Source: an uncultured Candidatus Saccharibacteria bacterium | GTDB taxonomy: Bacteria > Patescibacteriota > Minisyncoccia > Phycocordibacterales > UBA9973 | Direction of reading: 5' to 3' | Assembly: GCA_964646765.1 (NCBI GenBank) | Contig: CAZYIA010000001.1 | Span: 341,621 to 405,620, forward strand | DNA length: 64,000 nucleotides | In this document: positions 1 to 64,000 of the stretch, one piece after another | Layout of the letters: each line of letters starts with the position of its first letter | Numbering within the stretch: the stretch's first letter is position 1 | Translations under genes and position numbers: made by a program | Notes under the pieces: generated by a model | The model's database searches: none | What the model saw: the letters and a program-made list of their open reading frames with translations, nothing else | Told to the model about the DNA's origin: nothing

Positions 1-466
1 ATATGGTGTGGCTGCTCACTTTGCGTACAAGGAACGAATTAAAATCGACAAAAAATCTGACCAGTACGCCTGGATCGAACAACTTAAAAACACTCAGGAA
101 GGAATTATTGATACCGAAGAATTTTTCAGCTCACTCAAGATGGATTTTTTTAAAAACCGAGTATTCGTGTTTACCCCACTTGGAGACGTTATCGACCTTC
201 CTGAAGGTGCTTCGGTGCTCGACTTTGCCTACAGCGTTCACTCTGATATCGGCAACCACGCAAATGGGGCAAAAGTGAACGGAAAATTTGTTGCTCTCGA
301 CACCAAACTTCATAATGGCGATATTTGTGAAATCACAGTCCAAAAAACCGCCAAGCCTTCTTCAAAATGGCTCGATTTCGTAAAAACCTCTATTGCTCGA
401 AACCGCATAAAACAAGCACTTAAGGGTAAGTCACTTGCTGATAAATTTCGCGACTTTCTTCGTTAA
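1..466 (+). CDS. (p)ppGpp synthetase/hydrolase RelA/SpoT family, C-terminal part with TGS domain. The 5' end is truncated by the window edge.
   Basis: ORF 8..466 contains a TGS-like segment, VFVFTPLGDVIDLPEGASVLDFAYSVHSDIGNHANGAKVNGKFV. The reading frame continues to the window start with no upstream start codon. Confidence 0.6.
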   Translation, partial: YGVAAHFAYKERIKIDKKSDQYAWIEQLKNTQEGIIDTEEFFSSLKMDFFKNRVFVFTPLGDVIDLPEGASVLDFAYSVHSDIGNHANGAKVNGKFVALDTKLHNGDICEITVQKTAKPSSKWLDFVKTSIARNRIKQALKGKSLADKFRDFLR

Positions 467-1500
467 AGAGAAAAGTTCTTAATGTTGTAGAGATCGGTGT
501 CTTCTTCTGACTGTTTCTTTTCTTCAGCTGAACGATCATCGAGTGCCACTTCCGAAATAGCCTCTGCTACTGGTAGCGATGCCGACTGTTCACCAATAGT
601 TTCTTCCTTTTGAGGTGCCGCTGGTGTAACTGTAGCTTCATATTTTGCCATCAAGTTGACATCACCCACTTTCTCACGATTAGCCTCCATAAGCGTCACG
701 AGAGTTGAAAGATCGTCGTTTGAGAAGAAGTCGATAGTAATTGAACCACCAGTTTCGCGCTTTTCTACATGTACTCGTGTACCAAGCGTTTCTTGCAATT
801 TACGTTCTACTTCCAGAACTTCTGGATCAACGACATATTCTTTCTTACGTACTTTATCAGTAGCAATGCGACGAGAAATGCGTTCTGCTTCACGAACACT
901 AATCTTCTTATAGAGAATTTCTTTAAACAAAACTAGTTGCTCTTCTGGTCGATCCCCAAGCATCATAAGAGGACGAGTGTGACCTTCAGTGATTTTTCCT
1001 TCAGATAGAGCATTGAGAATTTCTTCTGGAAGTTGCAGTAAGCGAAGTGTGTTTGCCACATACTCACGACTCTTCCCTACTTTTTTACCAATTTCAGCAT
1101 GAGTGAAATGAAACTCATCAACGAAGCGAAGAAATGCTCGAGCACGTTCAACAGGATTAAGGTCTTCACGTTGGAGGTTTTCAATAATGGCGAGCTCAAG
1201 TTTAGCCATTGCATCATCACCGGTTCGTATGATAACTGGAACTTGAACGAGCCCTGCAAGTTTTGAAGCACGCAAACGACGTTCACCAGCAATCAATTCA
1301 TATTCAGTAACAAGACCACCATCTTCTTTGACTCGCTCAACACGAGAAACAACCAGTGGCTGAAGCACCCCATACTGACGAATTGATTCTGCAAGATCAC
1401 GAAGTGGGCCTTCTTGGAATTCGCGGCGTGGCTGGTAAGGATTTGCCTTGATTTTGTCGGTTTCGACAAAGAAAATTGAGTTGGAGTACAGATTCGACAT
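463..1500 (-). CDS. parB: Chromosome partitioning protein ParB/Spo0J
   Basis: ParB N-terminal box ELIAGERRLRA plus an HTH region. The protein is 345 aa. Confidence 0.85.
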   Translation of the reverse strand: MSNLYSNSIFFVETDKIKANPYQPRREFQEGPLRDLAESIRQYGVLQPLVVSRVERVKEDGGLVTEYELIAGERRLRASKLAGLVQVPVIIRTGDDAMAKLELAIIENLQREDLNPVERARAFLRFVDEFHFTHAEIGKKVGKSREYVANTLRLLQLPEEILNALSEGKITEGHTRPLMMLGDRPEEQLVLFKEILYKKISVREAERISRRIATDKVRKKEYVVDPEVLEVERKLQETLGTRVHVEKRETGGSITIDFFSNDDLSTLVTLMEANREKVGDVNLMAKYEATVTPAAPQKEETIGEQSASLPVAEAISEVALDDRSAEEKKQSEEDTDLYNIKNFSL

Positions 1501-1573
1501 GGGGCGATTGTAGCATATTTATCAAATGAGAAAAATTGTTATTTTTTCTATTTTCAGTAGAATAATGCTACTT

Positions 1574-1656
1574 GCCCAGGTGGCGGAATGGTAGACGCGA
1601 TGGACTCAAAATCCATTGATGGCAACATCATGAGAGTTCGAGTCTCTCCCTGGGCA
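1574..1656 (+). tRNA. tRNA-Leu(CAA), type II with a long variable arm
   Basis: Acceptor stem GCCCAGG/CCTGGGC. Anticodon loop CTCAAAA. T-arm GAGAG-TTCGAGT-CTCTC. The cloverleaf was folded by eye. Confidence 0.85.
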
Positions 1657-1659
1657 CAT

Positions 1660-2091
1660 ATGGAAAAGGATACTAATGTGCATTCCCACCTGGGAGTATA
1701 TGCTCGTATTTTTCGAGATGGAGATAAAAATGAACTCTTGGTTATAAAAAAAATAAGAGGTCCATATACAGGATTGTACGACTTGCCAGGTGGTAGTTTA
1801 GAGCCCGAGGAACTAATTGAAGAAGCTTTAAGACGAGAAATTTACGAAGAAACTGGCTGCGAGATTTTAACTCAGGAACAATTAGGTAGTGGGAGTATTC
1901 GCTACAAATACAAAAATAACGACACTCAATCAGTACTGAGACATATCGGTATATTTTTTGAGGTAAAAATAAAAGGTACTCCTAAAGAAGATACAGACAA
2001 CCAAGATAGCGGTGGTTGTATTTGGATTCCAATAGAGAGACTCACAAAAGAAACCGCCACACCGTTCGTACTTGAAATACTTACTAAATGA
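1660..2091 (+). CDS. NUDIX hydrolase
   Basis: Nudix box GSLEPEELIEEALRREIYEETG. The start was moved to ATG 1660 so that the gene does not overlap tRNA-Leu. Confidence 0.75.
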   Translation: MEKDTNVHSHLGVYARIFRDGDKNELLVIKKIRGPYTGLYDLPGGSLEPEELIEEALRREIYEETGCEILTQEQLGSGSIRYKYKNNDTQSVLRHIGIFFEVKIKGTPKEDTDNQDSGGCIWIPIERLTKETATPFVLEILTK

Positions 2092-2999
2092 ATTTAGCTA
2101 GAAAACCAAAACTCATCGCCATTGTTGGCCAAACGGCAACAGGCAAAACAGCTCTTGCAATAAAGCTTGCAAAAAAAATTAATGGCGAGATTATTTCGGC
2201 TGACTCACGCCAACTATATAAAGGTTTAAGACTGCTATCGGGCCAACCAACCAAAAAAGAAATGAGTGATATTCCCCATCATCTTCTGGGTACTGAAAAC
2301 CCAAAGAGGATTTTTTCGGTCGCCTTGTATCAAAAGAAAGCGTACAAAATAATCGACGATATTATTGCTCGCGGCAAAGTTCCAATCCTCGTTGGCGGAA
2401 CAGGCCTTTATATTGATGCAATTGTGAAAGGCACCGTACTTCCAGACGTTCCTCCGAATCCTAGACTTCGTCAAAAACTCCAAAATAAATCTAATTCTGA
2501 ACTTTTCTCTATTTTACAAAAACTTGACCCGCGACGAGCAAATGAAATTGACCATCATAACCCCGTTCGTTTACTGCGAGCGATTGAAATAGCGCAAGCT
2601 ATCGGCAAGGTACCTGAAGAAAAGTATGAACCGAGATATAACGTACTCAGTGTTGGTGTCACCATTCCTGAAAAAATACTTTCGGCAAAAATAAAAAAAC
2701 GTATTAGCGAACGACTACAGAAAGGTATGCTTCGAGAAGGAGCGAGACTACACAAAAATGGACTTTCGTATAAACGACTTGAAGCCCTTGGTTTAGAGTG
2801 TCGCTTTACCTCACTATTCCTACAGAAGAAAATAACTAGGAGCGAGTTTGAGAAAGAACTTTTTACAGCAACTCTCCAATACGCCAAACGCCAAAAAACT
2901 TGGTTTAAAAAAGGAACAACTATCTGGATTCCACCAAAAACCTCAGTTCTTCTTCCGATGGTACTTAATTTTCTCTTCAAAAATCTTTCTGTCTTCTAG
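2088..2999 (+). CDS. miaA: tRNA dimethylallyltransferase MiaA
   Basis: P-loop IVGQTATGKT followed by ISADSRQLYKGL, which is the typical IPT-family N-terminus. Confidence 0.85.
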   Translation: MNLARKPKLIAIVGQTATGKTALAIKLAKKINGEIISADSRQLYKGLRLLSGQPTKKEMSDIPHHLLGTENPKRIFSVALYQKKAYKIIDDIIARGKVPILVGGTGLYIDAIVKGTVLPDVPPNPRLRQKLQNKSNSELFSILQKLDPRRANEIDHHNPVRLLRAIEIAQAIGKVPEEKYEPRYNVLSVGVTIPEKILSAKIKKRISERLQKGMLREGARLHKNGLSYKRLEALGLECRFTSLFLQKKITRSEFEKELFTATLQYAKRQKTWFKKGTTIWIPPKTSVLLPMVLNFLFKNLSVF

Positions 3000-3680
3000 A
3001 TCGGCGCGAGCACGAGTAAGCATTTCGCTTACGGTATTTGGCTTCACCCGCGCGAGAACGATAGGATACGCAAGAAAAATAACTTTTCCAAACTGCGCGA
3101 TTCGATTTGAGAGAAAATTATCTTCGAGCCAGTAAGTTAACCCGGAAGATTCTTTTAGTCGAAAGAGTTCTTCGAAACCACCAACTTTTTCGTATGCACT
3201 TCGGCGTACAGCAAAACTGGGACCCCAAAATTCCGGATCACGTTTGATACAATTTTTATTCCAAAGGAGAATTTGCGCGATAGTTGATGCAGGCACAATA
3301 AGCGCATTACCAGTGTAGATAACCGGAGAACCTACACCAACAACTTCTTGGTCTTCAAACTCCTTAGTTAGAGCTTCTACCCAATTTGAAGGCACAACAG
3401 CGTCACCATCGGTTGAAAGAATGATATCGCCCGTAACCCGAAGAAACCCTTCGGCTCGGGCATAGGCGGTACCTTTCGGACCATTATATTCATCAAGAGT
3501 AAGCCAAGGAAACTTTTTAGCGATCTCCACGGTTTTATCGGTACAGTTATGAGCTACCAGCACAACTTCGTTAGGTTTTTGTGTTTGCTGTTCAATTGAC
3601 CGCAGACACCGCTCAATCAGCTTTTCTTCATTGTGGGCAATCAGAAATACAGATACCTTTGGTATAGTTGGCGTTACCAT
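2943..3680 (-). CDS. Family 2 glycosyltransferase
   Basis: GT2-like segments VSVFLIAHNEEKLIERCLRSI and DGD. The start was trimmed to an internal Met to avoid overlap with tRNA-Trp. Confidence 0.65.
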   Translation of the reverse strand: MVTPTIPKVSVFLIAHNEEKLIERCLRSIEQQTQKPNEVVLVAHNCTDKTVEIAKKFPWLTLDEYNGPKGTAYARAEGFLRVTGDIILSTDGDAVVPSNWVEALTKEFEDQEVVGVGSPVIYTGNALIVPASTIAQILLWNKNCIKRDPEFWGPSFAVRRSAYEKVGGFEELFRLKESSGLTYWLEDNFLSNRIAQFGKVIFLAYPIVLARVKPNTVSEMLTRARADLEDRKIFEEKIKYHRKKN

Positions 3681-3709
3681 CACAATAGTATATACTCTCG
3701 ACGACATTT

Positions 3710-3780
3710 GGGCGATTAGTTTAGTGGTAGAACAACGGTCTCCAAAACCGTTGGCGGAAGTTCGATTCTTCCATCGCCCG
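3710..3780 (+). tRNA. tRNA-Trp(CCA)
   Basis: Acceptor stem GGGCGAT/ATCGCCC. Anticodon stem ACGGT/ACCGT with loop CTCCAAA. T-arm GGAAG-TTCGATT-CTTCC. Confidence 0.8.
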
Positions 3781-3935
3781 CGATAGTGAGCCAACTGCTT
3801 GGCTCACGTGGAAGGATCGAAAGGCTTTTCCATACGAGGCTCTGCGAGGCGGAAAAGCACCTGCTGGTGTAATCGACGATTCTCCTCGCCCGCACAAAAT
3901 AGAAAAAGCCCCTCTCAGGGCTCTTTCTTGTAGCT

Positions 3936-4097
3936 TTATTTTGATTGCTTGAAAACCACGTGCTTGCGGAGCTTTGGAGAGTACTTTTTGAGTTCAAGCT
4001 TGCGCTGAATACCTTTCTTACTCTTCTTTGGCTTCTTAGTATAGAGGGTTTCCTTGCTCTCTTTACTGGTGATTTTGATGACGTTATCTTGAGACAT
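3936..4097 (-). CDS. rpmG: 50S ribosomal protein L33. This is a short ORF that is absent from the supplied ORF track.
   Basis: Manual translation gives MSQDNVIKITSKESKETLYTKKPKKSKKGIQRKLELKKYSPKLRKHVVFKQSK. The motif KLELKKY.PK.RKH is L33-like. The Cys4 zinc ribbon is absent. Confidence 0.65.
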   Translation of the reverse strand: MSQDNVIKITSKESKETLYTKKPKKSKKGIQRKLELKKYSPKLRKHVVFKQSK

Positions 4098-4117
4098 GGA
4101 AGGAATGTAACACACTT

Positions 4118-5140
4118 TTAGAGCCTTCGCAAGCGATTACGAACGTACTCGATAATAAAGTTTTTCACATATGCGAGCGGGCGAATCACCAAGTCGTGCG
4201 CATGAAGATACGCAAAGTCTTTTCCGCCAAATCCTCGTTTAAAAATCGAAATTGGGTAAAAACGATGCTTGATTTGCCCAAGAGGAGCGACACCCCAGAA
4301 GTTGTGCACTTTGATTCCACGACGCTTTGCCTCTCGTATTGCTTCCCATTGGATCATGTACGCTCCTGGATGCTTACGGCCCGCCTCGGTACTTGCACCA
4401 TAATGATATGCAGATTCAGTGCCATAAAAAATAATAAAAGCGTAAGCTAAAACATCACTTCCAAGTGTTGCTGTATAGAGCACTGCATGGCCACTCTCGG
4501 TAAAAATTTTGAATTGCTCATGTAAAAATTCGTAGCTAAACGGCACAAAGCCTTGGCGTTTTGCCGTCTCACATTGCACATCATAAAACGGACGAATAGC
4601 ATTAGGGTCAGTTGTTTGCGATACGGTAATTCCCTCTTTGATACCTTTTCTAATTTCTGCTCGAGTTTGCTTACGCATGTTCGCCATCAAAGCCTCTTCA
4701 TCAAGCGTAATATCGAGCTGTGAAGTAAGTTCAGCGTGTAAATGCGATGGAGCTCCTCGGAAACCAAGACGAGAGAAGAGTGCTCTCGTTTCTGACGTAT
4801 CTTCAATTTGTGGTCTGACGCGAACAAATGCGGCCTGCTCTTTGTGAGCGACCTCTTTCATAGTCGCAAGAATAGCAGCAACAACCTGATCATTATGCCA
4901 ATCAATAATTGGCCCCGCGGGAACCGTTACATAGATTGCCCGACGGGACTTCTCAACCACAAGAAGCATGACACCCACAAGCTTTTCGTTATCATAAAAA
5001 CCAAATCGATGAATGGATTTTTTTAGTGCCTTATGAAACTCACCCCAGTACCACGAATGCAAGAAGTTGGCTTCAGGCCGCGTAGTAAGAAATGTTTCCC
5101 ATTCTGCCTTATTGATTATTTCTTTTGAGAGGATTGCCAT
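4118..5140 (-). CDS. FemAB-family peptidoglycan interpeptide bridge aminoacyltransferase
   Basis: FemAB/FemX-like sequence over the full 340 aa. It lies next to other cell-wall genes. Confidence 0.7.
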   Translation of the reverse strand: MAILSKEIINKAEWETFLTTRPEANFLHSWYWGEFHKALKKSIHRFGFYDNEKLVGVMLLVVEKSRRAIYVTVPAGPIIDWHNDQVVAAILATMKEVAHKEQAAFVRVRPQIEDTSETRALFSRLGFRGAPSHLHAELTSQLDITLDEEALMANMRKQTRAEIRKGIKEGITVSQTTDPNAIRPFYDVQCETAKRQGFVPFSYEFLHEQFKIFTESGHAVLYTATLGSDVLAYAFIIFYGTESAYHYGASTEAGRKHPGAYMIQWEAIREAKRRGIKVHNFWGVAPLGQIKHRFYPISIFKRGFGGKDFAYLHAHDLVIRPLAYVKNFIIEYVRNRLRRL

Positions 5141-6294
5141 GTCGTTACGTATTTGCTGATATACTCTGCGATTTCTGGAGTAATTCCTATGTGCGTCGGC
5201 AGGTTCATGCTCTTTGTCGCTAACTGCCGCGCCCCAAGGGCTGTGTGGCCTTGATCAAACGCGGCCCAGAATCGTTTCGGCGAAACAGGGACATCATACC
5301 AGATATCAGAAAGATAGATGTTTTGTGAATGAAGATAAGCAACGAGAGCACCACGGTTGTCAATGACAAGCGGAAAACGTAGGCACGTAGAAAATGGAGT
5401 GAGAGGATTAGAACCAAAATACTTTTCATATACACCAGCAATTGTTCGACGATGTTTAAGCTGTGCCTGTAGCTCATTGAATCGCAATAAAACTAATCCC
5501 GCATACCAACCTGGCAACCCTTGGACTGGAGATTTTTCTAGTGTCGCAACCGGTTTTGGAAATAAACCGATGAGTGCAAAAAAACGGTGAAGTATTTTAC
5601 CGAGACCAAATGAATATGTTTGACGAACTAAAAGCGTAACTAGAGGATATAAACGGTCACGCAATTGTTGCTTAAAGGATACAGAAGTAAAAACAGGAGG
5701 TTCTAGGGTGAACTTTGTATTTCGAATAACTAGCGCTCCCCCGGAAACCGCATCGAGAATTTTATCTTGAGAAAATGAAAATACGACGCAGTCGCCAACC
5801 GTACCCATGACTTTTCCATTTACATATGTTCCCCCAACACTGTGAGCAATATCCTCAATGAGCACAAGATTTTTCTCAGCGCAGATTTTCTGAATTGGCT
5901 CAATATCGGCAGGATATCCCAACGTATTTTGGATAATAACAGCTTTGGCATCTGGATGAACTACGAGAACGTTAGCAAGTTCTTGAGCGGAAAAGTTAAC
6001 GTTTGGAGCGGTAATATCAACATACACTGGCACAAGCCCTGCATGCGAAACAGCAATAACTACTGCGGCACAAGTATACCCGGAGACAATAACTTTTGAC
6101 TGCGGCGGCAACTTTGCCGCAAGGAGTGCGAGCGTTAGAGCTTCACGGCCTTTATAGGTAAGATACGCTCTACCCCCATACTCTCGCTCTAAATATGCAC
6201 TAAGCATTTCCTTATTATTTTCAGCACGCGCAAAAAACGTTTGCCAGGCAAACTGCCACGTATAATTTGATCCAATTGAATTAAAAACCACCAT
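5116..6294 (-). CDS. DegT/DnrJ/EryC1/StrS family PLP-dependent sugar aminotransferase
   Basis: The family-typical layout is present, including FSFSQDKIL, which carries the putative Lys that binds PLP. Confidence 0.7.
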   Translation of the reverse strand: MVVFNSIGSNYTWQFAWQTFFARAENNKEMLSAYLEREYGGRAYLTYKGREALTLALLAAKLPPQSKVIVSGYTCAAVVIAVSHAGLVPVYVDITAPNVNFSAQELANVLVVHPDAKAVIIQNTLGYPADIEPIQKICAEKNLVLIEDIAHSVGGTYVNGKVMGTVGDCVVFSFSQDKILDAVSGGALVIRNTKFTLEPPVFTSVSFKQQLRDRLYPLVTLLVRQTYSFGLGKILHRFFALIGLFPKPVATLEKSPVQGLPGWYAGLVLLRFNELQAQLKHRRTIAGVYEKYFGSNPLTPFSTCLRFPLVIDNRGALVAYLHSQNIYLSDIWYDVPVSPKRFWAAFDQGHTALGARQLATKSMNLPTHIGITPEIAEYISKYVTTWQSSQKK

Positions 6295-7000
6295 GACTGA
6301 GAAATGATTGTACCTGATTAAAAACTTCTTGTGGATGCGTTACATGCGGAGAATGTCGTGCACCGTCAATAATTACAAGTTGGGAGTTCGCAATTCCCTC
6401 CTTAAAACGGTATCCATCGGAAAGTGGAGTGGAACCGTCATTCTTACCCCAAATAAGTAACGTGGGTGCTGTAATGGCTTGAAACACCGGAGCGAGGTCA
6501 ACACTGATCAGATTCGCCATGGTTTTACGCATTACTGGCGTAGCTTTTTCGTAATCGTGCTCGCGAGCCAGTTTATAGAGAATACGGCGCAAAAATTCGA
6601 TGCTGCCCAACAGCTTGCCGACACTCGCCAGAGTGCCAAAGATTGCACGCTTCAGACGAATGCGGAAGTCGTTGTGATATATACCCGCCGCTCCAATCAG
6701 TATAAGCGCGCGAACTTTTTCGGGATATCGGCTGGCAAACAATGTACTAATTCTTCCTCCGTTGGAGTGTCCCAACAGAATCACTGGTTCCGTTTCGTCT
6801 TTCAACGTATCTTTGAGCCACACAACATAATCATCGAGCGTCCACGGCCGATCAATTGGTGCGGTAAGTCCGGGCACCGAAAGAAGTACTGGCGTATACC
6901 CCGCTTTCGTAAGAAGTTCATAAAACTCTTTCCAGCCACTCGTGTCATAAAGCCAGCCATGTACGATATAGATTTTTTTTGTTTTTTCTAAAGCCCCCAT
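6281..7000 (-). CDS. Alpha/beta hydrolase
   Basis: Nucleophile elbow GHSNGG. The overall length and pattern fit the alpha/beta hydrolase fold. Confidence 0.6.
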   Translation of the reverse strand: MGALEKTKKIYIVHGWLYDTSGWKEFYELLTKAGYTPVLLSVPGLTAPIDRPWTLDDYVVWLKDTLKDETEPVILLGHSNGGRISTLFASRYPEKVRALILIGAAGIYHNDFRIRLKRAIFGTLASVGKLLGSIEFLRRILYKLAREHDYEKATPVMRKTMANLISVDLAPVFQAITAPTLLIWGKNDGSTPLSDGYRFKEGIANSQLVIIDGARHSPHVTHPQEVFNQVQSFLSHGGF

Positions 7001-8253
7001 TGTGCTCGACGATCATCCCAAATCTTTCCGCGACGGCAGAGAAGATTTCGATCGTTTGTATTATACAAAAGATGTTCGATCACACCTTCAAGAAACCGGG
7101 CTCCTTTAAATAAAAGTGCTTCACCTCCCTGAATGTTTTTTTTGAGATACTCTAACGCTTCTTTTGGCGTTTCAAATGAGACTATATCTTTCGCGAAATC
7201 TGATTTAAAAAGTATTGGGTAGGTATACTCATGCAGCCGTGGTCCAACGAGCACAACGCGCTCAGGTGCAAAAGCAATGATATGCTGGGCGAGTTTTTCA
7301 TGCTCTTCGCGCTCATAGGCACCGAGCTCAATCATGTCGCCCAACACCAGCCACTTATGTTCGGCTGGATACTCTTTAAACAGAGTAAGCATGGCAACCA
7401 TACTCTTAAGCGACGCATTGTATGAACTATCGATAATGGTAAGGCCGTTAATTCCTTGTAGAATTGTCCCTCGAGACGGCGGCAAGTGGAAACCTGGAAA
7501 TGACGGATTGAAAATAATTCCTAACTCGCTGCAAAGTAATTTCGTCATACAAACAGCTACTGCGACTTCTTTCGGTACCAGCGCCGGAACTTGTATTGTT
7601 TCCCCATCTTTAAATATGAAATGAGTTTCAGATTTTGTGAGCTGATAGGAAGAAAGTTCTTCGCTTGGTCGCATCTCAATAACTTTTTTTGCTTTGGTCC
7701 GAGAAAGTTCTCCAATGATTTCTGGAACATCCCCATTCACCAACACTAGATCTTGTGTTTTTTCTATAAAATATCCAAACTCATGCGCAGTTGCTTGCTC
7801 GATAGTCTCACCTTGTTTTGATACAAAATTGCGACTATGTGTTCTACTCAAACTTCCCCACAAAGTTATGTGTGGACGAAGCAGCTCTGCAAGAAATTGA
7901 CCTTCTCGCGGTCGCTCACAGTCAGCTTCAACAACATATATTTTTTCTTCAGGAAGTTTTGTAAAAAGTTGGAAAGGTGCACGAATGAAAAAAATCGGCC
8001 ATTCGATGAGGCTAAATGATTTTCGTTCCAATCCTAAAATATGAAATGGAATGCCAAAAGCGCTATTGGCATGATGAGAATAGATCGCCTTACCGCCAAA
8101 TTGCGTTTCCACCATATGGAGCAAGGTTGTTTTGCCAGAAGAGCCAGTAATGACAATGATTTTGGGCTGCCAATGGCGAAGTCGAATTGCAGCAAAAAAA
8201 CGGAAATATCCGGCAACAAAAAAATAGAAAAACCGCTTTAGCCTCGAAACCAT
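6988..8253 (-). CDS. Mur ligase family protein (MurF-like)
   Basis: P-loop IIVITGSSGKTT plus Mur ligase middle and C-terminal-like regions. Confidence 0.7.
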   Translation of the reverse strand: MVSRLKRFFYFFVAGYFRFFAAIRLRHWQPKIIVITGSSGKTTLLHMVETQFGGKAIYSHHANSAFGIPFHILGLERKSFSLIEWPIFFIRAPFQLFTKLPEEKIYVVEADCERPREGQFLAELLRPHITLWGSLSRTHSRNFVSKQGETIEQATAHEFGYFIEKTQDLVLVNGDVPEIIGELSRTKAKKVIEMRPSEELSSYQLTKSETHFIFKDGETIQVPALVPKEVAVAVCMTKLLCSELGIIFNPSFPGFHLPPSRGTILQGINGLTIIDSSYNASLKSMVAMLTLFKEYPAEHKWLVLGDMIELGAYEREEHEKLAQHIIAFAPERVVLVGPRLHEYTYPILFKSDFAKDIVSFETPKEALEYLKKNIQGGEALLFKGARFLEGVIEHLLYNTNDRNLLCRRGKIWDDRRAQWGL

Positions 8254-8295
8254 AGAGACATCCTAGCATGAAATGCTATACAATGATGCGCACTG

Positions 8296-8367
8296 GCTTC
8301 CGTAGTTGAATGGATACAATATCTCCCTCCGAAGGAGGAGGTCCCGGTTCGATTCCGGGCGGAAGCA
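8296..8367 (+). tRNA. tRNA-Arg(CCG)
   Basis: Acceptor stem GCTTCCG/CGGAAGC. Anticodon stem TCTCC/GGAGG with loop CTCCGAA. T-arm CCCGG-TTCGATT-CCGGG. Confidence 0.75.
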
Positions 8368-8374
8368 CTCGGAT

Positions 8375-11300
8375 CTACTGTCCTTCTAACACTGCATTCA
8401 CCTGTGTACGTGTAACCGGACCAAAGTAGCCTTTAGCTGGAGAAATACGGTGAGCTTTTTGATAAGCAGCTAGGGCGCGCGTTGTTTTGCGGCCAAAGAA
8501 TTTCGTTTCGTGGCCAGGAGAACCTCCACCAGTTGTTGCTATCGAGAAATTATTATCATTGAGATACTTTTGAAGCAGCAGCACGTCTTGGTCAGTCATT
8601 CCCTCTTTCAAATTCTTTAAGAAGAGATGTGGCTGTTTTTTTTCAGGCTGCGGTGATTGAGTATCTGTTTTTACCGAACCAATAGTTCCCCCAATTGGAG
8701 AAAGTGGGCTGCTAACTAAAGTAACAATACCTCCACCAGAACTACCAGAACTTAATCGGAACGAGTAGCTACTATCATTACCAACTTCAACCCAGCCAAG
8801 CGCTGACTCACTATCACCTTCATTACTTACCGTGCTTACAATCCAATAATAGGTTCCGGGTAAAAGTGTTTGCCCTGGATTGCCTTGATAGTAAGTTCCA
8901 CCAAGAGCTTGCTGGCCAACCCTAAAGGAACTTGGGCCTGCTTCACCTAAAGCAGATTCGTACGTGATGAGTGTGTTGTTATCCATCAATGGATACGTAT
9001 TTCCAAGTGCAAACATATAGCCAACATGGGCAAGAGGATCGGTATGAGATGTCGTAAAGGTAAATGTTGGCTGAGTATCGTGGGTACTACCATTATTTAT
9101 TAGTGTTGCTGGACCAAGATTCGTTGGCACTCCTGGTGTACCAGCACAAGTAACATGAATAGTTACCATACCAATATCGGTGCCGCCGTGTTGGTCATCA
9201 ATGTTGTAGGTAAAACTGTCTGTGCCACAAAAATCAGAATCTGGAGTGTAGAATCCCACTCCAGTTCCTGGCGAAATAGAAGCTTCACCATGAGCTGCCT
9301 GGGTTTCTAAGCCATCTCCCAAAGAGTCGCCATCAGGATCAGTGTCGTTATCAAGAACTGCAATCATTACGCCTTCACGCTGTGGTGTGGTAACTTCATC
9401 ATCAACAGCAACTGGATTTTGATTCGGACAAGTAACAGTCACATGTACCGTAGCGTTAGCTGTCGCGTTTGAGGTATCAGAAATTGTATACGTAAATGAG
9501 TCAGAACCACAGAAATCTTCTTGGGGAGTATACAGAATGCTGCCATCAGAATATTCTGTATTAGCGTGACCAGAAAAACCAACGCCAGTGAGGGTAATTG
9601 CATCAAGGTCAGGATCAGAGTCATTTGCCCGAACATCGAATAGTGTTGGTGTGTTTATAGCAATAGTAAACGAATCATCAACGGCAAGTGGAGAATCATT
9701 AACCGGCGGTGGAGGCGGTGCAATATCACAGTGAACAGTAATCGTCACTGTCGCAGTAGCTGTATCAGTTCCATCAGATACCGTGTACTCAATCGTATCG
9801 TCACCGCAGAAATCTGTGTTAGGCGTATAGCTAAATCCCGAACCCGTACTCGTAGCATCGCCATGATGGGTAGTAAAATCAGTTATAGAAAGAGAATCAT
9901 CATCCGCGTCGGAGTCATTTACCAGAGCATCAAGTGCGTTCAATGAGGAATTTTGTTCTACAGTATATGCGTCATCAACAGCAACTGGTGCAGTATTTCC
10001 CCCACCACCTCCACCACCAAGTGCATCAACAGTGAGGCTCGCAGTATCAGTATCGATAGAAAATGCTGTGGTGCCGCCATTGGTAGTTGTATCTACGCTG
10101 GCTCCATGGCTACCGCTTGTTTGATCCCAAGCTCGGAAAGTAATAATGTCGCTAATAGTACCGCTATACCCTGGGTTTGGCTCACAATAAATGCGATCAG
10201 TCGTTGAAAGTAGCTGCGCAGAATCGTCAGCTACAGCGCCAAATAAATTCCACGTACTACCAGAATCAGTCGAGTAACGACAGGTTGTGTTAACGGAATC
10301 TATTCCAGTCACAGCGATACCGTACAATGCTCCTGAATCAACATCGGTAACATTATCCAATCCACCAATAATAGTAGCCGAGTCTACTAAATTAGAAACT
10401 AATGTTCCTACCGCACCACTAGGTGCGCCATCACCTTCAGTAACCGAATTAAAGACTGGGCTTTTTGAGTTGTCTAGCACGGGCGCATCGTTTACTGGAG
10501 TTACAAAAAGACCAATAGTATCCGTAGTATTTGAAAACGCAGTCGTCCCGCCGTTAATAGAAGGATTAGCTGTCCCCCCGTCACTACCGCTTGTTTGATC
10601 CCAAGCCCTGAAAGTTAATGCTGTGAATGATCCACTAGCATCGGCATTCGGTTGGCAGTAGATGCGGTTATCTGCATCCGCGGTAAGCAATCGAGCTACT
10701 GTAGCCGACACGGAGCCGAACAAAGACCATGTGGTTCCACCGTTTAGTGAATAGTAACAAGTTAGGCTGGAATCCTGCGCAATAACTGCGATACCAAGCT
10801 GGGCGCTACTATCACTATCTGTTACGTTATCAACTTGCCCAACAGGAGAAGCGAAGTCAACCAAAGATGCCACAAGCGTGCCAACTGCACCGCTTGGAGC
10901 TGAAGCATCTTCACTTACTGATGAGAGAGTTGGGCTCTTGGAAGCGTCGAGAACTGGTGCATCGTTTACTGAAGTACCTGTCATAGCCTTACTACCTGAT
11001 ATAGACAAAGCGCCGTCGCTAACGTTTGTTGTAATAGTAAAGTTGCTGCTGAAATTTGCCGACGGAGTAAACGTAAGGGCCGCAAGCAGTGTATTCACAT
11101 CCGCAATTGCACCACTGGCAGTCCAAACGCCAGTACCGGCGTTATACGTTGAGGTGACGGCGTTTGAAGTGGCGGTATTAAAACTTCCAGCTGCTGCATT
11201 TGAAAGAGTGAGTGTAGCGGTAACGTTTGCACTATCTACATCGCTTACAATAATATCGGTCAAATTCTGAGCCACATCTTCAGTGTATGTTTCAGCAGCA

Positions 11301-13141
11301 CTTAAGTTTGTAGCTGTCGGTGCATCATTAACCGCAGTACCGGTCACAGCTTTTGCTCCTGTCACCGCAGCAGCAACGCCATCACTTACTGATGTACTGA
11401 TAACAAAATTACTATTGAAGTTTGCCGTTGGAGTAAAGGTAACACTTGCAAGTAAAGTATTCACATTGGCAATTGCACCACTGGCAGTCCAGACACCAGT
11501 ACTAAACGTTGAGGTCACTGCTCCGGAAGTCCCTGTTGAGAGTGAACCGGCCGAAAGATTTGAAAGAGTCAACGTGGCAGTAACCGAGGAACTATCAACA
11601 TCTGTTGCCACAATATCTATGAGATTGAGTGGTGTATCTTCTGTGTATGTTTCAGCGGCGCTCAAGTTAGTTGCAGTCGGAGCATCGTTAACAGCTACTC
11701 CCGTCATTGCTTTCGAGCCAGTTACGCTTAGTGAACCATCACTTACGCTCGTGGTAATTGTAAAAGGACTATTGAAGTTAGCTGCGGGAGTAAACGTAAG
11801 TGCTGCAAGTAATATATTTACATTCGCAATTGCACCACTGGCAGTCCAAACACCGGTGCCGGCATTGTATGTAGATGTTACGGCCCCAGAAGTAGCAGTA
11901 TTAAAACTTCCGGCTGCAGTATTAGAGAGAGTGAGCGTCGCGGTAACGTTTGCACTATCTACATCACTCACAACAATATCGGTAAGATTAAGCGAAGTAT
12001 CTTCAGTATAGGTTTCTCCGGCACTAAGATTAGTTGCTGTCGGAGCGTCGTTAACCGCTACTCCTATCATTGTCTTTGAACCAGTTGCACTCAACGAACC
12101 ATCGCTCACGCTTGTCGTAATAGTAAAAGAGCTATTAAAATTCGTTGCCGGAGTAAATGTCAGCGCTGCTAACAACACATTCACATCCGCAATCGCACCA
12201 CTCGCAGTCCAAACACCAGTACCGGCGTTATACGTTGAGGTGACGGCGTTTGAAGTTCCGGTGTTGAGACTTCCAGCTGCAGTATTAGAGAGTGTGAGCG
12301 TGGCGGTTATATTTCCCCCATCAACGTCACTCGCAACAATATCAGTTAGATTAAGTGGTGTATCTTCCGTATACGTTTCAGCAGCGCTTAAGTTGGTTGC
12401 AGTTGGAGCACTATTGGCTGGTTTTAAAATCACAGTAAGGACAGCTCCGTAACCAGCGTTTGTGTTAGCTGTTGCCGTCAAACTTCCAGTAGCTGTTGCA
12501 CTTGTTTGAAGAAGGTAATCACTTTCCATTGAGATACCTGAAGTATTTGGCGTAGTAAGAGAGGAAAGATCGGATGACTCTGTCATGCCCGCAGGTGGTG
12601 TCCATGTACTAGAATGTTCATACTCAAAAAAACTCAACACCATAGCTCCATTTACGCTTGGAGTAACACTACCAACGGTGTGTGAGAGACTAGACGCAGT
12701 ATCTGTTCCCAAGTACGTATCTATCGGGCTACTCGTATCCCCTCCGGAAAATGCCATTGTGCTGCCGACAACACCAGTGTTCGTGCTTACTGTCCAAGTA
12801 TAGGAACTCGGCTCTGATCCAGTTGCAACCTTGTAATACACAGAGAGCCTTGTTGAAGTATTATTTGTATTAAGTACCGTTTGTATAGTCGTCCAGCCGG
12901 AAGGAGCAGTTATAGTTGCAGTTGATGAACGCACTGAAACTGCCGTAATAAGTATGTCGCCAGACGTTGTGCCAGTTGGTTTAGCTATTGAAAGACTCCC
13001 ACTTGTTCCGGTATCTGTGCTTACTGAACGATAACTGAGAGCCGCAAAAGCATTACTTGGCTTAAAAACAAATACGCAAAATGCAATGACAAGAAAGATA
13101 AATGGTGAGATTCTTTTCATGATTAAACTACTGTCGAGCAA
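8375..13141 (-). CDS. Giant secreted cell-surface protein of about 1580 aa. It carries tandem NDAP/cadherin-like repeats, sialidase-like (BNR-like) regions and a C-terminal peptidoglycan-binding domain.
   Basis: The N-terminal signal peptide is MKRISPFIFLVIAFCVFVFKPSNAFA. There are four tandem units of about 122 aa. The C-terminus has a PG_binding_1-like motif, LLLQKYLNDNNF...[11 protein letters not shown]. The true start may be the second Met. Confidence 0.8.
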   Translation of the reverse strand: MLDSSLIMKRISPFIFLVIAFCVFVFKPSNAFAALSYRSVSTDTGTSGSLSIAKPTGTTSGDILITAVSVRSSTATITAPSGWTTIQTVLNTNNTSTRLSVYYKVATGSEPSSYTWTVSTNTGVVGSTMAFSGGDTSSPIDTYLGTDTASSLSHTVGSVTPSVNGAMVLSFFEYEHSSTWTPPAGMTESSDLSSLTTPNTSGISMESDYLLQTSATATGSLTATANTNAGYGAVLTVILKPANSAPTATNLSAAETYTEDTPLNLTDIVASDVDGGNITATLTLSNTAAGSLNTGTSNAVTSTYNAGTGVWTASGAIADVNVLLAALTFTPATNFNSSFTITTSVSDGSLSATGSKTMIGVAVNDAPTATNLSAGETYTEDTSLNLTDIVVSDVDSANVTATLTLSNTAAGSFNTATSGAVTSTYNAGTGVWTASGAIANVNILLAALTFTPAANFNSPFTITTSVSDGSLSVTGSKAMTGVAVNDAPTATNLSAAETYTEDTPLNLIDIVATDVDSSSVTATLTLSNLSAGSLSTGTSGAVTSTFSTGVWTASGAIANVNTLLASVTFTPTANFNSNFVISTSVSDGVAAAVTGAKAVTGTAVNDAPTATNLSAAETYTEDVAQNLTDIIVSDVDSANVTATLTLSNAAAGSFNTATSNAVTSTYNAGTGVWTASGAIADVNTLLAALTFTPSANFSSNFTITTNVSDGALSISGSKAMTGTSVNDAPVLDASKSPTLSSVSEDASAPSGAVGTLVASLVDFASPVGQVDNVTDSDSSAQLGIAVIAQDSSLTCYYSLNGGTTWSLFGSVSATVARLLTADADNRIYCQPNADASGSFTALTFRAWDQTSGSDGGTANPSINGGTTAFSNTTDTIGLFVTPVNDAPVLDNSKSPVFNSVTEGDGAPSGAVGTLVSNLVDSATIIGGLDNVTDVDSGALYGIAVTGIDSVNTTCRYSTDSGSTWNLFGAVADDSAQLLSTTDRIYCEPNPGYSGTISDIITFRAWDQTSGSHGASVDTTTNGGTTAFSIDTDTASLTVDALGGGGGGGNTAPVAVDDAYTVEQNSSLNALDALVNDSDADDDSLSITDFTTHHGDATSTGSGFSYTPNTDFCGDDTIEYTVSDGTDTATATVTITVHCDIAPPPPPVNDSPLAVDDSFTIAINTPTLFDVRANDSDPDLDAITLTGVGFSGHANTEYSDGSILYTPQEDFCGSDSFTYTISDTSNATANATVHVTVTCPNQNPVAVDDEVTTPQREGVMIAVLDNDTDPDGDSLGDGLETQAAHGEASISPGTGVGFYTPDSDFCGTDSFTYNIDDQHGGTDIGMVTIHVTCAGTPGVPTNLGPATLINNGSTHDTQPTFTFTTSHTDPLAHVGYMFALGNTYPLMDNNTLITYESALGEAGPSSFRVGQQALGGTYYQGNPGQTLLPGTYYWIVSTVSNEGDSESALGWVEVGNDSSYSFRLSSGSSGGGIVTLVSSPLSPIGGTIGSVKTDTQSPQPEKKQPHLFLKNLKEGMTDQDVLLLQKYLNDNNFSIATTGGGSPGHETKFFGRKTTRALAAYQKAHRISPAKGYFGPVTRTQVNAVLEGQ
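10980..12445 (-). repeat. Four near-identical tandem repeats of about 366 bp inside the giant gene's coding sequence
   Basis: The DNA motif ...gcagtccaaac.ccagtaccggcgttatacgttgaggtgacggc... recurs at about 11120, 11480, 11840 and 12210. The encoded protein repeats begin NDAPTATNLSA(A/G)ETYTED. Confidence 0.75.
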
Positions 13142-13226
13142 CTAAAAAACCAGCGGGATAAAAAACCTTCAAAAATTTCATACCGGAATTGTACTAAATG
13201 GAGAGTGAAATGACTATGGAAAAGTG

Positions 13227-13345
13227 ACGGGAAGAATTTTCCCTCGCCTCTTGCTGTGCCGTCGCACAGCTCGGGCTGGGCACCGCCTCGCGGTTTGCTT
13301 TGCTAAGCAAACAACGCTCCGGCGTTCGAATCCTTACGGAAGCAA
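13227..13345 (+). other. Copy 1 of a duplicated structured element of about 100 nt. It is a candidate ncRNA of unknown class.
   Basis: It is about 85% identical to 26871..26990. Its hairpins are CTGTGCCGTCGCACAG and TTTGCTTTGCTAAGCAAA. A TTCGAATCC T-loop-like motif follows. Confidence 0.4.
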
Positions 13346-13364
13346 TTCAAATTGCTTCCTCCCA

Positions 13365-13396
13365 GCGCACAGAAGAAAAAAGCTGTCCTAAAAGAC
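13365..13396. terminator. Bidirectional intrinsic terminator hairpin
   Basis: Sequence AAAAAAGCTGTC-CTAAAA-GACAGCTCTTTTT. U-tracts are present on both strands. Confidence 0.5.
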
Positions 13397-13520
13397 AGCT
13401 CTTTTTCAACGTGTGCAGCGTAGTAAAGGATATTAGAACTGAACTTATGAAAGTTAGCCCTAGTCTTTATGTGCCAAATTTGAGTGTTTGGTCGGAGTAG
13501 TAAGCAATAATTTACTTTGT

Positions 13521-14495
13521 TCAGCAATTTTCAATCAAATACTTCCTTACCATTGCCATTTCCTTATCCCTACCAGTCATATGCCAATATCGGAATTTCA
13601 TATAAGCGCTTAGAACGACGGCCGCGTGCAATGCTGATTTGTCATATGATGTATTGTCTGAGAAATAGCCTTCTTTTAATTTTTCAACATGGTCATAGTT
13701 GCCTAGTGCACTCAATATCTGAAGACTACGTCCGATGTCTATAATCGGATTATTGAACATTGGGTCTGGATCGATGATCGTGGGAGGGACAGATGCCATA
13801 ATATCGTCTACACAAAAATCCATATGACAATAAGAACTCTTTGGATTGCGTTCATCATAAGCAATAAGAGTGTCAATCACATTTGAGACTGGCCAAAGTT
13901 TCGTATCTAACAAACCAGCCTCCTCAACGTATTTGATTTTATTTTGCACTTTTTCACTCCTAATCCAATCCTTAAATGTCTTGTATTCTGCCTTACCATC
14001 CACAAGGTAGCCGTAACCTTCAGCGCTGGGCTTGTGCATAGTAAAAAGAATCTTTCCTAGATCGACCCATATATCACTCTTCACGAGGCCACTATTTATT
14101 GCTTCTGAAAGAACGGGTGCATCGATAAAGCTCATGAGTATGTAGGAGTAGTCTCCTAGTTTTCCCTCCTTATATATATGTGGCACAGTTACTCCAACAT
14201 CTTCCCATTTCTTTAAGAACAGAGCTTCTCCTTCGGCGTCAGGTTTCAAGGGAATTTTAAGAACATACTTATTAGTGCCTGCTTCAATAAATGCCACTAA
14301 GGCTGAGACACCTTGGTGGGAAAATTCCACGGAGATATCCTTACCAACGAACATTTCATCAGAAGAGAAAAAAGATTCTATAAGCGGAACAAGTGCTACG
14401 CGCCGATCATTGAATGTCTTATCAAACTCATGCTCTGAAAACCTTGGCTTATTTTTGTAATGTATCTGGGACATTAGGAAATTATAACGGAACAA
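13521..14495 (-). CDS. Phosphotransferase of the APH/choline-kinase fold
   Basis: Brenner-type catalytic motif HMDFCVDDIM and a downstream IIDPDPMF (DxD). Confidence 0.65.
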   Translation of the reverse strand: MFRYNFLMSQIHYKNKPRFSEHEFDKTFNDRRVALVPLIESFFSSDEMFVGKDISVEFSHQGVSALVAFIEAGTNKYVLKIPLKPDAEGEALFLKKWEDVGVTVPHIYKEGKLGDYSYILMSFIDAPVLSEAINSGLVKSDIWVDLGKILFTMHKPSAEGYGYLVDGKAEYKTFKDWIRSEKVQNKIKYVEEAGLLDTKLWPVSNVIDTLIAYDERNPKSSYCHMDFCVDDIMASVPPTIIDPDPMFNNPIIDIGRSLQILSALGNYDHVEKLKEGYFSDNTSYDKSALHAAVVLSAYMKFRYWHMTGRDKEMAMVRKYLIENC

Positions 14496-14542
14496 GAAAC
14501 CTGAGTGAAATTATGGAAAATAGTTTTGTGCGCCGGGAAGGA

Positions 14543-14557
14543 ATTTCTCGGCTTACA
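14543..14557. repeat. 15-bp direct repeat of the tRNA-Tyr 3' region. It is a putative attL/attR core.
   Basis: GTGCGCCGGGAAGGA is identical at 14543..14557 and 18876..18890. Confidence 0.5.
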
Positions 14558-14663
14558 GCCGCAGTACACCTTTTCGGCGAATTCAAAACAAGTTTCTCAT
14601 TTGCAGCGAAAAGCTCTTAGAATCCTTCCCGCGACTGAAGCAGTTCAGTCGCTCCGGCCACGT

Positions 14664-14689
14664 AAAAAACGGCCTTGAAGCCGTTTTTT
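14664..14689. terminator. Bidirectional terminator hairpin
   Basis: AAAAAACGGC-CTTGAA-GCCGTTTTTT. Confidence 0.55.
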
Positions 14690-14692
14690 AGT

Positions 14693-14890
14693 GTGTCTCT
14701 ATTGTACCAAGTTAGAACCTATTTCCAAAATAAATAAAGCGGACGAATTTTTGCGAAACAATTTTTCTGGGGAAAAGGATTCGCAAAAATTCGGCTGATT
14801 TTTTTTGAAATTCGGACTCGCCCGCGCGGAGGAGGGGTCTGGGGAGGAATCCGCGCGGGCTTCGGCTTTTTGTTTTTTGGCGGGGCGGGC
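14693..14890. repeat. IR1-L, a 198-bp perfect inverted repeat whose partner is 16809..17006
   Basis: Comparing the two arms by eye, they are exact reverse complements. Each arm contains a GC-rich hairpin, GCCCGCGCGGA...TCCGCGCGGGC, followed by a T-tract. Confidence 0.9.
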
Positions 14891-14928
14891 AAATAGAAAA
14901 AACAGCGAAAAAATGATAAAATGAATTT

Positions 14929-15423
14929 ATGGAAAATCCAGAGTTAAATCACGAAAAACCTCCTATTGCTGTTGAGAAAATATCTCACATTTTTTCGTCT
15001 AATGCCGAAAAGCGTATTTGTGTTGTTGGTGCAAGCTGTGTAGGAAAATCTACTTTACTTCGGTTTTTGCCAGAAGCTGTTGATATGGACGATTTGCTTT
15101 TCGGCAACAAACAAAAAGGAATTGAGCCATTACTTACACAACAAGAAAGAGATTATGTCTGTGGGCCTTGGACACCAGAAGTCGGTCAATTTATGACCAA
15201 GAAAGCCCACGAACTTATAAAAATTGAAGCAGGTCATCCAGTTTTCGGCACAATCGTTTTTCCATCAGATTTAGTAATTGAAGTGTCTGTTCCCGACGAT
15301 ATTTTACGAGAAAGGATTAGGCGAAGAAACTCAAATGAGCAAGATGTTTTTAACATGAAAGCACAAATTGAATCTGAAATTGAAAAGTCGGGTATAGAGA
15401 AAATTGTTATTGAAAATATATGA
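14929..15423 (+). CDS. Small P-loop NTPase (kinase-like)
   Basis: Walker A motif VVGASCVGKST. The protein is 164 aa. Confidence 0.45.
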   Translation: MENPELNHEKPPIAVEKISHIFSSNAEKRICVVGASCVGKSTLLRFLPEAVDMDDLLFGNKQKGIEPLLTQQERDYVCGPWTPEVGQFMTKKAHELIKIEAGHPVFGTIVFPSDLVIEVSVPDDILRERIRRRNSNEQDVFNMKAQIESEIEKSGIEKIVIENI

Positions 15424-16043
15424 AAATAATTCTCGCCTCAGATTTAAGTTTTCTTTTGAAATACGGTTATGATTTAACTGGCATTCCAAAGTCCGAAATG
15501 AAAATCGGATATATTACAACCGCTTCAAAAGGATCAAGAGATACGGCATTTCTTGAAAAAGTTAAAAATGCGATGAAAGAAAACGGTATTGATTTTGAGG
15601 AAATTGATATTGAGGGTAAAAGCAAAGATGAAATACTTAACTTTTTCAAGAACAAAAACATTATTCATGTTGAGGGCGGAAATACTTTTTATTTGCTAAA
15701 AGCAATTAGAGAAAGTGGTTTTGCAGAGGCACTGAAAGAATTATTGAACGAGGGGAAAATTTATATCGGCACAAGTGCGGGAGCGTATGTTATGTGTCCA
15801 ACTATTGAAGTAGCAAACTGGAATGAAACTGGTAGAGATAGATTTGGTTTAACTGATTTTTCAGCGTTAAATTATGTACCTTTTGTTTTGAAAGTCCATT
15901 ACAAAGACGAAATGGAAAATACAGTGAAAGAAAAAATGAGAACTCTAAAATATCCGCTTAGAATTTTGCGAGACGGACAAGGGATTTTGGTCGAAAATGG
16001 TGAATATGAATTTGTCGGAGATAATCCCGAAGTAATTTTTTAA
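15420..16043 (+). CDS. Peptidase family S51 (dipeptidase E / cyanophycinase-like)
   Basis: The family-typical HVEGGNTFYLL motif and IGTSAGA (Ser nucleophile region) are present. Confidence 0.6.
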   Translation: MKIILASDLSFLLKYGYDLTGIPKSEMKIGYITTASKGSRDTAFLEKVKNAMKENGIDFEEIDIEGKSKDEILNFFKNKNIIHVEGGNTFYLLKAIRESGFAEALKELLNEGKIYIGTSAGAYVMCPTIEVANWNETGRDRFGLTDFSALNYVPFVLKVHYKDEMENTVKEKMRTLKYPLRILRDGQGILVENGEYEFVGDNPEVIF

Positions 16044-16047
16044 ATTT

Positions 16048-16788
16048 ATGATTAAGCCCATTATTCTTGCAAAAGGAAATTTTAAGCCAGAAGATTTAAT
16101 GACAACAGTCAGTGAATCTAATAGGAAAATTGATCCGAACAGAGAAAATCAATTAAACACTCTTTGGGCGGAAAAAGAGAAGAATGCCAAAGAAAAGGGC
16201 AAATTAATATATAACGGACTTTCTTATCGCTTAAATAGCTTAAAAGCTGAAAATGGTAAATTGTTTTTAGATTTTGGAATTTTTGATTTTAAAACTAGAG
16301 AATGTTTACCGGAAACTCCCGGATTTTACGAAACGACGGAAGAATATTGGCGTAAAGGATGCCATACTATTGCTACAGTTAAAACCTCTGACGATAGGTA
16401 TTTAATGGTGGAACTTTCTGGAAAATCAATGAATAAAAACACAATTGAATTTTTGGGTGGCATAATGGAAACAGAACCACCAATAAAATTAGGTAAGGAC
16501 ATTTTCCATTCGTTATATAAAGAATTGGAAGAGGAAGCGTTTATTACTGAATCAGATATTGCCGATTCTAATTTAAAAATGGTTTATATAAATTGGAATA
16601 CAAATGTTGGTTTTTATTTTGAGATTTTATTAAAACTTACTTCAGAACAATTACAAGAAAGATTTAATGAACAAACAAAAGAAATTGATATTAAATCTCT
16701 AAAAATTATGTCTCGCCCAGAATATATCAATGTGTTAGAGAATCATAACCCTAATAAACAATTTTTAGCGAAGCAAATAGAGATTTAA
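16048..16788 (+). CDS. Hypothetical protein with a weak Nudix-like KELEEEAF segment that is not convincing
   Basis: The ORF is 246 aa. It is the third gene of the IR1-flanked cassette. Confidence 0.35.
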   Translation: MIKPIILAKGNFKPEDLMTTVSESNRKIDPNRENQLNTLWAEKEKNAKEKGKLIYNGLSYRLNSLKAENGKLFLDFGIFDFKTRECLPETPGFYETTEEYWRKGCHTIATVKTSDDRYLMVELSGKSMNKNTIEFLGGIMETEPPIKLGKDIFHSLYKELEEEAFITESDIADSNLKMVYINWNTNVGFYFEILLKLTSEQLQERFNEQTKEIDIKSLKIMSRPEYINVLENHNPNKQFLAKQIEI

Positions 16789-16808
16789 TAACCCCTTTTA
16801 GATTTTAA

Positions 16809-17006
16809 GCCCGCCCCGCCAAAAAACAAAAAGCCGAAGCCCGCGCGGATTCCTCCCCAGACCCCTCCTCCGCGCGGGCGAGTCCGAATTTCAAAAAAAA
16901 TCAGCCGAATTTTTGCGAATCCTTTTCCCCAGAAAAATTGTTTCGCAAAAATTCGTCCGCTTTATTTATTTTGGAAATAGGTTCTAACTTGGTACAATAG
17001 AGACAC
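16809..17006. repeat. IR1-R, a 198-bp perfect inverted repeat
   Basis: It is the reverse complement of 14693..14890. Confidence 0.9.
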
Positions 17007-17148
17007 CAGAATTTTACTAATCGGTTTTTTGGAAGCCCCAATGCGGGACGCGCGAAGCGCGTCCCAAGGATTCCCGCCGATTTTTCCTAATGAATTTGGA
17101 GCGTCGCCTTCGGCGACGCGCACTGTTTTCTCGCCAAGAAGCAGGTTC
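17004..17148. repeat. IR2-L, a 145-bp perfect inverted repeat whose partner is 18733..18877
   Basis: It is the exact reverse complement of IR2-R. It contains hairpins GGGACGCGC-GAA-GCGCGTCCC and GCGTCGCC-TTCG-GCGACGC. It overlaps IR1-R by 3 bp. Confidence 0.9.
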
Positions 17149-17344
17149 AAAATCAGAAGCAATTTTGACTCAGAGTATTTGCTTTGATACAAAAAGAATT
17201 TTTGCCTTTTTTCTAAAAGTAGTATAATGACCTTGCGCAAACTTACGGAAGGTCTATTTTAATGGCCGTCTTGGACTTATCTAGATCTTCTAGGTTTGCG
17301 CACCAGGGCGGCCATTTAAGTTTTATCAATTAATTTTTATTTCT

Positions 17345-18919
17345 ATGCAAAAATTCTTTTTGTATGCTCGCAAGTCAACCGATGTTGAAGATAAACAAGT
17401 GTTATCAATAGACGCTCAACTCACCGAATTGCGGGAGTTCGCCAAGAGAGAAAATTTAGTCATCGCCCGTGAGTTTATAGAAAAACAATCTGCTAAAATT
17501 CCAGGTCGTCCCGTTTTTAATGAAATGATGAAGTGTATTGAAAAGGGCGATGCAGATTGTATTCTCTCTTGGCATCCAGATCGTCTTGCCCGCAATTCAG
17601 TTGATGGTGGCAAGATTATTTACTTTTTAGACATCGGATTGCTTGCGAGCCTCAAATTCCCACAGTTTTGGTTTGAAAGTACGCCACAGGGCAAATTTAC
17701 GCTTTCTATGGCATTTGTACAAAGCAAATACTATGTAGATTCTCTTTCCGATAACACGAAAAGAGGACTTCGCCAAAAAGTACGCATGGGAATATTCCCA
17801 AGCCAAGCGCCAATCGGTTATATAAACGACAGTCGCACCAAAACGATTGTGGTAGAAAAGAAGAAAGCAAAAATCTTGCGCTTGGCTTTTGAACGATATG
17901 TGAAAGGAAATCAAAGGTTAGAGGATATCGCAACTTTTTTGGCAAAGAACGGAATATCTACGCGTTCCGGAAAGAGAATCTCAAAAACGAGAGTGGCTTT
18001 CATTTTGTCCAATCTGTTCTATGTCGGACTTTTTAACTATGCCGGTGAACTTCACGAGGGTAAGCACGAGCCAATCATTTCAAAGAAACTTTTTGATGAA
18101 GCACAGGAAATGCTGAAACTTCGTGGACAACCAGAGCGTAAACCACAAAATGAACCCCAATCTTTCTGCGGACTCATTTCCTGTGCCTCATGCGGGATGA
18201 TGATAACTGGCGAATACAAGGTGAAGAAACAGAAAAATGGCAATGTCCACAATTACACCTACTACCACTGCACGAAAAAACGCAAAGATATGAAATGTCC
18301 CGAACCTTGTATTCGGGAAGAAGAATTAGATCGCCAGTTATCATCTCTAATCAAAAAAGTTTCTTTGCCCAAAGACTGGGCGGAGGAATTGTTAAAAATG
18401 GCAGAAAACGAACATGGAAATTCCGCCCAGTCTTTGACTGCTTGTGTGAAAGAGAACGAAACAAAAATATCGGTCATTTCACAAAAGTTGGAGCGACTTC
18501 TTAATGGATATTTAGAGCAAGATATTGAAAAAGAAGTTTATCGCATAGAAAAAGCAAAACTTGTGTTGCAAAAGAAGTCGCTTGAAGAAGAAATGACCTC
18601 TCTTTCACACAAGCAGAATGATTGGCTCGAACCCTTTACCGAATGGGTGAAAGCCGCTCAATCATTGGACAAAATTGCTTCTGATGATGACCTTTTTGCA
18701 AAAAAGGTCAAAGCCAAAGAAATCTTTGGCTCGAACCTGCTTCTTGGCGAGAAAACAGTGCGCGTCGCCGAAGGCGACGCTCCAAATTCATTAGGAAAAA
18801 TCGGCGGGAATCCTTGGGACGCGCTTCGCGCGTCCCGCATTGGGGCTTCCAAAAAACCGATTAGTAAAATTCTGGTGCGCCGGGAAGGATTCGAACCTTC
18901 GCAGCCCGAAGGCGCTTGA
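17345..18919 (+). CDS. Large serine recombinase (resolvase/invertase catalytic domain, recombinase domain and zinc ribbon)
   Basis: Catalytic region YARKSTDVEDKQ..SIDAQ and W.PDRLARN. There is a Cys-rich zinc ribbon, CGLISCASCG...YYHCTKKRKDMKCPEPC. The 3' tail is encoded by IR2-R and runs antisense into tRNA-Tyr. Confidence 0.85.
   Translation: MQKFFLYARKSTDVEDKQVLSIDAQLTELREFAKRENLVIAREFIEKQSAKIPGRPVFNEMMKCIEKGDADCILSWHPDRLARNSVDGGKIIYFLDIGLLASLKFPQFWFESTPQGKFTLSMAFVQSKYYVDSLSDNTKRGLRQKVRMGIFPSQAPIGYINDSRTKTIVVEKKKAKILRLAFERYVKGNQRLEDIATFLAKNGISTRSGKRISKTRVAFILSNLFYVGLFNYAGELHEGKHEPIISKKLFDEAQEMLKLRGQPERKPQNEPQSFCGLISCASCGMMITGEYKVKKQKNGNVHNYTYYHCTKKRKDMKCPEPCIREEELDRQLSSLIKKVSLPKDWAEELLKMAENEHGNSAQSLTACVKENETKISVISQKLERLLNGYLEQDIEKEVYRIEKAKLVLQKKSLEEEMTSLSHKQNDWLEPFTEWVKAAQSLDKIASDDDLFAKKVKAKEIFGSNLLLGEKTVRVAEGDAPNSLGKIGGNPWDALRASRIGASKKPISKILVRREGFEPSQPEGA
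18733..18877. repeat. IR2-R, a 145-bp perfect inverted repeat
   Basis: It is the reverse complement of 17004..17148. It ends within the CACCA 3' end of tRNA-Tyr. Confidence 0.9.
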
Positions 18920-18958
18920 TTTACAGTCAAGTGCGATTGACCACTCCGCCACCGACGC
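18873..18958 (-). tRNA. tRNA-Tyr(GTA), type II, with CCA encoded
   Basis: Acceptor stem GCGTCGG/CCGGCGC. Anticodon stem CTTGA/TCAAG with loop CTGTAAA. There is a long variable arm. T-arm GAAGG-TTCGAAT-CCTTC. The 3' end is ACCA. Confidence 0.8.
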
Positions 18959-19120
18959 AACTTTGCGACATAAGGTCGCAATCCTCTCTAATGCTCGCCA
19001 CGCTGCGTCGGTGTCGGCCACCTTCGCTACGCTTCGGATAAAAACTGAAGCAGTCCAGTTTTTATCCACCGACGCAATAGAAAACTCTACTAGTATAGTC
19101 AAAAATCGCTTTTTGTCACG

Positions 19121-20314
19121 CTATCGAATGGTTCTTTGACTTTGGCTACTGCGTTGGTTAACTGAATACTTATACGGAATAAGAGTAACTGTTTTAGCGA
19201 TATCAGCCGTTAACTCGTCAACAAGTTGTCTGCCACCTGGAATATATGGATTAACTATATTTGAAGTAAAAATTGCAAAATATAGTGAACCATTCGTGGT
19301 ATTCATCACTCCTGCGGCTGTTTGCGCATGAAAAACATAGCCGGTTTTAACTACTAATGATGGTCCAATTCCCAAGAAACGGTTATGGACTGTTCCTGAG
19401 TCAATGGTTGGCACAACTAATACGTCTGGCAATGTTTTACCGAGAGCGACTAACTTTTTCTCTATATGCTTGAGCACTGAAAGCGTTAACCTGCATGACG
19501 TCGTCGTATCATGCGTTCCTGAACCAGTATCGAATGAAGCATCGTTTCCCATAGATCCGTATGTAGTTAGAAGATATTTGTGTAACGCCTCCTTACCACC
19601 CAACTTTGCAAACAGCGTATCAGCAATAACATTATTTGAGTAGTTATTCATTTCTTTAAGTAAGGTAAGTAGCGGAGATGATGAAAGCGTAAGACGAACC
19701 TTGGAAAGAGGGACAACAAGTGGACGATAACGGACTTTAATCGTGCGTTTAAAATACGCCTTAGCGTTGGTAGCAATCGTTGTTCCAATTAAGGTAGGAG
19801 AAGTTTGCCAATTAACAATCACATTACGATCAAAGACAATAGTCGTAAGAGATGACTTCTCAGTTTTTGTTAATCGAGAAAAAATAACCTTAAGATCAGC
19901 TTCAGAAAGTTCAGGATCACTTCCTCCCATAATACTCAGGACGCCCTTTGAGTAATACACCTTTGTTGTAAAACGATACTCTGGTGAATACATCGAAAGT
20001 GCCCAATCTGTAACGTAGAGTTTAGCAACTGAGGCAGGAATAGCGGGTAGAGCATCTTGAAATGAAGCAAGCAACACACCGTTTTGCTCAGCACAAAATA
20101 CCTGAGACGGTGGTGAAAAACCATACTCAGATATTGTGTTGAACATCTCGTGCTCAAGAGTATTTTCGGCAAACACGGAATGCGGAATGAGAAAAGTAAC
20201 TAGAAAAACAAGAACGAGGGAAAATCGAATACTAGCTATGAGCCATACTCTTATGGCTGATCTGGCTTGCGCCTTTTCGGCCACGGGCTTTTTTAAGTTC
20301 AATAAATAGCTCAT
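19121..20314 (-). CDS. Serine-type D-Ala-D-Ala carboxypeptidase / PBP4-like (S13/S11-like)
   Basis: An SxxK motif (PASVAKLY) follows an N-terminal membrane anchor. The annotated start overlaps the clpB 3' end, so the true start is uncertain. Confidence 0.45.
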
Positions 20315-22922
20315 GGTTTTTCATGGTTACCTGCACCATATCCCCTTTGCTAACACCCTTAGAGATAATGAAGGAAGCAACCGGATTCAAAATTTTATTT
20401 TGAATCAAACGATTGAGCGGTCGCGCACCATAATGAGGGTTGTATCCTTCTTTTGCGAGGTAATCGAGAGCTTCAGGAGAAAGTTCAAGTGTAATTCCCT
20501 TTCCAAGTAATCGTTCCCGAACTTGGGCAACACGAAGATCAACAATAGTACGAATAACAGTAGGCGTAAGAACATCGAAGGTAATGATTTCGTCGATACG
20601 GTTCAAAAATTCTGGGCGGAAGTGTTCTTTTAGGCTTTCAGATACTTTTTCTTTCACTCGAGCATAATCCTGTTCTGGGCTCTGGTTATTAGTGAATCCC
20701 ATTGCCTCCATTTTCTCAATAAATTGAGAACCAAGATTTGAAGTCATAATGATAACGGTATTCTTAAAGTTCACCACGCGGCCTTTGCCGTCAGTTAGCC
20801 GACCATCATCAAGAACCTGAAGTAACAGATTAAATACTTCTGGATGTGCCTTTTCAATTTCATCAAAGAGTACAACTGAATATGGACGATGGCGGATTGC
20901 TTCAGAGAGCTGACCACTTTCATCGTAACCAACATAGCCTGGCGGTGAGCCAACTAATTTGGAAACACTATGACGTTCCATGTATTCACTCATATCAACA
21001 CGCACGAGTGCTTTGTCATCATTAAACAAGAACTCAGCGAGGGCTTTGGTGAGCTCAGTTTTACCTACACCGGTTGGACCCAAGAAAATAAATGAACCAA
21101 TTGGACGATTTGGATCTGAAATTCCAGCTCGTGAGCGACGAATCACATCAGCCACTTTTTTAATAGCCTCATCCTGACCAACGACGCGCTTATTAAGCTC
21201 ATCTTCCATACGCTCAAGCTTAGCGCGTTCTTCTTCCATCATTCTCGTAAGAGGGATACCAGTCCAACGAGCAACAACAGAGGCAATATCTTCAGCGGTA
21301 ATTTCCTCTTTCAAAATGCGGCGAGACTTCTGGAGTTTTGAGAGTCGAGCAAGTTTCTGGTCGAGATCTTTCTGGAGTCCTGGAATTTTTCCGTAACGAA
21401 TTTCTGCCGCTCGCGCGAGATCAACGCGCATTTCTGCACTCTCTGCCTCAAGACGAGCTGCTTCGAGATCTTTCTTGATTTTACGAATATCCTCAACGAG
21501 AACTTTTTCATTTTGCCACTTGAGTTCAAGTTCTTTTGTTTTTTCGTGAAGGTTAGCAATTTCAGCATCGAGCTCTTTGATGCGCTCTTTGGTTTCCTTA
21601 TCGTTGTGGTGCGCTTCAAGATCTTTTTTCAGCGCCTGCTTTTCAATTTCAAAGCGCATAATCTTTCGGTGTGCTTCTTCAAGGGGCTGTGGTTTATTCT
21701 CGAGGTTAATACGAAGTGCTGAAGCTGCTTCATCAATGAGATCAACCGCCTTATCCGGTAAGAAGCGATTAGTGATGTACCGAGTTGAAAGATTTACAGC
21801 AGCAACAATAGCATCGTCAGTAATGCGAACACCGTGATAGAGCTCGTACTTTTCTTTGAGTCCTCGCAGTACAGCAATAGCGTCTTCTATTCCTGGTTCA
21901 TCAACATACACTGGCTGAAAACGACGTGCCAGCGCAGGATCTTTTTCAATATGCTTTTGGTATTCCTTGAGCGTGGTTGCACCAATTGCTCGAAGTTCTC
22001 CACGAGCAAGAGCTGGCTTTAACATATTGGAAGCATCAAGCGAACCTTCGGAAGCACCTGCCCCAACAAGAGTATGAATTTCGTCAACGAAGAGAATAAC
22101 TTTGTTATCTGAGCGCTCAATTTCTTTCATAATAGCTTTCAAGCGCTCTTCAAATTCACCACGATACTTTGTCCCCGCAACCAAGAGACCAAGGTCAAGA
22201 GAAACGATTTCTTTATCTTTGAGCGATTCTGGAACATCTGCTTTTGCGATGCGCTGAGCCAGTCCTTCAACAACCGCCGTTTTCCCCGTTCCCGCTTCTC
22301 CGATGAGAATTGGATTGTTTTTTGTACGACGAGAAAGAATTTGCATGATGCGCATAATCTCACTATCGCGGCCAATAACCGGATCGAGTTTATCTTCACG
22401 AGCGAGGGCAGTGAGATTACGAGTATACTTTGAAAGGTTGCGAGTCTTTTTCACTGAGCTCGTATCGGAAATATTCTGACTACGGAATTCTTCAATAACT
22501 TTTACTACAGCATCACGAGTGATGCGGAATCGAGTAAGGAGTTCACGAGCTTCTGACGGCACTTCTAACAACGCCACAAAGAGGTGTTCGGTCGAAACAA
22601 ACTCATCTTTCATATGAGCTGTAATTTTGCTCGAAAGTTCAATAACCTGTGCCAAGTCAGGTGTCAGGTAAATCTGATACGATGGCGACATCGTTGATTT
22701 AGCTTCGGGAGCTTCAATAACCTCTAAAATACCGTCAGTTAAAAGTGCAGTATCAATTTCAAGGTTATCGAGAATTGAAACAACCATCGATTCTTCCTGG
22801 AGAACCAAGGCGGCTAAGAGATGTACCGAATTCACGTGGTTTTGGCCGCGCTCGATAGCAAGCTCGTGGCTTTTACGAATAGCTTCTTTGGCTTTAGTTG
22901 TGAAATTGCTGAATTGAGGCAT
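20232..22922 (-). CDS. clpB: ATP-dependent chaperone ClpB
   Basis: A Clp_N domain, two AAA+ modules (GEAGTGKT and GPTGVGKT) and a long coiled-coil middle domain. The start was set at MPQFSNF. Confidence 0.85.
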
Positions 22923-22936
22923 ATGTATAGTATACA

Positions 22937-24148
22937 CTACCGTGCAAGTCCTTCTTCATGAAGAAGAGCACGTATATCTTCTAGAGCTTTGAGAGTACCT
23001 ATAATGTCGTTTTTTGTTGTTGTTCGTCCGAGAGAAAATCGAATGCCGCCACTTCTCCCGCCATCTTTTTTTCCTAAAGCTCCTATAACATGAGACGGTT
23101 CCTCACTCTCGCTCTTACAAGCACTTTTTTCGGAAACGGAAATTCCACGAGCATCAAGGTAGAGCATGAGCGTTTCACTTTCTAATCCAGGAAAGGTCAC
23201 ATGCACGTTATTGGGTAGTCGCTCATCCTGTGAACCATTTATTTCAATATCAGGAAATAGTGCTTTTAATTTTGTAAAGAAAAATGTTTGCAGTTTACGT
23301 AAACGTTGTACTTCTTTCTCTTTCATTTTTTGGGTAATCGTTAGTGCTTCAGAAAACGCCACACTTCCAGCAACATTTTCGGTGCCAGGCCGACGATTCC
23401 CTTCTTGTAGTCCTCCATGAAAGAGTGAACCGAAAGCCACAGACTTAGAAACAAAAAGTGCTCCGGTTCCTTTGGGGCCATATATTTTTGAACCGTTGAG
23501 TGTCATGAGATCTACTCCTAGTGACGGCACGCGAAGTGAGAGATAATTTGCCGCCTGTGTTGCGTCAGTATGAAAATATGGCCACAACGGGTGCACTTTC
23601 TCTGTGTGCATCTTTCTAAAGTGGCGAATACTTTTTGCAAGTTCGCGAATTGGCTGCACGGTACCAATCTCATTGTTAGCATACATAATAGAAACTAAAA
23701 CAGTTTCTGGGCGAAGTAATTTTTTAAATGCGTCTATATCTATAATGCCTTGAGAAGTTACTGGCGCATAGGAAACCGTAGCTATACCTTCTTTTTCGAG
23801 TGCTTTCGCTGTCTCAATAATAGCTGCATGTTCAATGGCCGAAACAATGATGTGCGGTTTTGCCCCCTTTAGGTAACTTTGAACACTTGGATCTCGGAGC
23901 ACTCCAAGTACCGCTAAGTTATCACCTTCAGTACCTCCTGAAGTAAAAACAATTTCATGCGGCAATACTTCAAGTACCTGAGCTACTCTAATCCGAGCTT
24001 CTTCGAGAGCTTGCTTTGCGACAACTCCCCCCTTATGTAGTGCACTCGGATTGGCCCAATAGACCTTAGCGGTTTTGGTATATACGGTAAGCACTCTCGG
24101 ATCAATCGGGGTAGCGGAAGCAAAATCTAAATAAATCGATTTTCTCAT
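22937..24148 (-). CDS. Cysteine desulfurase (NifS/IscS class V aminotransferase)
   Basis: SGGTEGDN, and an [17 protein letters not shown] segment containing the putative Lys that binds PLP. Confidence 0.8.
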
Positions 24149-24231
24149 AAGTTCTTACGTTATAACTTGATTACCGAAATAACGCAAAAGCCGTGCAAAA
24201 TAGGGCTTTTTAGTGTATACTCGCCTCCTGT

Positions 24232-24684
24232 ATGGATACTACTCTTATCATCGAAATTGTTTTGGCCATTCTCATTCTTGTCGCCCTTATTTGGCTGATT
24301 CGTGTTGAGCAACGTCTTTCTCGTCTCTTCCGTGGAAGTAAAGCCGAAAGTCTTGAGGGACATTTTTCAGCACTTACGGAACAAGTGGAGAAACTAACTG
24401 ATGCTGAACGTGAACTCTTTGACCGACTCAACAAAACAGATGCTCGATTAAAGAAAAGTATCCGCAACATCGAAACCATTCGTTTCAATCCATTTCCGGG
24501 TGAAGGCAGTAACCAAAGTTTTGCTGCTGCATTAGTAAACGATGAAGGAAACGGTATTGTGTTCTCCAGCTTATATTCTCGGGAGCGTATGAGTGTATTT
24601 GCCAAGCCAATCCAAGGTGGAAAATCAGAGCACGAATTAACCGAAGAAGAACTTGAGGTTCTTTCTCGCGCACAAAATGTATGA
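24232..24684 (+). CDS. Membrane-anchored hypothetical protein (DUF4446-like)
   Basis: N-terminal TM helix followed by a coiled-coil. Its stop overlaps the infB start. Confidence 0.4.
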   Translation: MDTTLIIEIVLAILILVALIWLIRVEQRLSRLFRGSKAESLEGHFSALTEQVEKLTDAERELFDRLNKTDARLKKSIRNIETIRFNPFPGEGSNQSFAAALVNDEGNGIVFSSLYSRERMSVFAKPIQGGKSEHELTEEELEVLSRAQNV

Positions 24685-26186
24685 CCGACAAAAAACACAA
24701 CAAAATACCAAGACCGCCGGTAGTGGTTGTGATGGGTCATATCGACCATGGTAAAAGCACACTCTTAGACTATATCCGTAAAACAAACGTCGTTGCCGGT
24801 GAAGCTGGCGGCATTACGCAGCATATTGCTGCCTATGAAGTGCCTCATAAAGACGAGCATGGTGAACTTCGAAAAATAACTTTCCTTGATACTCCTGGGC
24901 ACGAAGCATTTTCAAAAATGCGAGCTCGTGGCGCAAATGCTGGCGACATCGCTATTTTGGTTGTCTCCGCTGAAGACTCAGTAAAAGCTCAAACTATTGA
25001 AGCTTGGGAAACTATCCAAAAAGCAAAACTACCAGTTGTTGTTGCTATCAATAAAATTGATAAGCCAAACGCAAACGTAGAAAAGACAAAGATTGATCTT
25101 GCCGAAAAAGGAATCTACCTCGAAGGCTACGGCGGGGATATTCCTTTTGCTCCAATTTCTGCCAAAGCGGGTACTGGGGTTGATGAACTGCTCTCGCTCA
25201 TTCTCTTGGTAGCTGAACTCAACGAATTTACTGGTGATCCAACTATGGCAGCAGAAGGTTTCGTCATCGAAAGTAAACTTGATCCAAAGCGTGGTATTTC
25301 TGCCACACTTATTATCAAAAATGGAACGCTTTCGAAAGGTGACTATATTGTTGCGGAAAATGCCATGGTTGGTACCCGCATTTTAGAAAACTTCCTTGGA
25401 AAAGCAATCGAGAGCGCAACGTTCTCTTCTCCAATTCAAGTTGTCGGATTTGATAAAGAACCCACTGTCGGTAGTATTTTTGTTAGTTGTGGAACCAAGA
25501 AAGAAGCGGAAGCTTCATGTCGTGCAAATCTCGCTGAATCGCGCCAAAAGGAAATGAGTGAAGAAAGTATTGATGCGAGCGCCGCGGTTGTTCCCCTTGT
25601 TATTAAAACTGATGTTGCTGGAAGTGGTGAAGCGATTGTTTCAGAAATCAAAAAATTAGAACTGCCAACACTTAAGTGGAAAGTGATTAGTACTGGAGTT
25701 GGTGCCATTTCTGAGGCTGACATGAAACTCGCTCAAGCCGACCCAAACACCATCATCATTGCTTTTAACGTAGGCCAAGATGCTCGTGCTCGTGATATTG
25801 CTGAAAAGAGTGCGATTCCTATTAATACGTTTAATATTATCTACAAGCTCTCAGATTTTCTTAAAGAAGAAGCTGAGAAGCGTCGCCCTCGAGTTACCAC
25901 CCTTGAAACAACTGGTATAGCTAAAGTGCTAAAAATTTTCGCTGTCACGCGAGATCGCCAAGTGGCTGGTGGTAAAGTAACCACGGGATCAATGACACAA
26001 GGAGCCATCGTTCATATTAAACGTGGCGAAACAGAAATGGGTAAAGGAAAACTTATTGAAGTGCAGCAGAATAAGGAAAAGGTAAAAAGTGTTGAATCCG
26101 GGAAAGAATTCGGTTTCGCCCTTGAATCATCTATCGAAATTACCCCTGGAGACACATTAGAAATAATTACCGAAACGGTACGTTAA
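24681..26186 (+). CDS. infB: Translation initiation factor IF-2, short form
   Basis: G-domain motifs [20 protein letters not shown] and NKID, plus the C-terminal IF-2 fold. It is only 501 aa. Confidence 0.85.
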
Positions 26187-26189
26187 ACC

Positions 26190-26513
26190 ATGATAGACAA
26201 TGAAAGAAATGAAAAAATGACCGAGATTATTAAACGAGGCGCAGCTAGTTTTTTTGAACGCGAAAGCAATCGCGATGCTCTTGTTTCAGTAACCAACGTG
26301 ATGCTTACTCCCGACGGTAAGCGAGCTATGATTTACCTCTCTGTAATGCCAGAAACAAAAGAGGCAGGAGTGTTGGATTTTGCCAAGCGAAAACGAGGCG
26401 AGCTGCGAGAATATTTATTCAAACAAGTCCGTGCGCGTTCCCTTCCCTTCCTTGACGTTGCGATAGATCTTGGTGAAAAAAATAGACAGCAATTAGATAG
26501 CATATTAAGATAG
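26190..26513 (+). CDS. rbfA: Ribosome-binding factor A
   Basis: It has the size and position of rbfA, lying directly downstream of infB, and the sequence is RbfA-like. Confidence 0.6.
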   Translation: MIDNERNEKMTEIIKRGAASFFERESNRDALVSVTNVMLTPDGKRAMIYLSVMPETKEAGVLDFAKRKRGELREYLFKQVRARSLPFLDVAIDLGEKNRQQLDSILR

Positions 26514-26541
26514 CTGGAGTTCGAGAAAGTTAAATTAATAC

Positions 26542-26613
26542 GGCCTAGTCGCCAAGTGGTAAGGCAAGGGTCTGCAAAACCCTTATACGGCGGTTCGATT
26601 CCGCCCTAGGCCT
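26542..26613 (+). tRNA. tRNA-Cys(GCA)
   Basis: Acceptor stem GGCCTAG/CTAGGCC. Anticodon stem AGGGT/ACCCT with loop CTGCAAA. T-arm GGCGG-TTCGATT-CCGCC. Confidence 0.8.
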
Positions 26614-26620
26614 CAACAAC

Positions 26621-26655
26621 AAAAAACAACTAGAGAATACCTCTAGTTGTTTTTT
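26621..26655. terminator. Bidirectional intrinsic terminator between convergent tRNA genes
   Basis: AAAAAACAACTAGAG-AATAC-CTCTAGTTGTTTTTT. Confidence 0.65.
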
Positions 26656-26659
26656 GTTG

Positions 26660-26741
26660 TGCCGGGGAGAGGACTTGAACCTCCATGCCTTGCGGCGCTT
26701 GCTCCTAAGGCAAGTGCGTCTGCCAATTTCGCCACCCCGGC
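26660..26741 (-). tRNA. tRNA-Leu(TAG), type II
   Basis: Acceptor stem GCCGGGG/CCCCGGC. Anticodon stem CTTGC/GCAAG with loop CTTAGGA. There is a long variable arm. T-arm GGAGG-TTCAAGT-CCTCT. Confidence 0.8.
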
Positions 26742-26761
26742 AAATTCTATTTAGTTTTGTG

Positions 26762-26842
26762 CCCAGGGCGGGAGTCGAACCCGCACGGCATTGCTGCCTG
26801 GGGATTTTAAGTCCCCTATGTCTACCAATTCCATCACCCGGG
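26762..26842 (-). tRNA. tRNA-Leu(TAA), type II
   Basis: Acceptor stem GCCCGGG/CCTGGGC. Anticodon stem GGGGA/TCCCC with loop CTTAAAA. T-arm GCGGG-TTCGACT-CCCGC. Confidence 0.8.
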
Positions 26843-26870
26843 CAAGAAGTTTTATTCTAGCAAAAAAATA

Positions 26871-27035
26871 AAATGCGAGGGATCTCCCTCGCCTCTCACT
26901 GTGCCGTCGCACAGTTCGGGCTGGACACCGCCTCACGATTTGCTCTGCTGAGCAAATATCGCTCCGGCGTTCGATCCCTACTCGCACGCCACGCAGGTGG
27001 CGTGCTTGGGCAGGACAAAGAGCGCTTCGCGATTT
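26871..27035 (+). other. Copy 2 of the duplicated structured element. It extends into a hairpin-rich segment that abuts tRNA-Lys.
   Basis: It is about 85% identical to 13227..13345 over roughly 95 nt. There are compensatory changes in two hairpins. The motif GTTCGATCCCTAC is identical to the T-loop and stem of the adjacent tRNA-Lys but in inverted orientation. Read on the minus strand, it ends in GCGAGGGA-GATC-TCCCTCGC followed by a T-tract. Confidence 0.4.
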
Positions 27036-27108
27036 GTCCGCCCAGTAGGGATCGAACCTACGACCGTACGCTTAAGAGGCGTCTGCTCTACCAACTGAGC
27101 TATGGGCG
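27036..27108 (-). tRNA. tRNA-Lys(CTT)
   Basis: D-arm GCTC-AGTTGGTA-GAGC. Anticodon loop CTCTTAA. T-arm GTAGG-TTCGATC-CCTAC. Acceptor stem CCGCCCA/TGGGCGG, with C1:G72 and a G27.A43 mismatch. Confidence 0.7.
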
Positions 27109-27170
27109 GATGTATCTAAATACAGGAGAGACTCTAACAAAAATACCCTTATTTTTCAATACTTATTTAC

Positions 27171-27199
27171 TTGACTTTAGTCAAATTTTAGGGTATAAT
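27171..27199 (+). promoter_or_regulatory. Consensus sigma-70-type promoter
   Basis: TTGACT, then a 17-nt spacer, then TATAAT. It lies about 120 bp upstream of the ORF at 27321. Confidence 0.5.
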
Positions 27200-27320
27200 T
27201 TTATAGATTTCCTTGAAAAAGGAGTATTTCCTCCGCTCCCTTCAAAAACTCAGTTTTTGGGAAGAGTGGAGGCAATACAACTCTATAAACTTAAATTACT
27301 AACCAAAACAAATAATTGTT

Positions 27321-27755
27321 ATGTTCAAAAAAGGCTTAATCGCAATTTGCACCCTTGTTGTAATAATTGCACTTTTCATCTTTTGTCGTGTACTTTTCGG
27401 CCATTCAGACTTGCTTAAAAAAGCAAAGAATAATGGCGGCTGTTACACAACCACTATTAGTGGATCACCCACCCGATTGGAGTGGAAAAACACCGATTGG
27501 AACTTCCAAGTTCCTCCTGGAGTTACTTGTATCGTTGATTATCGGGAACCATATCCGGTGCTTGAAATCTGCGGTATCTGGATAGTGCGCAGTTCTATAA
27601 CTGGAACTGCAAGTTTTAATTCCAATCGTTGGATTACTCCCTTACCTTGTGGTTTAGGAAAAGACTACCCGGTTTACTGTAAATTCCGGACAAAAAATGG
27701 ACAGAAGGTGCCGCTCACTTGCACGATTCTAAAAGAGTGGGAAGAAGAAAACTAA
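27321..27755 (+). CDS. Small Cys-rich secreted/membrane hypothetical protein
   Basis: N-terminal TM helix and eight Cys residues. Confidence 0.4.
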   Translation: MFKKGLIAICTLVVIIALFIFCRVLFGHSDLLKKAKNNGGCYTTTISGSPTRLEWKNTDWNFQVPPGVTCIVDYREPYPVLEICGIWIVRSSITGTASFNSNRWITPLPCGLGKDYPVYCKFRTKNGQKVPLTCTILKEWEEEN

Positions 27756-27780
27756 ATCTCAAACGCAAAAAAAAATTAAA

Positions 27781-28890
27781 ATGGAAACTCAAGAAACCGT
27801 ATTAATCACCAAACAAGGTACTAACTGGATACAGAGGTTATTATTTCCTTTAGCCAACAAAGTACTTTTTCATTCGCCAGAAGAAAGCTTGATTAACAAA
27901 AAAATCTTCAACGTTATCGTAAGCATACTTCTTGGTTTAATTCTCTCAACTGTTATAACCTTACTACTGACGTTACTTCCTGAAGTGGAGGGATACGCCT
28001 GGTATATCTTTGCAGGCACTTTCTTTTTACTGTTTATTCTTTTTGTTTTTTCAATGGGAGTAGACGATGAAAAAAGACTGGTGGTCATTGGATATAACGA
28101 GGCAGTGCCCTTAGCACTGTTCGGAGTAAAAACCGGAGCCTGGCTGTTTATGGGAAAATATTACATGTGGTTATGGTTTTCTGCTGATGAAAGTGAGAAA
28201 GTTAATCTTGAAAAACAAGAACTGAAAATCACTATTAGCGAAAAACTTTCTGCTGACGGTGAACCCATGTTTATGGACGCGACATACGTGTACATGAAAG
28301 ACCCGACCCGTCTTCCGATATGGGCAAAAACAAACCAGGCAGATTTTGAAAGAACTGCTGAACCCACAATCAGTAATGAACTTTTGAAAGTGATAGGAAA
28401 AGGTAACTACAACACTGACGAACTTACAGGTGATACTTCCTGGATTGCTACCAGTATCATTGGTAAGCGTGGCCCTAAAGGCGAGCTTTCTAAAGAAACT
28501 GATGGTACCGGCAAGTTGATTAACCAGCCTAATGAGCAAATCAAGGCTTTAGAGGCCTTCGGTGTACTTTCGATTGCACTTGTCATTAACGAATTCGAAA
28601 GCGTTAATGTTAAGAACGGTACAAGCACCAAGGCGATGCTGAAACAGATTGGGGAAATCCTGATGCAGTTGGTTGTTAAAAATCCTACTCTTTCAGGGAA
28701 GGCTTTGCATGAAGCTTACCAACTCGCCTTGAGCAGCAACAAGTATTCTGACGAACAATTACAACAACTAAGCGAAAGAGCTGAAACCCAGTGGAATCGC
28801 TTAAACGGTAAAACTACAGAACAACGGATATTTACCGCAGGCGGTGATAATCAGGTTCTGAAATTTTTGAATCTCGACAAAAAACAGTAA
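27781..28890 (+). CDS. Membrane hypothetical protein, possibly SPFH/band-7-like
   Basis: Two N-terminal TM helices followed by a soluble domain. Any homology is weak. Confidence 0.35.
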   Translation: METQETVLITKQGTNWIQRLLFPLANKVLFHSPEESLINKKIFNVIVSILLGLILSTVITLLLTLLPEVEGYAWYIFAGTFFLLFILFVFSMGVDDEKRLVVIGYNEAVPLALFGVKTGAWLFMGKYYMWLWFSADESEKVNLEKQELKITISEKLSADGEPMFMDATYVYMKDPTRLPIWAKTNQADFERTAEPTISNELLKVIGKGNYNTDELTGDTSWIATSIIGKRGPKGELSKETDGTGKLINQPNEQIKALEAFGVLSIALVINEFESVNVKNGTSTKAMLKQIGEILMQLVVKNPTLSGKALHEAYQLALSSNKYSDEQLQQLSERAETQWNRLNGKTTEQRIFTAGGDNQVLKFLNLDKKQ

Positions 28891-28909
28891 CGAGTAATCG
28901 TTACCAAAC

Positions 28910-28945
28910 AAAAATGCCTCTGCAGCTAAGCAGAGGCATTTTCTT
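28910..28945 (+). terminator. Intrinsic terminator
   Basis: AAAAATGCCTCTGC-AGCTAA-GCAGAGGCATTTTCTT. Confidence 0.6.
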
Positions 28946-28955
28946 ATCTCTAGAG

Positions 28956-29345
28956 TTAGAGTTGTCTTCCGAAGTTCTGTGATTTTGGAATTTGATTTTC
29001 GATTTTCTGGTTTTGACTATTCTTCAAATCAAACGTTCGAGAAATGAGAGCCATCAAACCGTATACCGAAACCATAATCACCAAACCAACAATTCCCCAA
29101 ATCATGTGCCGCTTTCCATCGGCAATTTTCGCCTCTTCCCCATTATTTTGGTTTACCAAAAACTGGATAACTCCCCAAATAAAGAGCACGAGAGCAAGTG
29201 TCATGAGGAGCGCTATCAAAGGATCAATAATGTAAGAACCAATCCTACAAATGATAGTATCGATGCGCGTCGTCGGAGGATTACAGTAAGAAAGTCCAAC
29301 TACGGCCGCATGTGCCACTTGTGCTGTGGGAAAAAGAAAAAACAT
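28956..29345 (-). CDS. VirB2/TrbC-like (T4SS-type) pilin family protein
   Basis: C-terminal two-TM module with the loop GEEAKIADGKRH. It is one of five tandem paralogs. Confidence 0.55.
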   Translation of the reverse strand: MFFLFPTAQVAHAAVVGLSYCNPPTTRIDTIICRIGSYIIDPLIALLMTLALVLFIWGVIQFLVNQNNGEEAKIADGKRHMIWGIVGLVIMVSVYGLMALISRTFDLKNSQNQKIENQIPKSQNFGRQL

Positions 29346-29364
29346 GAAACCGATTTAGAAAGTT

Positions 29365-29775
29365 TTAGTAACTTTGACAACCGTTAAGTGGATCGTTATC
29401 AGTATCAACAACACAAGGGATCACTGTCTGACCACCCTGACCAATTCCGAGAGCCTGACCAAGAAGGGCGATAATACCCCAGATAGACATCATCACGAAG
29501 AGACCGATAATGATGTAGATCATGAGACTTTTCGCACCAGCACGTTCCTCTTCATTTTTGTTCGTAACGAACTGGATGATAGTCCAAGCAAGGAGAATAA
29601 AGCCGATAGTAATAACAATCGGAACAACGTAGTTCAGGATGTTCTGAACGAACTTAATGATACCAATGATCTGGTCTTGACCAGCGTTAGCAGCAAACGC
29701 AAAAAGCGGTAAGCTGAGAGCACCGACTGAACCAAGAGAAATAATAACTTTTTTCATACTAACGTATAAATGCAA
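29365..29775 (-). CDS. VirB2/TrbC-like pilin family protein
   Basis: Signal peptide plus a C-terminal two-TM module with the loop NEEERAGAKS. Confidence 0.55.
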   Translation of the reverse strand: MHLYVSMKKVIISLGSVGALSLPLFAFAANAGQDQIIGIIKFVQNILNYVVPIVITIGFILLAWTIIQFVTNKNEEERAGAKSLMIYIIIGLFVMMSIWGIIALLGQALGIGQGGQTVIPCVVDTDNDPLNGCQSY

Positions 29776-29871
29776 CTTCTAATAAAGACCTACTAATACC
29801 TCAAGTATACAGGATTTTAGGGCGCGAGCTACCCCCTTGGGGAAAACGGAGCCTTTAATATAAGGCTATTT

Positions 29872-30762
29872 TTATAGACCAAGAGCAAGTTTGAAGAGTC
29901 TTACGAGACCCCAGACACAGACGATAACGAAAAGGGCGATTAGGCCGTAAATGATGATATTACGAGCTTTTTTCCGCTCCTCAGCATTTCCTGTTGCCAC
30001 AACATACTGGCTAACTCCCCAAGCAAAGTAAATGAAGGCAAGAGTAATAAGCAACTGGATAATAAACGTATTAATGATACAAACAATGTAGTAAATAATA
30101 TCGCTAAATGTTTTGAGCGTGCGGCTACATGTTCCAGGAGAAGAAGAGAGGTGAACCCCGTTACTAAACAGATCAGACGTTCCAAACTTAAATTGCTTCA
30201 GTTGGCTTGCTTTTGTCTTATCGAACGTATCGTTAAGAGTTGCTGTGTAATCCGTCCCATTTGGATCGTTATAATCTCCTGACCATGATTGAAAGGTGGA
30301 ATTATTAAAAAGCCCTTGCTGCCATGGGTCGTACTGGTTATGACCTAACCCAATAAACGGATTAAAGTTATCGTAAGAAACATTATATTGATCGTTTAAA
30401 AAGTACCCATAATTTGCATTTGGATCAGTAAGATTTTGGGCAGTATTAACATTCTGCTGATCATTCACATAATTCTGCTCCGCTAGATTTTGATCTTGAG
30501 AATTAGCATTTATCTGATCATTTGCATTTGTATTTTCATTAACATTAGTTTCCTCGTTAACATTCGCATTCTCGTTAGGATTCTGATTCTGGTTAACGTT
30601 TGCGTCGGTATTGGGATTATTTTGATCATTAACTTGTCCTCCCGTAAACGGATTTGCTTCCGTATTTACATAGGTACCAGTATTTGGATCCTGCTGAGCG
30701 AAAGCCACTCCAGAGAGAACAAGGAGGCTCGCGATACTAAGAGTGATAAAAAATGTTCGCAT
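29872..30762 (-). CDS. VirB2/TrbC-like pilin family protein with an N/Q-rich low-complexity ectodomain
   Basis: A signal peptide, then long N/Q/D-rich repeats, then the C-terminal two-TM module (GNAEERKKARN). Confidence 0.55.
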   Translation of the reverse strand: MRTFFITLSIASLLVLSGVAFAQQDPNTGTYVNTEANPFTGGQVNDQNNPNTDANVNQNQNPNENANVNEETNVNENTNANDQINANSQDQNLAEQNYVNDQQNVNTAQNLTDPNANYGYFLNDQYNVSYDNFNPFIGLGHNQYDPWQQGLFNNSTFQSWSGDYNDPNGTDYTATLNDTFDKTKASQLKQFKFGTSDLFSNGVHLSSSPGTCSRTLKTFSDIIYYIVCIINTFIIQLLITLAFIYFAWGVSQYVVATGNAEERKKARNIIIYGLIALFVIVCVWGLVRLFKLALGL

Positions 30763-30764
30763 AC

Positions 30765-31196
30765 TTATTTTGCAATTGCAGAGATGGTATCACTCACAAT
30801 CTGAGTTAATGCCCACGCACCAAGTAAAATTGCTGCTCCCAAGAGAGTATAAATAAATGTTCGTTTAGCTGCTTCAAGTTTTTCGGTACTACCACGAGCG
30901 CTAACAAAGAGGAAGCCAGAATAAATAATCGCAAGAGCAATAATAGGAATTGCGATCTTAATAACGGTATCTACAACAGACTTAATAAAATCTGTCAGAC
31001 TTGTAACTTTTAAAGGATTTTCTAAGTATTCAACAGTTGGAGCACTTGAAGGTGTTGGGGGACAATTTGTAGAAGTACTAACACCACCATTTGCTTGTCC
31101 GGGACAGGTTGCCTGTACTTTAGTTGCTCCTCCAATAAGTGCAAAAACAAAGAAACTTAGAATCAACAAATATTGGACAAAATATATTTTCTTCAT
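30765..31196 (-). CDS. VirB2/TrbC-like pilin family protein
   Basis: A signal peptide, a Cys pair, and the C-terminal two-TM module (GSTEKLEAAKR). Confidence 0.55.
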   Translation of the reverse strand: MKKIYFVQYLLILSFFVFALIGGATKVQATCPGQANGGVSTSTNCPPTPSSAPTVEYLENPLKVTSLTDFIKSVVDTVIKIAIPIIALAIIYSGFLFVSARGSTEKLEAAKRTFIYTLLGAAILLGAWALTQIVSDTISAIAK

Positions 31197-31198
31197 AC

Positions 31199-32815
31199 CT
31201 ACTGCTGTAATAACTTATAAGAAGCGGCACTATCTGCTTTCAAGAGAGTATCCAAAATAAGATTCACGATAAGCCATGCACACAAAATACAGATAAGACC
31301 AATGAGCATATTGATAATAACATGCTTCGCGCGGCTGCGAGCTTCTTCGCTGCCTCCTTTGGCAATGAAGAGGAAGCCAATATATACAAAACCAATAGCC
31401 ATAATTGGAATCGCAATAACAATGAGCCATTTGATCACATTATTTACGAGCTGTATCAGATAAGCAAACGTACACGGCTGCCATCGAGATCCATCACAGG
31501 GCACCAAGTTACCCGGAGCAACTAAAGGCGCTGACGGCCCGACTCCAGAATTAGTCCCTCCACTCGTACTGGAAGCTCCTCCGGTTGTACTACCAGCAGG
31601 AGTAAGAGTTGCCGTAAACGTTTTCGGCGACATATATGCTTTTGCCGGGTCATCGAAATTTACGAAGGTATAGTAGTAGGTATGGTTAGGTAAAAGCGAG
31701 TGCATGACAAATGGAAAAGTATCCGTATCACCCGCATTCATAATTCGGAAAAATACAGGATTTTCCCATAACTTATTCATAGAACTTGGAGAATCTCCCC
31801 AAACAAGACCAACTGAATAAGAATCCCCTTTGTAAATTTTAACTGACGCAGTACCACTTGCTTGACGATCGGTACCCGACGCATCCATAGCAACGGTAAT
31901 TGCGTTATCAGTAGTTACATCAATACATCGTCCGGTTATGGCTGGCGGTGGAATTGGTTGACCGTTTAGGCCTATAAGCGGCTGAGCATTACAGTTTGGA
32001 TCAAGTGAGAGTAGCTGAGTACCGTACGGGCCTCCAATAATAATGTGATCTGATACTGAAGCTTGATCAGTATCAATTGATTCAGACCACAACGCTGTAC
32101 TTTGACCTGAGAGATAAACCTCTACTTGATATGTTGAGGAAGGATCGAGGCCTGAAAGGGTAACATTAAACGGATACTCCTGCCCATACGTTACCATCTG
32201 TGAAAAAACCCCTGGTCCAGAAACTGTCTGGGGTTGTCCCCCACTTTTCGTATAATGAACTTCAAGATTAACTTGCGTTGAAAGACTTGAGCGCAACATA
32301 CCCGCAAGCACAATTGAAGTACTTGATTGAGTGTAATCTACCTCTGGAGTACTTCCATACGCTCCGGAAGGTTTTCGTATCTCAATTTCTGGAATGTCAC
32401 TCAACGTTTGAACTGCTGGTGGTGTTGCAATAAGATCTGCTGAATCACTTGTATCAAAAAAAGCAAAATCGTATGAAGTATTCGGAGTTAAGCTACCAAT
32501 CGTTACGGTAAATGGAACTGGTGTATTGAGTGCAACGCTTGATTGGCTGACAATATCATTTGAGACAACATAGGTATACTGTCCTCCAGTAACTCCCCAC
32601 TTTACTCGTAGATGTATTGGTGCATGCTGCCCAGGTGGATTGATGATGCTATGAATCGTAACAGTGCCAGCAAAATCCACTGAATTGATATGTGGGGTAA
32701 TTGAAGAAAAAGCAATATCTCTTTGGACATACGCAAAGGTATGTTGGGGTACCGACAAAAAGAGACCGAGTGCTAGGGTGAGAAGTGCGGCAAAACGAAA
32801 CGTTCGTTTGAGCAT
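31199..32815 (-). CDS. Large secreted protein (538 aa) whose C-terminus is a VirB2/TrbC-like pilin module
   Basis: A signal peptide and a large ectodomain of about 430 aa. The C-terminal two-TM module (GGSEEARSRAKH) is homologous to the four downstream genes. Confidence 0.55.
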   Translation of the reverse strand: MLKRTFRFAALLTLALGLFLSVPQHTFAYVQRDIAFSSITPHINSVDFAGTVTIHSIINPPGQHAPIHLRVKWGVTGGQYTYVVSNDIVSQSSVALNTPVPFTVTIGSLTPNTSYDFAFFDTSDSADLIATPPAVQTLSDIPEIEIRKPSGAYGSTPEVDYTQSSTSIVLAGMLRSSLSTQVNLEVHYTKSGGQPQTVSGPGVFSQMVTYGQEYPFNVTLSGLDPSSTYQVEVYLSGQSTALWSESIDTDQASVSDHIIIGGPYGTQLLSLDPNCNAQPLIGLNGQPIPPPAITGRCIDVTTDNAITVAMDASGTDRQASGTASVKIYKGDSYSVGLVWGDSPSSMNKLWENPVFFRIMNAGDTDTFPFVMHSLLPNHTYYYTFVNFDDPAKAYMSPKTFTATLTPAGSTTGGASSTSGGTNSGVGPSAPLVAPGNLVPCDGSRWQPCTFAYLIQLVNNVIKWLIVIAIPIMAIGFVYIGFLFIAKGGSEEARSRAKHVIINMLIGLICILCAWLIVNLILDTLLKADSAASYKLLQQ

Positions 32816-32848
32816 AACCTTTAGAAGTATAGCATGGCTCTATCTTTT

Positions 32849-34168
32849 TTACAGAGCGAGTTGTAATTGGCTTCGAGCTTTAGAAAGTGCTTCAGAAGGA
32901 GTTGCCGCCCCTCGGACAATGTCATCAATCAATCCACTCATGATTGGATCAGAAAAATAGTCTCCTGGGTCGTACCAACCACGTGCCATTAACCCGGAAG
33001 CATAAATAGTAGTAGCGTACGCTGGTGTTTCCGGTGGAGTACCAATAAGATCACGCCGGGCTGGCGCAAGTGGTGCTGCTTCAGAAAGAGTACTTACCAA
33101 TGTTTGAGAATTTTCTGGACTAGAAATAAGCGTTGCTAAAGAAAGTGCTTGCTGCGGATTCTTCCCTGCTTTAATGACCCCAAGCGCATATACTTTACCA
33201 AAAGTTAGATTCAACTTACCTTGTGGTAACTGAGGAACTTTTATTATGTCGAAGTTCAGATTCGGGTTCTTTTCTGAAATTGCAGGAAGTTCACTAGCAT
33301 ACCCAAAATAGAATACGAGAGATTCTCGGATAAAGGCATCACGCGCTGGTACTTGTGCTTTATTCCATGTATAGGCTTTTGAAACAGGGTCAGAAAATTG
33401 GGTAAAAAATTGAAGAACAGCTTGAGCTGGTGAAACATCGGTACCATTATCAAATCCAAGTGTTGCACTAAATCCTTCATTTTGTTTAGCAACAATAGGC
33501 TCACCTACTTGAATAAAAAGCATTGAAAGGATGTCCTTGGCATTGTTTAGATTACTATAGACTCCAAATGGAACGGCACTTTGGTTAATAGTGAGGTCTC
33601 CTTGCTTTTTAGTCAGTGACGGCGTAATGCCAGTAAGCACATCCCAGGTTTTTGGTGGTACTGAATACCCTGCATTTTCAAGCAAGTTCTTGTTGTAGTA
33701 CATCACTATTGGATCAACCGCGACTGGCAAACCTACAATACCGTCTGGAAGCATGAACAAACTTCCTTCCTCAATGTACGTATTTCGAAATGTTTGTTCT
33801 GGCAAACTACTATACGGAATGTGAACGAGTTTCGCTTGATTCTGAAGAATATCTTCTTGCGACATAAGAATAAGATCAGGACCTACACCAGAAGCAATTG
33901 CTTCAGCTAGTTCAAGTGAAAACGTTCGTGGATCTTTAGCAAGATAATTTATTTTGAGACCAGTATTAGAAACACTTAGACTATCAAAAAAGTCTCGCAG
34001 ACCATCTGCTTTAGCTGTGCCCCAAATTACAAAATTACCAGATAGCTTTCCACCATCAGAACTTCCTTTTCCTATAGGAATAATGCCAGAAAAAATAAGT
34101 ACGGCGAAAGCAATAACAACAATAGAGAAGATGAGGATCCCGATTTGAAAAGCGGAGACGTTTTTCAT
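32849..34168 (-). CDS. Extracellular solute-binding protein (ABC transporter SBP-like)
   Basis: An N-terminal anchor, and size and composition consistent with an SBP_bac_1-like domain. This is a weak assignment. Confidence 0.35.
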   Translation of the reverse strand: MKNVSAFQIGILIFSIVVIAFAVLIFSGIIPIGKGSSDGGKLSGNFVIWGTAKADGLRDFFDSLSVSNTGLKINYLAKDPRTFSLELAEAIASGVGPDLILMSQEDILQNQAKLVHIPYSSLPEQTFRNTYIEEGSLFMLPDGIVGLPVAVDPIVMYYNKNLLENAGYSVPPKTWDVLTGITPSLTKKQGDLTINQSAVPFGVYSNLNNAKDILSMLFIQVGEPIVAKQNEGFSATLGFDNGTDVSPAQAVLQFFTQFSDPVSKAYTWNKAQVPARDAFIRESLVFYFGYASELPAISEKNPNLNFDIIKVPQLPQGKLNLTFGKVYALGVIKAGKNPQQALSLATLISSPENSQTLVSTLSEAAPLAPARRDLIGTPPETPAYATTIYASGLMARGWYDPGDYFSDPIMSGLIDDIVRGAATPSEALSKARSQLQLAL

Positions 34169-34189
34169 TCTATATAGTGTAGCGTGTTT

Positions 34190-34717
34190 TTACTTCTTTT
34201 TAAAGATGAAGCCATAGTGGTGAGTTCCTCCGTCGAGTTCGCGCTCTTTTAAGAATCCATGCTGCGAAAATATCAAGAGGGCTTTCTCTGGAGATACCAA
34301 CCGATCTGCTTTTGGTCCAATTGGGTCTAGAGTATCCGCCCAATCAATAAAATATACATGACCTCCCGGCTTTACCACTCGAGCAAGCTCTCGTAAAAAG
34401 GCTTCTCGATCACTTGTTTGAAATAACACATTCGCAACAATTGTTCCATCAAGTGTAGCATCAGCAAGTTTGGTTCCACCTTTTCGTTCAGCATCAGCCC
34501 AAATACAAGAAAAATTCGTCAGCGACCGAGCCTCAGCTTCTTTTCGTAGACGTTCAACTAAACCACGCTGCACATCACAGGCATAAACTTTTCCTTTGGG
34601 TCCAACCATTTGAGCTGCGGCAAGTGCAAAGGTGCCACTGCCAGCACCAATGTCAGCAACATGCATTCCAGGTGTGATACCAAATTGTTTTACAAGAGTA
34701 ACAGGATCAATGAACAT
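34190..34717 (-). CDS. Class I SAM-dependent methyltransferase
   Basis: Motif I VADIGAGSG and an acidic motif after a beta-strand. Confidence 0.65.
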   Translation of the reverse strand: MFIDPVTLVKQFGITPGMHVADIGAGSGTFALAAAQMVGPKGKVYACDVQRGLVERLRKEAEARSLTNFSCIWADAERKGGTKLADATLDGTIVANVLFQTSDREAFLRELARVVKPGGHVYFIDWADTLDPIGPKADRLVSPEKALLIFSQHGFLKERELDGGTHHYGFIFKKK

Positions 34718-34770
34718 ATACGTACCAAAAATGGTGTACTTAATTGTACACCATTTTGTCTAGTTCCCTA

Positions 34771-37245
34771 CTATATTGTGGTGATAGAGGCTGCGGCATC
34801 ACCTGGACGAAGTTTCATAATTGAAACCCCTTGTGTTTGTCGGCCAAGTGATGGTACGGCAGAAAGTGCTGTGCGAATCACCTGCCCTTTTTTACTCATC
34901 GCAATAAGCTCAGTTTCTTCGGCGGTAATTACCTTTCCGATAATAAGTTCACCAGTCTTGGGAGTAACTTTTGCGGTTTTAATTCCAGAACCTCCACGTT
35001 TTTGTACCTTATACTCACTAACTTTGGTTTTCTTTCCCATGCCGGTTGCAGAAACAACAAGAAGTTCGGCTTCTTTTACTTGTTCTTTAGTAACTACATC
35101 AACACCAACAAGACGATCGCTTTTACCAAGCTTCATGGCGCGAACTCCGCCAGCCGTGCGGCCCATTTCACGAATATCACTTTCTTTGAAACGAACACTC
35201 TGGCCTTTTGCGGTTACGAGCATGAGTTCATCAGTTTTTTCAACCAACAAGGCCGCTTTAAGTGAGTCATTTTTATCGAGACGAATAGCAATGAGACCAC
35301 TTCGGCGCACATCCTTAAATTGGGAATAGGCCATTTTCTTTGCTGTACCATTTTCAGTAACAAGCATCAGGTAATGATCTTTCTGTTTTGCTTCTTTTGA
35401 AACCGGCAAAATAGACATCACCTTTTCTTCACCTTGTAGGGAAAGGAAATTCATGACCGACTTTCCCTTGGTTGCCCGTTTACCTTCTGGAATATCAAAC
35501 ATGCGCAACTGGTAGGCCTTTCCAAGGTTCGTGAAGAAAAGAAGATCATCATGTGTATTTGCCCCAACGAGCATTGTGATGAAATCTTCTTCTTTGGTTT
35601 CAAGATCGATAACACCAACACCGCCGCGCTTCTGAGCACGATATTCGGCAGGATCGGTACGCTTTACATAACCACCAGAAGTGTATACGAGAACACTTTC
35701 CTTCTCAGGAATAAGATCTTCTTCTTTAATTTCTTTGACGCCACCTTTTATAACGCGAGTTCTGCGAGTGTCACCATACTTTTCTTTTACTTCTATAAGT
35801 TCTTTAGAGACGACGCCGCGAATTTTTTTCTTGCTTCCCAGAAGATCTTTCAGTTCAGCAATAATTTTTTGCTTTTCTTTCAGCTCATCTTCTACAGCTT
35901 TGCGCTCAAGACCAGCAAGTTTCTGAAGGCGCATTTCCAAAATAGCGGTAGCCTGAAGGTCAGAGAATCTAAATTCTTTAATGAGGTTTAATTTTGCAAG
36001 CGCTGCATCTTTTGATCCACGAATGATCGTGATAACCCGATCAATATGATCAAGGGCCTTCTTTAAACCAAGCAAAATATGTTCACGCTCTTCGGCTTTC
36101 GTCAGATCAAACTGTGTACGGCGACGAATCACTACTTCACGGTGAGCAATAAATGCCTCGAGCATGCTCTTGAGCGAAAGTGTTTGCGGGATACCATCAA
36201 CGAGCGCCACGAGGTTATAGTGGAACGTAGTTTCAAGTTGTGTGTGCTTGTATAGATAGTTCAATACTTTCTGAGGGAAGACACCACTCTTAAGATCAAT
36301 AACAATGCGGATATCTTTTGTTGATTCGTCCCGAAGTCCTTTAATACCTTCAATTTTCTTTTCTTGTGCAAGCTCAGCAATCGATGTAATAAGATCGGCT
36401 TTGTTAACACGGTACGGGATTGAAGTAATGATAATTTGCCCATGGCCGGCCTTCTCCTCAACAATCTCGGCTTCACCTCGAGTAACAACTCCTCCGCGGC
36501 CCGTGGTATACGCATACTTCATATCAGAAGAGCCATACACGATGCCACCAGTTGGGAAATCAGGACCAGAAATAAATTTCAACAAATCTTCAGTTGTTGA
36601 TTCTGGTTCATCAATAAGTGCGAGTGTTGCATCTACCACCTCAGTTAAGTTGTGTGGCGGAATGTTAGTTGCCATACCAACAGCAATACCAAGCGTTCCG
36701 TTTAAAAGAAGATTTGGCACCGCTGCCGGAAGGACTGATGGCTCTTTACGGGTAGCATCATAGTTAGGACGAAAATCAACCGTGTCTTTTTCAAGGTCAC
36801 GGAGCATTTCGCCAGCGAGTTTAGACATTTTCGCTTCGGTATAACGCATCGCAGCTGCTGGATCACCATCAATAGAACCGAAGTTACCTTGGCCAATGAT
36901 AAGCGGATAGCGATACGAAAATTCTTGAGCCATACCAACCATCGAATCGTATACGGCAACATCACCGTGCGGATGATATTTACCAAGCACGTCACCAACC
37001 ACCGTTGCACTTTTGCGAGTTTTTGCTGAAGCGGTAAGACCGATATCGTGCATGGCATAAAGAATACGGCGATGCACCGGCTTTAAACCATCTCGAACGT
37101 CAGGAAGCGCACGACTGGTAATAACCGACATCGCGTAGCTGATATAGCTCTCTTGCATTTCCTGAGTGATATCAATTGGAACAACACTTACTCGTTCCGT
37201 GCCACTCTGGTTGCTATTTTCTTTTTCGTCTTTCTTTTTTGCCAT
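34771..37245 (-). CDS. gyrA: DNA gyrase subunit A
   Basis: [29 protein letters not shown]. The conserved segment in the quinolone-resistance region is present, and there are C-terminal beta-pinwheel repeats. Confidence 0.9.
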
Positions 37246-37254
37246 ATGTATTTC

Positions 37255-37527
37255 TTAGTTAGTACTCATTGTATTTGCAGTGCTTTCGAATAACCCGCTG
37301 AAGTTATCTCCAATGATGGAAAAAGGAGAGTCGCTTTTGTTACCTTCCGCTAGAGTAGCCGTACTACTATTTTTGAATATTCCAATAGTAAGCGTAACGA
37401 GAACAAGCACAACCGTAATTCCGAGAGCAATTCCAATCTGAATCATCTTCCGTACTGCAAACGGTTTTGCTCGGAGTCTCTCTTCCATTTTTGGTTGTAC
37501 CGGCTCCCCTTCCATACTATCCTTCAA
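37255..37527 (-). CDS. Small membrane protein, hypothetical
   Basis: One TM helix. The ORF is 90 aa. Confidence 0.3.
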   Translation of the reverse strand: MKDSMEGEPVQPKMEERLRAKPFAVRKMIQIGIALGITVVLVLVTLTIGIFKNSSTATLAEGNKSDSPFSIIGDNFSGLFESTANTMSTN

Positions 37528-38128
37528 TCAGAACCATTACTTCTCCTTCTTTACCAGCAAGGTCTTTTTTCTTCACTACCAATTTTTCAGTTCGTTCATT
37601 TTTCTCACCTCCAGCTTCTTTCAAAAATGCTTTCAGAGTGGTTTCATCATAATCGATAGGAATAATAACCCCCGGCTCAAGAGATACTGCGAGTTTATAC
37701 GCTGCTGCGGCACTTAAACCTGAAAGTGGCACAAATAAAATATCAGCCTGTTCTAGTCCTTCACGATCTTTAGCTTCAGGCGCCTCGGTAATTGGACCAA
37801 TAATCGCAAGCTGTAACCCATCCATCTCAACACTGTAGAGCGATGCGATGTATGGTTTTTTATCGAGTTCAGTTTTTACTCCTGTGCCATGAATAAAAAT
37901 TCCCTGCACTTCATAATCGCCAGGACCAGAAATAACTACTGGCTCTCGCTCGCCATACGTAACTGCTTCTACTCCATTATAGTCAGGATGATTAGCAGTG
38001 ATGAGCGCAAGATCAGCACCAAAACGAGTTTGTTTGGCTTTGCTTTCTTTTGAAATTGGATTAACAGCAATAACTGTTTCGCCTTGGGTAAGCTTTAAAA
38101 AACCCTTACCGTGGTAAGTGATAACCAT
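37517..38128 (-). CDS. Metallo-beta-lactamase-fold metal-dependent hydrolase (UPF0173-like)
   Basis: An H.DH-type motif (ITANHPDYNG) and a fold-typical length. Confidence 0.55.
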   Translation of the reverse strand: MVITYHGKGFLKLTQGETVIAVNPISKESKAKQTRFGADLALITANHPDYNGVEAVTYGEREPVVISGPGDYEVQGIFIHGTGVKTELDKKPYIASLYSVEMDGLQLAIIGPITEAPEAKDREGLEQADILFVPLSGLSAAAAYKLAVSLEPGVIIPIDYDETTLKAFLKEAGGEKNERTEKLVVKKKDLAGKEGEVMVLIEG

Positions 38129-38348
38129 GCGCCAATGGTAGCATAAAAAGCTTGAAAAATGAACTTGTTTTTCTCTTTTTGTGTGCTCAAAAATACTTGC
38201 GTGATTCCCTTTTCTATGGTATCTTCACTCCATTACCAGTCGGACTTCGGGCAACCGAAGAAACCTTACGGAGAATAATCCCTTGGGCATACTCGAGGAG
38301 CTCCGAAAGACACAATCCGCACATGGCGGATTTTTTTATACCCATTTT

Positions 38349-39446
38349 ATGTCTACAGCTACTACAGCAGAACCACAGGCTCCAGTGAGCGCACTTCGTC
38401 TCTTGATTGATAAGGGACCGCAACCACTCTCACTCGACATGCTCGTGGAAGGACCAGTAATCGATATCGCGAAGAGCTCTGTATATATTGACCTTCGCCC
38501 ATTCGGTACCGGTATCATCTACGGCCGCGAATTTATCGCTGCCCGCGATATCATCAAGAAAATTAACATCGGTGATTTAGTAAAAGCTAAAATCGTTGAC
38601 GTTGAAAACGAAGACGGTTACATCGAACTTTCTCTTAAGGAAGCCAAGCAAGCTCTTATTTGGAGCGAAGCTGAAAAAGCTCAGAAAGGAAAAGTGCAGC
38701 TTGAAATTGCTGTTAAGGACGCAAACAAAGGTGGCCTTATTCTTGATTGGCAAGGTATCCCAGGATTCCTTCCAGCATCACAGCTTAAGAGTGAGCACTA
38801 CCCTCGCGTAGAAGATTCTGATAAGGAAAAAATCTTAAAGGAACTCCGTAAGATCGTTGGGAAGAAACTTACTGTTACCATCATTACCGCAAATCCGAAG
38901 GATGGAAAACTCATCTTCTCAGAAAAGGACTCAAATCCAGATGAGAAGAAGGAAATGATTTCAAAGTACGCCGTTGGTGACGAAGTTGAAACAGCTGTTT
39001 CTGGCCTCGTTGACTTCGGAATCTTCTTGAAACTTGAAGAAGGTCTTGAAGGTCTCGTGCACATTTCTGAAATCGACTGGGGTCTTGTTGAAGATCCAAA
39101 GGGAATGTTCCGCCTCGGTGACAAAGTGAAAGCTAAAATCATCGAAATCAAGGACGGCAAGGTTTCTCTCTCAATCAAGGCTCTCAAGGAAAACCCTTGG
39201 ACCGAATTTGAAGGAAAACTCAAGAAGGGCGACATTGTGAAAGGTGCAGTTATCAAGTTCAACAAGCACGGCGCGCTCGTTTCTATTAAGGAAGGTGTTG
39301 CTGGTCTTGTTCATAACTCAAACTTCGGCGGTGAAAACAAACTCCGCGAAAAGCTTGAGCTCGGTAAGATCTACAACTTCCAGATTACCCTCTTTGAACC
39401 AAAGGAGCATCGCATGACGCTCGCACACGTTGAAGAGAAGAAATAA
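38349..39446 (+). CDS. rpsA: 30S ribosomal protein S1
   Basis: Four S1 RNA-binding repeats, for example GDLVKAKIVDVENEDGYIELSLKEA. Confidence 0.75.
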   Translation: MSTATTAEPQAPVSALRLLIDKGPQPLSLDMLVEGPVIDIAKSSVYIDLRPFGTGIIYGREFIAARDIIKKINIGDLVKAKIVDVENEDGYIELSLKEAKQALIWSEAEKAQKGKVQLEIAVKDANKGGLILDWQGIPGFLPASQLKSEHYPRVEDSDKEKILKELRKIVGKKLTVTIITANPKDGKLIFSEKDSNPDEKKEMISKYAVGDEVETAVSGLVDFGIFLKLEEGLEGLVHISEIDWGLVEDPKGMFRLGDKVKAKIIEIKDGKVSLSIKALKENPWTEFEGKLKKGDIVKGAVIKFNKHGALVSIKEGVAGLVHNSNFGGENKLREKLELGKIYNFQITLFEPKEHRMTLAHVEEKK

Positions 39447-39462
39447 ATTTCTGATCGTAACT

Positions 39463-39490
39463 AAAAAATCCGCCGTACGGCGGATTTTTT
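39463..39490. terminator. Bidirectional intrinsic terminator
   Basis: AAAAAATCCGCCGTACGGCGGATTTTTT. Confidence 0.65.
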
Positions 39491-39506
39491 AGTTGGTAAC
39501 ATAAAC

Positions 39507-40277
39507 TTACTTTTTGTTTTGTTCTACTAATTCCTTTGCAACTTCACGAGTTAAAGAAAGACGGGTTATGAGATCCTTGAAAAAAAGATCTTTCTTTTCT
39601 TCCACTGAAAGAGACTGAGCATGATGTGAGGAAAAGTATTCATCTAATTCAGAGAGGTTAGAATCAGGAAACGCCTTTTGGAAAGCAGCATCTAATAAAG
39701 ATTTGTCTTTAAAATTATTCTCAAGAAATTGATCAACTTTCTTAGCAAGAACGGTGGCAATACTATGAATTGCAGTCTGAGAATCCTTTTCTGTAAGTAA
39801 AGAGGCGTCTTCAGTAAGCCATTTCTTAATGCTTTCTTTAAACTCTTCGCCATCAGTAGTAAGTACATTAAAATAACTTTTTGCTCCTTCAAATGCATCA
39901 ACATCAAAAATTGAATACCGCTTCATGTCTTTATCGAAAACGACATTCTTAAACTCAAGAGTTTTATTCTTTCTTTTTGGGTCATCATGAAGCCCATGAT
40001 CACTATCCTGGAAAACGTGATGGAGGATAAGACCGTCGGCAATAAATTGAGCTGGCGCATCATCATGAGGTGGAAGTGTCTCAAGTCGCTGTTTGTGAGA
40101 AAAATAACGATCCCCCTCTTGTACAATTTGGGAAACATTCATAACCCCACGAGCAAGCATAGATGCAAGATACTGTGAACGAGGAAAACTAGTGACTTCG
40201 AAAAACTTCTCACCTTTCTCTTTTGAGAGCATCGAAGTTTGTTCAGGATTAAGCTGAGACATAGGAAATTTTTCCAT
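39507..40277 (-). CDS. Hypothetical protein
   Basis: The ORF is 256 aa. No motif was recognised. Confidence 0.35.
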   Translation of the reverse strand: MEKFPMSQLNPEQTSMLSKEKGEKFFEVTSFPRSQYLASMLARGVMNVSQIVQEGDRYFSHKQRLETLPPHDDAPAQFIADGLILHHVFQDSDHGLHDDPKRKNKTLEFKNVVFDKDMKRYSIFDVDAFEGAKSYFNVLTTDGEEFKESIKKWLTEDASLLTEKDSQTAIHSIATVLAKKVDQFLENNFKDKSLLDAAFQKAFPDSNLSELDEYFSSHHAQSLSVEEKKDLFFKDLITRLSLTREVAKELVEQNKK

Positions 40278-40284
40278 ACTATTT

Positions 40285-40881
40285 TTACAGCGAATTACCT
40301 ATACTCATCGCTTTTGGTAGTCCGTCTGTAACCCAAATTTCAACCGCTTCTGCTATTCGTTTAGTTATTTTTTTAAGCTCGGCAACTTCACTCTCTCGAA
40401 ACTCTTTCATCAGAAAATCAATCACTGCTTCTTCGCCATGTGGCTTTTTTTGTTTACCGGTGGGTGTAGCTGGACAAATACCAACACGTACACGAGCAAA
40501 TTCTTGTGAACGTACTTTGCGAATGATTGACTCGAGCCCGTTATGGCCACCAGAACTGCGATCAAAGGATATTTTTATTCGGCCAAGAGAAAGATCAATG
40601 TCATCGTATACAACGAGCAGCTTCGCTAAGTCTTTTTTCTCTGCTAGAAGCGGCGCAACACTGCTGCCAGAGTTATTCATGAAATTATTTGGCAACAGAA
40701 ATGTCACACTCTTTCCTTCAATCTTCCCTTTTGAAACGAGTGCTTTTATTTTTTGATCTTCCTTCCAATCAGAAAAATCATACTTCTTTGCAAGCACTTG
40801 AAGTACGAAACGCCCAACGTTGTGGCGTGTACCAGCGTACTCAGGTTCTGGATTTCCTAAACCAACAATGAGGTATGACAT
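40285..40881 (-). CDS. pth: Peptidyl-tRNA hydrolase
   Basis: LIVGLGNPEPEYAGTRHNVG is the typical Pth N-terminus. Confidence 0.8.
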   Translation of the reverse strand: MSYLIVGLGNPEPEYAGTRHNVGRFVLQVLAKKYDFSDWKEDQKIKALVSKGKIEGKSVTFLLPNNFMNNSGSSVAPLLAEKKDLAKLLVVYDDIDLSLGRIKISFDRSSGGHNGLESIIRKVRSQEFARVRVGICPATPTGKQKKPHGEEAVIDFLMKEFRESEVAELKKITKRIAEAVEIWVTDGLPKAMSIGNSL

Positions 40882-40981
40882 AGGTGCGCATAGTGTAGCA
40901 TACGAGACAATAATGAAGAGAAACCGAACAACAACATAATTAAAGTGGTGTCAAGTTAGTTTCCGTATTATACTAACCACC

Positions 40982-41566
40982 ATGGAAAATAACGTGGATC
41001 TTCCGAAAAACGGAGATGTACAGAAAGAGGAATCGTGGTGGGAACTTATACGATTTGCCATCATTGTTCTTATTATTGCTATTGGTGTTCGAGTGTTTGT
41101 TGCTCAGCCATTCATTGTTTCAGGTGCATCAATGGTGCCAACGTTTCAAGACCATAACTATCTGATTGTTGACGAAATCTCCTACCGATTTGAGAAACCA
41201 CAACGTGGTGATGTCATCATTTTTCATCCACCCGGCCAACCAACCGGCATCTACTATATTAAGCGTATCATTGGTCTTCCAGGAGAAACAATAAAAATTA
41301 CTGCAGGAAAGGTAAGCATTATTAACAGTGAGCATCCAGACGGTTTTGTTTTAGACGAACCTTATCTGAAAAATATTTCGTACGAAACGATGAGTAAAAC
41401 ATTGGGTACCAGCGAATATTTTGTTATGGGAGATAATCGTCCGGAAAGTTCTGACTCTCGTGTCTGGGGTACTCTTCCAGCACAAAATATTGTTGGCCGA
41501 GCATTCCTTCGACTTTTGCCATTTACTGATGTTGGAGTTTTTCCTGGCACCTATCATTCGTACTAA
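40982..41566 (+). CDS. lepB: Signal peptidase I
   Basis: S26 motifs GASMVPT, RGDVIIF and GDNR. Confidence 0.8.
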   Translation: MENNVDLPKNGDVQKEESWWELIRFAIIVLIIAIGVRVFVAQPFIVSGASMVPTFQDHNYLIVDEISYRFEKPQRGDVIIFHPPGQPTGIYYIKRIIGLPGETIKITAGKVSIINSEHPDGFVLDEPYLKNISYETMSKTLGTSEYFVMGDNRPESSDSRVWGTLPAQNIVGRAFLRLLPFTDVGVFPGTYHSY

Positions 41567-41605
41567 CAGTTTCCTTATTAGTTTAAAAATTTAAAGCAAG
41601 AAGTT

Positions 41606-42907
41606 ATGGCAGACAAACCAAAGAAAGGCGGGGCCGCTCCCCTTGCCGCACCGAAAGGAATGCGCGATATCCGCGGAGATGAGTATTATCTCTTTCAGGG
41701 ATTTTTTGAAAAAGCCCAAGAAGTTGCTCTCTACTATGGATTCTCACCAATAGAAACACCAATTCTTGAACACGAAGGAGTATTTACTTCGGCAATTGGC
41801 ATTGGCACCGATGTTGTTGATAAGGAAATGTATACCTTAAAAACCAAAGGTGGTGACCACCTCGCCATGCGTCCTGAACATACCGCAGCATTAATGCGTG
41901 CGTATATTGAACAAGGCATGCAGAGTGAACCACAGCCAGTACTGTTTTATCAGTATGGTCCAGTGTTCCGTCACGACAAACCACAACGCGGTCGTTATCG
42001 CCAATTTTGGCAGTTTGATGTCGATGCACTAGGATCAGAAAAAAGTATCGTTGACGCGTTGGTGCTAAAAACGGTCTACACCATTCTCGAAGACGCTGGT
42101 GCGACAAACCTCTCAGTTGAAATAAATTCAATTGGCGACAAAGAGTGCCGTCCTCAGTATATTCGTGAACTCACGAACTACTATAAAAAACACATTTCCT
42201 CTCTTCCGCCAGTTGACCGCGAACGATTAAAAACAAATCCACTTCGCATTCTTGATTCAAAGGAAGAAAAAACAAAAGAGATTAACGAAGGCGCTCCAGA
42301 TTCTATCTCCTACCTCTGCCCTGCATGTAAAAAACACTTTAAAGAAGTACTTGAGTACTTAGAAGAGATCGGTATTCCGTACACCATCAACAAAAATCTT
42401 GTTCGTGGTCTTTCCTACTACACCCGCACCGTATTTGAAATTATTGAAAACACCGCGGGAGAAGACGGTGCGCCACTTACTATTGCTGCTGGCGGGCGCT
42501 ACGACTATCTTGGTAAGCAACTAGGTTCTAAAAAAGATGTACCAGCTATTGGTATTTCAATGGGTGTTGATCGTATCTTAACTATGCCATGGTACAAGAA
42601 GCACACACCACGAATCATGAAGAAGCCAAAAATTTACTTCATCCAGCTTGGTGCAGATGCGAAACTCAAGAGTTTAAATGTTATCGAAGTACTCCGCAAA
42701 GCTCATATTCCAATCATGCAAGCCCTTTCAAAGGATAGTTTGGGTTCACAGCTTGCGGTAGCGGAAAAACTTGGTGTCCCCTACACAATTATTTTCGGCC
42801 AGAAAGAAGCTATCGAAAATTCTGTTATTGTTCGCAATATGCAGAGTCGCTCACAAGAAACCGTAAAACTTCCAAAACTTCTTGAATATTTGAAAGAACT
42901 AAAATAG
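41606..42907 (+). CDS. hisS: Histidine--tRNA ligase
   Basis: Class II aaRS motifs and the HisRS-specific segment FRHDKPQRGRYRQFWQFDVD. Confidence 0.85.
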   Translation: MADKPKKGGAAPLAAPKGMRDIRGDEYYLFQGFFEKAQEVALYYGFSPIETPILEHEGVFTSAIGIGTDVVDKEMYTLKTKGGDHLAMRPEHTAALMRAYIEQGMQSEPQPVLFYQYGPVFRHDKPQRGRYRQFWQFDVDALGSEKSIVDALVLKTVYTILEDAGATNLSVEINSIGDKECRPQYIRELTNYYKKHISSLPPVDRERLKTNPLRILDSKEEKTKEINEGAPDSISYLCPACKKHFKEVLEYLEEIGIPYTINKNLVRGLSYYTRTVFEIIENTAGEDGAPLTIAAGGRYDYLGKQLGSKKDVPAIGISMGVDRILTMPWYKKHTPRIMKKPKIYFIQLGADAKLKSLNVIEVLRKAHIPIMQALSKDSLGSQLAVAEKLGVPYTIIFGQKEAIENSVIVRNMQSRSQETVKLPKLLEYLKELK

Positions 42908-42990
42908 AACTAAGACATAAGTAGTAAGACGTAAGACAAGGCATCGGATTCACTTTATTACTACTTACGTCTTACTACTTACTACTTTGT

Positions 42991-43542
42991 ATGTCTTCTC
43001 TTACCATTATTCAATCGGGGCACCCAGCGTTACGAAAAAAATCAGCGCCGGTACCGATTAAAGAAATATCTTCGCCTAAGATTCAAGATATCATTCGGCG
43101 AATGAAAGATGCCCTCGCTACCCAGGCTGATGGTGTGGCTATTGCTGCTCCCCAAATTGCCGAAAATGTACGCATTTTTGTGGTATCTGGCAAAGTGTTT
43201 GATGATCGTTTTAAACGCGGTAAAGGTATACCGGCTGGCGAAAAGCCAAATCACCCTGATCAGGTATACATCAACCCTGAGTTTGTAAAAATTTCAAAGA
43301 AAACATTGTGGCTCGAAGAAGGTTGTCTCTCAGTACGCCCACTCTATGGTTTAGTAAAACGATCCACCAACGCCACCGTAAAAGCGTACGATGAACATGG
43401 AAAAAAATTTGAACGTGGTGGTGGTGGACTTCTCGCCCATATTTTCCAGCATGAAATTGATCACCTTGATGGCACACTCTTTATCGACAAAGCAAAAGAC
43501 ATTCACGAGAATGGAGTAGATAAAACTGCTGATCCCGCGTAA
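42991..43542 (+). CDS. def: Peptide deformylase
   Basis: EGCLS and QHEIDHLDG motifs. Confidence 0.8.
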   Translation: MSSLTIIQSGHPALRKKSAPVPIKEISSPKIQDIIRRMKDALATQADGVAIAAPQIAENVRIFVVSGKVFDDRFKRGKGIPAGEKPNHPDQVYINPEFVKISKKTLWLEEGCLSVRPLYGLVKRSTNATVKAYDEHGKKFERGGGGLLAHIFQHEIDHLDGTLFIDKAKDIHENGVDKTADPA

Positions 43543-43557
43543 AATGGGCGTATCTCT

Positions 43558-44397
43558 ATGAAGATCGCTTTCTGGGGTACTCCCCCGCTTACCATCACTA
43601 TTTTAGATGCACTCAAAGATGCTGGTTACACTCCGGTAGTTATTGTTACTGGCCCTGACAAAAAAGTTGGCCGTGGCCTCACTCTTACATCCCCTGAACC
43701 AAAACTATGGGCAGAAAAAAACAATATTCCCGTTCTTCAGCCTGAGAAACTGGATGAAACTTTTTTTGAGGAACTAAAAAAATACAACCTCGATCTTTCT
43801 ATCGTTGTTGCCTATGGAAAAATACTACCGAAAAAAACTATCGATCTCCCAAAACATGGTACATGGAATATTCACTATTCTCTTCTTCCTCGCTGGCGTG
43901 GTGCTACTCCAGTTGAAGCAGCAATTTTAGCCGGTGATAGCGAGACCGGAGTTTCAATTCAACAAATGGCACCAAAACTCGATAGTGGTGATGTTTTAAA
44001 TGAAACACGCATGACACTCTGGGGAAACGAAAAAGCTCCTCTACTTCGCGAAGAACTGAATAAGCAAGCTGCCTCATTACTTATTGAAACCATTACCAAA
44101 CTTACTAACGGTTCGCTTGTTCAAAATCCTCAAGACGAAGAATTTGCTACACACTGCGGCAAAATGAGTAAAGCTGACGGTGAAATAAATCCTGATGGTA
44201 ATCCTATAGAAAACGATCGCAAGTTTCGTGCCTACTTTGCTTGGCCAGGTACTTACTTTTTTGTAGACCGTGGTGGCAAGAAAGTTCGTGTCATTGTTAA
44301 AGACGCCGTTTTTGAAAACGGGAAATTTAGCATCAAACGAGTCTTACCTGAAGGCAAGAAAGAAATTTCGTACGAAGAGTTTCTTCGCTCGCTTTAA
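43558..44397 (+). CDS. fmt: Methionyl-tRNA formyltransferase
   Basis: A formyltransferase fold with the HYSLLPRWRGA motif. It lies downstream of def. Confidence 0.8.
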   Translation: MKIAFWGTPPLTITILDALKDAGYTPVVIVTGPDKKVGRGLTLTSPEPKLWAEKNNIPVLQPEKLDETFFEELKKYNLDLSIVVAYGKILPKKTIDLPKHGTWNIHYSLLPRWRGATPVEAAILAGDSETGVSIQQMAPKLDSGDVLNETRMTLWGNEKAPLLREELNKQAASLLIETITKLTNGSLVQNPQDEEFATHCGKMSKADGEINPDGNPIENDRKFRAYFAWPGTYFFVDRGGKKVRVIVKDAVFENGKFSIKRVLPEGKKEISYEEFLRSL

Positions 44398-44398
44398 G

Positions 44399-44800
44399 CT
44401 ACTCCATCTCTACTTTCGAGGTAAAGGGATTTCGTTTTGAAATACCTTTAAGCATCTTTTTAATACTACGTGCACCGCGAATAATGAGTGTACGTGCGCG
44501 ATCGCGCTTGCCAGTAAGTTCTCGGATGAGTTCTTCTCGAACTTCATCAATTGCTGCGTAGATATGATCTTTTTCAGCTCGAGCAAAAAATTGGCGGCCA
44601 TTTACTGAAAGAGTCACTTCTGCCCGAAAAATATCGCCTTGTTTGTGGTGGTTAGTTGTTTTTGCAAGAAGAAGTTGAAGGGTATGAATATTTTCACGTT
44701 CATGAAGATATTTTTCGATACCGGATAAACGCTTCTCGGCATACTCCGTAAGTGCCTGAGTTTCATCAACACCTTGAGTTTGAATAGAGATGGTAGCCAT
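44399..44800 (-). CDS. hpf: Ribosome hibernation promoting factor (HPF/RaiA family)
   Basis: MATISIQTQGVDETQALTEYAEKRLSGIEKYL.., which is an S30AE-family pattern. Confidence 0.7.
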   Translation of the reverse strand: MATISIQTQGVDETQALTEYAEKRLSGIEKYLHERENIHTLQLLLAKTTNHHKQGDIFRAEVTLSVNGRQFFARAEKDHIYAAIDEVREELIRELTGKRDRARTLIIRGARSIKKMLKGISKRNPFTSKVEME

Positions 44801-44842
44801 ACAATTTACGATTATTCGTCATACTGACGACATACTACTAAC

Positions 44843-45064
44843 TTAACGCAATTTAAATAATTTTTGAGAGTGATGATGACCTTTTATCAACATCAGATCT
44901 GCAGGTTTCTTTTTATAAAATGCTGCAACAAGTTCCATAACTCTCGCATTTGCTCTGTTTTCTTCTCTCGGTTCCCGAACAGAAACCAGGAGGACACCAT
45001 TTTTCTCCTGAACCACTTCAGTTTTTGCAGAAGCGGTTACTTTTACCCGAATGAATTCTGGCAT
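44843..45064 (-). CDS. DUF167 (YggU-like) small protein
   Basis: A VKVTASAK...LLVSVREPREENRAN-like pattern. The start was set at MPEF. Confidence 0.4.
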   Translation of the reverse strand: MPEFIRVKVTASAKTEVVQEKNGVLLVSVREPREENRANARVMELVAAFYKKKPADLMLIKGHHHSQKLFKLR

Positions 45065-45216
45065 CCCTTTACAGTATACTACTTTTTTTGGTAGGATGGC
45101 CGCTGTACGTTCTTTTCGCAAGTTTACCCTTGAGAAATCAGTGGGTAGACACACTTCGAAAGTATGTTCTCATTTTGGCTTCGGCTACTGTGCGAATGTG
45201 CGCTCGAAGTGCACAT

Positions 45217-45288
45217 TCCGCGGTAGCTCAGCGGTAGAGCGTCCCGCTGTTAACGGGAGGGTCCCTGGTTCGAATCCAGGCCGCGGAG
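45217..45288 (+). tRNA. tRNA-Asn(GTT)
   Basis: Acceptor stem TCCGCGG/CCGCGGA. Anticodon stem TCCCG/CGGGA with loop CTGTTAA. T-arm CCTGG-TTCGAAT-CCAGG. Confidence 0.85.
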
Positions 45289-46995
45289 CATAGTAGAAAA
45301 AACTGGCGAAAACTCGCTGGTTTTTTCGTTTAAGCTTTTCATATCAAGCCAATTCTTAGGTTCGGACTTTTGAAATTCGCTTTCCATCAAAGAAACTACT
45401 TCAAAGAGCTTCTCAACTGATTTTTGCTTGATAACACTAACTTTTTCTTCATCCCACACTAGGTTCGTACCAAGTCTATGAAGTAGTGATTTTTTAGCTT
45501 TTAATTGACCATTCTGCATTACATCAAAGAACTCTTGAGACAGGTCAATAATCTCATTTGCTCTCTTGGTCCAGTCAAAGGTATTAGTTGGCTTATTAGA
45601 GGTCTTAAAACGCTCCTCAAGGTCTCTTAAATCGCTTTTGTATTCATCTTCGGTGATAAGCTCATTAGCCAATATTTTACGCATCTTCCTCTTCATATCC
45701 TCATATTCATCCGATTGCTTTAAGGCTATTTCTTCCTTAAGAAGATTTTCATTAATCTCATTGTCTCTAAGCTCGCTTATGAACTTTCTAGCCCAATCAG
45801 CTACTTTCTGAGACATAGGTATTTTACCTTTTGCATCAGCAAGTAAGGCGGTCATTATTTTGTCAGAATTAATAGACTTAACTCCTAGTTTTTTCTTCTT
45901 ACGAGTTATGTTGTAGTAGTAAGAGTAATCTAAATACTTTGGTTTTTCCATTTTATCTATCTCAATACCACACTGAGGGCATTGAGTTTTGTCTCTGTAA
46001 GGAAATTTGTTTTTGCAATCACAGATAACCTGATACTTCTTATCAAGCCCAATGTATTCACCATTTGGAGAAGATACAAAACCTACAAAAACATCATCGT
46101 GTGTTTGTGTCTTTGGGATATTTCTCCTTTGTAAGATTGCTTTTATTTTATTGTGTTCATCTTCCGTGATTAAGCGAGGCAACTCTTTATCTAGTTCATA
46201 TCTTTCACCTCCATAGAAAAAGAAACCAGCGTAAATTGGGTCTGTAAGTATTTCATATATTCTTGATAGTTGAATGAGTTCACCTCCAATTCTTTTTCTT
46301 CTAACAGTAGTGAGCTTAAGGTCTTTTGTTGCATATCCGTGTAGCTTGCCAGCGGACCATTCACCAGTTAAAAAAGTTTTCAGTATCTGTTGTATTTTGG
46401 GAAGTCTTTCCTTATCAACTAACCATTTTCTATTTCCTTTTTCTTCTGTTTTGTCGTTTAGAAAACCGAGAGAAGCAACTCCGTGAGGTATACCCAGTGT
46501 TGCTTTCTTGGTCTGACCACGTTTAACATTTATAGATAAATCTTTTACAAACTGTTTACCTTGCCCAAATTCAACAGACATAAGTAAAACATTGTCAGTT
46601 GGATAATAAACCTTATCGTGAGTAATAATTGCTTTTAGAACACCAGAGCTTAGTAAATCAATCAACATTCCTCCCTCGGTCATATTTCGTGCCAATCGGT
46701 CAAGTTTCCAACACACAATGGCATCAATTACACCGCTTTTTATCATAGCTATCATCTCGCCAAATTGAGGTCTAACAAACTCTTTTTTGGCTGATTTCGC
46801 TTCTTGAAATATTTGTATAAACTTTGGGAGCTTATAGTACTCAGCAATCCTTTGAGCTTCTTCAATTTGCGAAACCACTGAAAGCATTTGCTTATCTTCA
46901 CTCTCAGAAGACTTTCTGTTGTAATTTACTGGCTTTAATTTTGTGAAATCAAGTTGTATATAATTATTCATAAATAAAAATGAGGTAACGACCAT
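45250..46995 (-). CDS. Large serine recombinase/integrase, paralogous to the one at 17345..18919
   Basis: Catalytic segment NRKSSESEDKQ and W.LDRLARN, a recombinase domain, and a zinc ribbon CDCKNKF...CPQCG. The last 13 codons overlap the tRNA-Asn 3' half. Confidence 0.85.
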   Translation of the reverse strand: MVVTSFLFMNNYIQLDFTKLKPVNYNRKSSESEDKQMLSVVSQIEEAQRIAEYYKLPKFIQIFQEAKSAKKEFVRPQFGEMIAMIKSGVIDAIVCWKLDRLARNMTEGGMLIDLLSSGVLKAIITHDKVYYPTDNVLLMSVEFGQGKQFVKDLSINVKRGQTKKATLGIPHGVASLGFLNDKTEEKGNRKWLVDKERLPKIQQILKTFLTGEWSAGKLHGYATKDLKLTTVRRKRIGGELIQLSRIYEILTDPIYAGFFFYGGERYELDKELPRLITEDEHNKIKAILQRRNIPKTQTHDDVFVGFVSSPNGEYIGLDKKYQVICDCKNKFPYRDKTQCPQCGIEIDKMEKPKYLDYSYYYNITRKKKKLGVKSINSDKIMTALLADAKGKIPMSQKVADWARKFISELRDNEINENLLKEEIALKQSDEYEDMKRKMRKILANELITEDEYKSDLRDLEERFKTSNKPTNTFDWTKRANEIIDLSQEFFDVMQNGQLKAKKSLLHRLGTNLVWDEEKVSVIKQKSVEKLFEVVSLMESEFQKSEPKNWLDMKSLNEKTSEFSPVFSTMLRGLDSNQGPSR

Positions 46996-47425
46996 TACTT
47001 AAGTTGCTACACCAAGTGGGTCATTACCTCGTTTTTATCCACAAAAATACTTAATTATAGTAAAAGTATTTTTATGATATTCACCTGGTGTAGCACTTAC
47101 ATTTTATCACAGTTGTAAGTATCTGTTTATCTTTACTCTATCCAAAAAGATAGTTAAAAGCCCTATATAATAGATGCTTTACTTAACCGTTTGATGATTA
47201 TTTTTATTCTCATCTCAAGTACGGAAACTATATTTTCCTTATTCAGTATTGCTATTACCACAATACAACTTAGACCTTATGTAGTTCTTAGTATCGGGTA
47301 GGATTATAGTTTTACATTGTTCCTATTTATCCCGCTTTTCTTTACTCCCTCCAACTAGGATTGCTGTCCCAGACATCAGTTATAAAGTCCTTATATTTTT
47401 ACAGCTATAAGGTCCGCCCACCGTT

Positions 47426-47471
47426 AGAGTCATTACTGACTCTGTACTGTCTACTGCAATAGACAGTACAG
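47426..47471. repeat. Twin perfect palindromes inside the AT-rich noncoding block
   Basis: AGAGTCA-TTAC-TGACTCT is directly followed by CTGTACTGTCTA-CTGCAA-TAGACAGTACAG. Confidence 0.6.
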
Positions 47472-47660
47472 AATTAGCAATTATTTTCTATTCTTAACTT
47501 CAAACCTTGAGCCATAATTTCAAGAAACAACTGACCTAAATGGTCCAGTTCTTCTTCTGATAAAGAATTAACAAAAACCTCTCCATATTCTTTCTGGAGA
47601 ACTTCTTTAAGTTCAGTTAATGCTTTGTTACTAAGACTCATAGTTTGAGTCCTCTCGTAT

Positions 47661-47686
47661 GCAAAAAGCAGTCTAGAGGACTGCTT
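47661..47686 (-). terminator. Intrinsic terminator for the minus-strand gene ending at 47724
   Basis: The minus strand reads AAGCAGTCCTCTAGACTGCTTTTTGC. Confidence 0.5.
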
Positions 47687-47723
47687 ATATTGTCGTATTT
47701 ATCTCTATTTACCTCAGCCCCTT

Positions 47724-48557
47724 TTAAGGGATTTGCTTAAATAATCCAATTTTAATTTGAGTCTTATTTTTCTTTGCTTTTTCTATAATTGCCTTAACAT
47801 AGTCAGCCTTATAAGGTCCATTTTTAGGTGATTTTAGATTAAATCTGTGGAAAAGATAATGTGCTATTAATTCGTATTTTGCTCTATACAAGGCAATTCT
47901 TTTACCGTTTGGTGAAAAATGTGATTTGTATTCTGTGGGAAATTTTAAAGCAAAAGCATCTCTTATTTCTTCAGAGCTAAATGTATCTAAAACACGGACC
48001 CATAAATCAAAATTATAACTTTCTTCTTTTCTAGCACGATTTTTTTGTCTTTTAATGCTAACTCCAATTTCCTTGAACTTATTTATTAGGTTATTTTCTT
48101 TTTTATTTAAAAAATCTGCAATTTGTTTTTTGTCTCCTCCTGGAAGTATTTTTAGATAAAGTGCCTTTTCTTTGTCGTTACTAACAAACCAAGAGATATT
48201 CTCAAAGGGTACTTCTGTATCGTATTGAATACCACCAAATAAAAGAATTTCTTGCACTACAAAATTCCAATCCTCTCTCATAATCAGGTATTGGTATTCA
48301 GGATATTTTTTTGCTAAAGCCTTACGAAAATTTACAAAAGCTTTTTCAAGCTTAGAATTTGTGTTGATTATATTACTAACAAAATCTTTTCTATACAAAA
48401 AAGAAGTCCATTCATATTTATCAATCAAAAAATCAAATTGATGACCATCTATACCACCAATTTTTCTGTACTTTTCAGCGATAACTTCAGTTTCTAAACT
48501 GTCTATTTTTTCTAGAGCTAATCTTTTTCTTTTGTCACTTGGTGTAGCATTTTTCAT
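47724..48557 (-). CDS. Hypothetical protein encoded immediately downstream of res
   Basis: The ORF is 277 aa and lysine-rich. No motif was recognised. Confidence 0.4.
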   Translation of the reverse strand: MKNATPSDKRKRLALEKIDSLETEVIAEKYRKIGGIDGHQFDFLIDKYEWTSFLYRKDFVSNIINTNSKLEKAFVNFRKALAKKYPEYQYLIMREDWNFVVQEILLFGGIQYDTEVPFENISWFVSNDKEKALYLKILPGGDKKQIADFLNKKENNLINKFKEIGVSIKRQKNRARKEESYNFDLWVRVLDTFSSEEIRDAFALKFPTEYKSHFSPNGKRIALYRAKYELIAHYLFHRFNLKSPKNGPYKADYVKAIIEKAKKNKTQIKIGLFKQIP

Positions 48558-48565
48558 AAACGAGT

Positions 48566-51214
48566 TTATAATAATTCTTTTTCAAAAGTTTCTCCAAAAA
48601 GATTTTCATCTCCATTGTTGTAAAAAGGCATACCCCAGACAGTGTATTTTCTATCCTCCCAAAGCTGTTCAATTTTATGTTCTTTTTTAAGGGATACCAA
48701 GAAGTTTTGCTTCCAAGCATCTGCTTGTTTTAAGTGATTTCCTTTTGGTTCTACAAACACCTGATAGTGAAGACTCTTTGGTTTTGCTTTTTGATATAGG
48801 AATAGTACGAAATCCGGTTCCAGTGGTCTTCCATCATCAAAGTTATAGAGTTTGAAAAATCTTTCGTTACGAACCAAGTAAACTTCATCATATTTTTCAC
48901 GAAGTTGGTTATAGATTTTATCTATATATTTTATGAAATACTTTTCTTCTGAAGTACCAAAGCAGTCATTGAATACATACCAAGATTTATTACTGAGGTC
49001 CAAATAAATACTAGTTTCCTGAGCATTATTAATTGATTTACCAAACTCCTTATCCTCACTTTCATTTTCAGCAAAATTAAGGACCTTTTCTGAAATTTTA
49101 TCCTTAATCATATAAGGTTTAAATTCCTTGCTTCCTTTATACTCTAGTTTTTCACTAGATACGCTCTTAGAAACCTGTTCTAGAACCTGTAAAACAGCGT
49201 CTAGGACATCATCAGGGCTTAAGGCTTCTAGTTGGCTAGATAAGCCTGAAATAGTCATCTTAAGGCTTCCTAGGTAGTTTTTATCAGTTATAAACTCATC
49301 TAAACTCTCAAGGTTCGGGAAATAAGTTTTAAGGTTTGAGAATGAGTAAAACTCAAGCTTATAGATAGCTTTTTTAACTACTGTTTTATTAAAATCTTTG
49401 ATAGAAAAATCTTTCTCCGCCTTGTTTACGCCTTTCTTTGTTTGTTCTTCAAATAGTCCGCTAGAGAGGTTAAATCCGGTTCTAAGAGAAACTCGGTAGA
49501 GAGTGTCTCTTACTGAAGACGGTAATCCGAAAACATCTTCTCTGGTATATTTTTGTTGTTCATTTAAGAAAAGCATACCGGATTTATAGAATTTACTTTC
49601 TTTAAAATCATCTTTAATTTTAAAATCTCTTTTGACTGTCTTATCAGCAACAATACCGGTTTTTACTAGAGCAGAATTAAGCTCTTGAATGTATTTGGGG
49701 TTATAAGTACTGTGATAGTAAAGCTCCTCACAAATTCTCATTTCATTTGTTACATCTCCGTCAAATTTTCTCTTTGATGCTTGGTCAGTCTCATTAAGTT
49801 TAAATGGACAGTATCTAGCACCACGCCCAATAAGTTGAGCTTCTTTTATAGTTGTTTCTCCTGGTTTATTGTTTTTTGCATCACGAGTATCATAAAGACG
49901 AACAATATCAAAAAGATTAAGGACATCCCAACCCTCATTAAGTTTATCTACAGCGAAAACAGCTCTATACTCATTGTTGGGAGCTTCTAGGGTATTAATA
50001 GCTAATTGTTTCTCTTCACTTTCTTCCTTACTGTTTACTGAGATAGTTTTTTCAGCGGAAAAATCTTCCTTTAGTTCAGCTACTAAGTTCTCAAGTGTAA
50101 TTTTCTGAGTATCAAAATACTCAAACATTTTAACTAGGACCTCGTCTTTTGCATTAGCTTTAATACTACTTAATTTTTTAACAGTAAGTGCTTCTATTCC
50201 CTTAATAAACTCTTCTTGAAAGTCTTTACTATCAGCAATAGTCTTTGATTTGAATAACAGGACCGGTTTAATAACTTGTTTATTTCTCTCAAAAATCTTT
50301 CTACGATACTGACTGAGTAAGATAGCTTGTAATGCACGGTCAAAAAGGTCCGCATCAGCCTGAAGAACTTTTACATCTTTAGAATATCCATCTATACGAA
50401 ACTGCTTCAAAGGATAATCAAATACAAGTCTTTCAGCGTACTTCTTGGCTATGTTTGTATTAGTAAAATCAACAGTAGCGGTAAATTCTAAAAGTACATT
50501 CTGAGGGTTAGCATTAAAAATTCTGTTTACTGTACTTTCCCAAGAGATAATCTCTTCAGCTTCTTCTTTAGACACCTGACCGTTAATAGCCACACCACCA
50601 AACACATCGGTACGGAGACCAGCTTTTGTCTCAACATTTATATGGTGAGCTTCATCAGAAATAAGTACTATTTTCTTATCTTGAAAATCATCATAAGTTA
50701 GACTATTTTCCTGAGGATTTGTGAGTCTTGTATGAAGTCCTTGAATAGTAGAGAAGCAGATATTAATACAGTCATCATTACCGGCTTGGAAATTAGTTAC
50801 TTCTTTGAGAGTTATTTTCTTATCTCCCAAAGAAACATTCTTATTAAAAAGATATTTGATTGATGAGTCGTTGAAAAAATTATCTCGTGTTTTATCTATA
50901 ATATTTGTACTGTTTACGAAAAAGAGAAAGTTTCTATATCCTTGTTCATACAGATAGAGAATAAGACCAGCCATAATAAGTGTCTTACCGCTACCAGTAG
51001 CCATATGGAAAAGGAGTTGAGATTTGGCTGGTTTACCATCAAATTTTTCATTCCAGTAATTTAGGAAATACTGAAAAGCCCTCTCTTGATAAGGTCTAAT
51101 TTCAAAGTTCTGATTGAGGTTTTTAGTTATAAATTCAGGGACTGGAGTAGCTTCTATTCCACGCTTACCAAACTCAGACTCAAGTATTTTGTTTAATGTC
51201 TTAATCTCGTCCAT
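48566..51214 (-). CDS. res: Type III restriction enzyme Res subunit
   Basis: Helicase motifs I (HMATGSGKT) and II (LISDEAHH), a long C-terminal region, and 14-nt overlap coupling with the mod gene. Confidence 0.8.
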   Translation of the reverse strand: MDEIKTLNKILESEFGKRGIEATPVPEFITKNLNQNFEIRPYQERAFQYFLNYWNEKFDGKPAKSQLLFHMATGSGKTLIMAGLILYLYEQGYRNFLFFVNSTNIIDKTRDNFFNDSSIKYLFNKNVSLGDKKITLKEVTNFQAGNDDCINICFSTIQGLHTRLTNPQENSLTYDDFQDKKIVLISDEAHHINVETKAGLRTDVFGGVAINGQVSKEEAEEIISWESTVNRIFNANPQNVLLEFTATVDFTNTNIAKKYAERLVFDYPLKQFRIDGYSKDVKVLQADADLFDRALQAILLSQYRRKIFERNKQVIKPVLLFKSKTIADSKDFQEEFIKGIEALTVKKLSSIKANAKDEVLVKMFEYFDTQKITLENLVAELKEDFSAEKTISVNSKEESEEKQLAINTLEAPNNEYRAVFAVDKLNEGWDVLNLFDIVRLYDTRDAKNNKPGETTIKEAQLIGRGARYCPFKLNETDQASKRKFDGDVTNEMRICEELYYHSTYNPKYIQELNSALVKTGIVADKTVKRDFKIKDDFKESKFYKSGMLFLNEQQKYTREDVFGLPSSVRDTLYRVSLRTGFNLSSGLFEEQTKKGVNKAEKDFSIKDFNKTVVKKAIYKLEFYSFSNLKTYFPNLESLDEFITDKNYLGSLKMTISGLSSQLEALSPDDVLDAVLQVLEQVSKSVSSEKLEYKGSKEFKPYMIKDKISEKVLNFAENESEDKEFGKSINNAQETSIYLDLSNKSWYVFNDCFGTSEEKYFIKYIDKIYNQLREKYDEVYLVRNERFFKLYNFDDGRPLEPDFVLFLYQKAKPKSLHYQVFVEPKGNHLKQADAWKQNFLVSLKKEHKIEQLWEDRKYTVWGMPFYNNGDENLFGETFEKELL

Positions 51215-53108
51215 AGAATTTTTTATTCAAAGCTATGTCTTCTTTAGAGATTTTATATGTCTTATCTTCAATTTCAGAATAAGGTACATAGAGCATATTT
51301 TTGTCTAGGGTAGAGATTAAGAATTTTTGTTGGTCCTCAAATGAAAGACTCTCAAAATCTTTCTTAGTGGCATCAATTTCTTCAGGCTTTACTTTATAAC
51401 TCAAAAAAGCAGTCTTCTTCATTTCATCCCATACCTTAAGAAGTTCTTTTGTGTTTTTTGAGTCTTGGATTTTATCTACAAAAAGCTGGTTAGCTTGTGT
51501 TAGTTCAGCATAAACAAAACTACCTTTCTTTGCCTCTTTTATTACTCTGTATACTCTTTCTCTAGTAACTTTTTCTATGTAGTCCATTTGTTCACAGATA
51601 ATAAATTTTCTATTACCTTTATCTTCATCATTCAAGGCAAGTACAGCGTGTGCTGTTGTACCACTTCCACCAAAAAAGTCTAAAACAATGTCATCATCAG
51701 AAGTCATTATCTTTAAAGTATCAAGAACGGTGTATAAAGATTTTGGATAACTAAATAAATTACCCCCTAAGATTTTTTTGAGTAAGTTTGTGCCATTAAA
51801 TTCAGACTGATATTTTTTGTCTGTCCACACATTCTTATAAACCTGCTGTTCTCTTAGTTTGTGATAAATTACTATTTTATTATTTTCCTCTTTAGCAATG
51901 AAATAATCATCGTGATTTAATTCATCAAATGATTGCTTGATATTTTTCCAAGCCATTTCTTTACCGTTATTGGTAATAGGAAAAATCTCGTGATAACCTG
52001 ATTTCTTTTCAGAAGTTATTGTTTTTAAATCTTTGCTTACATAAATCGGATACCAGTTATTTGGCTTATTTTGTCTAGACCAAACTGTTCTGGCTCTTAG
52101 GAATGGCTCATATCTAAAACTACCATCATCATCACTTTCTGAGAAAGACTCTTTAACAGCCTCATCAATAGCAACTTGGTTAAATTCTGCTTGTTCAACA
52201 TTCTTTGCGTATACAAGCATAAATTCACTATTTGGAGAGAAAAATTTAGAAAGATTTCTACCTTTTGGATTATGTAAGACAGTTACAACTCCCACACGGT
52301 TTTCTCTACCAAAAATTTCATCGGCTAAAGCACCTAAATAAAATAATTCGGCGTGGTCAATGGCAATAGCAATAAATCCATCCTCAGTAATAAAATCTTT
52401 AGCAACTTCAAGCCTATTTTTCATAAAAGTAAGCCAGGTTGAATGTTTAAATGTATTGTTATATGCGAAAGTATCACCATCAGAACCTGTGTTGTATGGC
52501 GGGTCAATATAAACAAGTTTAACTTTTTGCTTATATTTATTTCTTAGAGAATATAGACTTAACAAATTATTTCCCTTAATAATCAAATTATCCTGAAGAC
52601 TTATTTCATTGACTGTTTTTGCTCCTTTTTCATCAAATTTTTTAAAGTTTGTAAGAACTTTTGGTTCAAGAAGTTTATCAATTTCGTCCGGTGCAAGTGT
52701 CTCATTCCAGAATATCTCCTCGCGATTTGCATCTTCCTGATTTTGTCCACCCTCAAGAATAGCGTCTTTATATGGAAAAGCTAAAACAACCTCATCGTTG
52801 TCTGTGAGATATTGCTTATCAGAAGTAAGACCTACTTTATTTTTGTACTCAGTAAAACTATCCGGCAAAAATTGTTTATTAGAAACAAAACTTTGAAATT
52901 TCGCTTTATCAAAAATAAGGACACCATCTACTTCCTGAAAGAAAGTTTTATTTAGGTCCTTTGAGGAACGGAGTATTTTAAGCAAATCAACATCAAGTTG
53001 AAGAGCAAGTTCAATAACTTTGTTTTTAGCAAGTTTACCGTCAATAACAAGACGGTCATCTTTTGAGAGTTTTTCTATAAGTTCTTGGTGTAGCTTCATA
53101 TAAAGCAT
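51201..53108 (-). CDS. mod: Type III modification methyltransferase Mod subunit (N6-adenine, beta-class)
   Basis: Motif IV VYIDPPYN precedes motif I DFFGGSGTT. Confidence 0.8.
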   Translation of the reverse strand: MLYMKLHQELIEKLSKDDRLVIDGKLAKNKVIELALQLDVDLLKILRSSKDLNKTFFQEVDGVLIFDKAKFQSFVSNKQFLPDSFTEYKNKVGLTSDKQYLTDNDEVVLAFPYKDAILEGGQNQEDANREEIFWNETLAPDEIDKLLEPKVLTNFKKFDEKGAKTVNEISLQDNLIIKGNNLLSLYSLRNKYKQKVKLVYIDPPYNTGSDGDTFAYNNTFKHSTWLTFMKNRLEVAKDFITEDGFIAIAIDHAELFYLGALADEIFGRENRVGVVTVLHNPKGRNLSKFFSPNSEFMLVYAKNVEQAEFNQVAIDEAVKESFSESDDDGSFRYEPFLRARTVWSRQNKPNNWYPIYVSKDLKTITSEKKSGYHEIFPITNNGKEMAWKNIKQSFDELNHDDYFIAKEENNKIVIYHKLREQQVYKNVWTDKKYQSEFNGTNLLKKILGGNLFSYPKSLYTVLDTLKIMTSDDDIVLDFFGGSGTTAHAVLALNDEDKGNRKFIICEQMDYIEKVTRERVYRVIKEAKKGSFVYAELTQANQLFVDKIQDSKNTKELLKVWDEMKKTAFLSYKVKPEEIDATKKDFESLSFEDQQKFLISTLDKNMLYVPYSEIEDKTYKISKEDIALNKKFYGRD

Positions 53109-53263
53109 TTTACCAAAAATTCTTTAATTAAGAAAGAAAATTTGCTATACTGAAAAAACAATTTAATAGACGACCTAACCCGATAGGAATTTCCTAGCGA
53201 TATGGTCATAAACACCGCAAAAGTATAAAAACCCCTTAGTCTAGGGTCACTTTTGCGGTCACA

Positions 53264-53620
53264 TTGGGAAACTGGTGTGGGTGGGTAATACCATCGTCCT
53301 GGCTAAGGGATTTTTGTATGGAAAATTCTATGTCAGGCTATAAATCCGCAAAAGTTTTTATGACAAAATATGATATTGGTTTAATGTTGATTATCTTTGC
53401 AATAGGTTTTGATTTAGTTTCTTTAAGAAAAGAGGTTCGTAGATTAAGTATCAAACTTATGAATAAATTAGATAAGCCAACAGAATTAGAAAAGCAAATT
53501 GAAGAGAGAAAAAAGAAACCTTATTTAACAAAAGAGGAATTAGATAAGGTTATGACTCCTGAGGAAAAAGAAATAAGAAAGAAATTATTCGGCAGTGAAT
53601 ATCCAAAAGAAATTGATTAA
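53264..53620 (+). CDS. Small membrane or coiled-coil hypothetical protein
   Basis: One TM helix and a K/E-rich C-terminus. Confidence 0.3.
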   Translation: MGNWCGWVIPSSWLRDFCMENSMSGYKSAKVFMTKYDIGLMLIIFAIGFDLVSLRKEVRRLSIKLMNKLDKPTELEKQIEERKKKPYLTKEELDKVMTPEEKEIRKKLFGSEYPKEID

Positions 53621-53621
53621 A

Positions 53622-54023
53622 TTAGAGGTTGTCTTTAAATTTATTTACAATTCTGTCAGAAAGAACATCATAATCTAATCCTCTAGTGAACATAGGTGGA
53701 AAATCGTAGAGGTCCGAAGTATCAAACCTAGCATTTGAACTCCAATCATTTTTAAACTTCCTTTCAAGTATCCAGGCTGTTGCTTTCCAATCTTTTTCTC
53801 CAGCTTTTTCAATGCGTTTGAGTAGTTTTTGTTTGTACTCAATCATTTTTTGACCCATTTGTTCTGAAAATTCTGAATTGTGTCTTTTCCATAAACAGAT
53901 GGTATCTTCAGAAATACCAGCAAGTAAGGCACAGTCACGCTGTGTCATTCCATTAGCTAAACCATCAAGAATTATTGCAACTCTTTCAGGTGTCATCTTA
54001 TAAGGTTTGTTAGTTTTCGCCAT
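53622..54023 (-). CDS. HTH protein resembling the N-terminus of phage terminase small subunits
   Basis: MTPERVAIILDGLANGMTQRDCALLAGISEDTICLWKRHNSEF. Confidence 0.45.
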   Translation of the reverse strand: MAKTNKPYKMTPERVAIILDGLANGMTQRDCALLAGISEDTICLWKRHNSEFSEQMGQKMIEYKQKLLKRIEKAGEKDWKATAWILERKFKNDWSSNARFDTSDLYDFPPMFTRGLDYDVLSDRIVNKFKDNL

Positions 54024-54119
54024 AGCAAATAAGTTTAATTACTTAATAATTGCTATTGCAGTAGCTCTTTACATTATATCAAAAAGTCGTGAAAAATGTT
54101 AAAGTAGACTTACTTTTCA

Positions 54120-55238
54120 ATGCAGAATACAACAGACAACAAAAATATACCTGACATAAACAAAACTCTTGTTGCCCCAAGTGTGGCACTTGTAATTGTT
54201 GGTAAAACTTCATTAAAAAAGAAGCGAAGAAAAAGAAAAAAGGATATAAAAGAGTACTTAAGAAGAAAAGCTGAAAAAGCACTCCGTAGAAAGAGAAGAA
54301 AAAAGTTAAGAGGTAAAAGACAAAGTCTGATACTAACCCCGAAGAAAAAGAACAGTCACACAAAAAAGTCAGTACCTGCTAATTTTTCTTTAGTAAATAA
54401 TACTGAAGAAGTTATTGGGTATTTTAAGGATGTTGGAAAAACTTTTGCTAATAGAGAGCAAGTAGCTTTTGACCTAGAGGGAGTTGAACAACTTTCACCT
54501 GATGCGATTGCTCTTCTTGTTGCAAAGGTTAATGATGTTAATTTTACACGAGGTCTAAATATGATTGGAAACAGTCCTCTAAAAGCGGAAATAAAGAAGA
54601 TATTTGATGACTCTAGATTTCTAGAACACGTGCAAGCCAGATATACTCCTCCACCAAATGAAAGTAATTTATTAATCCACCAAAAAACACAGAAAAAAGT
54701 TCATCCAGAAATTGCTAAACAAGTTGGAGAACTTGCGGTCCGGCATACTTTTAAAGATACAAGAAAGTTTCAGCCAATTTTTAAAATGATGATTGAGTGT
54801 ATGGCAAACACAGACAATCACGCCAACCTAAAATTAGAAGGTTTTTATGACTGGTGGATATTTACTTATTGTGACCCAGATACTAACATAACATCATTTT
54901 CTTTCTTGGACTTGGGTGTAGGTATCTTTAATAGTAATCCTGTTAATAGCTACAAGCAAAAATTTTTGAACACTATTCAATCTGCAACAGGTTTAAATGT
55001 GAGTAATAATTCAAAATTAGTTCCAAAGCTATTCTCTGGAGAAATATATACATCAAGAACTAAGGATAAAACTAGAGGACAAGGACTTCCTAGTCTTAAA
55101 GAATGTGCTGAGAACTCTCATATTAAAAATATGACAATTATCACAAATAATGTTAAAATAAGCTTACCTAGCTTAGTGACAGTTGAATTAAGTAATAAAT
55201 TTAATGGCACTTTTTTGTATTGGGAGTTACACCCTTAA
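54120..55238 (+). CDS. GHKL-family (histidine-kinase-like) ATPase with a highly basic N-terminal tail
   Basis: N-box ECMANTDNHANL, G1 box FLDLGVGIF and G2 box TRGQGLPSL. The N-terminus is KKKRRKRKKD...RRKRRKKLRGKR. Confidence 0.45.
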   Translation: MQNTTDNKNIPDINKTLVAPSVALVIVGKTSLKKKRRKRKKDIKEYLRRKAEKALRRKRRKKLRGKRQSLILTPKKKNSHTKKSVPANFSLVNNTEEVIGYFKDVGKTFANREQVAFDLEGVEQLSPDAIALLVAKVNDVNFTRGLNMIGNSPLKAEIKKIFDDSRFLEHVQARYTPPPNESNLLIHQKTQKKVHPEIAKQVGELAVRHTFKDTRKFQPIFKMMIECMANTDNHANLKLEGFYDWWIFTYCDPDTNITSFSFLDLGVGIFNSNPVNSYKQKFLNTIQSATGLNVSNNSKLVPKLFSGEIYTSRTKDKTRGQGLPSLKECAENSHIKNMTIITNNVKISLPSLVTVELSNKFNGTFLYWELHP

Positions 55239-55576
55239 TTAATATGGAACAGATTAAAATCATAGTTGCGACAGAATTCTCAGATGCACCTGGTGCAAGG
55301 TTTATTTCCGATGGAGAAAATTCAGGGGAACTTTTCTATAATACTTTACTGAAAGATAGGTTTACTGAGGCAAAAAATGCAAATACCAAACTCCTCATAG
55401 ACCTTGATAATACTTGGGGTTATGCTTCTTCTTTTATATCAGGTGCTTTTGGTAGACTAGCTGATGAATTCGGTAAAAATACTGCAATTAAACATCTTGA
55501 TATTAAATCAGATGATGACCCTACTTTGTTCCAAAAAATAAAAGATGAGATTAACAAGTCTAGTAATAATGCTTAA
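55220..55576 (+). CDS. Small partner protein of the GHKL ATPase (possibly STAS/DUF4325-like)
   Basis: It is 118 aa and overlaps the ATPase gene at the 3' end, which suggests translational coupling. It contains IIVATEFSDAPGARF...LLIDLDN. Confidence 0.35.
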   Translation: MGVTPLINMEQIKIIVATEFSDAPGARFISDGENSGELFYNTLLKDRFTEAKNANTKLLIDLDNTWGYASSFISGAFGRLADEFGKNTAIKHLDIKSDDDPTLFQKIKDEINKSSNNA

Positions 55577-56165
55577 ATCTATTGGTAAACATCTCCATAC
55601 AATCATTATCTGGATACTCATTTTTCTAGGTGGATTTGTTGCTGGAAGAATAGTTAAAGATATTCCATATTTAACTCTTGAAACAAAAGTTGGCATAGGC
55701 GATATTGCAAATTTTGTCATTGCGACTGTGGTTGCTGTGCTTATCCCTGTATCGCTAAGTCCTATTCTTAAAAACAAAAGAGTTATTAAAGACTTTCTTA
55801 TTGATGAGGTAAAAGACTGTATTGATTTCCTAACCTCAATTAAAGCATCTGTAGATGATATGGCTATTAGAGGAAGTAGCGAGGAAAGTGACCGTGTGAA
55901 AATAAATTCAATGATTGCTCAAGACTTAGGAATGAAAATCGGCTCTCTCGCAGAACAGCTTGAGGTATCTTTCAAAAATAAGTGTCCTGAAATCAAAACA
56001 GCTCTTACTGAGAGATATGGCGAATATTGGAGAGAAATGACTGGTGGTGACCTAATGTCACAGAATTTCACATTCAGTCTTGGTTTTCGTGCTACACACG
56101 ATAGAAATTACGCTAAATTACAGGCTTGTCTAAAAAAGACAATACACGAGATAAATAACTTTTAG
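55569..56165 (+). CDS. Membrane hypothetical protein
   Basis: Two to three N-terminal TM helices. The start was set at an internal Met to limit overlap. Confidence 0.35.
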   Translation: MLKSIGKHLHTIIIWILIFLGGFVAGRIVKDIPYLTLETKVGIGDIANFVIATVVAVLIPVSLSPILKNKRVIKDFLIDEVKDCIDFLTSIKASVDDMAIRGSSEESDRVKINSMIAQDLGMKIGSLAEQLEVSFKNKCPEIKTALTERYGEYWREMTGGDLMSQNFTFSLGFRATHDRNYAKLQACLKKTIHEINNF

Positions 56166-56336
56166 TTTATATTTTCCTCTATTATTGCCTTTCGCACTTC
56201 GTCCCAAGTTCGGAGCTCTAATTTGACTAAATATTTTTTCGTGTTAAAGTGCGATTGAGCGCTGTTTTTTGATACATGTTTTATGGTTGCCAGAAGAGGC
56301 AATTCCCTTTTGTGGTAACCATAAAACTATTAGAAG

Positions 56337-56846
56337 ATGAACTTATCAAACCCGATCACCACTGTTGATGCAATGGCAGATTTTATTTGGGATTTCAAAT
56401 TGTTATTAGAAATTGAACTTACGATAACAGAACAAAATCCCCATGAGAAGACAGCGGCTGCTATCCAAACTTTTACTAAGCTACACGAGGAACTTAATGT
56501 TATTTTTTTACCAAAATCTACATCTACTACAGCCGGAGGATTTTTCTTACCTGCAGATATGGAGTTCCCTGCTGAAGCAACTGAAATTCTCTCTCAAATG
56601 CAGAAGACAATTAAAGATGCCGAATTTAAGGGACTAAACGTATTTGCACTTATTAAGAATAAGGGTGTCATGGAAGGATATCAAAGCCCTCCTGGCTGTC
56701 ACCGACACAAGTGCCCAAAATGCAATACCATCTGGGAACACAGCGACTCTCCGTGGCAATTTTGGAAAACTCATAATTGCCCTAACTGCGGCACAAAACA
56801 GTTATATCGATACTTTGGACCAGAACAACCTCATCTGTGGGCGTAA
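56337..56846 (+). CDS. Zinc-ribbon hypothetical protein
   Basis: C-terminal CHRHKCPKC...HNCPNCG. Confidence 0.4.
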   Translation: MNLSNPITTVDAMADFIWDFKLLLEIELTITEQNPHEKTAAAIQTFTKLHEELNVIFLPKSTSTTAGGFFLPADMEFPAEATEILSQMQKTIKDAEFKGLNVFALIKNKGVMEGYQSPPGCHRHKCPKCNTIWEHSDSPWQFWKTHNCPNCGTKQLYRYFGPEQPHLWA

Positions 56847-56863
56847 AGCCAACACTTACCTTA

Positions 56864-56900
56864 CCGGTATGCACCATGTTTATGGAGCATACCGGTTTTT
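56864..56900 (+). terminator. Intrinsic terminator
   Basis: CCGGTATGC-(loop)-GCATACCGG-TTTTT. Confidence 0.55.
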
Positions 56901-56920
56901 CTCTGAGAGAGCTGCTTGAC

Positions 56921-56941
56921 GTATACCCCCTAGGGGTATAC
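56921..56941. promoter_or_regulatory. CsoR-type operator palindrome overlapping the putative csoR promoter
   Basis: GTATACCCCCTAGGGGTATAC lies between a TTGACG -35-like hexamer at 56915 and the csoR start. Confidence 0.5.
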
Positions 56942-56960
56942 GATGTTTCGTATGAAATAC

Positions 56961-57227
56961 ATGGAGGAAAAAACAAAAGCGAAATTAATCAAGCAACTTA
57001 AACGCATCGAGGGTCAAGTGCGCGGGCTACAAAAACTTATTGATAATGACACCTATTGTATCGATATCATCACTCAAACTTCTGCCGTGAAGCAGAGTCT
57101 TTCAAGTGTTGAAGATACCCTTCTTGAAAACCACTTAGGTCATTGTGTACACCACCAAATGTCTTCTGGTCAGGTCGGAAAAGCAAAGGAAGAAGTACTC
57201 AAAGTTTATAAACTTAAACGAAAATAA
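56961..57227 (+). CDS. csoR: Copper-sensing transcriptional repressor of the CsoR/RcnR family
   Basis: LKRIEGQVRGLQKLIDNDTYCIDIITQTSAVKQSLSSVEDTLLENHLGHCV. The start was set at MEEKTK. Confidence 0.75.
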   Translation: MEEKTKAKLIKQLKRIEGQVRGLQKLIDNDTYCIDIITQTSAVKQSLSSVEDTLLENHLGHCVHHQMSSGQVGKAKEEVLKVYKLKRK

Positions 57228-57228
57228 T

Positions 57229-59538
57229 ATGGCGGTACAAAAAATATATAAAGTGAGTGGTATGCACTGTGCAAGCTGTGTCGCCCTCATTGAGGATAAG
57301 GTAAAGAAAGTACCAGGAGTGACGGCAGCTTCGGTAGCACTTACCAATGAAAAGGCAAAAATTGAATTCTCTGGTAGCGAACTGCCACTTGAAACATTGA
57401 ATAATGCCATCTCCCCGTTTGGCTATACGTTTGAAGATACAACAAAGGAAAATATGGATCACGGGCACGATCACGGCAGTATGTCAGAAATGAATCACGG
57501 CGAACCAAACAAGGAAGACGGTTTGGCCCTTGAAATGAAATTTGTTATTCCAATGGTTGCCATTTCATTTATCATGATGCTCTGGACTGTGCTTTCAGAC
57601 AACCACATCATTCCTACAATGTCTGAAACGGTATATGAATTTTTTCACCACTTGATGCCGATTTTTGCATCATTCGTACTTTTTGGCATTGGTCGCCGAT
57701 ACATTAAAGCGACGTGGATATTTCTCAAGACAGGTACAGCGAATATGGACGTACTTGTTGGTATCTCTACTATCGTTGCCTTTCTATATTCGTTCATCAT
57801 AACGGCATTCGAAAAAAATCTTGCGCCCTACCTGAACGTTACCTCAAATTTTTATGATGTGGTCATTATCGTAATCGGTCTTATCGCACTCGGCCAATTT
57901 TTTGAAGCGCGAGCAAAACGCAAGACAAATGAGGCACTTAAGCGCCTTGCTGAGCTTTCAAGTAAATCTGCGCTCGTACTTCGAAACGGAAAAGAAGTTG
58001 AAATTCCAATTGAGAAAGTAACAATGGGAGATGTTGTTATCGTTAAACCAAACGAACGTATTCCCGTTGACGGTATCATTGAAACTGGCTCATCAAGTAT
58101 TGATGAATCAAATCTTACTGGTGAATCTATACCCGTAGACAAAACTATCGGTATGCCTGTCTTTGCCGGAACACAAAATTTTCAGGGGCTGTTGCATATT
58201 AAAGTTACCAAAGATACAAAAGATACCGCGCTGGCACACATTATTTCTATCGTTGAAGAAGCGCAGAACTCCAAAGCGCCTATTGAGCGCACAGCTGATA
58301 AAATCTCCAGCTACTTTGTCTATATTGTTCTTATTCTCGCTGTCGTTACTTTCGCTACATGGATGATCTTTGGTCCGGCAACACTCGGTCTTTCTAAATC
58401 ATTTGCCTTTGCTCTTTCAACAATGATGGCAGTACTCGTTATCGCCTGCCCTTGTTCATTAGGGCTCGCCACTCCGACAGCTATTATCACTGGCGTTGGT
58501 ACTGGTGCCCGCCGTGGCATCCTCATAAAAAATGCCGAGAGCCTCGAGAAACTTGCAAGTGTGCAAGCATTGGTTTTCGACAAGACTGGCACGCTTACTG
58601 AGAACAAGCTTTCGATCGAAGGTATCTTTTGTAAAGACACCGACCACGTGTGCGATGACGAACATAAAGCATTCAAACAGTCTCTCATTTACGCAATGAC
58701 AAAGGCATCGAAGCATCCAATCTCCGCGAGCATCGCACAGTGGCTTACTGATATAAAAGTAAAAGAAGTATCAGTTTCTGCAATTTCGGAGTTGGCAGGT
58801 AAAGGTCTGGTGGGAACTCATGAGGGCACACAATATTATCTTGGTTCAATTACCTACGCAGCAGAGGTAATAAAACGTTCTGAAGAAACTATTCGTAAGG
58901 ATTTTCACAATGAACGTTTTGCAAGTGGCCGAGAGCTCTACTTATTTTCTGAGAAAGAAATTCTCTCGCTGGTAAAAGTGCACGACACCCTAAAGACTGA
59001 AGCGCGAGAAGAGATCGAAAAACTCAAACATCTCGGGCTCACCGTTATCATGGCAACCGGTGATCACCAAAAGACAGCCGAGGTTGTGGCGAAAGGTCTT
59101 GGTATTGATAAAGTATTTGCCAATGTACAGCCTGAAGACAAACTCAATATTGTTAAAGATTTACAAAAGAAAGGCCTCAAGGTTGCTATGATTGGTGACG
59201 GAGTTAACGACTCTCCAGCACTTGCACAAGCAGATGTAGCGATTTCAATGAGTGATGGTTCTGATATTGCTATTGAAAGTTCTGATATTGTCCTTCTTCA
59301 AGGTGATATTGCTAAAGTAGCTGAAGCAGTTACTCTTGCAAAGAAAACAAATCGTATCATTTGGCAAAATCTTATTTGGTCATTTGGATATAATTCTCTT
59401 GGAATTCCAATTGCTGCAGGTATTCTCTACCCTTTCTTTGGATTTCTACTTAATCCCGCTATTGCTGGATCAATCATGGCATTTGAAAGTGTGACAGTTG
59501 TTATGAACTCACTGCGTTTAAAAAAAACAACATTGTAA
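57229..59538 (+). CDS. copA: Copper-translocating P1B-type ATPase
   Basis: HMA domain GMHCASCV, transmembrane CPC, DKTGTLT and GDGVNDSPAL. Confidence 0.9.
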   Translation: MAVQKIYKVSGMHCASCVALIEDKVKKVPGVTAASVALTNEKAKIEFSGSELPLETLNNAISPFGYTFEDTTKENMDHGHDHGSMSEMNHGEPNKEDGLALEMKFVIPMVAISFIMMLWTVLSDNHIIPTMSETVYEFFHHLMPIFASFVLFGIGRRYIKATWIFLKTGTANMDVLVGISTIVAFLYSFIITAFEKNLAPYLNVTSNFYDVVIIVIGLIALGQFFEARAKRKTNEALKRLAELSSKSALVLRNGKEVEIPIEKVTMGDVVIVKPNERIPVDGIIETGSSSIDESNLTGESIPVDKTIGMPVFAGTQNFQGLLHIKVTKDTKDTALAHIISIVEEAQNSKAPIERTADKISSYFVYIVLILAVVTFATWMIFGPATLGLSKSFAFALSTMMAVLVIACPCSLGLATPTAIITGVGTGARRGILIKNAESLEKLASVQALVFDKTGTLTENKLSIEGIFCKDTDHVCDDEHKAFKQSLIYAMTKASKHPISASIAQWLTDIKVKEVSVSAISELAGKGLVGTHEGTQYYLGSITYAAEVIKRSEETIRKDFHNERFASGRELYLFSEKEILSLVKVHDTLKTEAREEIEKLKHLGLTVIMATGDHQKTAEVVAKGLGIDKVFANVQPEDKLNIVKDLQKKGLKVAMIGDGVNDSPALAQADVAISMSDGSDIAIESSDIVLLQGDIAKVAEAVTLAKKTNRIIWQNLIWSFGYNSLGIPIAAGILYPFFGFLLNPAIAGSIMAFESVTVVMNSLRLKKTTL

Positions 59539-59542
59539 ATCT

Positions 59543-60568
59543 ATGAAAAAAACACTCACATTTCATGTTCATGGTATGCACTGCAACTCCTGTGTTCTCC
59601 TAACTGAAAGCAAGATCGGAGATTTGCCGAATGTAAACAAGGCAACGTCGAATTTGAAGAACCATACTATTGAAGTTACGGGAGACTTTGGAGACATGAA
59701 CGAAACTCAGACTGCTGACATGCTTACTGATGTCGTTAAAAGCTATGGCTATACAATTTCCACCGAGAAACTGGTGCAAAATATTACACAATGGTCGGAA
59801 TTTAAAATTGCTGTACCAATCGCGATTGGCTTTGCAATCCTTTTCGTCCTCCTTCAGAAACTCGGCATCGTAAATCTTGTTGGTGGTGGATCAGTAACAT
59901 ATGGCACGGCATTTGTTATCGGTATCATCGCTTCCCTCTCAACATGCATGGCTGTTGTTGGTGGGCTTCTTCTTTCGATGTCTGCAACATTTGCGAAAGA
60001 AGGAGATACAGTCCGTCCACAACTACTCTTCCATGGTGGACGTCTAATTTCGTTCTTTATCTTTGGGGGTATCATCGGTGTACTTGGTTCAGCCTTCACA
60101 TTAAGTACAACCACTACCGTTGTCTTAAGTATCGTTATCGCTTTGGTGATGATTATGCTGGGTATCAATCTTCTCGACGTTTTCCCTTGGGCAAAGCAAT
60201 TGCAACCTGCGATGCCAAAATATATCGCACAACGAGCACACGGTATTTCAAATCTCAATCACACACTGACACCACTTCTCGTCGGTATTGCGACATTCTT
60301 TTTGCCATGCGGATTTACCCAATCAATGCAACTCTACACGCTTACTACCGGAAATTTTCTGCAAGGATCGCTTACGATGTTCTCCTTCGCGCTCGGAACA
60401 CTACCAATCCTTGCTCTCATCTCTTTTAGTTCATTTAGTATTCGAGACAGTAAGTATGCAGGAATATTTTTCAAGAGTGCCGGACTGATCGTTATATTAT
60501 TTGCCTTATTTAATTTTATTAACGCACTGGTGATTATCGGCATCGTTCCACCAGTATTTAACTTCTGA
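59543..60568 (+). CDS. HMA-domain membrane protein with a DsbD/CcdA-like transmembrane region
   Basis: N-terminal GMHCNSCV and a polytopic membrane domain with Cys residues (STCMAVVGG, FLPCGF). Confidence 0.5.
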   Translation: MKKTLTFHVHGMHCNSCVLLTESKIGDLPNVNKATSNLKNHTIEVTGDFGDMNETQTADMLTDVVKSYGYTISTEKLVQNITQWSEFKIAVPIAIGFAILFVLLQKLGIVNLVGGGSVTYGTAFVIGIIASLSTCMAVVGGLLLSMSATFAKEGDTVRPQLLFHGGRLISFFIFGGIIGVLGSAFTLSTTTTVVLSIVIALVMIMLGINLLDVFPWAKQLQPAMPKYIAQRAHGISNLNHTLTPLLVGIATFFLPCGFTQSMQLYTLTTGNFLQGSLTMFSFALGTLPILALISFSSFSIRDSKYAGIFFKSAGLIVILFALFNFINALVIIGIVPPVFNF

Positions 60569-60576
60569 GTATATCT

Positions 60577-60975
60577 ATGAAAATAGCTATCGCGATTCTT
60601 ATAGCAGGTCTACTTATTGCAGGATCAATTGTGCTTACTAAAAATAATTCCATTTCCCAACAACCAAACAAAGTAGCCGAAAATATACCAAACGTCAGTA
60701 TAGTAAACGGAACACAGATTATCGAAATTAGAGCTAAAGGAGGCTACACTCCCCGAATAAGTGTTGCTAGAGCTGGGATTCCAACGACCCTTCGATTTAA
60801 CACTAACGGTACTTTTGATTGCTCTGCTTCCGTGCGTCTTCCAAGCATGGGAATCTCTGAAATACTTCCAAACTCCGGCACAAAGGATATTAGTCTTGGC
60901 AGTCCTAAAGCTGGAACGCTTCAAGGTACTTGTGGAATGGGAATGTATCCATTTGAAATACAATTTCAGAGCTAG
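60577..60975 (+). CDS. Membrane-anchored cupredoxin-like copper-binding protein
   Basis: An N-terminal TM helix and a C-terminal TCGMGMYPFEIQF. A Cys/Met cupredoxin_1-like ligand set is present. Confidence 0.5.
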   Translation: MKIAIAILIAGLLIAGSIVLTKNNSISQQPNKVAENIPNVSIVNGTQIIEIRAKGGYTPRISVARAGIPTTLRFNTNGTFDCSASVRLPSMGISEILPNSGTKDISLGSPKAGTLQGTCGMGMYPFEIQFQS

Positions 60976-61039
60976 AAAACTATACGGTTTGACTTCTCCT
61001 ATCAACAACTGAAAAATCGCCTATGGTATACTTTTAAGT

Positions 61040-61390
61040 GTGAAAAATATACTCATTTATTTCATCACGGGTGGATTATTTACGACCCTTATTGTTACTC
61101 TTGAGCAAAGTGGTCTTCGACTACTATCGGGATTAATGGCTCTCATCCCTGTATTCACTTTGGTTTCATATATTTTTATTGGACAATCACAGGGTGGGTT
61201 GGCAGTAAGTCAACATTCACAATTTGTTCTATGGGGTACAATCGTATCTTGGATACCTTATATGATTGCTGTTGCTTACTTCGCACCAAAAATTGGCGCA
61301 CATAACGCGATTATTGTTGGAATGGTTCTATTCTTTGTTCTCGCAATTACTTTCATTCTCATAACTTCCCACTATCACCTCTTTCAGTAA
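61040..61390 (+). CDS. Small polytopic membrane protein, hypothetical
   Basis: Four predicted TM helices in 116 aa. Confidence 0.35.
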   Translation: MKNILIYFITGGLFTTLIVTLEQSGLRLLSGLMALIPVFTLVSYIFIGQSQGGLAVSQHSQFVLWGTIVSWIPYMIAVAYFAPKIGAHNAIIVGMVLFFVLAITFILITSHYHLFQ

Positions 61391-61425
61391 AAGAATTTTA
61401 GGAGATACTGAAATTCAGAATATAG

Positions 61426-61453
61426 AAAACCACCCGCATTGACGGGTGGTTTT
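61426..61453. terminator. Bidirectional intrinsic terminator
   Basis: AAAACCACCCG-CATTGA-CGGGTGGTTTT. Confidence 0.65.
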
Positions 61454-61476
61454 CTATTATGCACAGAATAGTTTGA

Positions 61477-64000
61477 CTACTTTCCTTTCGCTAGGATGTT
61501 GTTGAAATATTCTCTCGTAACCGGACCAAAGTAACCAATCGCCGGAGAAATATGCACGGAAGCCTGATATTTTGCTAATGCTTTTTTCGTTAATACTCCA
61601 AATCGAGTTGTTTCATTTCCGGGAGAACCGGCACCAGAAACTGCAATGAGAAATCCTTTTCCATTGAGGAATCTTTGCAACTCCCTTACATCTTCACCCG
61701 TCGCCCCAACACTTAAATTTCGAGTAAATACAAAGTTGTCATTTTTTTGTGCTGTAACTCTGAGTGGAGAGGTTAATTGCACGGTTGGTATAAGAAAAAC
61801 TGATCCTGACGAAGTAGGAAGATTGTTAGTGGTTGCATGAACTTCATCAGAAACATCCCCTACACCATTAGTATTAATCGCTGACACGCGATAATTGTAT
61901 TGTGTTCCGGCTGTAAGCCCAGTATCTGAATAGGTTGTTCCTGTTGTTCCTGTGTCTGCGACAAGTGTAGTAAATCCCCCACCTACCGGTGACTCTCGTT
62001 CGATTTTATAACCAGTAATTGCAGACCCGCCATCAGACGTCGGAGCAGTCCAAGAGAGATCGATCTGCGAAGTTGATATTGTTGTAGCGGTAAGCCCGTT
62101 TGGATCACCAGGCGCGGACACAACGGTAATTGTCACTGTTCCAGTATCTGTATCTGTGCCATCCGAAACAGTGTAATCAAATGTTTCTACGCCTAGGAAA
62201 TGCGGAGCTGGAGTATATCCAATATATTGTCCGCCTAAAATAATTTGCGCATCACCGCCATGATTAGGAATACTGACAGCAACAACAGTCAGTGTGTCAT
62301 GATCTGCATCAGTATCATTTGAAAGTACGTCCAAAGAAGATCCACCTCCAGCAGAAGTATTGTGAGTAGACACATCATCAACAGCAACGGGAGCATTGTT
62401 TGCAGGTGGAGTCACTGTAATGCTCGCTGTATCTGTTGCTGATGAAAAAGCTGTCGTGCCACCATTTAAGGCCGTGCTTGCTAGCGCGCCATTCGTTCCA
62501 CTTGTCTGATCCCAGGCCCGAAATGTAACTGAACTCGTTCCAGCAAAGCTTGGATTTGGATAGAAGTAGAGACGATTAACTGGAGAAGTTGTTAAAAGTC
62601 GTGCCGAACTTGATGTGACAGCACCAAGAGGCGACCATGTTGTGCCTCCGTTTGTAGTGTAATACCAAGTACCATTCGTAGTATCCGCATCTGTAATCGC
62701 AACACCTAACTGAGCACTCGAGTCAACATCGATAACGTTATCAAGGCCACCTGCTGGTGGTGTGGAATCCACGATGGTTGCAACTGGAGTTCCTACTACA
62801 CCCACCGGCGCACTCGCGTCGTGCGCTATTGATAATAGAACTGGGGTCTTTGTATTATCTAAAATTGGCGCATCATTGATTGCTGTTATGGTAAGACTCG
62901 CTCCTTCTGTATTTGACGAAAATGCCGTTGAGCCACCGCTTGTTGAGGTGTCTACAGTACTTCCATCTGAACCACTCGTTTGATCCCACGCACGGAAGGT
63001 AAACGCGTCAGTAAATGATCCACTAACGTCAGCTAACCCGCGACAGTACACACGATTATCGGCATCCGCAGTAAGCAACCGCGCTGAAGATGTTGTCGGG
63101 GTACCGAGCGCGTTCCATGAAGTACCACCGTCGAGTGAATAGTAACAACTGAGACTCACATTAGTTCCAACAATCGCTATACCCAATTGAGAACTTGAAT
63201 CAATGTCTGTCACATTGTCTACCTGACCAGAAGGCGCAGCAAAATCGACGATTGCGGAAACAAGGGTACCAACAGCACCAGTAGGAGCTATCGCATCTTC
63301 TGTAATAGTTGAAAGAGATGGGCTCTTGCCTCCATCAAGCACCGGGGCATCGTTGACTGGAAGTACAGTTACATCGGCGGTATCTGAGGCAGTTGAGAAG
63401 GAAAATCCACTACCATTATTGGAGGTGTCAGCAAGATCTCCTTCACCAAACTCGGTTGCATCCCAAGCCCTAAAAGTAAGGGCGACTGTAACTGTCCCGT
63501 TATAGTCAGCGGGTGGCTGACAATAAACTCTACTTTGTGTATCTGCCGTAATTAATCTGGCTGAAGAATCAGAAACAGTGCCAACAGCAGCCCAAGTATC
63601 ACCATTATCAAGAGAATAGTAGCAAGTTAGAGTTGCATCTACTCCAGTTATAGCCATACCAGCAATTGCTCCACCATCAGAATCTGTTACGTTATCAAGT
63701 CCTCCAGGAGGAGAGACAAAATCTACAAGTGATGAAACAAGCGTACCTACTGCTCCACTTGGAGCACCTGAATCTTCGTTGATAGCATTTAGTACTGGCG
63801 TTTTAGTGCTATCCAAAACTGGGGCAGAGTTTCCAGGACTCACTATTATTGAAGCTGTATCTGTTGCTGTTGAAAACGCAGTTGATCCTCCTGAGGTAGA
63901 TGTGTCAACGATACCTCCAACTGTTCCACTTGTTTGATCCCAAGCACGGAAAGTAATGGCATTAGAAACTGTTCCAAAAAATGGAAACGTTGGCTGGAAA
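61477..64000 (-). CDS. Giant cell-surface protein, paralogous to 8375..13141. It has BNR-like/NDAP repeats, an FN3 domain and a C-terminal peptidoglycan-binding domain. The N-terminus lies beyond the window.
   Basis: The repeats [12 protein letters not shown]...[10 protein letters not shown] are shared with the first giant protein. FN3 region: [22 protein letters not shown]-terminal [10 protein letters not shown]...[11 protein letters not shown]. The reading frame is open through to position 64000. Confidence 0.8.

Follow-up and report, generated by a model that had tools for sequence, protein, structure and literature searches.

We analyzed a 64,000-nucleotide stretch (the window) of the genome of an uncultured Candidatus Saccharibacteria bacterium (contig CAZYIA010000001.1), in which the genes for two recombinases, Rec1 and Rec2, run into tRNA genes (Table 1). 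A sequence-only reading of the window had described two serine recombinases ending in tRNA genes, with overlaps of 47 and 39 nt, and ARAGORN and Rfam bore this out. We found that the 3' end of rec1 overlaps the 3' part of tRNA-Tyr by 47 nt and that rec2 overlaps tRNA-Asn by 40 nt in ARAGORN coordinates or by 39 nt with the Rfam end at 45288. Antisense tRNA-Tyr makes up the last 14 codons of Rec1, and antisense tRNA-Asn makes up the last 12 codons of Rec2 (RGLDSNQGPSR plus the stop), the stop codon being the TTA of the anticodon loop.

Both proteins match Pfam Resolvase (PF00239; E = 1.2e-19 for Rec1 and 7.9e-15 for Rec2) and contain the catalytic-serine motif YxRxS, as YARKS in Rec1 and YNRKS in Rec2. 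The catalytic domain is followed by Pfam Recombinase (PF07508), which Rec1 matches at E = 2.7e-17 and Rec2 at 22.8 bits (E = 1.2e-4), barely over the 21.1-bit cutoff. Rec1 also matches Zn_ribbon_recom (PF13408) with 34.1 bits against a cutoff of 25.3 bits. No Pfam zinc ribbon match was found in Rec2; C325, C327, C339, and C342 are invariant in 24 homologues. Aligning the two recombinases, a check that the sequence-only reading had suggested, gave 26% identity over 523 aa (E = 7e-31), which indicates that they are homologous but distant. Remote matches of Rec1 include the A118 integrase (E about 1e-9), the SPbeta integrase, CcrB, and XisF. None of the named equivalogs of large serine recombinases (LSRs) in NCBIfam (CcrA/B/C and XisF) scored above its curated cutoff; CcrB reached 118 bits versus 900 and XisF 82.6 versus 375.

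Other identities were rejected. Neither protein has a Phage_integrase match in Pfam, as a tyrosine recombinase would, and at 524 and 581 aa with LSR domains they are not small serine DNA invertases of the Hin/Gin type (~190 aa, with a C-terminal HTH). Members of the IS607 family have a MerR-like DNA-binding domain N-terminal of the catalytic domain and lack a large C-terminal domain. Here, the catalytic domain is N-terminal, and the NCBIfam IS607 model scored 19.8 bits against a 110-bit cutoff. On their domain content, we concluded that Rec1 and Rec2 are LSRs (serine integrases), with a predicted unidirectional attP × attB activity.

Table 1. Features of the Rec1 element and the Rec2 island (positions in the window)
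Feature	Position	Strand	Remarks
Hairpin and T-run (AAAAAACGGCCTTGAAGCCGTTTTTT)	14664..14690	.	Putative original tRNA-Tyr trailer/terminator, displaced 4.2 kb by the insertion
Arm A	14693..14890	+	198-nt 100% inverted repeat with 16809-17006; outer end and GTG core (14693-14695) form attL (J1)
Cargo, three ORFs	14929..16788	+	GC 0.33-0.35 versus ~0.42 in flanks
Cargo ORF, AAA-like kinase	14929-15423	+	Family match
Cargo ORF, Peptidase_S51	15420-16043	+	Family match
Cargo ORF	16048-16788	+	No family match
Arm A'	16809..17006	-	Inverted copy of arm A; last 35 nt are the conserved P-type half-site (logo)
Promoter-like site in arm A'	16971-16998		Faces outward across the core; promoter scan
CAC core of intact internal attP (J2)	17004..17006	.	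Arm A'/arm B junction; inverted relative to attL and attR
Arm B	17004..17148	+	Inverted repeat of 18733-18877 (145 nt, 100% identity), duplicating the last ~48 Rec1 codons in inverted orientation; hairpin 1 (17045-17065, copy at 18816-18836) and terminator-like hairpin 2
Terminator-like site in arm B	17101-17119		Scan
Unique Rec1 upstream region	17149..17344	+	TTGCCT-17-TATAAT promoter-like site and structured leader, read by eye
Rec1, large serine recombinase	17345..18919	+	ORF of 524 aa, ends ...RREGFEPSQPEGA*
Arm B'	18733..18877	+	Inverted repeat with arm B; end and GTG core (18875-18877) form attR (J3) with tRNA-Tyr
tRNA-Tyr(gta)	18873-18958	-	attB host gene of the Rec1 element, intact; ARAGORN
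tRNA-Asn(gtt)	45217-45289	+	attB host gene of the Rec2 island; ARAGORN; Rfam tRNA end at 45288
Rec2, large serine recombinase	45250..46995	-	ORF of 581 aa, ends ...RGLDSNQGPSR*
attL core GAGC of the Rec2 island	45286-45289		
Low-GC island mobilized by Rec2	45290..56216	.	10.9 kb; GC 0.30-0.35
Res, type III R-M system	48566-51214		Pfam
Mod, type III R-M system	51201-53108		Pfam
attR of the Rec2 island	56190..56216	-	GCTC/CGAACTTGGGACGAAGTGCGAAAGG on the recombinase strand; P-type half-site with T-loop mimic

The earlier account of the locus had no perfect inverted repeats around Rec1, and we found two pairs, of 145 nt and 198 nt, which we regard as its most unusual feature. Codons ~463 to 510 of Rec1 fall in arm B'. 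The integrated Rec1 element is 4.2 kb long and contains an intact inverted attP along with attL and attR; when reverse complemented, J2 is the attP that is rebuilt from J1 and J3. Among 28 loci having the J2 junction pattern, 27 contain it once per locus, and L009 contains it twice. When the displaced hairpin is rejoined to the end of the tRNA, the sequence reads ...CCGGCG-CAC-ACTAAAAAACGGCTTCAAGGCCGTTTTTT, the same form as in unoccupied tRNA genes within the window. In the reconstructed empty site, tRNA-Tyr (...CGGCGCAC) is joined directly to ACTAAAAAACGG. As the empty-site comparator, we used tRNA-Leu(tag), which is unoccupied within the window and occupied in L035, L064, and L162. An Rfam search of the arms matched only tRNA and no other known RNA family.

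The core is very short. All 52 aligned arms of the Rec1 family have an invariant CAC, J1, J2, and J3 have no more than CAC, GCAC, or CACCA in common in nine complete loci, and the att sites of both families share a core of 3 to 6 nt. The crossover lies within C72-A73-C74 of the tRNA for Rec1 and within GAGC, positions 71 to 74, for Rec2. The tRNA body is thus never interrupted, and, contrary to what had been supposed, there is nothing for integration to restore; only the trailer, terminator, and CCA are swapped. Native tRNA genes within the window end at N73-C74 without CCA, and the CA completing the CCA of tRNA-Tyr comes from the Rec1 element. The 47-nt and 40-nt overlaps consist of DNA of the host tRNA rather than of the element. 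The suggestion that attP lies in the 3' end of the integrase gene proved right: the core is inside the ORF, which in the unintegrated form runs ~14 to 16 codons past it in the Rec1 family and ~15 in the Rec2 family. The far ends of both elements were searched for a long directly repeated tRNA 3' end, as in a tyrosine-type tRNA island, and have none. The Rec1 repeat is GTG (3 nt), and the Rec2 repeat is CGGAGC (6 nt; 56211-56216 repeats 45284-45289).

We found that the T-loop motif lies further from the core in attP than in attB. For Rec1, the shift is 4 bp, with 15 nt from GGTTC to the core on the tRNA side versus 19 nt in the T-loop mimic (GGTTCTAAC) of the arm A' half-site. For Rec2, it is 5 bp; the first base of TCGAAC is nt 13 in the tRNA versus nt 18 in loci without a tRNA. 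According to the published serine-integrase rule, the distance of the ZD motif from the core is ~5 bp greater in attP than in attB (PMC3783163). Judged by these alignments, the element-side half-site is a T-loop mimic that matches the known serine-integrase attP/attB signature. The conserved end of arm A is coding sequence, promoter-like site, and proposed half-site at once, so its resemblance to a T-loop could partly stem from other constraints. The Rec1 shift of 4 bp, against a canonical 5 bp, counts against integration at the tRNA end as the main explanation.

The attR of the Rec2 island sits at a boundary in GC content, and its alignment with attP from two other loci (L092 and L086) extends for more than 40 nt. 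In another genome, an 87% nucleotide-identical element is present (L081), and its similarity to the window ends at 45286. No Rec1-like inverted repeats were found in 80 Rec2 loci.

The sequence-only reading had also held that serine, not tyrosine, integrases act at these tRNA genes in a conserved arrangement and had proposed tabulating the neighbors of homologues. This view was upheld across hundreds of homologues. A convergent tRNA or tmRNA was called at the junction in 63 of the 68 Rec1-family loci retaining DNA beyond the gene end, and a convergent tRNA was called at the gene end in 42 of 63 informative Rec2-family loci. The Rec1-family partners are tRNAs for Leu, Arg, Gly, Val, Tyr, Ile, Lys, Met, Glu, and Ala and a tmRNA, the target being any tRNA with C72-A73-C74; those of the Rec2 family are tRNA-Asn (33 loci), Ser (5), Trp (3), and Asp (1). 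In more than 60 Rec1-family loci, the junction position is base exact relative to the tRNA. We concluded that the arrangement of gene end and tRNA is far from chance. The Rec1 family comprises at least 7,800 database proteins at E ≤ 1e-10. The best 120 of these matches are mostly 73 to 93% identical to Rec1, and their source names or record titles, where present, are mostly of candidate-phyla (Patescibacteria) lineages.

We found no sign that the tRNA-derived tails are maintained as peptides. The T-arm had been thought to be read as G-[FL]-[ED]-[PS] in both proteins; in fact, the frames differ by one base, giving GGA-TTC-GAA-CC (G-F-E-P) in Rec1 and GAT-TCG-AAC (D-S-N) in Rec2. Tails range from 8 to more than 39 aa in the Rec1 family, and most Rec2 homologues stop 2 codons beyond the junction. 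Variable length, early Rec2 stops, and different frames in the two families rule out a conserved peptide, and the C-terminal extensions, whose lack of conservation the earlier reading had named as telling against it, are not conserved as protein. The G-[LIFV]-E-P that Rec1 tails have in common results only from the fixed distance between junction and T-loop. The tail is probably just the host tRNA read antisense, without function.

The architecture of the Rec1 element recurs. B-type repeats with 95 to 100% identity occur in ~60 of 80 Rec1-family loci, and the double-repeat architecture is present in L008, L020, L021, L040, L051, L066, L076, and L079, which come from different assemblers. The perfect inverted repeats on both sides of Rec1, the intact inverted attP within the integrated element, and the recurrence of this architecture in independent assemblies with different cargo are new here. 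Many Rec1-family homologues lie at contig ends or on contigs of 1.7 to 2.5 kb, so assemblers struggle with these loci, and the 145-nt arm in the window is near the largest k-mer sizes of common metagenome assemblers. We nevertheless regard an assembly artifact or chance as a very improbable source of the repeats or of the ORF-tRNA overlaps, since the same architecture appears in contigs named by different assemblers (k141, NODE, and scaffold), arms reach 315 nt, which exceeds any k-mer, and the junctions are base exact relative to the tRNA.

Within a locus, the arms are 95 to 100% identical, versus a mean column identity of 63% between loci. This disparity would be expected if Rec1 were a domesticated, Hin-like invertase flipping its own gene and the neighboring cargo, as would the position of the gene within perfect inverted repeats and its occurrence in both orientations relative to the tRNA. 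We consider such a switch unlikely. The partner tRNA varies by locus, the cargo differs in every Rec1-family locus, and empty sites can be reconstructed. In addition, the junctions follow attL/attP/attR logic with a T-loop mimic that fits the attP/attB rule, and Rec1 has LSR architecture rather than that of a small invertase with a C-terminal HTH. LSRs are, moreover, not known to recombine attP with attL or attR.

The cargo and recombinase segments are each enclosed by a perfect inverted repeat, and the two repeat pairs meet in a 3-nt overlap. The segments could accordingly be two elements with terminal inverted repeats, an autonomous B...B' element (with a palindromic attP) beside a nonautonomous cargo element A...A'. 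This arrangement also seems improbable to us. Arm B is bordered on its outside by arm A' or a tRNA, and never by ordinary flanking DNA, in all informative loci; a recombinase-only element is therefore never seen. With a palindromic B'/B attP, there would be no T-loop-mimic half-site to match the tRNA half, and two such elements would hardly yield loci in which tRNAs flank the recombinase on either side.

We therefore favor, with a probability of about 0.75, a model in which Rec1 and Rec2 are integrases whose small integrative elements have the very 3' terminus of a tRNA gene as their attB, the Rec1 element carrying twin inverted attP copies. According to this model, one attB half would be the tRNA acceptor and T-arm, with the T-loop GGTTCGA as the zinc-ribbon motif, and the other half would be the nonconserved trailer. 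Strand exchange would take place inside C72-A73-C74 of any tRNA or tmRNA with CAC there (Rec1) or inside G71-A72-G73-C74, mostly of tRNA-Asn (Rec2). The attP half matching the tRNA half would be the T-loop mimic, set off from the core by an additional 4 bp in Rec1 or 5 bp in Rec2. Because the attP core is inside the ORF, the ORF would continue after integration into antisense tRNA up to a chance stop, making the overlap a passive consequence of integration. The Rec1 element would also give the tRNA a new trailer, in which the CCA is completed, and hairpins, one of them terminator-like.

In Rec1 elements, two inverted copies of an attP region of ~343 bp (arm A' plus arm B) would part the cargo from the recombinase segment. 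Integration would use up one copy, leaving the integrated element with attL, attR, and one intact inverted attP; it is this surviving copy that would place Rec1 between perfect inverted repeats. The free form may be a circle with two attP sites, whose segments could be flipped by homologous recombination. In L009 alone, the recombinase lies between two intact attP junctions, the topology of a free form, with arms only 90.6% identical. Of the loci L161 and L162, whose homologues have an attP-type tail, L162 is a flipped integrated copy, and L161 is uninformative on the free form. To look for a phage association, IMG/VR was searched for the attP junction pattern, which gave 0 matches, and no candidate directionality factor was identified in this analysis. 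A symmetric two-attP circle predicts equal orientations of the recombinase, and convergence on the tRNA is instead favored ~9:1 among loci and ~4:1 among protein tails, which counts against the model. In L053, tRNAs flank the recombinase on both sides (arms 98.9% identical), as they do in L011, L012, and L013. This arrangement suggests that the internal attP is probably active.

Like the LSRs of phages and integrative elements (A118/LI Int, SPbeta SprA, phiC31, and Bxb1), Rec1 and Rec2 have Resolvase and Recombinase domains (with a zinc ribbon match in Rec1) and a long C-terminal region, and they share with them a very short core, an attP motif shifted ~5 bp outward, and an integrase gene adjoining the att site. 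Unlike those enzymes, they target the last bases of tRNA genes, need only one specific attB half-site, and have the attP core inside the integrase ORF; the Rec1 family moreover uses many tRNAs, and its element has two inverted attP copies. SSV1 Int is a tyrosine recombinase whose gene is split in two large parts, with a long tRNA-derived direct repeat flanking the provirus. SSV1-type archaeal integrases likewise have attP inside the integrase ORF, target a tRNA, and have their coding sequence altered by integration, but Rec1 and Rec2 swap only the last ~15 codons, and their repeat is 3 to 6 nt.

In other systems as well, the recombinase gene lies in or beside a segment bounded by inverted repeats. 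Hin, Gin, and Cin belong to the small serine recombinases and act, with an enhancer, on 26-bp sites, and the FLP protein of the yeast 2-micron plasmid is a tyrosine recombinase acting on its own inverted repeats, with two unique segments between two inverted site copies. The Rec1 gene also lies in a segment bounded by inverted repeats; in contrast to those of Hin/Gin/Cin and FLP, its repeats (145 to 198 nt) are attP copies, whose mutual recombination by an LSR is not expected. SCCmec inserts at the extreme 3' end of the housekeeping gene rlmH without inactivating it and uses two recombinases. CcrB is the best NCBIfam similarity of Rec1, and both systems insert at the 3' end of a conserved gene, but the SCCmec target is protein coding, two recombinases are involved, there is no inverted attP, and Rec1 falls far short of the CcrB cutoff.

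Textbooks assign tRNA genes to tyrosine integrases. The phiRSM integrase reportedly uses the 3' end of a tRNA-Ser. It is a site-specific integrase of the small, core-only serine class (PMC7192596), and the use of t(m)RNA genes by S-Int was described as not reported until then (Mageeney et al. 2020). Of 937 tycheposons and related cryptic elements, 27 carry an LSR gene (bioRxiv 10.1101/2020.12.28.424599). Both cases resemble Rec1 and Rec2 in associating a serine-family recombinase with a tRNA gene. They differ in that phiRSM Int is small and core only, the att sites of LSR-bearing tycheposons were not described, and neither shows a T-loop-mimic attP, multi-tRNA targeting, or inverted-repeat architecture. 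We searched the literature on serine recombinases with tRNA and with Patescibacteria or CPR, and no account of Rec1- or Rec2-type elements was found. We concluded that tRNA 3'-end targeting is rare for serine integrases and that two large families from CPR bacteria, which are tiny and uncultured, use it.

The position of the T-loop in attB and of its shifted mimic in attP parallels the structural model of attP/attB discrimination and offers a natural test of it. For genome engineering, serine integrases are key tools, and an enzyme of the Rec1 type might insert DNA at conserved sites of many organisms with no need for a preinstalled landing pad. CPR genomes otherwise look poor in mobile elements. 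As a more speculative extension that we hold somewhat less likely than its opposite, the Rec1 family may constitute widespread, CPR-specific minimal cassettes that combine an integrase reading the universal T-loop and C72-A73-C74, a 2-micron-like flip-flop formed by the twin inverted attP regions, and an internal attP that stays active and captures other tRNA genes. With only one specific attB half-site needed, Rec1-type insertion would be possible at almost any tRNA or tmRNA gene, and Rec1, if this is true, would be a landing-pad-free integrase for a site found in every genome. The retained intact inverted attP, an unusual architecture, could explain CPR assembly breaks and tRNA-linked rearrangements, and, if the extension holds, an active chromosomal attP would drive the tRNA-to-tRNA inversions and the reshuffling of tRNA clusters that are seen between CPR genomes.

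We found that both recombinases of the window, Rec1 and Rec2, end inside tRNA genes, as the sequence-only reading had claimed. The last 47 nt of the Rec1 ORF are the 3′ part of tRNA-Tyr, and the Rec2 ORF overlaps tRNA-Asn by 39 to 40 nt, with the TTA of the anticodon loop serving as its stop codon. Both proteins contain Resolvase and Recombinase domains, and a recombinase zinc ribbon was matched in Rec1. They are distant homologues (26% identity, E 7e-31), and the solved or named large serine recombinases (LSRs) A118 Int, SPbeta SprA, CcrB, and XisF are only remote relatives. Rec1 and Rec2 have the LSR attributes that can be read from a sequence, with the zinc ribbon matched in Rec1 only. Assignment to tyrosine-type tRNA islands, small invertases, IS607, or named LSR equivalogs was rejected on the criteria for each.

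Coordinates of the recombinase genes, their tRNAs, and the repeats, junctions, and att site of the two elements
Feature	Position	Strand	Description
Rec1	17345-18919	+	524-aa ORF, convergent with tRNA-Tyr
tRNA-Tyr(gta)	18873-18958	-	ARAGORN
Rec2	45250-46995	-	581-aa ORF, convergent with tRNA-Asn
tRNA-Asn(gtt)	45217-45289	+	ARAGORN
Arm A	14693-14890		198-nt perfect inverted repeat with arm A', immediately left of the Rec1 repeat
Arm A'	16809-17006		198-nt perfect inverted copy of arm A
Arm B	17004-17148		145-nt perfect inverted repeat with arm B', flanking Rec1
Arm B'	18733-18877		145-nt perfect inverted copy of arm B
J1	14693		flank/arm A junction, core GTG
J2	17004		arm A'/arm B junction, core CAC
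J3	18875		arm B'/tRNA-Tyr junction, core GTG
Rec2-island far att site	56190-56216		reverse complement GCTC followed by CGAACTTGGGACGAAGTGCGAAAGG; aligns with the L092 and L086 attP sites over >40 nt

Rec1 has at least 7,887 related database proteins (E ≤ 1e-10), the best 120 of which are mostly 73 to 93% identical to it; Patescibacteria (candidate phyla radiation [CPR]) lineages predominate among the few source names and the genome-locus record titles. We surveyed 80 genome loci of this family, and 68 retain DNA past the gene end. In 63 of these 68, a tRNA or tmRNA was called precisely at the junction, on the other strand; two others have an uncalled T-arm there, and three have conserved arm A instead. 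The partner tRNAs are Leu, Arg, Gly, Val, Tyr, Ile, Lys, Met, Glu, and Ala, plus one tmRNA. Rec2 has at least 861 relatives, and 63 of the 80 metagenome loci surveyed were informative; a convergent tRNA overlaps the recombinase in 42 (33 Asn, 5 Ser, 3 Trp, and 1 Asp). The homologue search and tabulation of adjacent features proposed earlier thus bore out the tRNA adjacency, and we concluded that the overlap is a family trait and not chance.

The trinucleotide CAC, which corresponds to tRNA C72-A73-C74, opens the element-derived sequence and is invariant at 52 of 52 aligned Rec1-family junctions. An encoded CCA is natively absent from each of the window's nine tRNA genes (e.g., 1574-1657 and 26659-26741), which diverge after ending in N73-C74. 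Together, these data place the Rec1 crossover within CAC. It thus leaves the tRNA body untouched, and in the window the element adds just the CA that finishes CCA. In all nine genes, a C directly follows the discriminator and the next native base is not C; the sole encoded CCA in the window is that of tRNA-Tyr, completed by the inserted element. The tmRNA target (L027, 1813-2193) is joined at the same CAC. For Rec2, the conserved element end (...TTTTTTCTAcnATGCTC) and the stop at 45286 of similarity between the window and the L081 element, which is from another genome and 87% identical to the Rec2 element, place the crossover within GAGC (positions 71-74). The overlapped 47 nt (Rec1) and 40 nt (Rec2) are host DNA on this placement, and there is no need to invoke restoration of the tRNA by integration, as was proposed earlier.

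Because the Rec1-family junction has a fixed position relative to the T-loop, about 52 of 66 junctions translate antisense to V-xxx-G-[LIFV]-E-P, and the tails continue for 8 to >39 residues to a chance stop. In Rec2, the T-loop frame is one base out of register with that of Rec1 and is read as D-S-N. Most Rec2 homologues terminate two codons past the junction because the T-stem of their tRNA-Asn supplies TAG. Since the frames differ, the G-[FL]-[ED]-[PS] that the sequence-only reading took to be common to both T-arms is coincidental. The protein-level conservation of the extension, on which that reading had been made to depend, was not found, given the variable Rec1 tails and the early Rec2 stops. 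Its interpretation is partly supported, for serine integrases at tRNA genes and for an attP core in the 3' part of the integrase ORF; tRNA restoration and a conserved extension are not. In loci without an attached tRNA, both families show another, better conserved tail, which in Rec1 (...ILV-x-LLYQVRTYFQN[KR]) is coded across the other attP half-site.

Rutherford et al. (PMC3783163) demonstrated that attB and attP differ in the position of the zinc-ribbon-domain motif, which in attB is 5 bp nearer the centre. We found that the distance to the core is 15 nt from GGTTC(G)A in the Rec1 tRNA half and 19 nt from GGTtC in the arm-A half (consensus TTTTGaAAATAGGTtCtaacTTGGTAcAATAgAga followed by CAC), a shift of 4 bp. 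For Rec2, TCGAAC begins at nt 13 past the junction in tRNA-Asn, and a T-loop-like TCGAAC or CCGAAC begins at nt 18 in six family loci without a tRNA (L086, L092, and L099 to L102), a shift of 5 bp. These shifts reproduce the attB/attP pattern and argue for genuine serine-integrase att sites. The trailer-side attB half showed no conservation apart from T-richness; specificity therefore seems to be carried by the tRNA half alone.

The sequence-only reading missed the inverted repeats around Rec1. Arms A and A' enclose three low-GC cargo genes. A hairpin and T-run lie left of J1, and fusing them to the tRNA end rebuilds an ordinary tRNA-plus-terminator locus. When attP is rebuilt from attL (J1) and attR (J3), its sequence matches J2 exactly on the opposite strand. 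Besides attL and attR, the integrated 4.2-kb element thus holds an attP that is intact but inverted. The double-repeat architecture is found with different cargo each time at eight other loci (L008, L020, L021, L040, L051, L066, L076, and L079), and B-type repeats (~147 nt, 95 to 100% identity) occur in about 60 of 80 Rec1-family loci. An assembly artefact was ruled out by this recurrence in contigs from different assemblers and by arms of up to 315 nt. The architecture also explains why many homologues lie at contig ends or on 1.7- to 2.5-kb contigs.

Hairpin 1 (GGGACGCGC-GAA-GCGCGTCCC; 18816-18836 and 17045-17065; alignment A2 columns 42 to 62), of 9 bp with a triloop of GAA or AAA, lies within both Rec1 codons and the inverted-repeat arm. 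Across 52 sequences, 5 of 8 pairs show compensatory double changes, three pairs are broken in one sequence each, and the encoded amino acids vary along with the stem. Because compensation keeps the hairpin while the amino acids vary, it seems to be DNA or RNA structure, not protein function, that constrains the final ~50 Rec1 residues. A site resembling a promoter (TTGGAA, 16 nt, TG-n-TACAAT; 16971-16998 [+] and 14728-14701 [-]) lies in the conserved outer part of arm A and faces outward over the core; the same 35 nt hold the attP-type Rec1 tail coding and the proposed half-site. The Rec1 leader (17232-17340) has a long hairpin (ATGGCCGTC...GGCGGCCAT, about 17262-17316) that is near-identical in the closest relative, L161, differs in L162, and may be regulatory.

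The Rec1 element is bounded by J1 and J3, arm A' always adjoins arm B unless a tRNA is present, and the variable cargo includes no replication or transfer genes. We infer that the free form would be a circle in which two inverted ~343-bp A'B copies lie between a cargo segment and a recombinase segment, a layout like that of the yeast 2-micron plasmid, and that integration would consume one copy. Arms are near-perfectly identical within a locus versus a 63% mean column identity between loci, which implies that they are homogenised or flipped by homologous recombination. The internal attP is probably still usable: tRNAs flank the recombinase on both sides in L053, where the arms are 98.9% identical, and in L011, L012, and L013, the expected product of J2 recombining with a second tRNA gene. 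This model has two weak points: a recombinase between two intact attP junctions was found in L009 only, and the recombinase converges on the tRNA in about 80 to 90% of cases, a strong bias that a symmetric circle does not predict. Speculatively, the converging state could be silenced and stabilised by tRNA read-through that runs into arm B' on the strand antisense to the recombinase and ends at the terminator-like hairpin 2 (18780-18762).

No element is inserted in the window's Cys/Leu(taa)/Lys(ctt)/Leu(tag) tRNA cluster (26542-27109). Elsewhere, Rec1-type elements sit at Leu(tag) or Leu(taa) of this cluster (L024, L026, L035, L036, L064, and L162), and its gene order and orientation vary from genome to genome in a way compatible with tRNA-to-tRNA inversions. 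A further Rec1-type gene in L162 (8691-9091 and 9607-10007), truncated, inverted, and 86% identical, comes straight after the arm-A stub and downstream of a flipped element; this looks like a nested or rearranged element pair. A 98-nt GC-rich direct repeat (13240-13337 and 26885-26981; 88% identity) ends in a T-arm-like GGCGTTCGA(A/T)CC, with one copy adjoining an APH-like gene and the other within this tRNA cluster; it matched no Rfam family at gathering score. Window self-comparison also revealed a tandem array of three to four direct ~365-nt repeats (11013-12410; 73 to 78% identity), probably a repeated protein domain with no connection to the tRNA-integrase finding.

Probing with the attP-type half located the far att site of the Rec2 island right at the GC-content boundary. 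It shares the 6-nt repeat CGGAGC with the tRNA-Asn end. The island (~45290-56216) carries a type III restriction-modification system, and a LOOT RNA (Rfam RF03000; 53172-53295 [+]; 74.5 bits versus a gathering score of 46.4) lies between the methylase gene and the next ORFs. In L081 (7713-7800), L106, and L119, Rec2 homologues adjoin a tRNA-Asn of which only the 3' half is present, the break falling in the anticodon loop between ...CGCTTA and C...; this suggests that a second, anticodon-loop-site element inserted in the same tRNA, giving tandem islands.

Tyrosine integrases typically target tRNA genes. Among serine-integrase elements, Mageeney et al. (2020; PMC7192596) reported t(m)RNA use in only 14 of 297 and described such use as previously unreported and in need of proof. 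LSRs occur in 27 of 937 tycheposons and related cryptic elements, and the large LSR survey of Durrant et al. mentions neither tRNA nor Patescibacteria. Our literature searches found no published description of these CPR elements. They are set apart by serine integrases with a tRNA-tail attB, an attP that mimics the T-loop, the use of multiple tRNAs by one family, and twin inverted attP sites.

Follow-up and report, generated by a model that had tools for sequence, protein, structure and literature searches.

The 64-kb stretch of DNA analysed here (the window) is chromosomal and comes from an ultrasmall, "Nomurabacteria"-like member of the Paceibacteria. It carries five consecutive minus-strand genes (positions 28956-32815) whose products all end in a VirB2/TrbC-type pilin module, in some of them joined to adhesin-like outer domains. 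On balance we lean towards the reading that this chromosomal operon encodes five ancient, non-redundant pilins, which would serve as a major/minor subunit set for a T4SS encoded elsewhere in the genome and used in host contact. Arrays of this kind have been described in Patescibacteria between 2023 and 2025; the present array therefore adds one more example, together with a few new details.

A large part of bacterial diversity belongs to the Patescibacteria, which live attached to other microbes, and how they hold and feed on their hosts is largely unknown. Paceibacteria, the largest class, keep a separately encoded pilin set of 5-6 members in fixed order. This set is coupled to a solute-binding-protein-like (SBP-like) protein, and a putative internal promoter splits the variable, ectodomain-bearing members from the conserved short ones. 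Predictions follow as to which subunits are major or minor, which carry host specificity and whether the SBP belongs to the apparatus. Surveys of virB4 neighbourhoods can miss pilin arrays of this type. In the only genetically manipulable lineage, both the T4SS and the pilin array are essential (PMC10633639).

Gene array and family assignment

All five genes lie on the minus strand, in the order g5 (31199-32815, 538 aa), g4 (30765-31196, 143 aa, starting 2 nt past the g5 stop), g3 (29872-30762, 296 aa), g2 (29365-29757, 130 aa) and g1 (28956-29345, 129 aa), and the ORF calls leave intergenic gaps of 2, 2, 114 and 19 nt. The ORFs agree exactly with the coordinates given in the preliminary description of this DNA. 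The longest ORF of g2 begins at a TTG (29775); the ATG at 29757 is the start in independent gene calls on two Logan contigs. The neighbours of the array are housekeeping genes, with no phage context.

The preliminary description had proposed five tandem two-TM VirB2/TrbC-like paralogs, and profile searches bore this out. All five proteins exceeded the Pfam gathering score of PF18895 (T4SS_pilin, 26.6 bits), with 29.1 bits for g1, 33.0 for g2, 34.6 for g3, 30.2 for g4 and 33.4 for g5. The g4 protein also passed PF04956 (TrbC/VirB2; 31.8 bits against a gathering score of 27.9), while g1 fell below this threshold with 17.6 bits. All five gave sub-threshold matches to NF045849, a mycoplasma ICE pilin-like family (21-28 bits vs a cut-off of 40). 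Weak sub-threshold matches to many unrelated membrane families were seen in the Pfam profile search, and a PDB sequence search returned transmembrane and GPCR noise only. An assignment to holins had been named as the outcome that would speak against a pilin identity; no PHROG or holin family matched the array proteins at E up to 0.01, and the module falls in VirB2/TrbC-type families instead. Some database sources give homologues of these proteins the name 'permease'.

Hydropathy analysis revealed the same C-terminal module in all five proteins, two hydrophobic helices with a short charged loop between them, in which one E and one A are invariant. The shared TM1-loop-TM2 architecture described earlier is thereby upheld, and at the level of sequence the array and its two-helix pilin-type module are confirmed. 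Module identity among the five paralogs is 17-38%. An N-terminal hydrophobic signal was evident by hydropathy in g2-g5, giving four of the five proteins a signal peptide.

N-terminal regions and ectodomains

The N-terminal parts vary as had been noted, from almost nothing in g1 through a Cys pair in g4 and an N/Q-rich region in g3 to a folded ectodomain in g5, with some sizes in need of correction. Residues 1-27 of the g5 protein are a signal peptide. Behind it come three FnIII-like beta-sandwich domains (aa 30-402, nt 31610-32728, minus strand) with Pur_ac_phosph_N and fn3 matches, a G/S/T linker of ~45 aa that is disordered in the AF2 model (aa 405-449, nt 31469-31603, minus strand) and the two-helix pilin module (aa 450-525, nt 31241-31468, minus strand), which the model folds as a hairpin of helices 450-485 and 490-525. 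The pLDDT of this model was 68.5, and its best Foldseek matches were tandem FnIII fragments with E about 1e-8. The folded part is real but spans about 375 aa and not 430. A Cys pair (LVPCDG...C; C440/C448) stands just ahead of helix 1 and is invariant among the g5 homologues. Only 5 such homologues were found; in these the module and the Cys pair are conserved and the ectodomain is variable.

The g4 protein has a signal peptide, a Cys pair (C31/C45) and a short S/T/P-rich stretch ahead of its pilin module. The Cys pair had been attributed to one paralog, which holds for g4, but similar pairs are also found in g5, just ahead of helix 1 in g1 and in the C-terminal tail of g2. Low-complexity sequence rich in N, Q and D (aa 23-215, nt 30118-30696) lies between the signal peptide and the module of g3. 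This region, about 190 aa in place of the 230 first proposed, is 31% N+Q over its 193 aa, and the orthologue at related locus L003 is likewise N/Q-rich (24%). The g2 protein is a short secreted paralog, with a signal peptide followed by helices 27-65 and 69-102 that form a helical hairpin in the AF2 model, and is a candidate major subunit. About 28 aa without a canonical signal peptide precede the module of g1. A fold search with the hairpin model returned no significant match to solved conjugative pilins (best E 1.7); a Pyrobaculum conjugative pilin appeared at rank 21 with a non-significant E of 4.2.

Comparison with a relative whose GyrA is 93% identical gave 37% identity for g5 and 65-67% for g2 and g1. 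The ectodomains diverge very fast and are replaced among close relatives. The rapid divergence of g5 fits a surface in contact with the host.

Positional orthology across related loci

A profile built from the five modules was run on 80 related genome loci. Arrays of 5-6 genes occupy the same place in 46 of these loci, and of the 52 loci that extend 6 kb or more downstream, 47 have at least 4 pilin genes. When each module was compared with its nearest relative in other genomes, the two shared an array position in 45/48, 42/48, 38/48, 34/48 and 32/48 cases for positions -1 to -5, respectively. The array is made up of 5-6 positionally orthologous paralog classes, and this orthology spans genomes with GyrA only about 60% identical. 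As their nearest relatives occupy the same array position in other genomes, the paralogs are old and distinct.

Signal peptide, length and Cys pattern vary systematically from class to class. Proteins at the last two positions are short and of constrained size (median 128 aa at -2 and 109 aa at -1), while upstream positions range over 65-636 aa. Conservation within the array is highest in the position -1 class, which includes g1 and whose modules average 44% identity across loci. A signal-peptide-like N-terminus is present at this position in 1 of the 48 arrays.

Operon organisation

A gene for a membrane-anchored SBP-like protein of 439 aa (32849-34168, minus strand; SBP_bac_8 and SBP_bac_1, E about 1e-17) ends 33 nt upstream of g5. 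It lies directly upstream of the array in 47/47 related loci, at a distance of 0-61 nt, and the linkage also appears in loci found independently of gyrA. The protein scores above threshold for SBP_bac_1/8 and far below the cut-offs of the named NCBIfam sugar-binding equivalogs. No ABC permease or ATPase gene adjoins the SBP-like gene here or in more than 50 related loci. A conserved gene located 21 nt ahead of that for the SBP-like protein opens the unit and encodes a class I SAM-dependent methyltransferase of 175 aa (34190-34717, minus strand; Methyltransf_25/11/31 matches). It precedes the SBP-like gene in 47/47 loci and also in L090 and L091; in L088 and L089 a Y1 transposase takes its place. 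The methyltransferase, the SBP-like protein and the pilin array are encoded as one conserved operon.

In the g3-g2 spacer (29758-29871, minus strand), a small hairpin (29850-29867) stands directly behind the g3 stop; further on lies TG-TATACT (29804-29811, minus strand), which resembles a TG-extended -10 element. A spacer of about 105 nt recurs at this junction across 48 arrays and is at least 60 nt long in 83% of them, whereas the remaining junctions have medians of 4-10 nt. Of 45 spacers, 31 contain a TGnTATAAT-like element, compared with 23% of shuffled spacers. We infer that the spacer holds an internal promoter for g2-g1. A terminator scan identified a 13-bp stem-loop flanked by T/A runs on both sides (28911-28942), a predicted bidirectional intrinsic terminator that closes both the array and the convergent gene at 27781-28890. 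In 83% of related loci the array likewise has a strong hairpin behind its final gene (median -21.8 kcal/mol).

Relationship to type IV secretion

No gene for VirB4, VirB6, VirB3 or a coupling protein was detected in the 64-kb window, which extends about 28 kb to either side of the array. Every window ORF of at least 450 aa has another Pfam assignment and no unassigned ORF is polytopic, in agreement with the earlier claim that VirB4 and VirB6 are missing from the window. The 3 kb beyond its left end contain no VirB4, VirB3, VirB6 or coupling protein either, and in 47 related loci a heuristic based on size and Walker A motif detected no VirB4-like ORF up to 10 kb from the array. A gene missing from 64 kb may still be present in the genome: VirB4 is listed for each of the six checkable related assemblies with the array, and it is found in 2,417 of 3,035 Patescibacteria assemblies.

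The earlier suggestion of something other than a canonical conjugative pilus agrees with the literature, where most patescibacterial T4SS loci lack a relaxase and are believed to have been recruited for interaction with the host (PMC12102498, PMC10633639). The paceibacterial T4SS loci listed in PMC12102498 Table S3 each come with one adjacent VirB2, and the array may for this reason serve another machine, or no machine at all. In two cultivated Paceibacteria, T4SS pilins, including one adjacent gene pair, belong to the top-expressed secreted unknowns (PMC10936435). In Southlakia epibionticum, SEML1_0014-0019 encode six PF18895 pilins, all essential in Tn-seq (Wang et al. 2023, PMC10633639).

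Under the model that we favour, four of the five pilins would be exported by Sec and their signal peptides cleaved, leaving the two-helix hairpin in the membrane with its short charged loop on the cytoplasmic side. A monoderm-type patescibacterial T4SS (VirB4, TrsD, PrgI/VirB3 and VirB6), presumably encoded elsewhere in the genome, would pull out the hairpins and pack them together as a surface structure resembling a pilus or a stalk. The distal g2 and g1, short, length-constrained and with a conserved promoter of their own, would provide the bulk or core subunits. The proximal g5, g4 and g3 would be low-abundance minor pilins that share the polymerisation module and expose fast-evolving ectodomains for host-cell contact, in g5 the three FnIII-like domains on their flexible linker and in g3 the N/Q-rich region. 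We know of no pilus of this type seen in any patescibacterium. In favour of the model we count the family scores, conservation, operon signals, VirB4-positive relatives, the Southlakia Tn-seq results and paceibacterial pilin expression; against it stand the lack of a nearby T4SS gene, the separate VirB2 at T4SS loci and the null fold and PDB searches. The invariant SBP-like linkage is left unaccounted for by this model and also counts against it.

Alternative explanations

Unlikely, although to be taken seriously, is surface display independent of any T4SS. The hairpin would then be a mere C-terminal anchor, perhaps in small membrane oligomers, holding variable ectodomains at the surface with the short members as scaffolds or chaperones, and there would be no pilus and no need for VirB4. 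Such a role agrees with the array being unlinked to T4SS genes in the window and 47 related loci, with paceibacterial T4SS loci owning an adjacent pilin, with the constant coupling to a membrane-anchored SBP-like protein and with the huge size of the PF18895 family (48,044 cluster representatives, in many domain architectures). However, g1, g2 and g4 have little or no ectodomain to show, and the two best-conserved classes are those without cargo. Polypeptides with 2-17 concatenated modules exist and hint indirectly at side-by-side packing in a polymer, PF18895/PF04956 membership links the module to polymerising proteins, and the homologous Southlakia array sits inside a T4SS cluster.

In a further reading, which we regard as improbable, the methyltransferase, the orphan SBP and the 5-6 pilins would form one dedicated organelle, genetically apart from the origin-proximal T4SS. 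Its heteromeric VirB2-type filament, with fixed paralog classes, would grip the host through variable, adhesin-bearing subunits while the tethered SBP caught host-derived molecules at the filament or through it, and the methyltransferase might modify the pilins. Such a structure would be a nutrient-scavenging pilus and not one for secretion or conjugation.

Very doubtful is an interchangeable repertoire of major pilins for antigenic or host-range variation, a reading raised for Patescibacteria in PMC12102498. The Bartonella and Anaplasma phagocytophilum VirB2 arrays, read as antigenic-variation repertoires, are likewise tandem paralogs in host-associated bacteria, and the low identity of the present paralogs and the very fast evolution and replacement of ectodomains among close relatives would suit such a role. 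In contrast to recently duplicated, interchangeable paralogs, however, the classes here are ancient, position-fixed and structurally distinct: module identity is only 17-38%, positional orthology persists at GyrA identities of about 60% with no trace of recent duplication or shuffling, and signal peptide, length and Cys pattern differ by class. All genes except the last pair are closely spaced within a single transcription unit, so it is hard to see how one pilin would be selected, and all six of the Southlakia pilins are essential (PMC10633639). Another idea is that the five are small membrane proteins with no relation to pilins (holins, bacteriocin-immunity proteins or transporter subunits), pilin-like by hydrophobic composition alone. 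It could draw on the weak membrane-family matches, the GPCR noise and the 'permease' labels, but is close to refuted by the five PF18895 passes, the TrbC match of g4, the five sub-threshold NF045849 matches and the lack of any PHROG/holin match or phage context.

Comparison with known systems

Quinonero-Coronel et al. (2025, PMC12102498) reported 441 patescibacterial VirB2-like arrays of 2-11 genes, most abundant in Microgenomatia and Saccharimonadia and counted near virB4 (Fig. S9 legend). Their definition asks for at least 2 PF18895/VirB2 genes in tandem, or with one non-pilin gene between, within 20 coding sequences of virB4. The five consecutive genes described here conform to the tandem part of this definition but not to the virB4 part, with no VirB4 within about 28 kb (~30 genes) in either direction. 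Like the published patescibacterial arrays, the present one is chromosomal, contains 5-6 tandem PF18895 (with or without PF04956) genes of about 25% paralog identity and belongs to a monoderm CPR host with no relaxase context. It differs in lying >28 kb from any T4SS gene, in being part of a conserved methyltransferase/SBP-like/pilin operon of Paceibacteria and in having two members with large N-terminal ectodomains. In that literature (PMC10633639, PMC12102498) we found no mention of positional orthology, the putative internal promoter or the SBP linkage.

Agrobacterium VirB2, RP4 TrbC and F TraA share with these proteins a long signal peptide and a two-helix hydrophobic hairpin with a short polar loop, and g4 exceeds the PF04956 threshold. 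Unlike the array of this monoderm host, these classical pilins are encoded by single genes beside virB3/virB4 in diderms, without large ectodomains or five-paralog sets; their processing enzymes, the TraF cyclase and TraX acetylase, were not seen here. Mbov_0395 (NF045849) and the archaeal Ced/Ted pilins are also VirB2-like two-helix proteins of organisms with no outer membrane, but are encoded by single genes within conjugation or DNA-import clusters; the window proteins stay below the NF045849 cut-off and do not match the Pyrobaculum pilus significantly in structure. Type IV pilins, with a single N-terminal helix and globular head and with PilD and PilB/PilC, are unrelated in fold and machinery. 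The likeness to type IV pilus and type II secretion pseudopilus sets is functional only: several non-redundant paralogs encoded together share a polymerisation module, additional domains are present on some, and one or two members are abundant.

Organization of the pilin array

The preliminary description reported five adjacent minus-strand genes ending in a common two-helix module, and the open reading frames match the interval it gave (28956-32815) exactly. In order of transcription these are g5 (31199-32815, 538 aa), g4 (30765-31196, 143 aa), g3 (29872-30762, 296 aa), g2 (29365-29757, 130 aa) and g1 (28956-29345, 129 aa), and gene calling done independently on two metagenome contigs recovered the same five. 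The gaps are 2 nt at g5/g4 and g4/g3, 114 nt at g3/g2 and 19 nt at g2/g1; a terminator scan located a 13-bp stem-loop terminator 3' of g1. Hydropathy analysis placed a pair of hydrophobic helices, with a short charged loop between them, at the C-terminus of each protein. Four of the five carry an N-terminal signal peptide, and identity among the five modules is only 17-38%. An Rfam scan of the array and its spacer returned no known RNA.

The N-terminal parts diverge as had been described. g1 lacks both an ectodomain and a proper signal peptide, g4 contains a Cys pair, and g3 has approximately 190 residues in which N and Q together account for 31%; g2 bears its Cys pair in the C-terminal tail. 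In the model of g5 (pLDDT 68.5) a signal peptide is followed by three FnIII-like beta-sandwich domains (residues 30-130, 144-250 and 258-402), after which a disordered G/S/T linker (residues 405-450) leads to the hairpin; its best structural matches in Foldseek were tandem fibronectin type III fragments (E ~1e-8). Word-indexed homology searches detected only five homologues of g5 and only 7 relatives of g2, and a g5 search of the GTDB genome contigs returned no relative. Among the g5 homologues there is almost no variation in the module or in the LVPCDG...C Cys pair before it, and the ectodomain is variable and replaced in part.

Family membership of the array proteins

All five proteins scored above the curated Pfam threshold for PF18895 (T4SS_pilin), g4 also did so for PF04956 (TrbC/VirB2), and all five gave sub-threshold matches to NCBIfam NF045849 (pilin-like conjugal transfer protein, mycoplasma ICEs), bearing out the VirB2/TrbC-type module proposed earlier. 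No array protein matched any phage protein family; a holin or phage identity is thus ruled out, and the module does not fall into an unrelated family of that kind, the refutation that the preliminary description had named. A profile search against PDB sequences retrieved nothing beyond GPCR and transmembrane noise. In its AF2 model g2 forms a plain helical hairpin, for which Foldseek gave no significant structural neighbour; such hairpins are too simple to settle membership by fold. It is therefore sequence profiles, and not the fold, that support family membership. The five genes truly belong to the VirB2-like pilin family of Patescibacteria.

A family-wide profile, built from the window modules and a few homologues and run against 1.84 billion proteins (E up to 1e-3), retrieved 48,044 cluster representatives; an exhaustive profile search of this kind was needed to show the size of the family, of which word-indexed searches saw few relatives. 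Many of the matched proteins contain 2-17 modules per polypeptide, including P0029 (1775 aa), P0078 and P0032, which are predicted single polypeptides of concatenated pilin modules. Two- and three-module fusions also occur at positions -3 and -4 of some related arrays (L060 7917-8945 and L014 16630-17205), positions being counted from the array end so that g1 is -1 and g5 is -5. Such concatenation, seen in predicted polypeptides, suggests side-by-side packing of the modules.

Genomic context and linked genes

The array lies in ordinary chromosome, with genes for ParB, MiaA, Mur ligase, ClpB, IF-2, RbfA, GyrA, S1, Pth, signal peptidase, HisRS, Def and Fmt, and the window GyrA shares at most 81% identity with MAGs labelled Nomurabacteria or Paceibacterota. 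The absence of VirB4 and VirB6 from the window was upheld: within the 64 kb we found no VirB4, VirB6, VirB3 or coupling protein, every large ORF being otherwise assigned and no unassigned ORF being polytopic. Extension through ParB by 3 kb past the left end also revealed no T4SS genes.

Among 3,035 Patescibacteria assemblies that Quinonero-Coronel et al. 2025 (PMC12102498) screened using PF18895 and PF04956, 2,417 contained VirB4; VirB2-like pilins were present in 1,948 VirB4-positive assemblies, and only 1,135 of these 1,948 had a pilin near virB4. The same study described 441 arrays, each of 2-11 pilin genes sharing 25% identity on average, which are abundant in Microgenomatia and Saccharimonadia; its array ring refers to arrays near virB4, and virB4 of Paceibacteria tends to lie near dnaA and dnaN. 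According to its Table S1, each of the six RIFCS assemblies with a gyrA-linked array contains VirB4; one of these arrays is interrupted by a contig end. In its Table S3, RAAC4_OD1_1 has a cluster of VirB6, VirB3, TrsD and VirB4 with one adjacent VirB2, and Nomurabacteria have a similar T4SS cluster for which VirB6 is not listed. Wang et al. 2023 (PMC10633639) reported six PF18895 pilins inside the Southlakia T4SS cluster, all of them essential, and a 2025 review terms the patescibacterial systems potentially pilus-forming monoderm T4SSs. According to Kuroda et al. 2024 (PMC10936435), T4SS pilins, two of them from adjacent genes, are among the top-expressed secreted unknowns of cultivated Paceibacteria.

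Using an HMM of the five window modules, we surveyed 80 gyrA-centred loci from GTDB genomes and found 5-6 pilin genes at the same place in 46 of them. Where at least 6 kb of downstream sequence was available (n=52), 47 loci held at least four pilin genes and four held none. In 47/47 loci the gene for a membrane-anchored solute-binding-like (SBP-like) protein (SBP_bac_1/8; in the window 439 aa, 32849-34168, minus strand) stops 0-61 nt short of the first pilin gene, and a 175-aa SAM-dependent methyltransferase gene precedes it, likewise in 47/47. The SBP-pilin adjacency is also kept in loci reached without gyrA seeding: a transposase replaces the methyltransferase in L088 and L089, and L091 has no gyrA nearby. 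No related locus surveyed has an ABC permease or ATPase gene beside the SBP-like gene. The location of the array apart from the T4SS genes, the presence of a pilin within the T4SS locus itself and the invariant linkage to the SBP-like gene mean that the array may have a T4SS-independent function, nutrient capture included; T4SS dependence, filament formation and the role of the SBP-like protein are what we infer.

Two convergent plus-strand genes downstream of the array (27321-28890) encode a 369-aa protein (27781-28890), which has two transmembrane helices in its N-terminal part, and a 144-aa secreted Cys-rich protein (27321-27755). No counterpart of either was detectable even in a relative sharing 93% GyrA identity, and both were therefore dropped as array partners; similar-sized genes fill the same slot in that relative, and a Band_7 protein occupies it in a more distant locus.

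Positional orthology and divergence rates

The nearest module relative in another genome occupied the same position in 45/48 cases for -1, 42/48 for -2, 38/48 for -3, 34/48 for -4 and 32/48 for -5, so by similarity of their modules the paralogs are clearly positional orthologs across arrays. Proteins at the last two positions are short and constrained in length (medians of 128 and 109 aa), lengths upstream range from 65 to 636 aa, and a signal peptide occurs at position -1 in only 1/48 arrays. Against the relative with 93% identical GyrA, identity is 83% for IF-2, 70% for the SBP-like protein, 65-67% for g1 and g2, 61% for g4, 49% for g3 and 37% for g5; in a relative with 81% identical GyrA, the module is the only part of g5 that still aligns. 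These comparative data favour fixed, non-redundant roles for the paralogs and run counter to a recently duplicated, interchangeable pilin repertoire, which is argued against.

Putative internal promoter and terminator

The spacer at the -3/-2 junction is AT-rich and has a median length of ~105 nt, compared with medians of 4-10 nt at all other junctions. An extended -10 element of the TGnTATAAT type occurs in 31/45 of these spacers versus 23% of shuffled spacers, the window's version being TG-TATACT (29804-29811). A consensus promoter scan of the window gave no enrichment, and the putative internal promoter is visible only through spacer comparison across loci. A strong hairpin lies 3' of the last gene in 83% of arrays.

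The position -2 spacers contain a second conserved motif, AGGTCGTTT, which reads AGGTCTTT in the window (29783-29792) and in aligned spacers follows the -10 element by ~20-25 nt and precedes the start codon by ~25-35 nt. It is shared by eight related loci (L013, L015, L016, L019, L024, L029, L044 and L062), and the pattern AGGT[CA][GT]T is found in 13/45 spacers versus 4% of shuffled spacers.

Proposed roles of the array members

The observation in the preliminary description is confirmed and its interpretation supported. The phenomenon that the arrangement exemplifies has been published, and its novelty is modest; for the SBP coupling, positional orthology, putative internal promoter and FnIII-bearing pilin we found no prior description in the literature consulted. 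In the proposed mechanism the promoter-boosted, conserved short pair g2 and g1 would supply core subunits, and the proximal members g5, g4 and g3 would be minor subunits with fast-evolving ectodomains for host contact. Both pilin termini face outward in solved conjugative pili, so the N-terminal FnIII stalk of g5, with its 45-residue flexible linker, would project from such a filament.

Other features of the window

The window holds two low-GC islands. One (32-34% GC, ~45200-56200) is bounded by a tRNA (45217-45288) with which a large serine recombinase gene (45250-46995) overlaps at its end; the island probably represents an element that integrated at this tRNA. Within it lie a type III restriction-modification pair (res 48566-51214, mod 51201-53108), several unknown ORFs and, just upstream of a small ORF, a LOOT RNA (Rfam RF03000; 53172-53295, plus strand; 74.5 bits versus a gathering score of 46.4). 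The other (37-38% GC, ~14000-19000) contains a large serine recombinase (17345-18919) and a tRNA (18876-18958). A 181-aa ORF (26873-27418, plus strand) overlaps both a tRNA gene (27037-27109) and the gene that follows; it is probably not genuine. Two giant minus-strand surface proteins (8375-13141, 1588 aa; 61477-63843, 788 aa) combine Big_9, cadherin-like and fn3 repeats with a C-terminal peptidoglycan-binding domain; proteins with peptidoglycan-binding domains have been reported to be highly expressed in cultivated Paceibacteria (PMC10936435). A plus-strand copper/heavy-metal cluster (57145-61390) encodes a P-type ATPase with an HMA domain, an HMA-DsbD_2 fusion, a cupredoxin-like protein and a GlpM-like protein.

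What the first reader, a model, noticed from the sequence alone, without database searches (positions are those of the whole stretch)
45217..56900. GC-poor island at tRNA-Asn carrying a Type III RM system
The serine integrase overlaps the tRNA 3' half. The island continues with the following, in order. 

First, a 700-bp AT-rich noncoding block with twin palindromes. Next, a 277-aa unknown gene, then res and mod with a 14-nt coupling overlap. Last, at least six small hypothetical genes, one of which has an HTH of the phage terminase-small-subunit type. 

GC content here is visibly lower than in the flanking housekeeping genes. A degenerate tRNA-like stretch, GTCCCAAGTTCGGAGCTC at about 56195, and a terminator at 56864 are candidate right ends.
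Basis: partly seen in the sequence, partly recalled or inferred. Interest (0 to 1): 0.65.

Follow-up and report, generated by a model that had tools for sequence, protein, structure and literature searches.

The report
Serine-integrase defence island at tRNA-Asn
This is a real 10.9-kb mobile island in an uncultured Patescibacteria genome that carries a Type III restriction-modification system, and it was inserted at the end of the tRNA-Asn gene by a large serine integrase whose own gene spans the attachment site, so integration replaces the last 17 codons of the enzyme.

Summary
tRNA-Asn, the serine integrase reading antisense into the tRNA, mod/res with a 14-nt overlap, the TerS-like HTH gene and the GC drop (0.42 to about 0.32) are all present.

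The island runs from the tRNA 3' end (core CGGAGC, 45284-45289) to a second CGGAGC at 56211-56216, which is 10,927 bp. It is not a tRNA remnant. It is the displaced 3' end of the integrase gene, the P arm of attP.

Evidence for mobility:
- A 99.4%-identical copy sits at a different tRNA-Asn in a different genome.
- Relatives have empty sites, or a homologous integrase with different cargo (ABC-3C).
- A related 7.77-kb circular element carries the integrase ORF uninterrupted (...STM|LRTWDDVR...).

The integrase belongs to a family of at least 860 proteins. In 88 of the best 120, the protein ends in antisense tRNA-Asn sequence.

- The "noncoding" block holds a conserved 55-aa gene.
- The 169-aa gene and the 56864 hairpin lie outside the island.

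Additional findings in the island:
- A LOOT RNA.
- A STAS/SpoIIAB-like GHKL + STAS + membrane-protein trio.
- An element-encoded terminator for the tRNA.

It is a known kind of element (an integrative defence island) in an unusual variant.

The parts
45217..45289 (+). Host tRNA-Asn(GTT). Its T-arm and acceptor end form the left (B) half-site of attB.
   Evidence: ARAGORN and Rfam tRNA at 69.9 bits. The tRNA body differs between the window, L076 and L025, while the DNA to its right is 88-99% identical. TTCGA lies 12 nt from GAGC in every tRNA arm.
45284..45289 (.). attL core CGGAGC, the sequence shared with attR. The crossover lies in or next to it.
   Evidence: Identity with L076 (99.4%) and L025 starts at GGAGCA|TAGTAG. 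The same hexamer recurs at 56211-56216.
45290..45330 (+). P' arm of attP with an element-encoded intrinsic terminator for the tRNA. The stem is 45303-45309 / 45314-45320 and the T-run is 45321-45326. It lies antisense inside the integrase coding sequence.
   Evidence: The arm is conserved in all islands. In 18 islands the hairpin is 94.4% paired, 5 of 7 pairs show compensatory changes, and 0 of 500 shuffles reach that level. The frequent G-U pairs only work on the tRNA strand.
45250..46971 (-). Large serine recombinase (integrase), integrated form. The start is probably the ATG at 46971, although the ORF is open from 46995. The last 13 codons (45250-45288) are antisense tRNA.
   Evidence: Pfam Resolvase 8e-15 and Recombinase 1e-4; phrog_95 integrase 2.5e-39. 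The start was chosen by alignment with L018. The family has 860 homologs. The fold of a 55%-identical homolog matches full-length LSR structures at E 1e-16.
46972..47473 (.). AT-rich spacer between the 55-aa gene and the integrase, with hairpins at 47432-47481 just after the 55-aa gene's stop. It is present in the window and L025 but is only 20-120 bp in other islands.
   Evidence: Sequence, inverted repeat I11, gap sizes in L018, L070 and L071. No Rfam match.
47474..47641 (-). 55-aa helical protein, a conserved partner of the integrase. It is a candidate recombination directionality factor or regulator; this is inferred, not shown.
   Evidence: BLASTP homologs lie directly upstream of the integrase, on the same strand, in about 30 loci and in L070-L078. 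No family match.
47724..48557 (-). 277-aa protein of unknown function. It is lineage-specific cargo and is absent from the 88%-related island L025.
   Evidence: No Pfam, PADLOC, PHROG or NCBIfam match. Only identical or near-identical copies were found, in L015, L016 and L076.
48566..51214 (-). Type III restriction subunit Res.
   Evidence: PADLOC REase_III 3.3e-130 (residues 21-872 of 882); Pfam ResIII 2e-29. By inspection of the translation: GSGKT, DEAH, QLIGRGAR and PD...EPK motifs.
51201..53108 (-). Type III methyltransferase Mod. It overlaps res by 14 nt.
   Evidence: PADLOC MTase_III 5.7e-140; Pfam N6_N4_Mtase 1e-30 and TypeIII_RM_meth 1e-19. DPPY and FGGSGTT motifs. The central region (aa about 240-480) is only 28-48% identical to L025, while the ends are 85-100% identical.
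53172..53295 (+). LOOT RNA (Rfam RF03000), divergent from mod and 22 nt upstream of the 100-aa gene.
   Evidence: Rfam 74.5 bits against a gathering score of 46.4, full length. LOOT copies were found in 13 distinct related loci, 15 hit loci counting duplicate contigs. Each copy lies 20-65 nt upstream of a same-strand ORF.
53318..53620 (+). 100-aa membrane protein with a Lys/Glu-rich tail, downstream of LOOT.
   Evidence: Called gene in L015/L069. An 88%-identical homolog is in L025. The hydrophobic segment is visible in the translation.
53622..54023 (-). 133-aa HTH protein resembling the N-terminal part of phage small terminase subunits. It is not conserved in the island family.
   Evidence: phrog_4102 7.8e-18. 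Pfam Sf6_terminase and HTH_23 matches are only weak. jackhmmer finds no homolog in the other loci.
54120..55238 (+). 372-aa protein made of a Lys/Arg-rich tail, a STAS-like domain (read from the sequence) and a SpoIIAB-like GHKL ATPase/kinase domain.
   Evidence: phrog_3364 2e-27. 208 homologs, with invariant N-box, G1 and G2 motifs. AF2 pLDDT 81.6. Foldseek top hits are SpoIIAB (probability 0.99-1.0, TMt 0.54-0.64), then CheA P4.
55244..55576 (+). 110-aa STAS-like protein (DUF4325), the presumed partner of the GHKL protein.
   Evidence: Pfam PF14213 1.2e-8. The phrog_5816 match falls in the C-terminal part of a 441-position profile. It co-occurs with the 372-aa homolog in L042.
55569..56165 (+). 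198-aa membrane protein, the third gene of the trio.
   Evidence: Called gene. A 30%-identical homolog occupies the same position in L042.
56162..56216 (-). P arm of attP, which is also the severed 3' end of the integrase gene. It encodes LRTWDEVRKAIIEENIN* in the integrase frame. The TTCGCA motif is at 56191-56196.
   Evidence: The same motif occurs at the integrase-distal end of L018, L029 and L063, and in L041 and L055. It is contiguous with the integrase in L070-L080 and in at least 9 database proteins. TTCGA lies 17 nt from GAGC in every P arm, against 12 nt in the tRNA arms.
56211..56216 (.). attR core CGGAGC.
   Evidence: It is 10,927 bp from the attL core.
56217..56272 (+). Host side of attR (the B' arm), with a hairpin at 56248-56263 followed by a T-run. 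This is probably the original terminator of tRNA-Asn.
   Evidence: Terminator-like site. GC returns to the host level from about 56300-56450.

Best explanation
The segment 45290-56216 is a 10.9-kb integrative mobile element.

How it got there (shown by comparison). A large serine recombinase (LSR) recombined an attP site lying inside the 3' end of its own gene with an attB site made of the last ~25 nt of the host tRNA-Asn gene plus the downstream DNA. The crossover is in or next to CGGAGC, the acceptor-stem end and discriminator base. The tRNA therefore stays intact. Its old terminator is displaced to the far end of the island, and the element supplies a new terminator hairpin that is encoded antisense within the integrase gene.

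Consequence for the integrase (shown). Integration cuts off the last 17 codons (LRTWDEVRKAIIEENIN). These now lie 10.9 kb away at attR. In the integrated state they are replaced by 12 codons read from the antisense of the tRNA.

Excision (inferred). Excision would need the integrase and probably a directionality factor, for which the conserved 55-aa neighbour is the obvious candidate. It would restore the full-length gene on a circle.

Cargo. A complete Type III restriction-modification system (mod then res) makes this a defence island. Its DNA-recognition region has been swapped relative to a sister island. The island also carries a LOOT RNA leader with a small membrane protein, an HTH protein, and a three-gene module (STAS + SpoIIAB-like GHKL protein, STAS-like DUF4325 protein, membrane protein) that looks like a partner-switching sensor of unknown output.

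Not shown. Whether the tail swap changes integrase activity, how the element moves between cells, and what the non-R-M cargo does remain unknown.
For: Boundaries and mobility:
- L076 carries 3.57 kb of this island at 99.44% identity, next to a tRNA-Asn with a different acceptor stem and different host genes. Identity begins at GGAGCA|TAGTAG. L025 (88% identical integrase, 94% Res) shows the same break.
- Relatives that keep the left-flank synteny have no island. L018 instead has a 6.2-kb island with a 50%-identical integrase and an ABC-3C system, ending in the same motif.
- Composition changes at both junctions.

attP lies inside the integrase gene:
- The window's attL and attR halves join into a sequence collinear with the uninterrupted integrase 3' ends of L070-L072.
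- They are also collinear with the 7,771-bp circular element L079/L080, which has a 23-bp terminal repeat and exists as two 100%-identical circular permutations.
- Of the 120 best integrase clusters, 88 end in antisense tRNA-Asn, 9 carry the contiguous TWDxVR tail and 9 carry a second tail type.

LSR logic:
- The Resolvase and Recombinase domains and the full-length fold match LSR structures.
- There is only a 6-bp common core and no long direct repeat.
- TTCGA is 12 nt from GAGC in every B arm and 17 nt in every P arm. This is the 5-bp offset expected between attB and attP half-sites (Rutherford et al. 2013, cited from memory).

Other:
- Terminator covariation.
- The R-M system is complete.
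Against: - No empty site and no circular junction was recovered for this exact host and element. attB and attP of the window island are deduced, not observed.
- The right junction rests on one motif plus composition. No sister island with a sequenced right end in a different host was available, because the L025 and L076 contigs stop inside the island.
- Conservation of the tail could reflect only the DNA binding site: all tail classes share x-R-T, which is TTCGAAC. The peptide may therefore have no function.
- Some relatives sit in the contiguous configuration on long chromosomal contigs (L041, L042, L048), which the simple integrate/excise model does not explain.
- The window island has no recognisable replication or transfer genes.
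Confidence: 0.85

Rival explanations
1. The island is a phage satellite (PICI-like). It is integrated by its own integrase, is induced and packaged by a helper phage with the help of the TerS-like protein, and carries defence genes as such satellites often do.
For: - The 133-aa gene matches PHROG small-terminase families (phrog_4102 8e-18).
- The size (6-11 kb), the integrase at one end, the defence cargo and the absence of capsid or tail genes all fit.
- Relatives carry replication modules, Phage_rep_O or an AAA_25 helicase, and one exists as a circle.
Against: - The TerS-like gene is not conserved in any other island of the family, and only its HTH part matches.
- The window island has no replication gene.
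- IMG/VR holds no close relative of the integrase.
- No helper phage or packaging site is known.
- HTH proteins of this type are also ordinary regulators.
Confidence: 0.12
2. The element is a fixed, no longer mobile remnant. The integrase lost its true C-terminus on integration and can no longer excise, so the island is now simply part of the chromosome.
For: - The tail is replaced in the integrated form.
- 88 of the 120 best relatives are found in the integrated state.
- No circular junction of this island was seen.
- Archaeal 'suicidal' integrases set a precedent for att sites inside int (PMC8371274).
Against: - Only 17 of about 578 codons are lost. All catalytic, DNA-binding and coiled-coil parts remain and the ORF is intact.
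- A 99.4%-identical copy in a different genome shows very recent movement.
- The integrase genes of many integrated copies are intact rather than decayed.
Confidence: 0.15
3. It is a classical tRNA island of the tyrosine-integrase type. The crossover is inside the tRNA, the element carries a copy of the tRNA 3' half, and a decayed tRNA remnant sits at the far end.
For: The integrase ORF overlaps the tRNA 3' half. A stretch at 56200-56217 loosely resembles the T-arm and acceptor end (GTTCG...GGAGC).
Against: - The recombinase is a serine enzyme, not a tyrosine enzyme.
- There is no direct repeat longer than 6 bp.
- The tRNA 3' half differs between hosts that carry near-identical islands, so it is host DNA.
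- The far-end motif is conserved among islands in different hosts and is contiguous with the integrase gene in circular and unintegrated forms.
- Its TTCGA-GAGC spacing is 17 nt, not the tRNA's 12 nt.
Confidence: 0.02

Closest known systems
Phage and ICE large serine recombinase integration systems (PhiC31, Bxb1, A118/LI, TP901-1, SPbeta SprA, SCCmec CcrAB)
   Same: The domain set and full-length fold match. The att sites are short with a minimal common core and no long repeats. The attB and attP half-sites are offset by 5 bp. A small conserved neighbouring gene could be the directionality factor.
   Different: The target is a tRNA gene. A survey of 2168 genomes found t(m)RNA use by only 14 of 297 serine-integrase elements and stated it had not been reported before (PMC7192596). 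Here attP lies inside the integrase coding sequence, so the protein's C-terminus depends on the integration state. I found no natural LSR described this way. The host is Patescibacteria and the element is not a phage.
Integrases whose attP lies within int: archaeal SSV-type 'suicidal' tyrosine integrases (PMC8371274) and, from memory, Myxococcus phage Mx8 intP, which becomes intX on integration into a tRNA-Asp gene
   Same: Integration at a tRNA gene splits or rewrites the integrase gene, and the intact gene exists only on the free circle.
   Different: Those are tyrosine recombinases. In the SSV type the gene is cut in the middle and inactivated, whereas here only the last 17 codons are exchanged and the enzyme core is kept. 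The review calls suicidal integrases exclusive to archaea.
Defence islands / integrative elements carrying restriction-modification systems; Type III R-M (EcoP15I-like), including mod alleles with exchanged recognition domains
   Same: The complete mod-res pair has all the motifs and an overlapping gene arrangement. The mosaic Mod has a divergent central domain between near-identical ends. Sister islands carry other defence systems, ABC-3C in L018 and RE_NgoFVII/Dcm/Z1 in L070. R-M-bearing genomic islands have been noted in Patescibacteria (PMC12455944).
   Different: Nothing essential differs. The recognition sequence and activity are unknown.
SpoIIAB-SpoIIAA / RsbW-RsbV partner-switching modules
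   Same: The 372-aa protein has a SpoIIAB-like GHKL fold with conserved ATP-binding motifs. It is encoded next to a STAS-like protein.
   Different: No sigma factor is encoded nearby. The kinase-like protein has what appears from its sequence to be its own N-terminal STAS-like domain and a Lys/Arg-rich tail. A membrane protein is the third gene. The family is unannotated and is also found in phages (phrog_3364 and phrog_5816). There was no PADLOC hit.
LOOT RNA motif (Rfam RF03000; Weinberg et al. 2017, PMC5737381)
   Same: Full-length match above the gathering score.
   Different: As far as I recall, the motif was known only from metagenomes without an assigned organism or context. Here it sits in Patescibacteria islands of one integrase family, always just upstream of a gene that mostly encodes a membrane or secreted protein.

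Membership tests
Type III restriction-modification system | The Mod subunit is a beta-class N6-adenine methyltransferase (motif IV DPPY before motif I FxGxG) with the Type III-specific N-terminal domain. | tested here: met
   Pfam N6_N4_Mtase 1.4e-30 and TypeIII_RM_meth 1.3e-19; PADLOC MTase_III 5.7e-140. YIDPPYN and DFFGGSGTT are present in that order.
Type III restriction-modification system | The Res subunit has SF2 helicase motifs and a C-terminal PD-(D/E)xK nuclease. | tested here: met
   Pfam ResIII 2.3e-29; PADLOC REase_III 3.3e-130 covering residues 21-872 of 882. GSGKT, DEAH, QLIGRGAR and EPDF...VEPKG are seen in the translation.
Type III restriction-modification system | mod lies upstream of res in one operon. 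| tested here: met
   Both are on the minus strand, mod first, with a 14-nt overlap at 51201-51214.
Type III restriction-modification system | Hemi-methylation of an asymmetric 5-6 bp site, and cleavage that needs two inversely oriented sites and ATP. | not testable with these tools
   This needs methylome data or biochemistry.
Large serine recombinase (serine integrase) integrative element | An N-terminal resolvase catalytic domain with the Y-x-R-x-S nucleophile motif, plus a recombinase domain, a zinc ribbon and a coiled coil. | tested here: met
   Pfam Resolvase 7.9e-15 and Recombinase 1.2e-4. NYNRKSS and the CxC...CPxC cluster are in the sequence. The AF2 model of homolog P0209 shows a long helical hairpin at 385-451. 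It aligns over 564-578 columns to LSR-DNA complexes at E 1e-16.
Large serine recombinase (serine integrase) integrative element | Short att sites with only a few shared central bases, and no long flanking direct repeats. | tested here: met
   The common core is CGGAGC only. No tRNA-derived repeat was found in the repeat search.
Large serine recombinase (serine integrase) integrative element | attP half-sites carry the distal recognition motif 5 bp further from the crossover than attB half-sites do. | tested here: met
   The TTCGA-to-GAGC distance is 12 nt in all 24 tRNA arms and 17 nt in all P arms, whether in attR or in a contiguous attP. The rule itself is recalled from Rutherford et al. 2013 and was not re-read.
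Large serine recombinase (serine integrase) integrative element | Presence/absence polymorphism and a free circular form. | tested here: met
   Empty sites are seen in L021 and L022. The same island sits in another genome. A related element exists as a 7,771-bp circle. For this exact island the circle was not observed.
Large serine recombinase (serine integrase) integrative element | A recombination directionality factor is needed for excision. | tested here: inconclusive
   A conserved 55-aa neighbour exists but matches no known family. No interaction test was possible.
Tyrosine-integrase tRNA island | A tyrosine recombinase, and duplication of the tRNA 3' segment at the distal end. | tested here: not met
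   The recombinase is a serine enzyme. There is no duplication beyond 6 bp. The distal motif is element DNA, not tRNA.
Phage-inducible chromosomal island / phage satellite | An integrase plus a replication module plus a packaging-redirection gene, with helper-phage dependence. | tested here: inconclusive
   The integrase is present. A TerS-like HTH gene is present, but only in this lineage. The window island has no replication gene, although relatives have Rep_O or AAA_25. Helper dependence is not testable.
Integrases with attP inside the int gene (SSV-type, Mx8-type) | The att site lies within the integrase ORF, so integration changes the gene. | tested here: met
   The ORF is contiguous across attP in L070-L080 and in at least 9 database proteins, and is split in the window.
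Integrases with attP inside the int gene (SSV-type, Mx8-type) | Tyrosine recombinase chemistry. | tested here: not met
   It is a serine recombinase. It works in a similar way but is not a member.
LOOT RNA (RF03000) | A score at or above the Rfam gathering threshold over the full model. | tested here: met
   74.5 bits against 46.4, model positions 1-121 of 121.
SpoIIAB/SpoIIAA-type partner switching | A GHKL serine kinase or anti-sigma factor paired with a STAS-domain antagonist. | tested here: met
   Foldseek hits to SpoIIAB have probability 0.99-1.0. The N-box, G1 and G2 motifs are invariant in 41 homologs. The adjacent gene is DUF4325, STAS-like.
SpoIIAB/SpoIIAA-type partner switching | A target sigma factor, and a phosphorylatable serine on the STAS partner. 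| not tested
   No sigma factor gene is in the island. Residue-level analysis of DUF4325 was not done.

The most novel reading that the evidence does not exclude
Patescibacteria harbour a large, undescribed family of serine-integrase elements that target tRNA-Asn, in which attP is built into the last helix of the integrase. In this reading the enzyme's C-terminus acts as a built-in record and switch of integration state: the full TWDxVR tail is made only from the circle, and a tRNA-encoded tail is made from the chromosome. In the same reading, the repeated P-arm and attP-like sites that flank single genes in some islands (L055, L041, L071) mark integrase-driven, integron-like accretion of cassettes, so that the tRNA-Asn locus becomes a self-assembling defence island. 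LOOT RNA would be a regulatory leader belonging to this element family.
Probability: 0.25. Interest if true: 0.8.

Novelty: new variant of a known kind. Interest (0 to 1): 0.62.

Why it matters
- It gives a precisely mapped and apparently recently mobile element in Patescibacteria, a group whose gene exchange is poorly understood and which cannot yet be manipulated genetically.
- The integrase has a defined target of about 50 bp at the end of a universally present tRNA gene. Hundreds of natural variants and their junctions are now in hand. That makes it a candidate integration tool for these organisms and an addition to the serine-integrase toolbox.
- It is a clear natural case of a serine integrase using a tRNA gene, which a 2020 survey considered unreported and in need of proof (PMC7192596).
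- The integrase gene spans its own attachment site. This makes the question of whether the C-terminal tail controls directionality directly testable with two protein versions that nature already provides.
- It assigns an organism and a genomic context to the orphan LOOT RNA.
- It flags an unannotated STAS/GHKL three-gene module on mobile elements as a candidate sensor or defence system.
- The Type III R-M system itself is ordinary.

Tried and rejected
- Direct or inverted repeats between the tRNA region and the right end: nothing beyond chance. Searching for an inverted copy of the P' arm also found nothing.
- GTDB species representatives: the closest Fmt is only 50% identical and synteny is lost, so no empty site could be obtained from them.
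- The closest relative (77% Fmt) has gene calls but no DNA. L017 (76%) ends exactly at the tRNA.
- Looking up the window's own 169-aa protein returned only the same contig.
- IMG/VR scan with the integrase: no relatives, so the prophage reading was dropped.
- I first read L030, L041, L042 and L048 as pseudo-attB sites. I rejected this for L041, L042 and L048 once their TTCGA spacing (17 nt) and conserved tail showed they are in the contiguous attP-type configuration. L030 was not captured by that test.
- I first took L025, L044, L050, L052 and L055 to lack a tRNA. In L050 and L055 Rfam shows a group I intron splitting the tRNA-Asn anticodon loop. L025, L044 and L052 show the same 3'-exon pattern by eye, but Rfam reported no intron there.
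- L022's 86-aa ORF was tested as a possible integrase remnant: no similarity.
- The TerS-like gene is not a family backbone gene.
- Literature on LOOT: nothing in the main text, and the supplement is not held.
- The 277-aa, 55-aa and 198-aa proteins gave no informative family match even at E up to 5.

Full report

Yes.
- ARAGORN finds tRNA-Asn(GTT) at 45217-45289 (+), and Rfam agrees at 69.9 bits.
- On the opposite strand an ORF runs from 46995 to 45250. It carries Resolvase and Recombinase domains.
- Its TAA stop codon is the complement of bases in the anticodon loop, so 40 nt of the ORF are antisense tRNA.
- GC falls from 0.40-0.43 in the flanks to 0.30-0.35 between 46 and 56 kb.
- Gene by gene, the island genes have GC 0.27-0.35 and GC3 0.19-0.31. 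Thirty background ORFs of the window have GC 0.417 +/- 0.034 and GC3 0.340 +/- 0.052.
- res (48566-51214) and mod (51201-53108) are full-length matches to the PADLOC Type III models, at 3e-130 and 6e-140. They overlap by 14 nt.
- The translations show DPPY before FGGSGTT in Mod. Res has GSGKT, DEAH, QLIGRGAR and a PD...EPK nuclease motif.
- The 133-aa gene at 53622-54023 matches a PHROG small-terminase family at 8e-18.

One statement is wrong. The 'noncoding' block between the integrase and the 277-aa gene contains a 55-aa gene (47474-47641). Homologs of this gene sit directly upstream of the integrase in about 30 related loci.

**2. Host and flanks**

- The left flank is hisS, def, fmt, hpf, yggU. 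The right flank is a 169-aa zinc-ribbon gene followed by csoR-copA-dsbD-cupredoxin.
- The closest genomes are Patescibacteria, of the Nomurabacteria/Paceibacteria type.
- The same contig occurs in two sequencing runs.

**3. Is it an insertion?**

Several relatives keep the left flank but differ downstream of the tRNA.
- The 77% Fmt relative keeps pth-lepB-hisS-def-fmt-hpf-yggU and then has unrelated genes. It has no integrase and no R-M system.
- L021 (69%) and L022 (62%) have tRNA-Asn followed by other genes. L022's adjacent small ORF is not an integrase remnant.
- L017 (76%) has an identical tRNA, and its contig breaks exactly at the tRNA's end.
- L018 (63%) has, at the same place, a 50%-identical integrase overlapping the tRNA, a homolog of the 55-aa gene, an HTH gene and an ABC-3C system (DUF2326 + MC6/7 + CTD10).

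The strongest evidence is L076. It holds the res 3' part, the 277-aa gene, the 55-aa gene and the integrase at 99.44% identity over 3.57 kb. It lies beside a tRNA-Asn with a different acceptor stem (TCCGGAG rather than TCCGCGG), and its neighbours are a ferric reductase, rsmE, rnhB and dnaE. Identity starts at GGAGCA|TAGTAG. L025 (integrase 88%, Res 94%) shows the same break.

So the tRNA is host DNA, and the element begins at its last bases.

**4. The integrase family and its target**

- A metagenome scan returned 42 loci. In about 20 of them ARAGORN finds tRNA-Asn on the opposite strand, overlapping the integrase end.
- Several loci without a detected tRNA have a group I intron splitting the anticodon loop. 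Rfam confirms this for L050, L055 and L041.
- A protein search found 860 relatives at E <= 1e-30.
- Of the best 120, 75 stop within three codons after ...ML (a stop in the antisense T-arm). Another 13 read on through antisense tRNA, as ...QDSNLRPI....
- A survey of 2168 genomes found t(m)RNA targets for only 14 of 297 serine-integrase elements. It said such use had not been reported and needed proof (PMC7192596).

**5. The right end**

- No tRNA-derived repeat exists.
- It recurs at the integrase-distal side of L063 (16 of 16), L029 and L018, and in multiple copies in L041 and L055.
- In L018 it delimits a 6.2-kb island that ends right after the ABC-3C genes.
- Translated in the integrase frame it gives LRTWDEVRKAIIEENIN* in the window. 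Other loci give LRTWDNVR..., LRTWDEVR..., LQTWEDVR... and LTTWDDVR..., with many third-position differences.

I therefore predicted that the integrase ORF continues across a circular junction. A database search with the hypothetical joined protein bore this out.
- At least 9 of the 120 best clusters carry the contiguous tail...FSTML(R/Q/L/T)TWD(D/E/N)VR....
- Their contigs (L070-L078) have cargo, not a tRNA, after the integrase.
- L079 (7,794 bp, 23-bp terminal repeat) and L080 (7,769 bp) come from two samples and are 100%-identical circular permutations. Together they define a 7,771-bp circle with ...PVFSTM|LRTWDDVRLAILQSK* uninterrupted.
- The window's attL and attR halves join into a sequence collinear with these attP sites.

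The common core is CGGAGC, at 45284-45289 and at 56211-56216. The island is 10,927 bp.

Just right of attR there is a hairpin plus T-run (56248-56263), plausibly the tRNA's original terminator. GC returns to the host level there, and the 169-aa gene is host-like.

**6. Serine-integrase logic of the sites**

- In every tRNA arm, TTCGA (the T-loop) lies 12 nt from GAGC.
- In every P arm it lies 17 nt away, whether the arm is in attR or in a contiguous attP.
- A 5-bp outward shift of the distal motif in attP relative to attB is what the LI integrase-DNA structure predicts. I cite that paper from memory.
- The AF2 model of the circular element's integrase (pLDDT 81) aligns over its full length with recent LSR-DNA cryo-EM structures, PhiC31 and 4kis (E 1e-16 to 1e-8).
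- Residues 552-570 span the crossover and form a single helix with pLDDT 82-91. Integration therefore cuts a predicted helix in two.

**7. The tRNA's replacement terminator**

- Immediately after the tRNA, all islands of the main class have TAGAAAAAAC-hairpin-TTTTTTC.
- In 18 islands the 7-bp stem is 94.4% paired. Five of the seven pairs have compensatory changes, and 0 of 500 shuffles reach the observed covariation.
- The abundant G-U pairs would be A-C mismatches on the other strand.
- The element therefore brings a terminator for the tRNA it has separated from its own. The terminator is encoded antisense within codons ...EKTSEFSPVFS... of the integrase.

**8. Cargo**

- Mod versus L025: the termini are 85-100% identical. 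The region between the DPPY and FxGxG motifs is 28-48% identical, which indicates a recognition-domain swap.
- LOOT RNA: a full-length LOOT RNA (RF03000) lies at 53172-53295. LOOT copies were found in 13 distinct related loci, 15 hit loci counting duplicate contigs. Each is 20-65 nt upstream of a same-strand ORF, usually one encoding a membrane or signal-peptide protein, and each is divergent from another gene.
- The 372-aa protein: it has 208 homologs with invariant Bergerat-fold motifs. Its model's best PDB matches are SpoIIAB and then CheA P4.
- The rest of the trio: the 372-aa gene is followed by a STAS-like DUF4325 protein and a membrane protein. The trio recurs in L042. PADLOC has no model for it.
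- The TerS-like gene is not shared by other islands, and IMG/VR has no relatives of the integrase. The satellite/prophage readings are therefore weak.

**9. What is shown and what is inferred**

Shown by comparison:
- The island is an insertion and has moved recently.
- Both junctions are mapped to within a few bases.
- The integrase gene spans attP.
- Circular relatives exist.
- The R-M genes are complete.

Inferred:
- The tail exchange affects activity.
- The 55-aa protein is the directionality factor.
- The R-M system is active.
- The GHKL/STAS trio is a sensor or defence module.

A caveat applies to the tail. All tail classes share x-R-T, which is the DNA motif TTCGAAC. Conservation may therefore be due to the binding site alone.

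**10. Unexplained**

- Tandem P-arm copies separated by single genes occur in L055 and L041.
- L071 has two complete attP-like junctions.
- Some integrases sit in the contiguous configuration on long chromosomal contigs. L041 is one, and it has an apparently unoccupied, intron-bearing tRNA-Asn 1 kb away.

**11. Verdict**

As a defence island with a Type III R-M system it is ordinary. The unusual points are three:
- A serine integrase specific for a tRNA gene.
- Its attachment site lies inside its own last helix.
- It belongs to a large family confined, as far as seen here, to Patescibacteria.

I rate it a new variant of a known kind, with interest 0.62.

Noticed in passing
window 14929-18958: There is a second large serine recombinase at 17345-18919 (+), 524 aa, with Resolvase + Recombinase + Zn_ribbon_recom domains. 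It is 26% identical to the tRNA-Asn integrase. It reads antisense 47 nt into tRNA-Tyr (18873-18958, -). A GC-poor block at 15.2-16.8 kb lies upstream of it, with Peptidase_S51 and a 246-aa unknown gene. The architecture matches the tRNA-Asn island, but the distal end was not mapped.
   Followed up: partly
window 53172-53295; L025, L031, L033, L036, L037, L041, L042 (two copies), L048, L050, L055, L061, L063, L064: LOOT RNA (RF03000) is a recurrent component of this island family. It always lies 20-65 nt upstream of a same-strand ORF that mostly encodes a membrane or secreted protein. This looks like a 5' leader rather than a free sRNA.
   Followed up: partly
L050:11738-12015, L055:11696-12007, L041:12762-13018 (also L025, L044 and L052 by eye): In several related hosts, group I introns interrupt the anticodon loop of tRNA-Asn. 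This hid the tRNA from ARAGORN.
   Followed up: partly
L055:623, 978, 2000, 3071, 3588; L041:2533, 3246, 5654; L071 about 12.1 kb: Repeated copies of the attP left-arm motif, all in integrase orientation, flank single genes beyond the island end. L071 has a second complete attP-like junction. These could be decayed tandem islands or cassette accretion.
   Followed up: partly
L079 / L080: This is a 7,771-bp circular element found in two samples (ERR12387324 and ERR12387327). It has a related integrase, an AAA_25 helicase-like gene and a DUF5659 gene. It is a small integrative plasmid or episome of the same family.
   Followed up: yes
L018:13449-16161: A relative's island at the same tRNA-Asn site carries an ABC-3C conflict system (DUF2326 ABC ATPase, MC6/MC7, CTD10) instead of the R-M system.
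   Followed up: no
window 56920-56942: A perfect GC-rich palindrome, CGTATACCCCCTAGGGGTATACG, lies just upstream of csoR. It looks like a CsoR operator.
   Followed up: no
L025:14027-16688, L048:14020-16624 versus window 56943-59538: csoR-copA lies on the tRNA side of the integrase in L025 and L048 but on the cargo side in the window. The 77% relative has different genes between the tRNA and a large fn3/PG-binding protein. The whole tRNA-Asn neighbourhood is therefore variable.
   Followed up: no
L070:2528-5051: A different 498-aa serine recombinase abuts a shortened ComM-like (Mg_chelatase) gene. It lies next to an island of the family studied here that is in the contiguous attP configuration and carries RE_NgoFVII, a Dcm methylase and a Z1 protein.
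   Followed up: no
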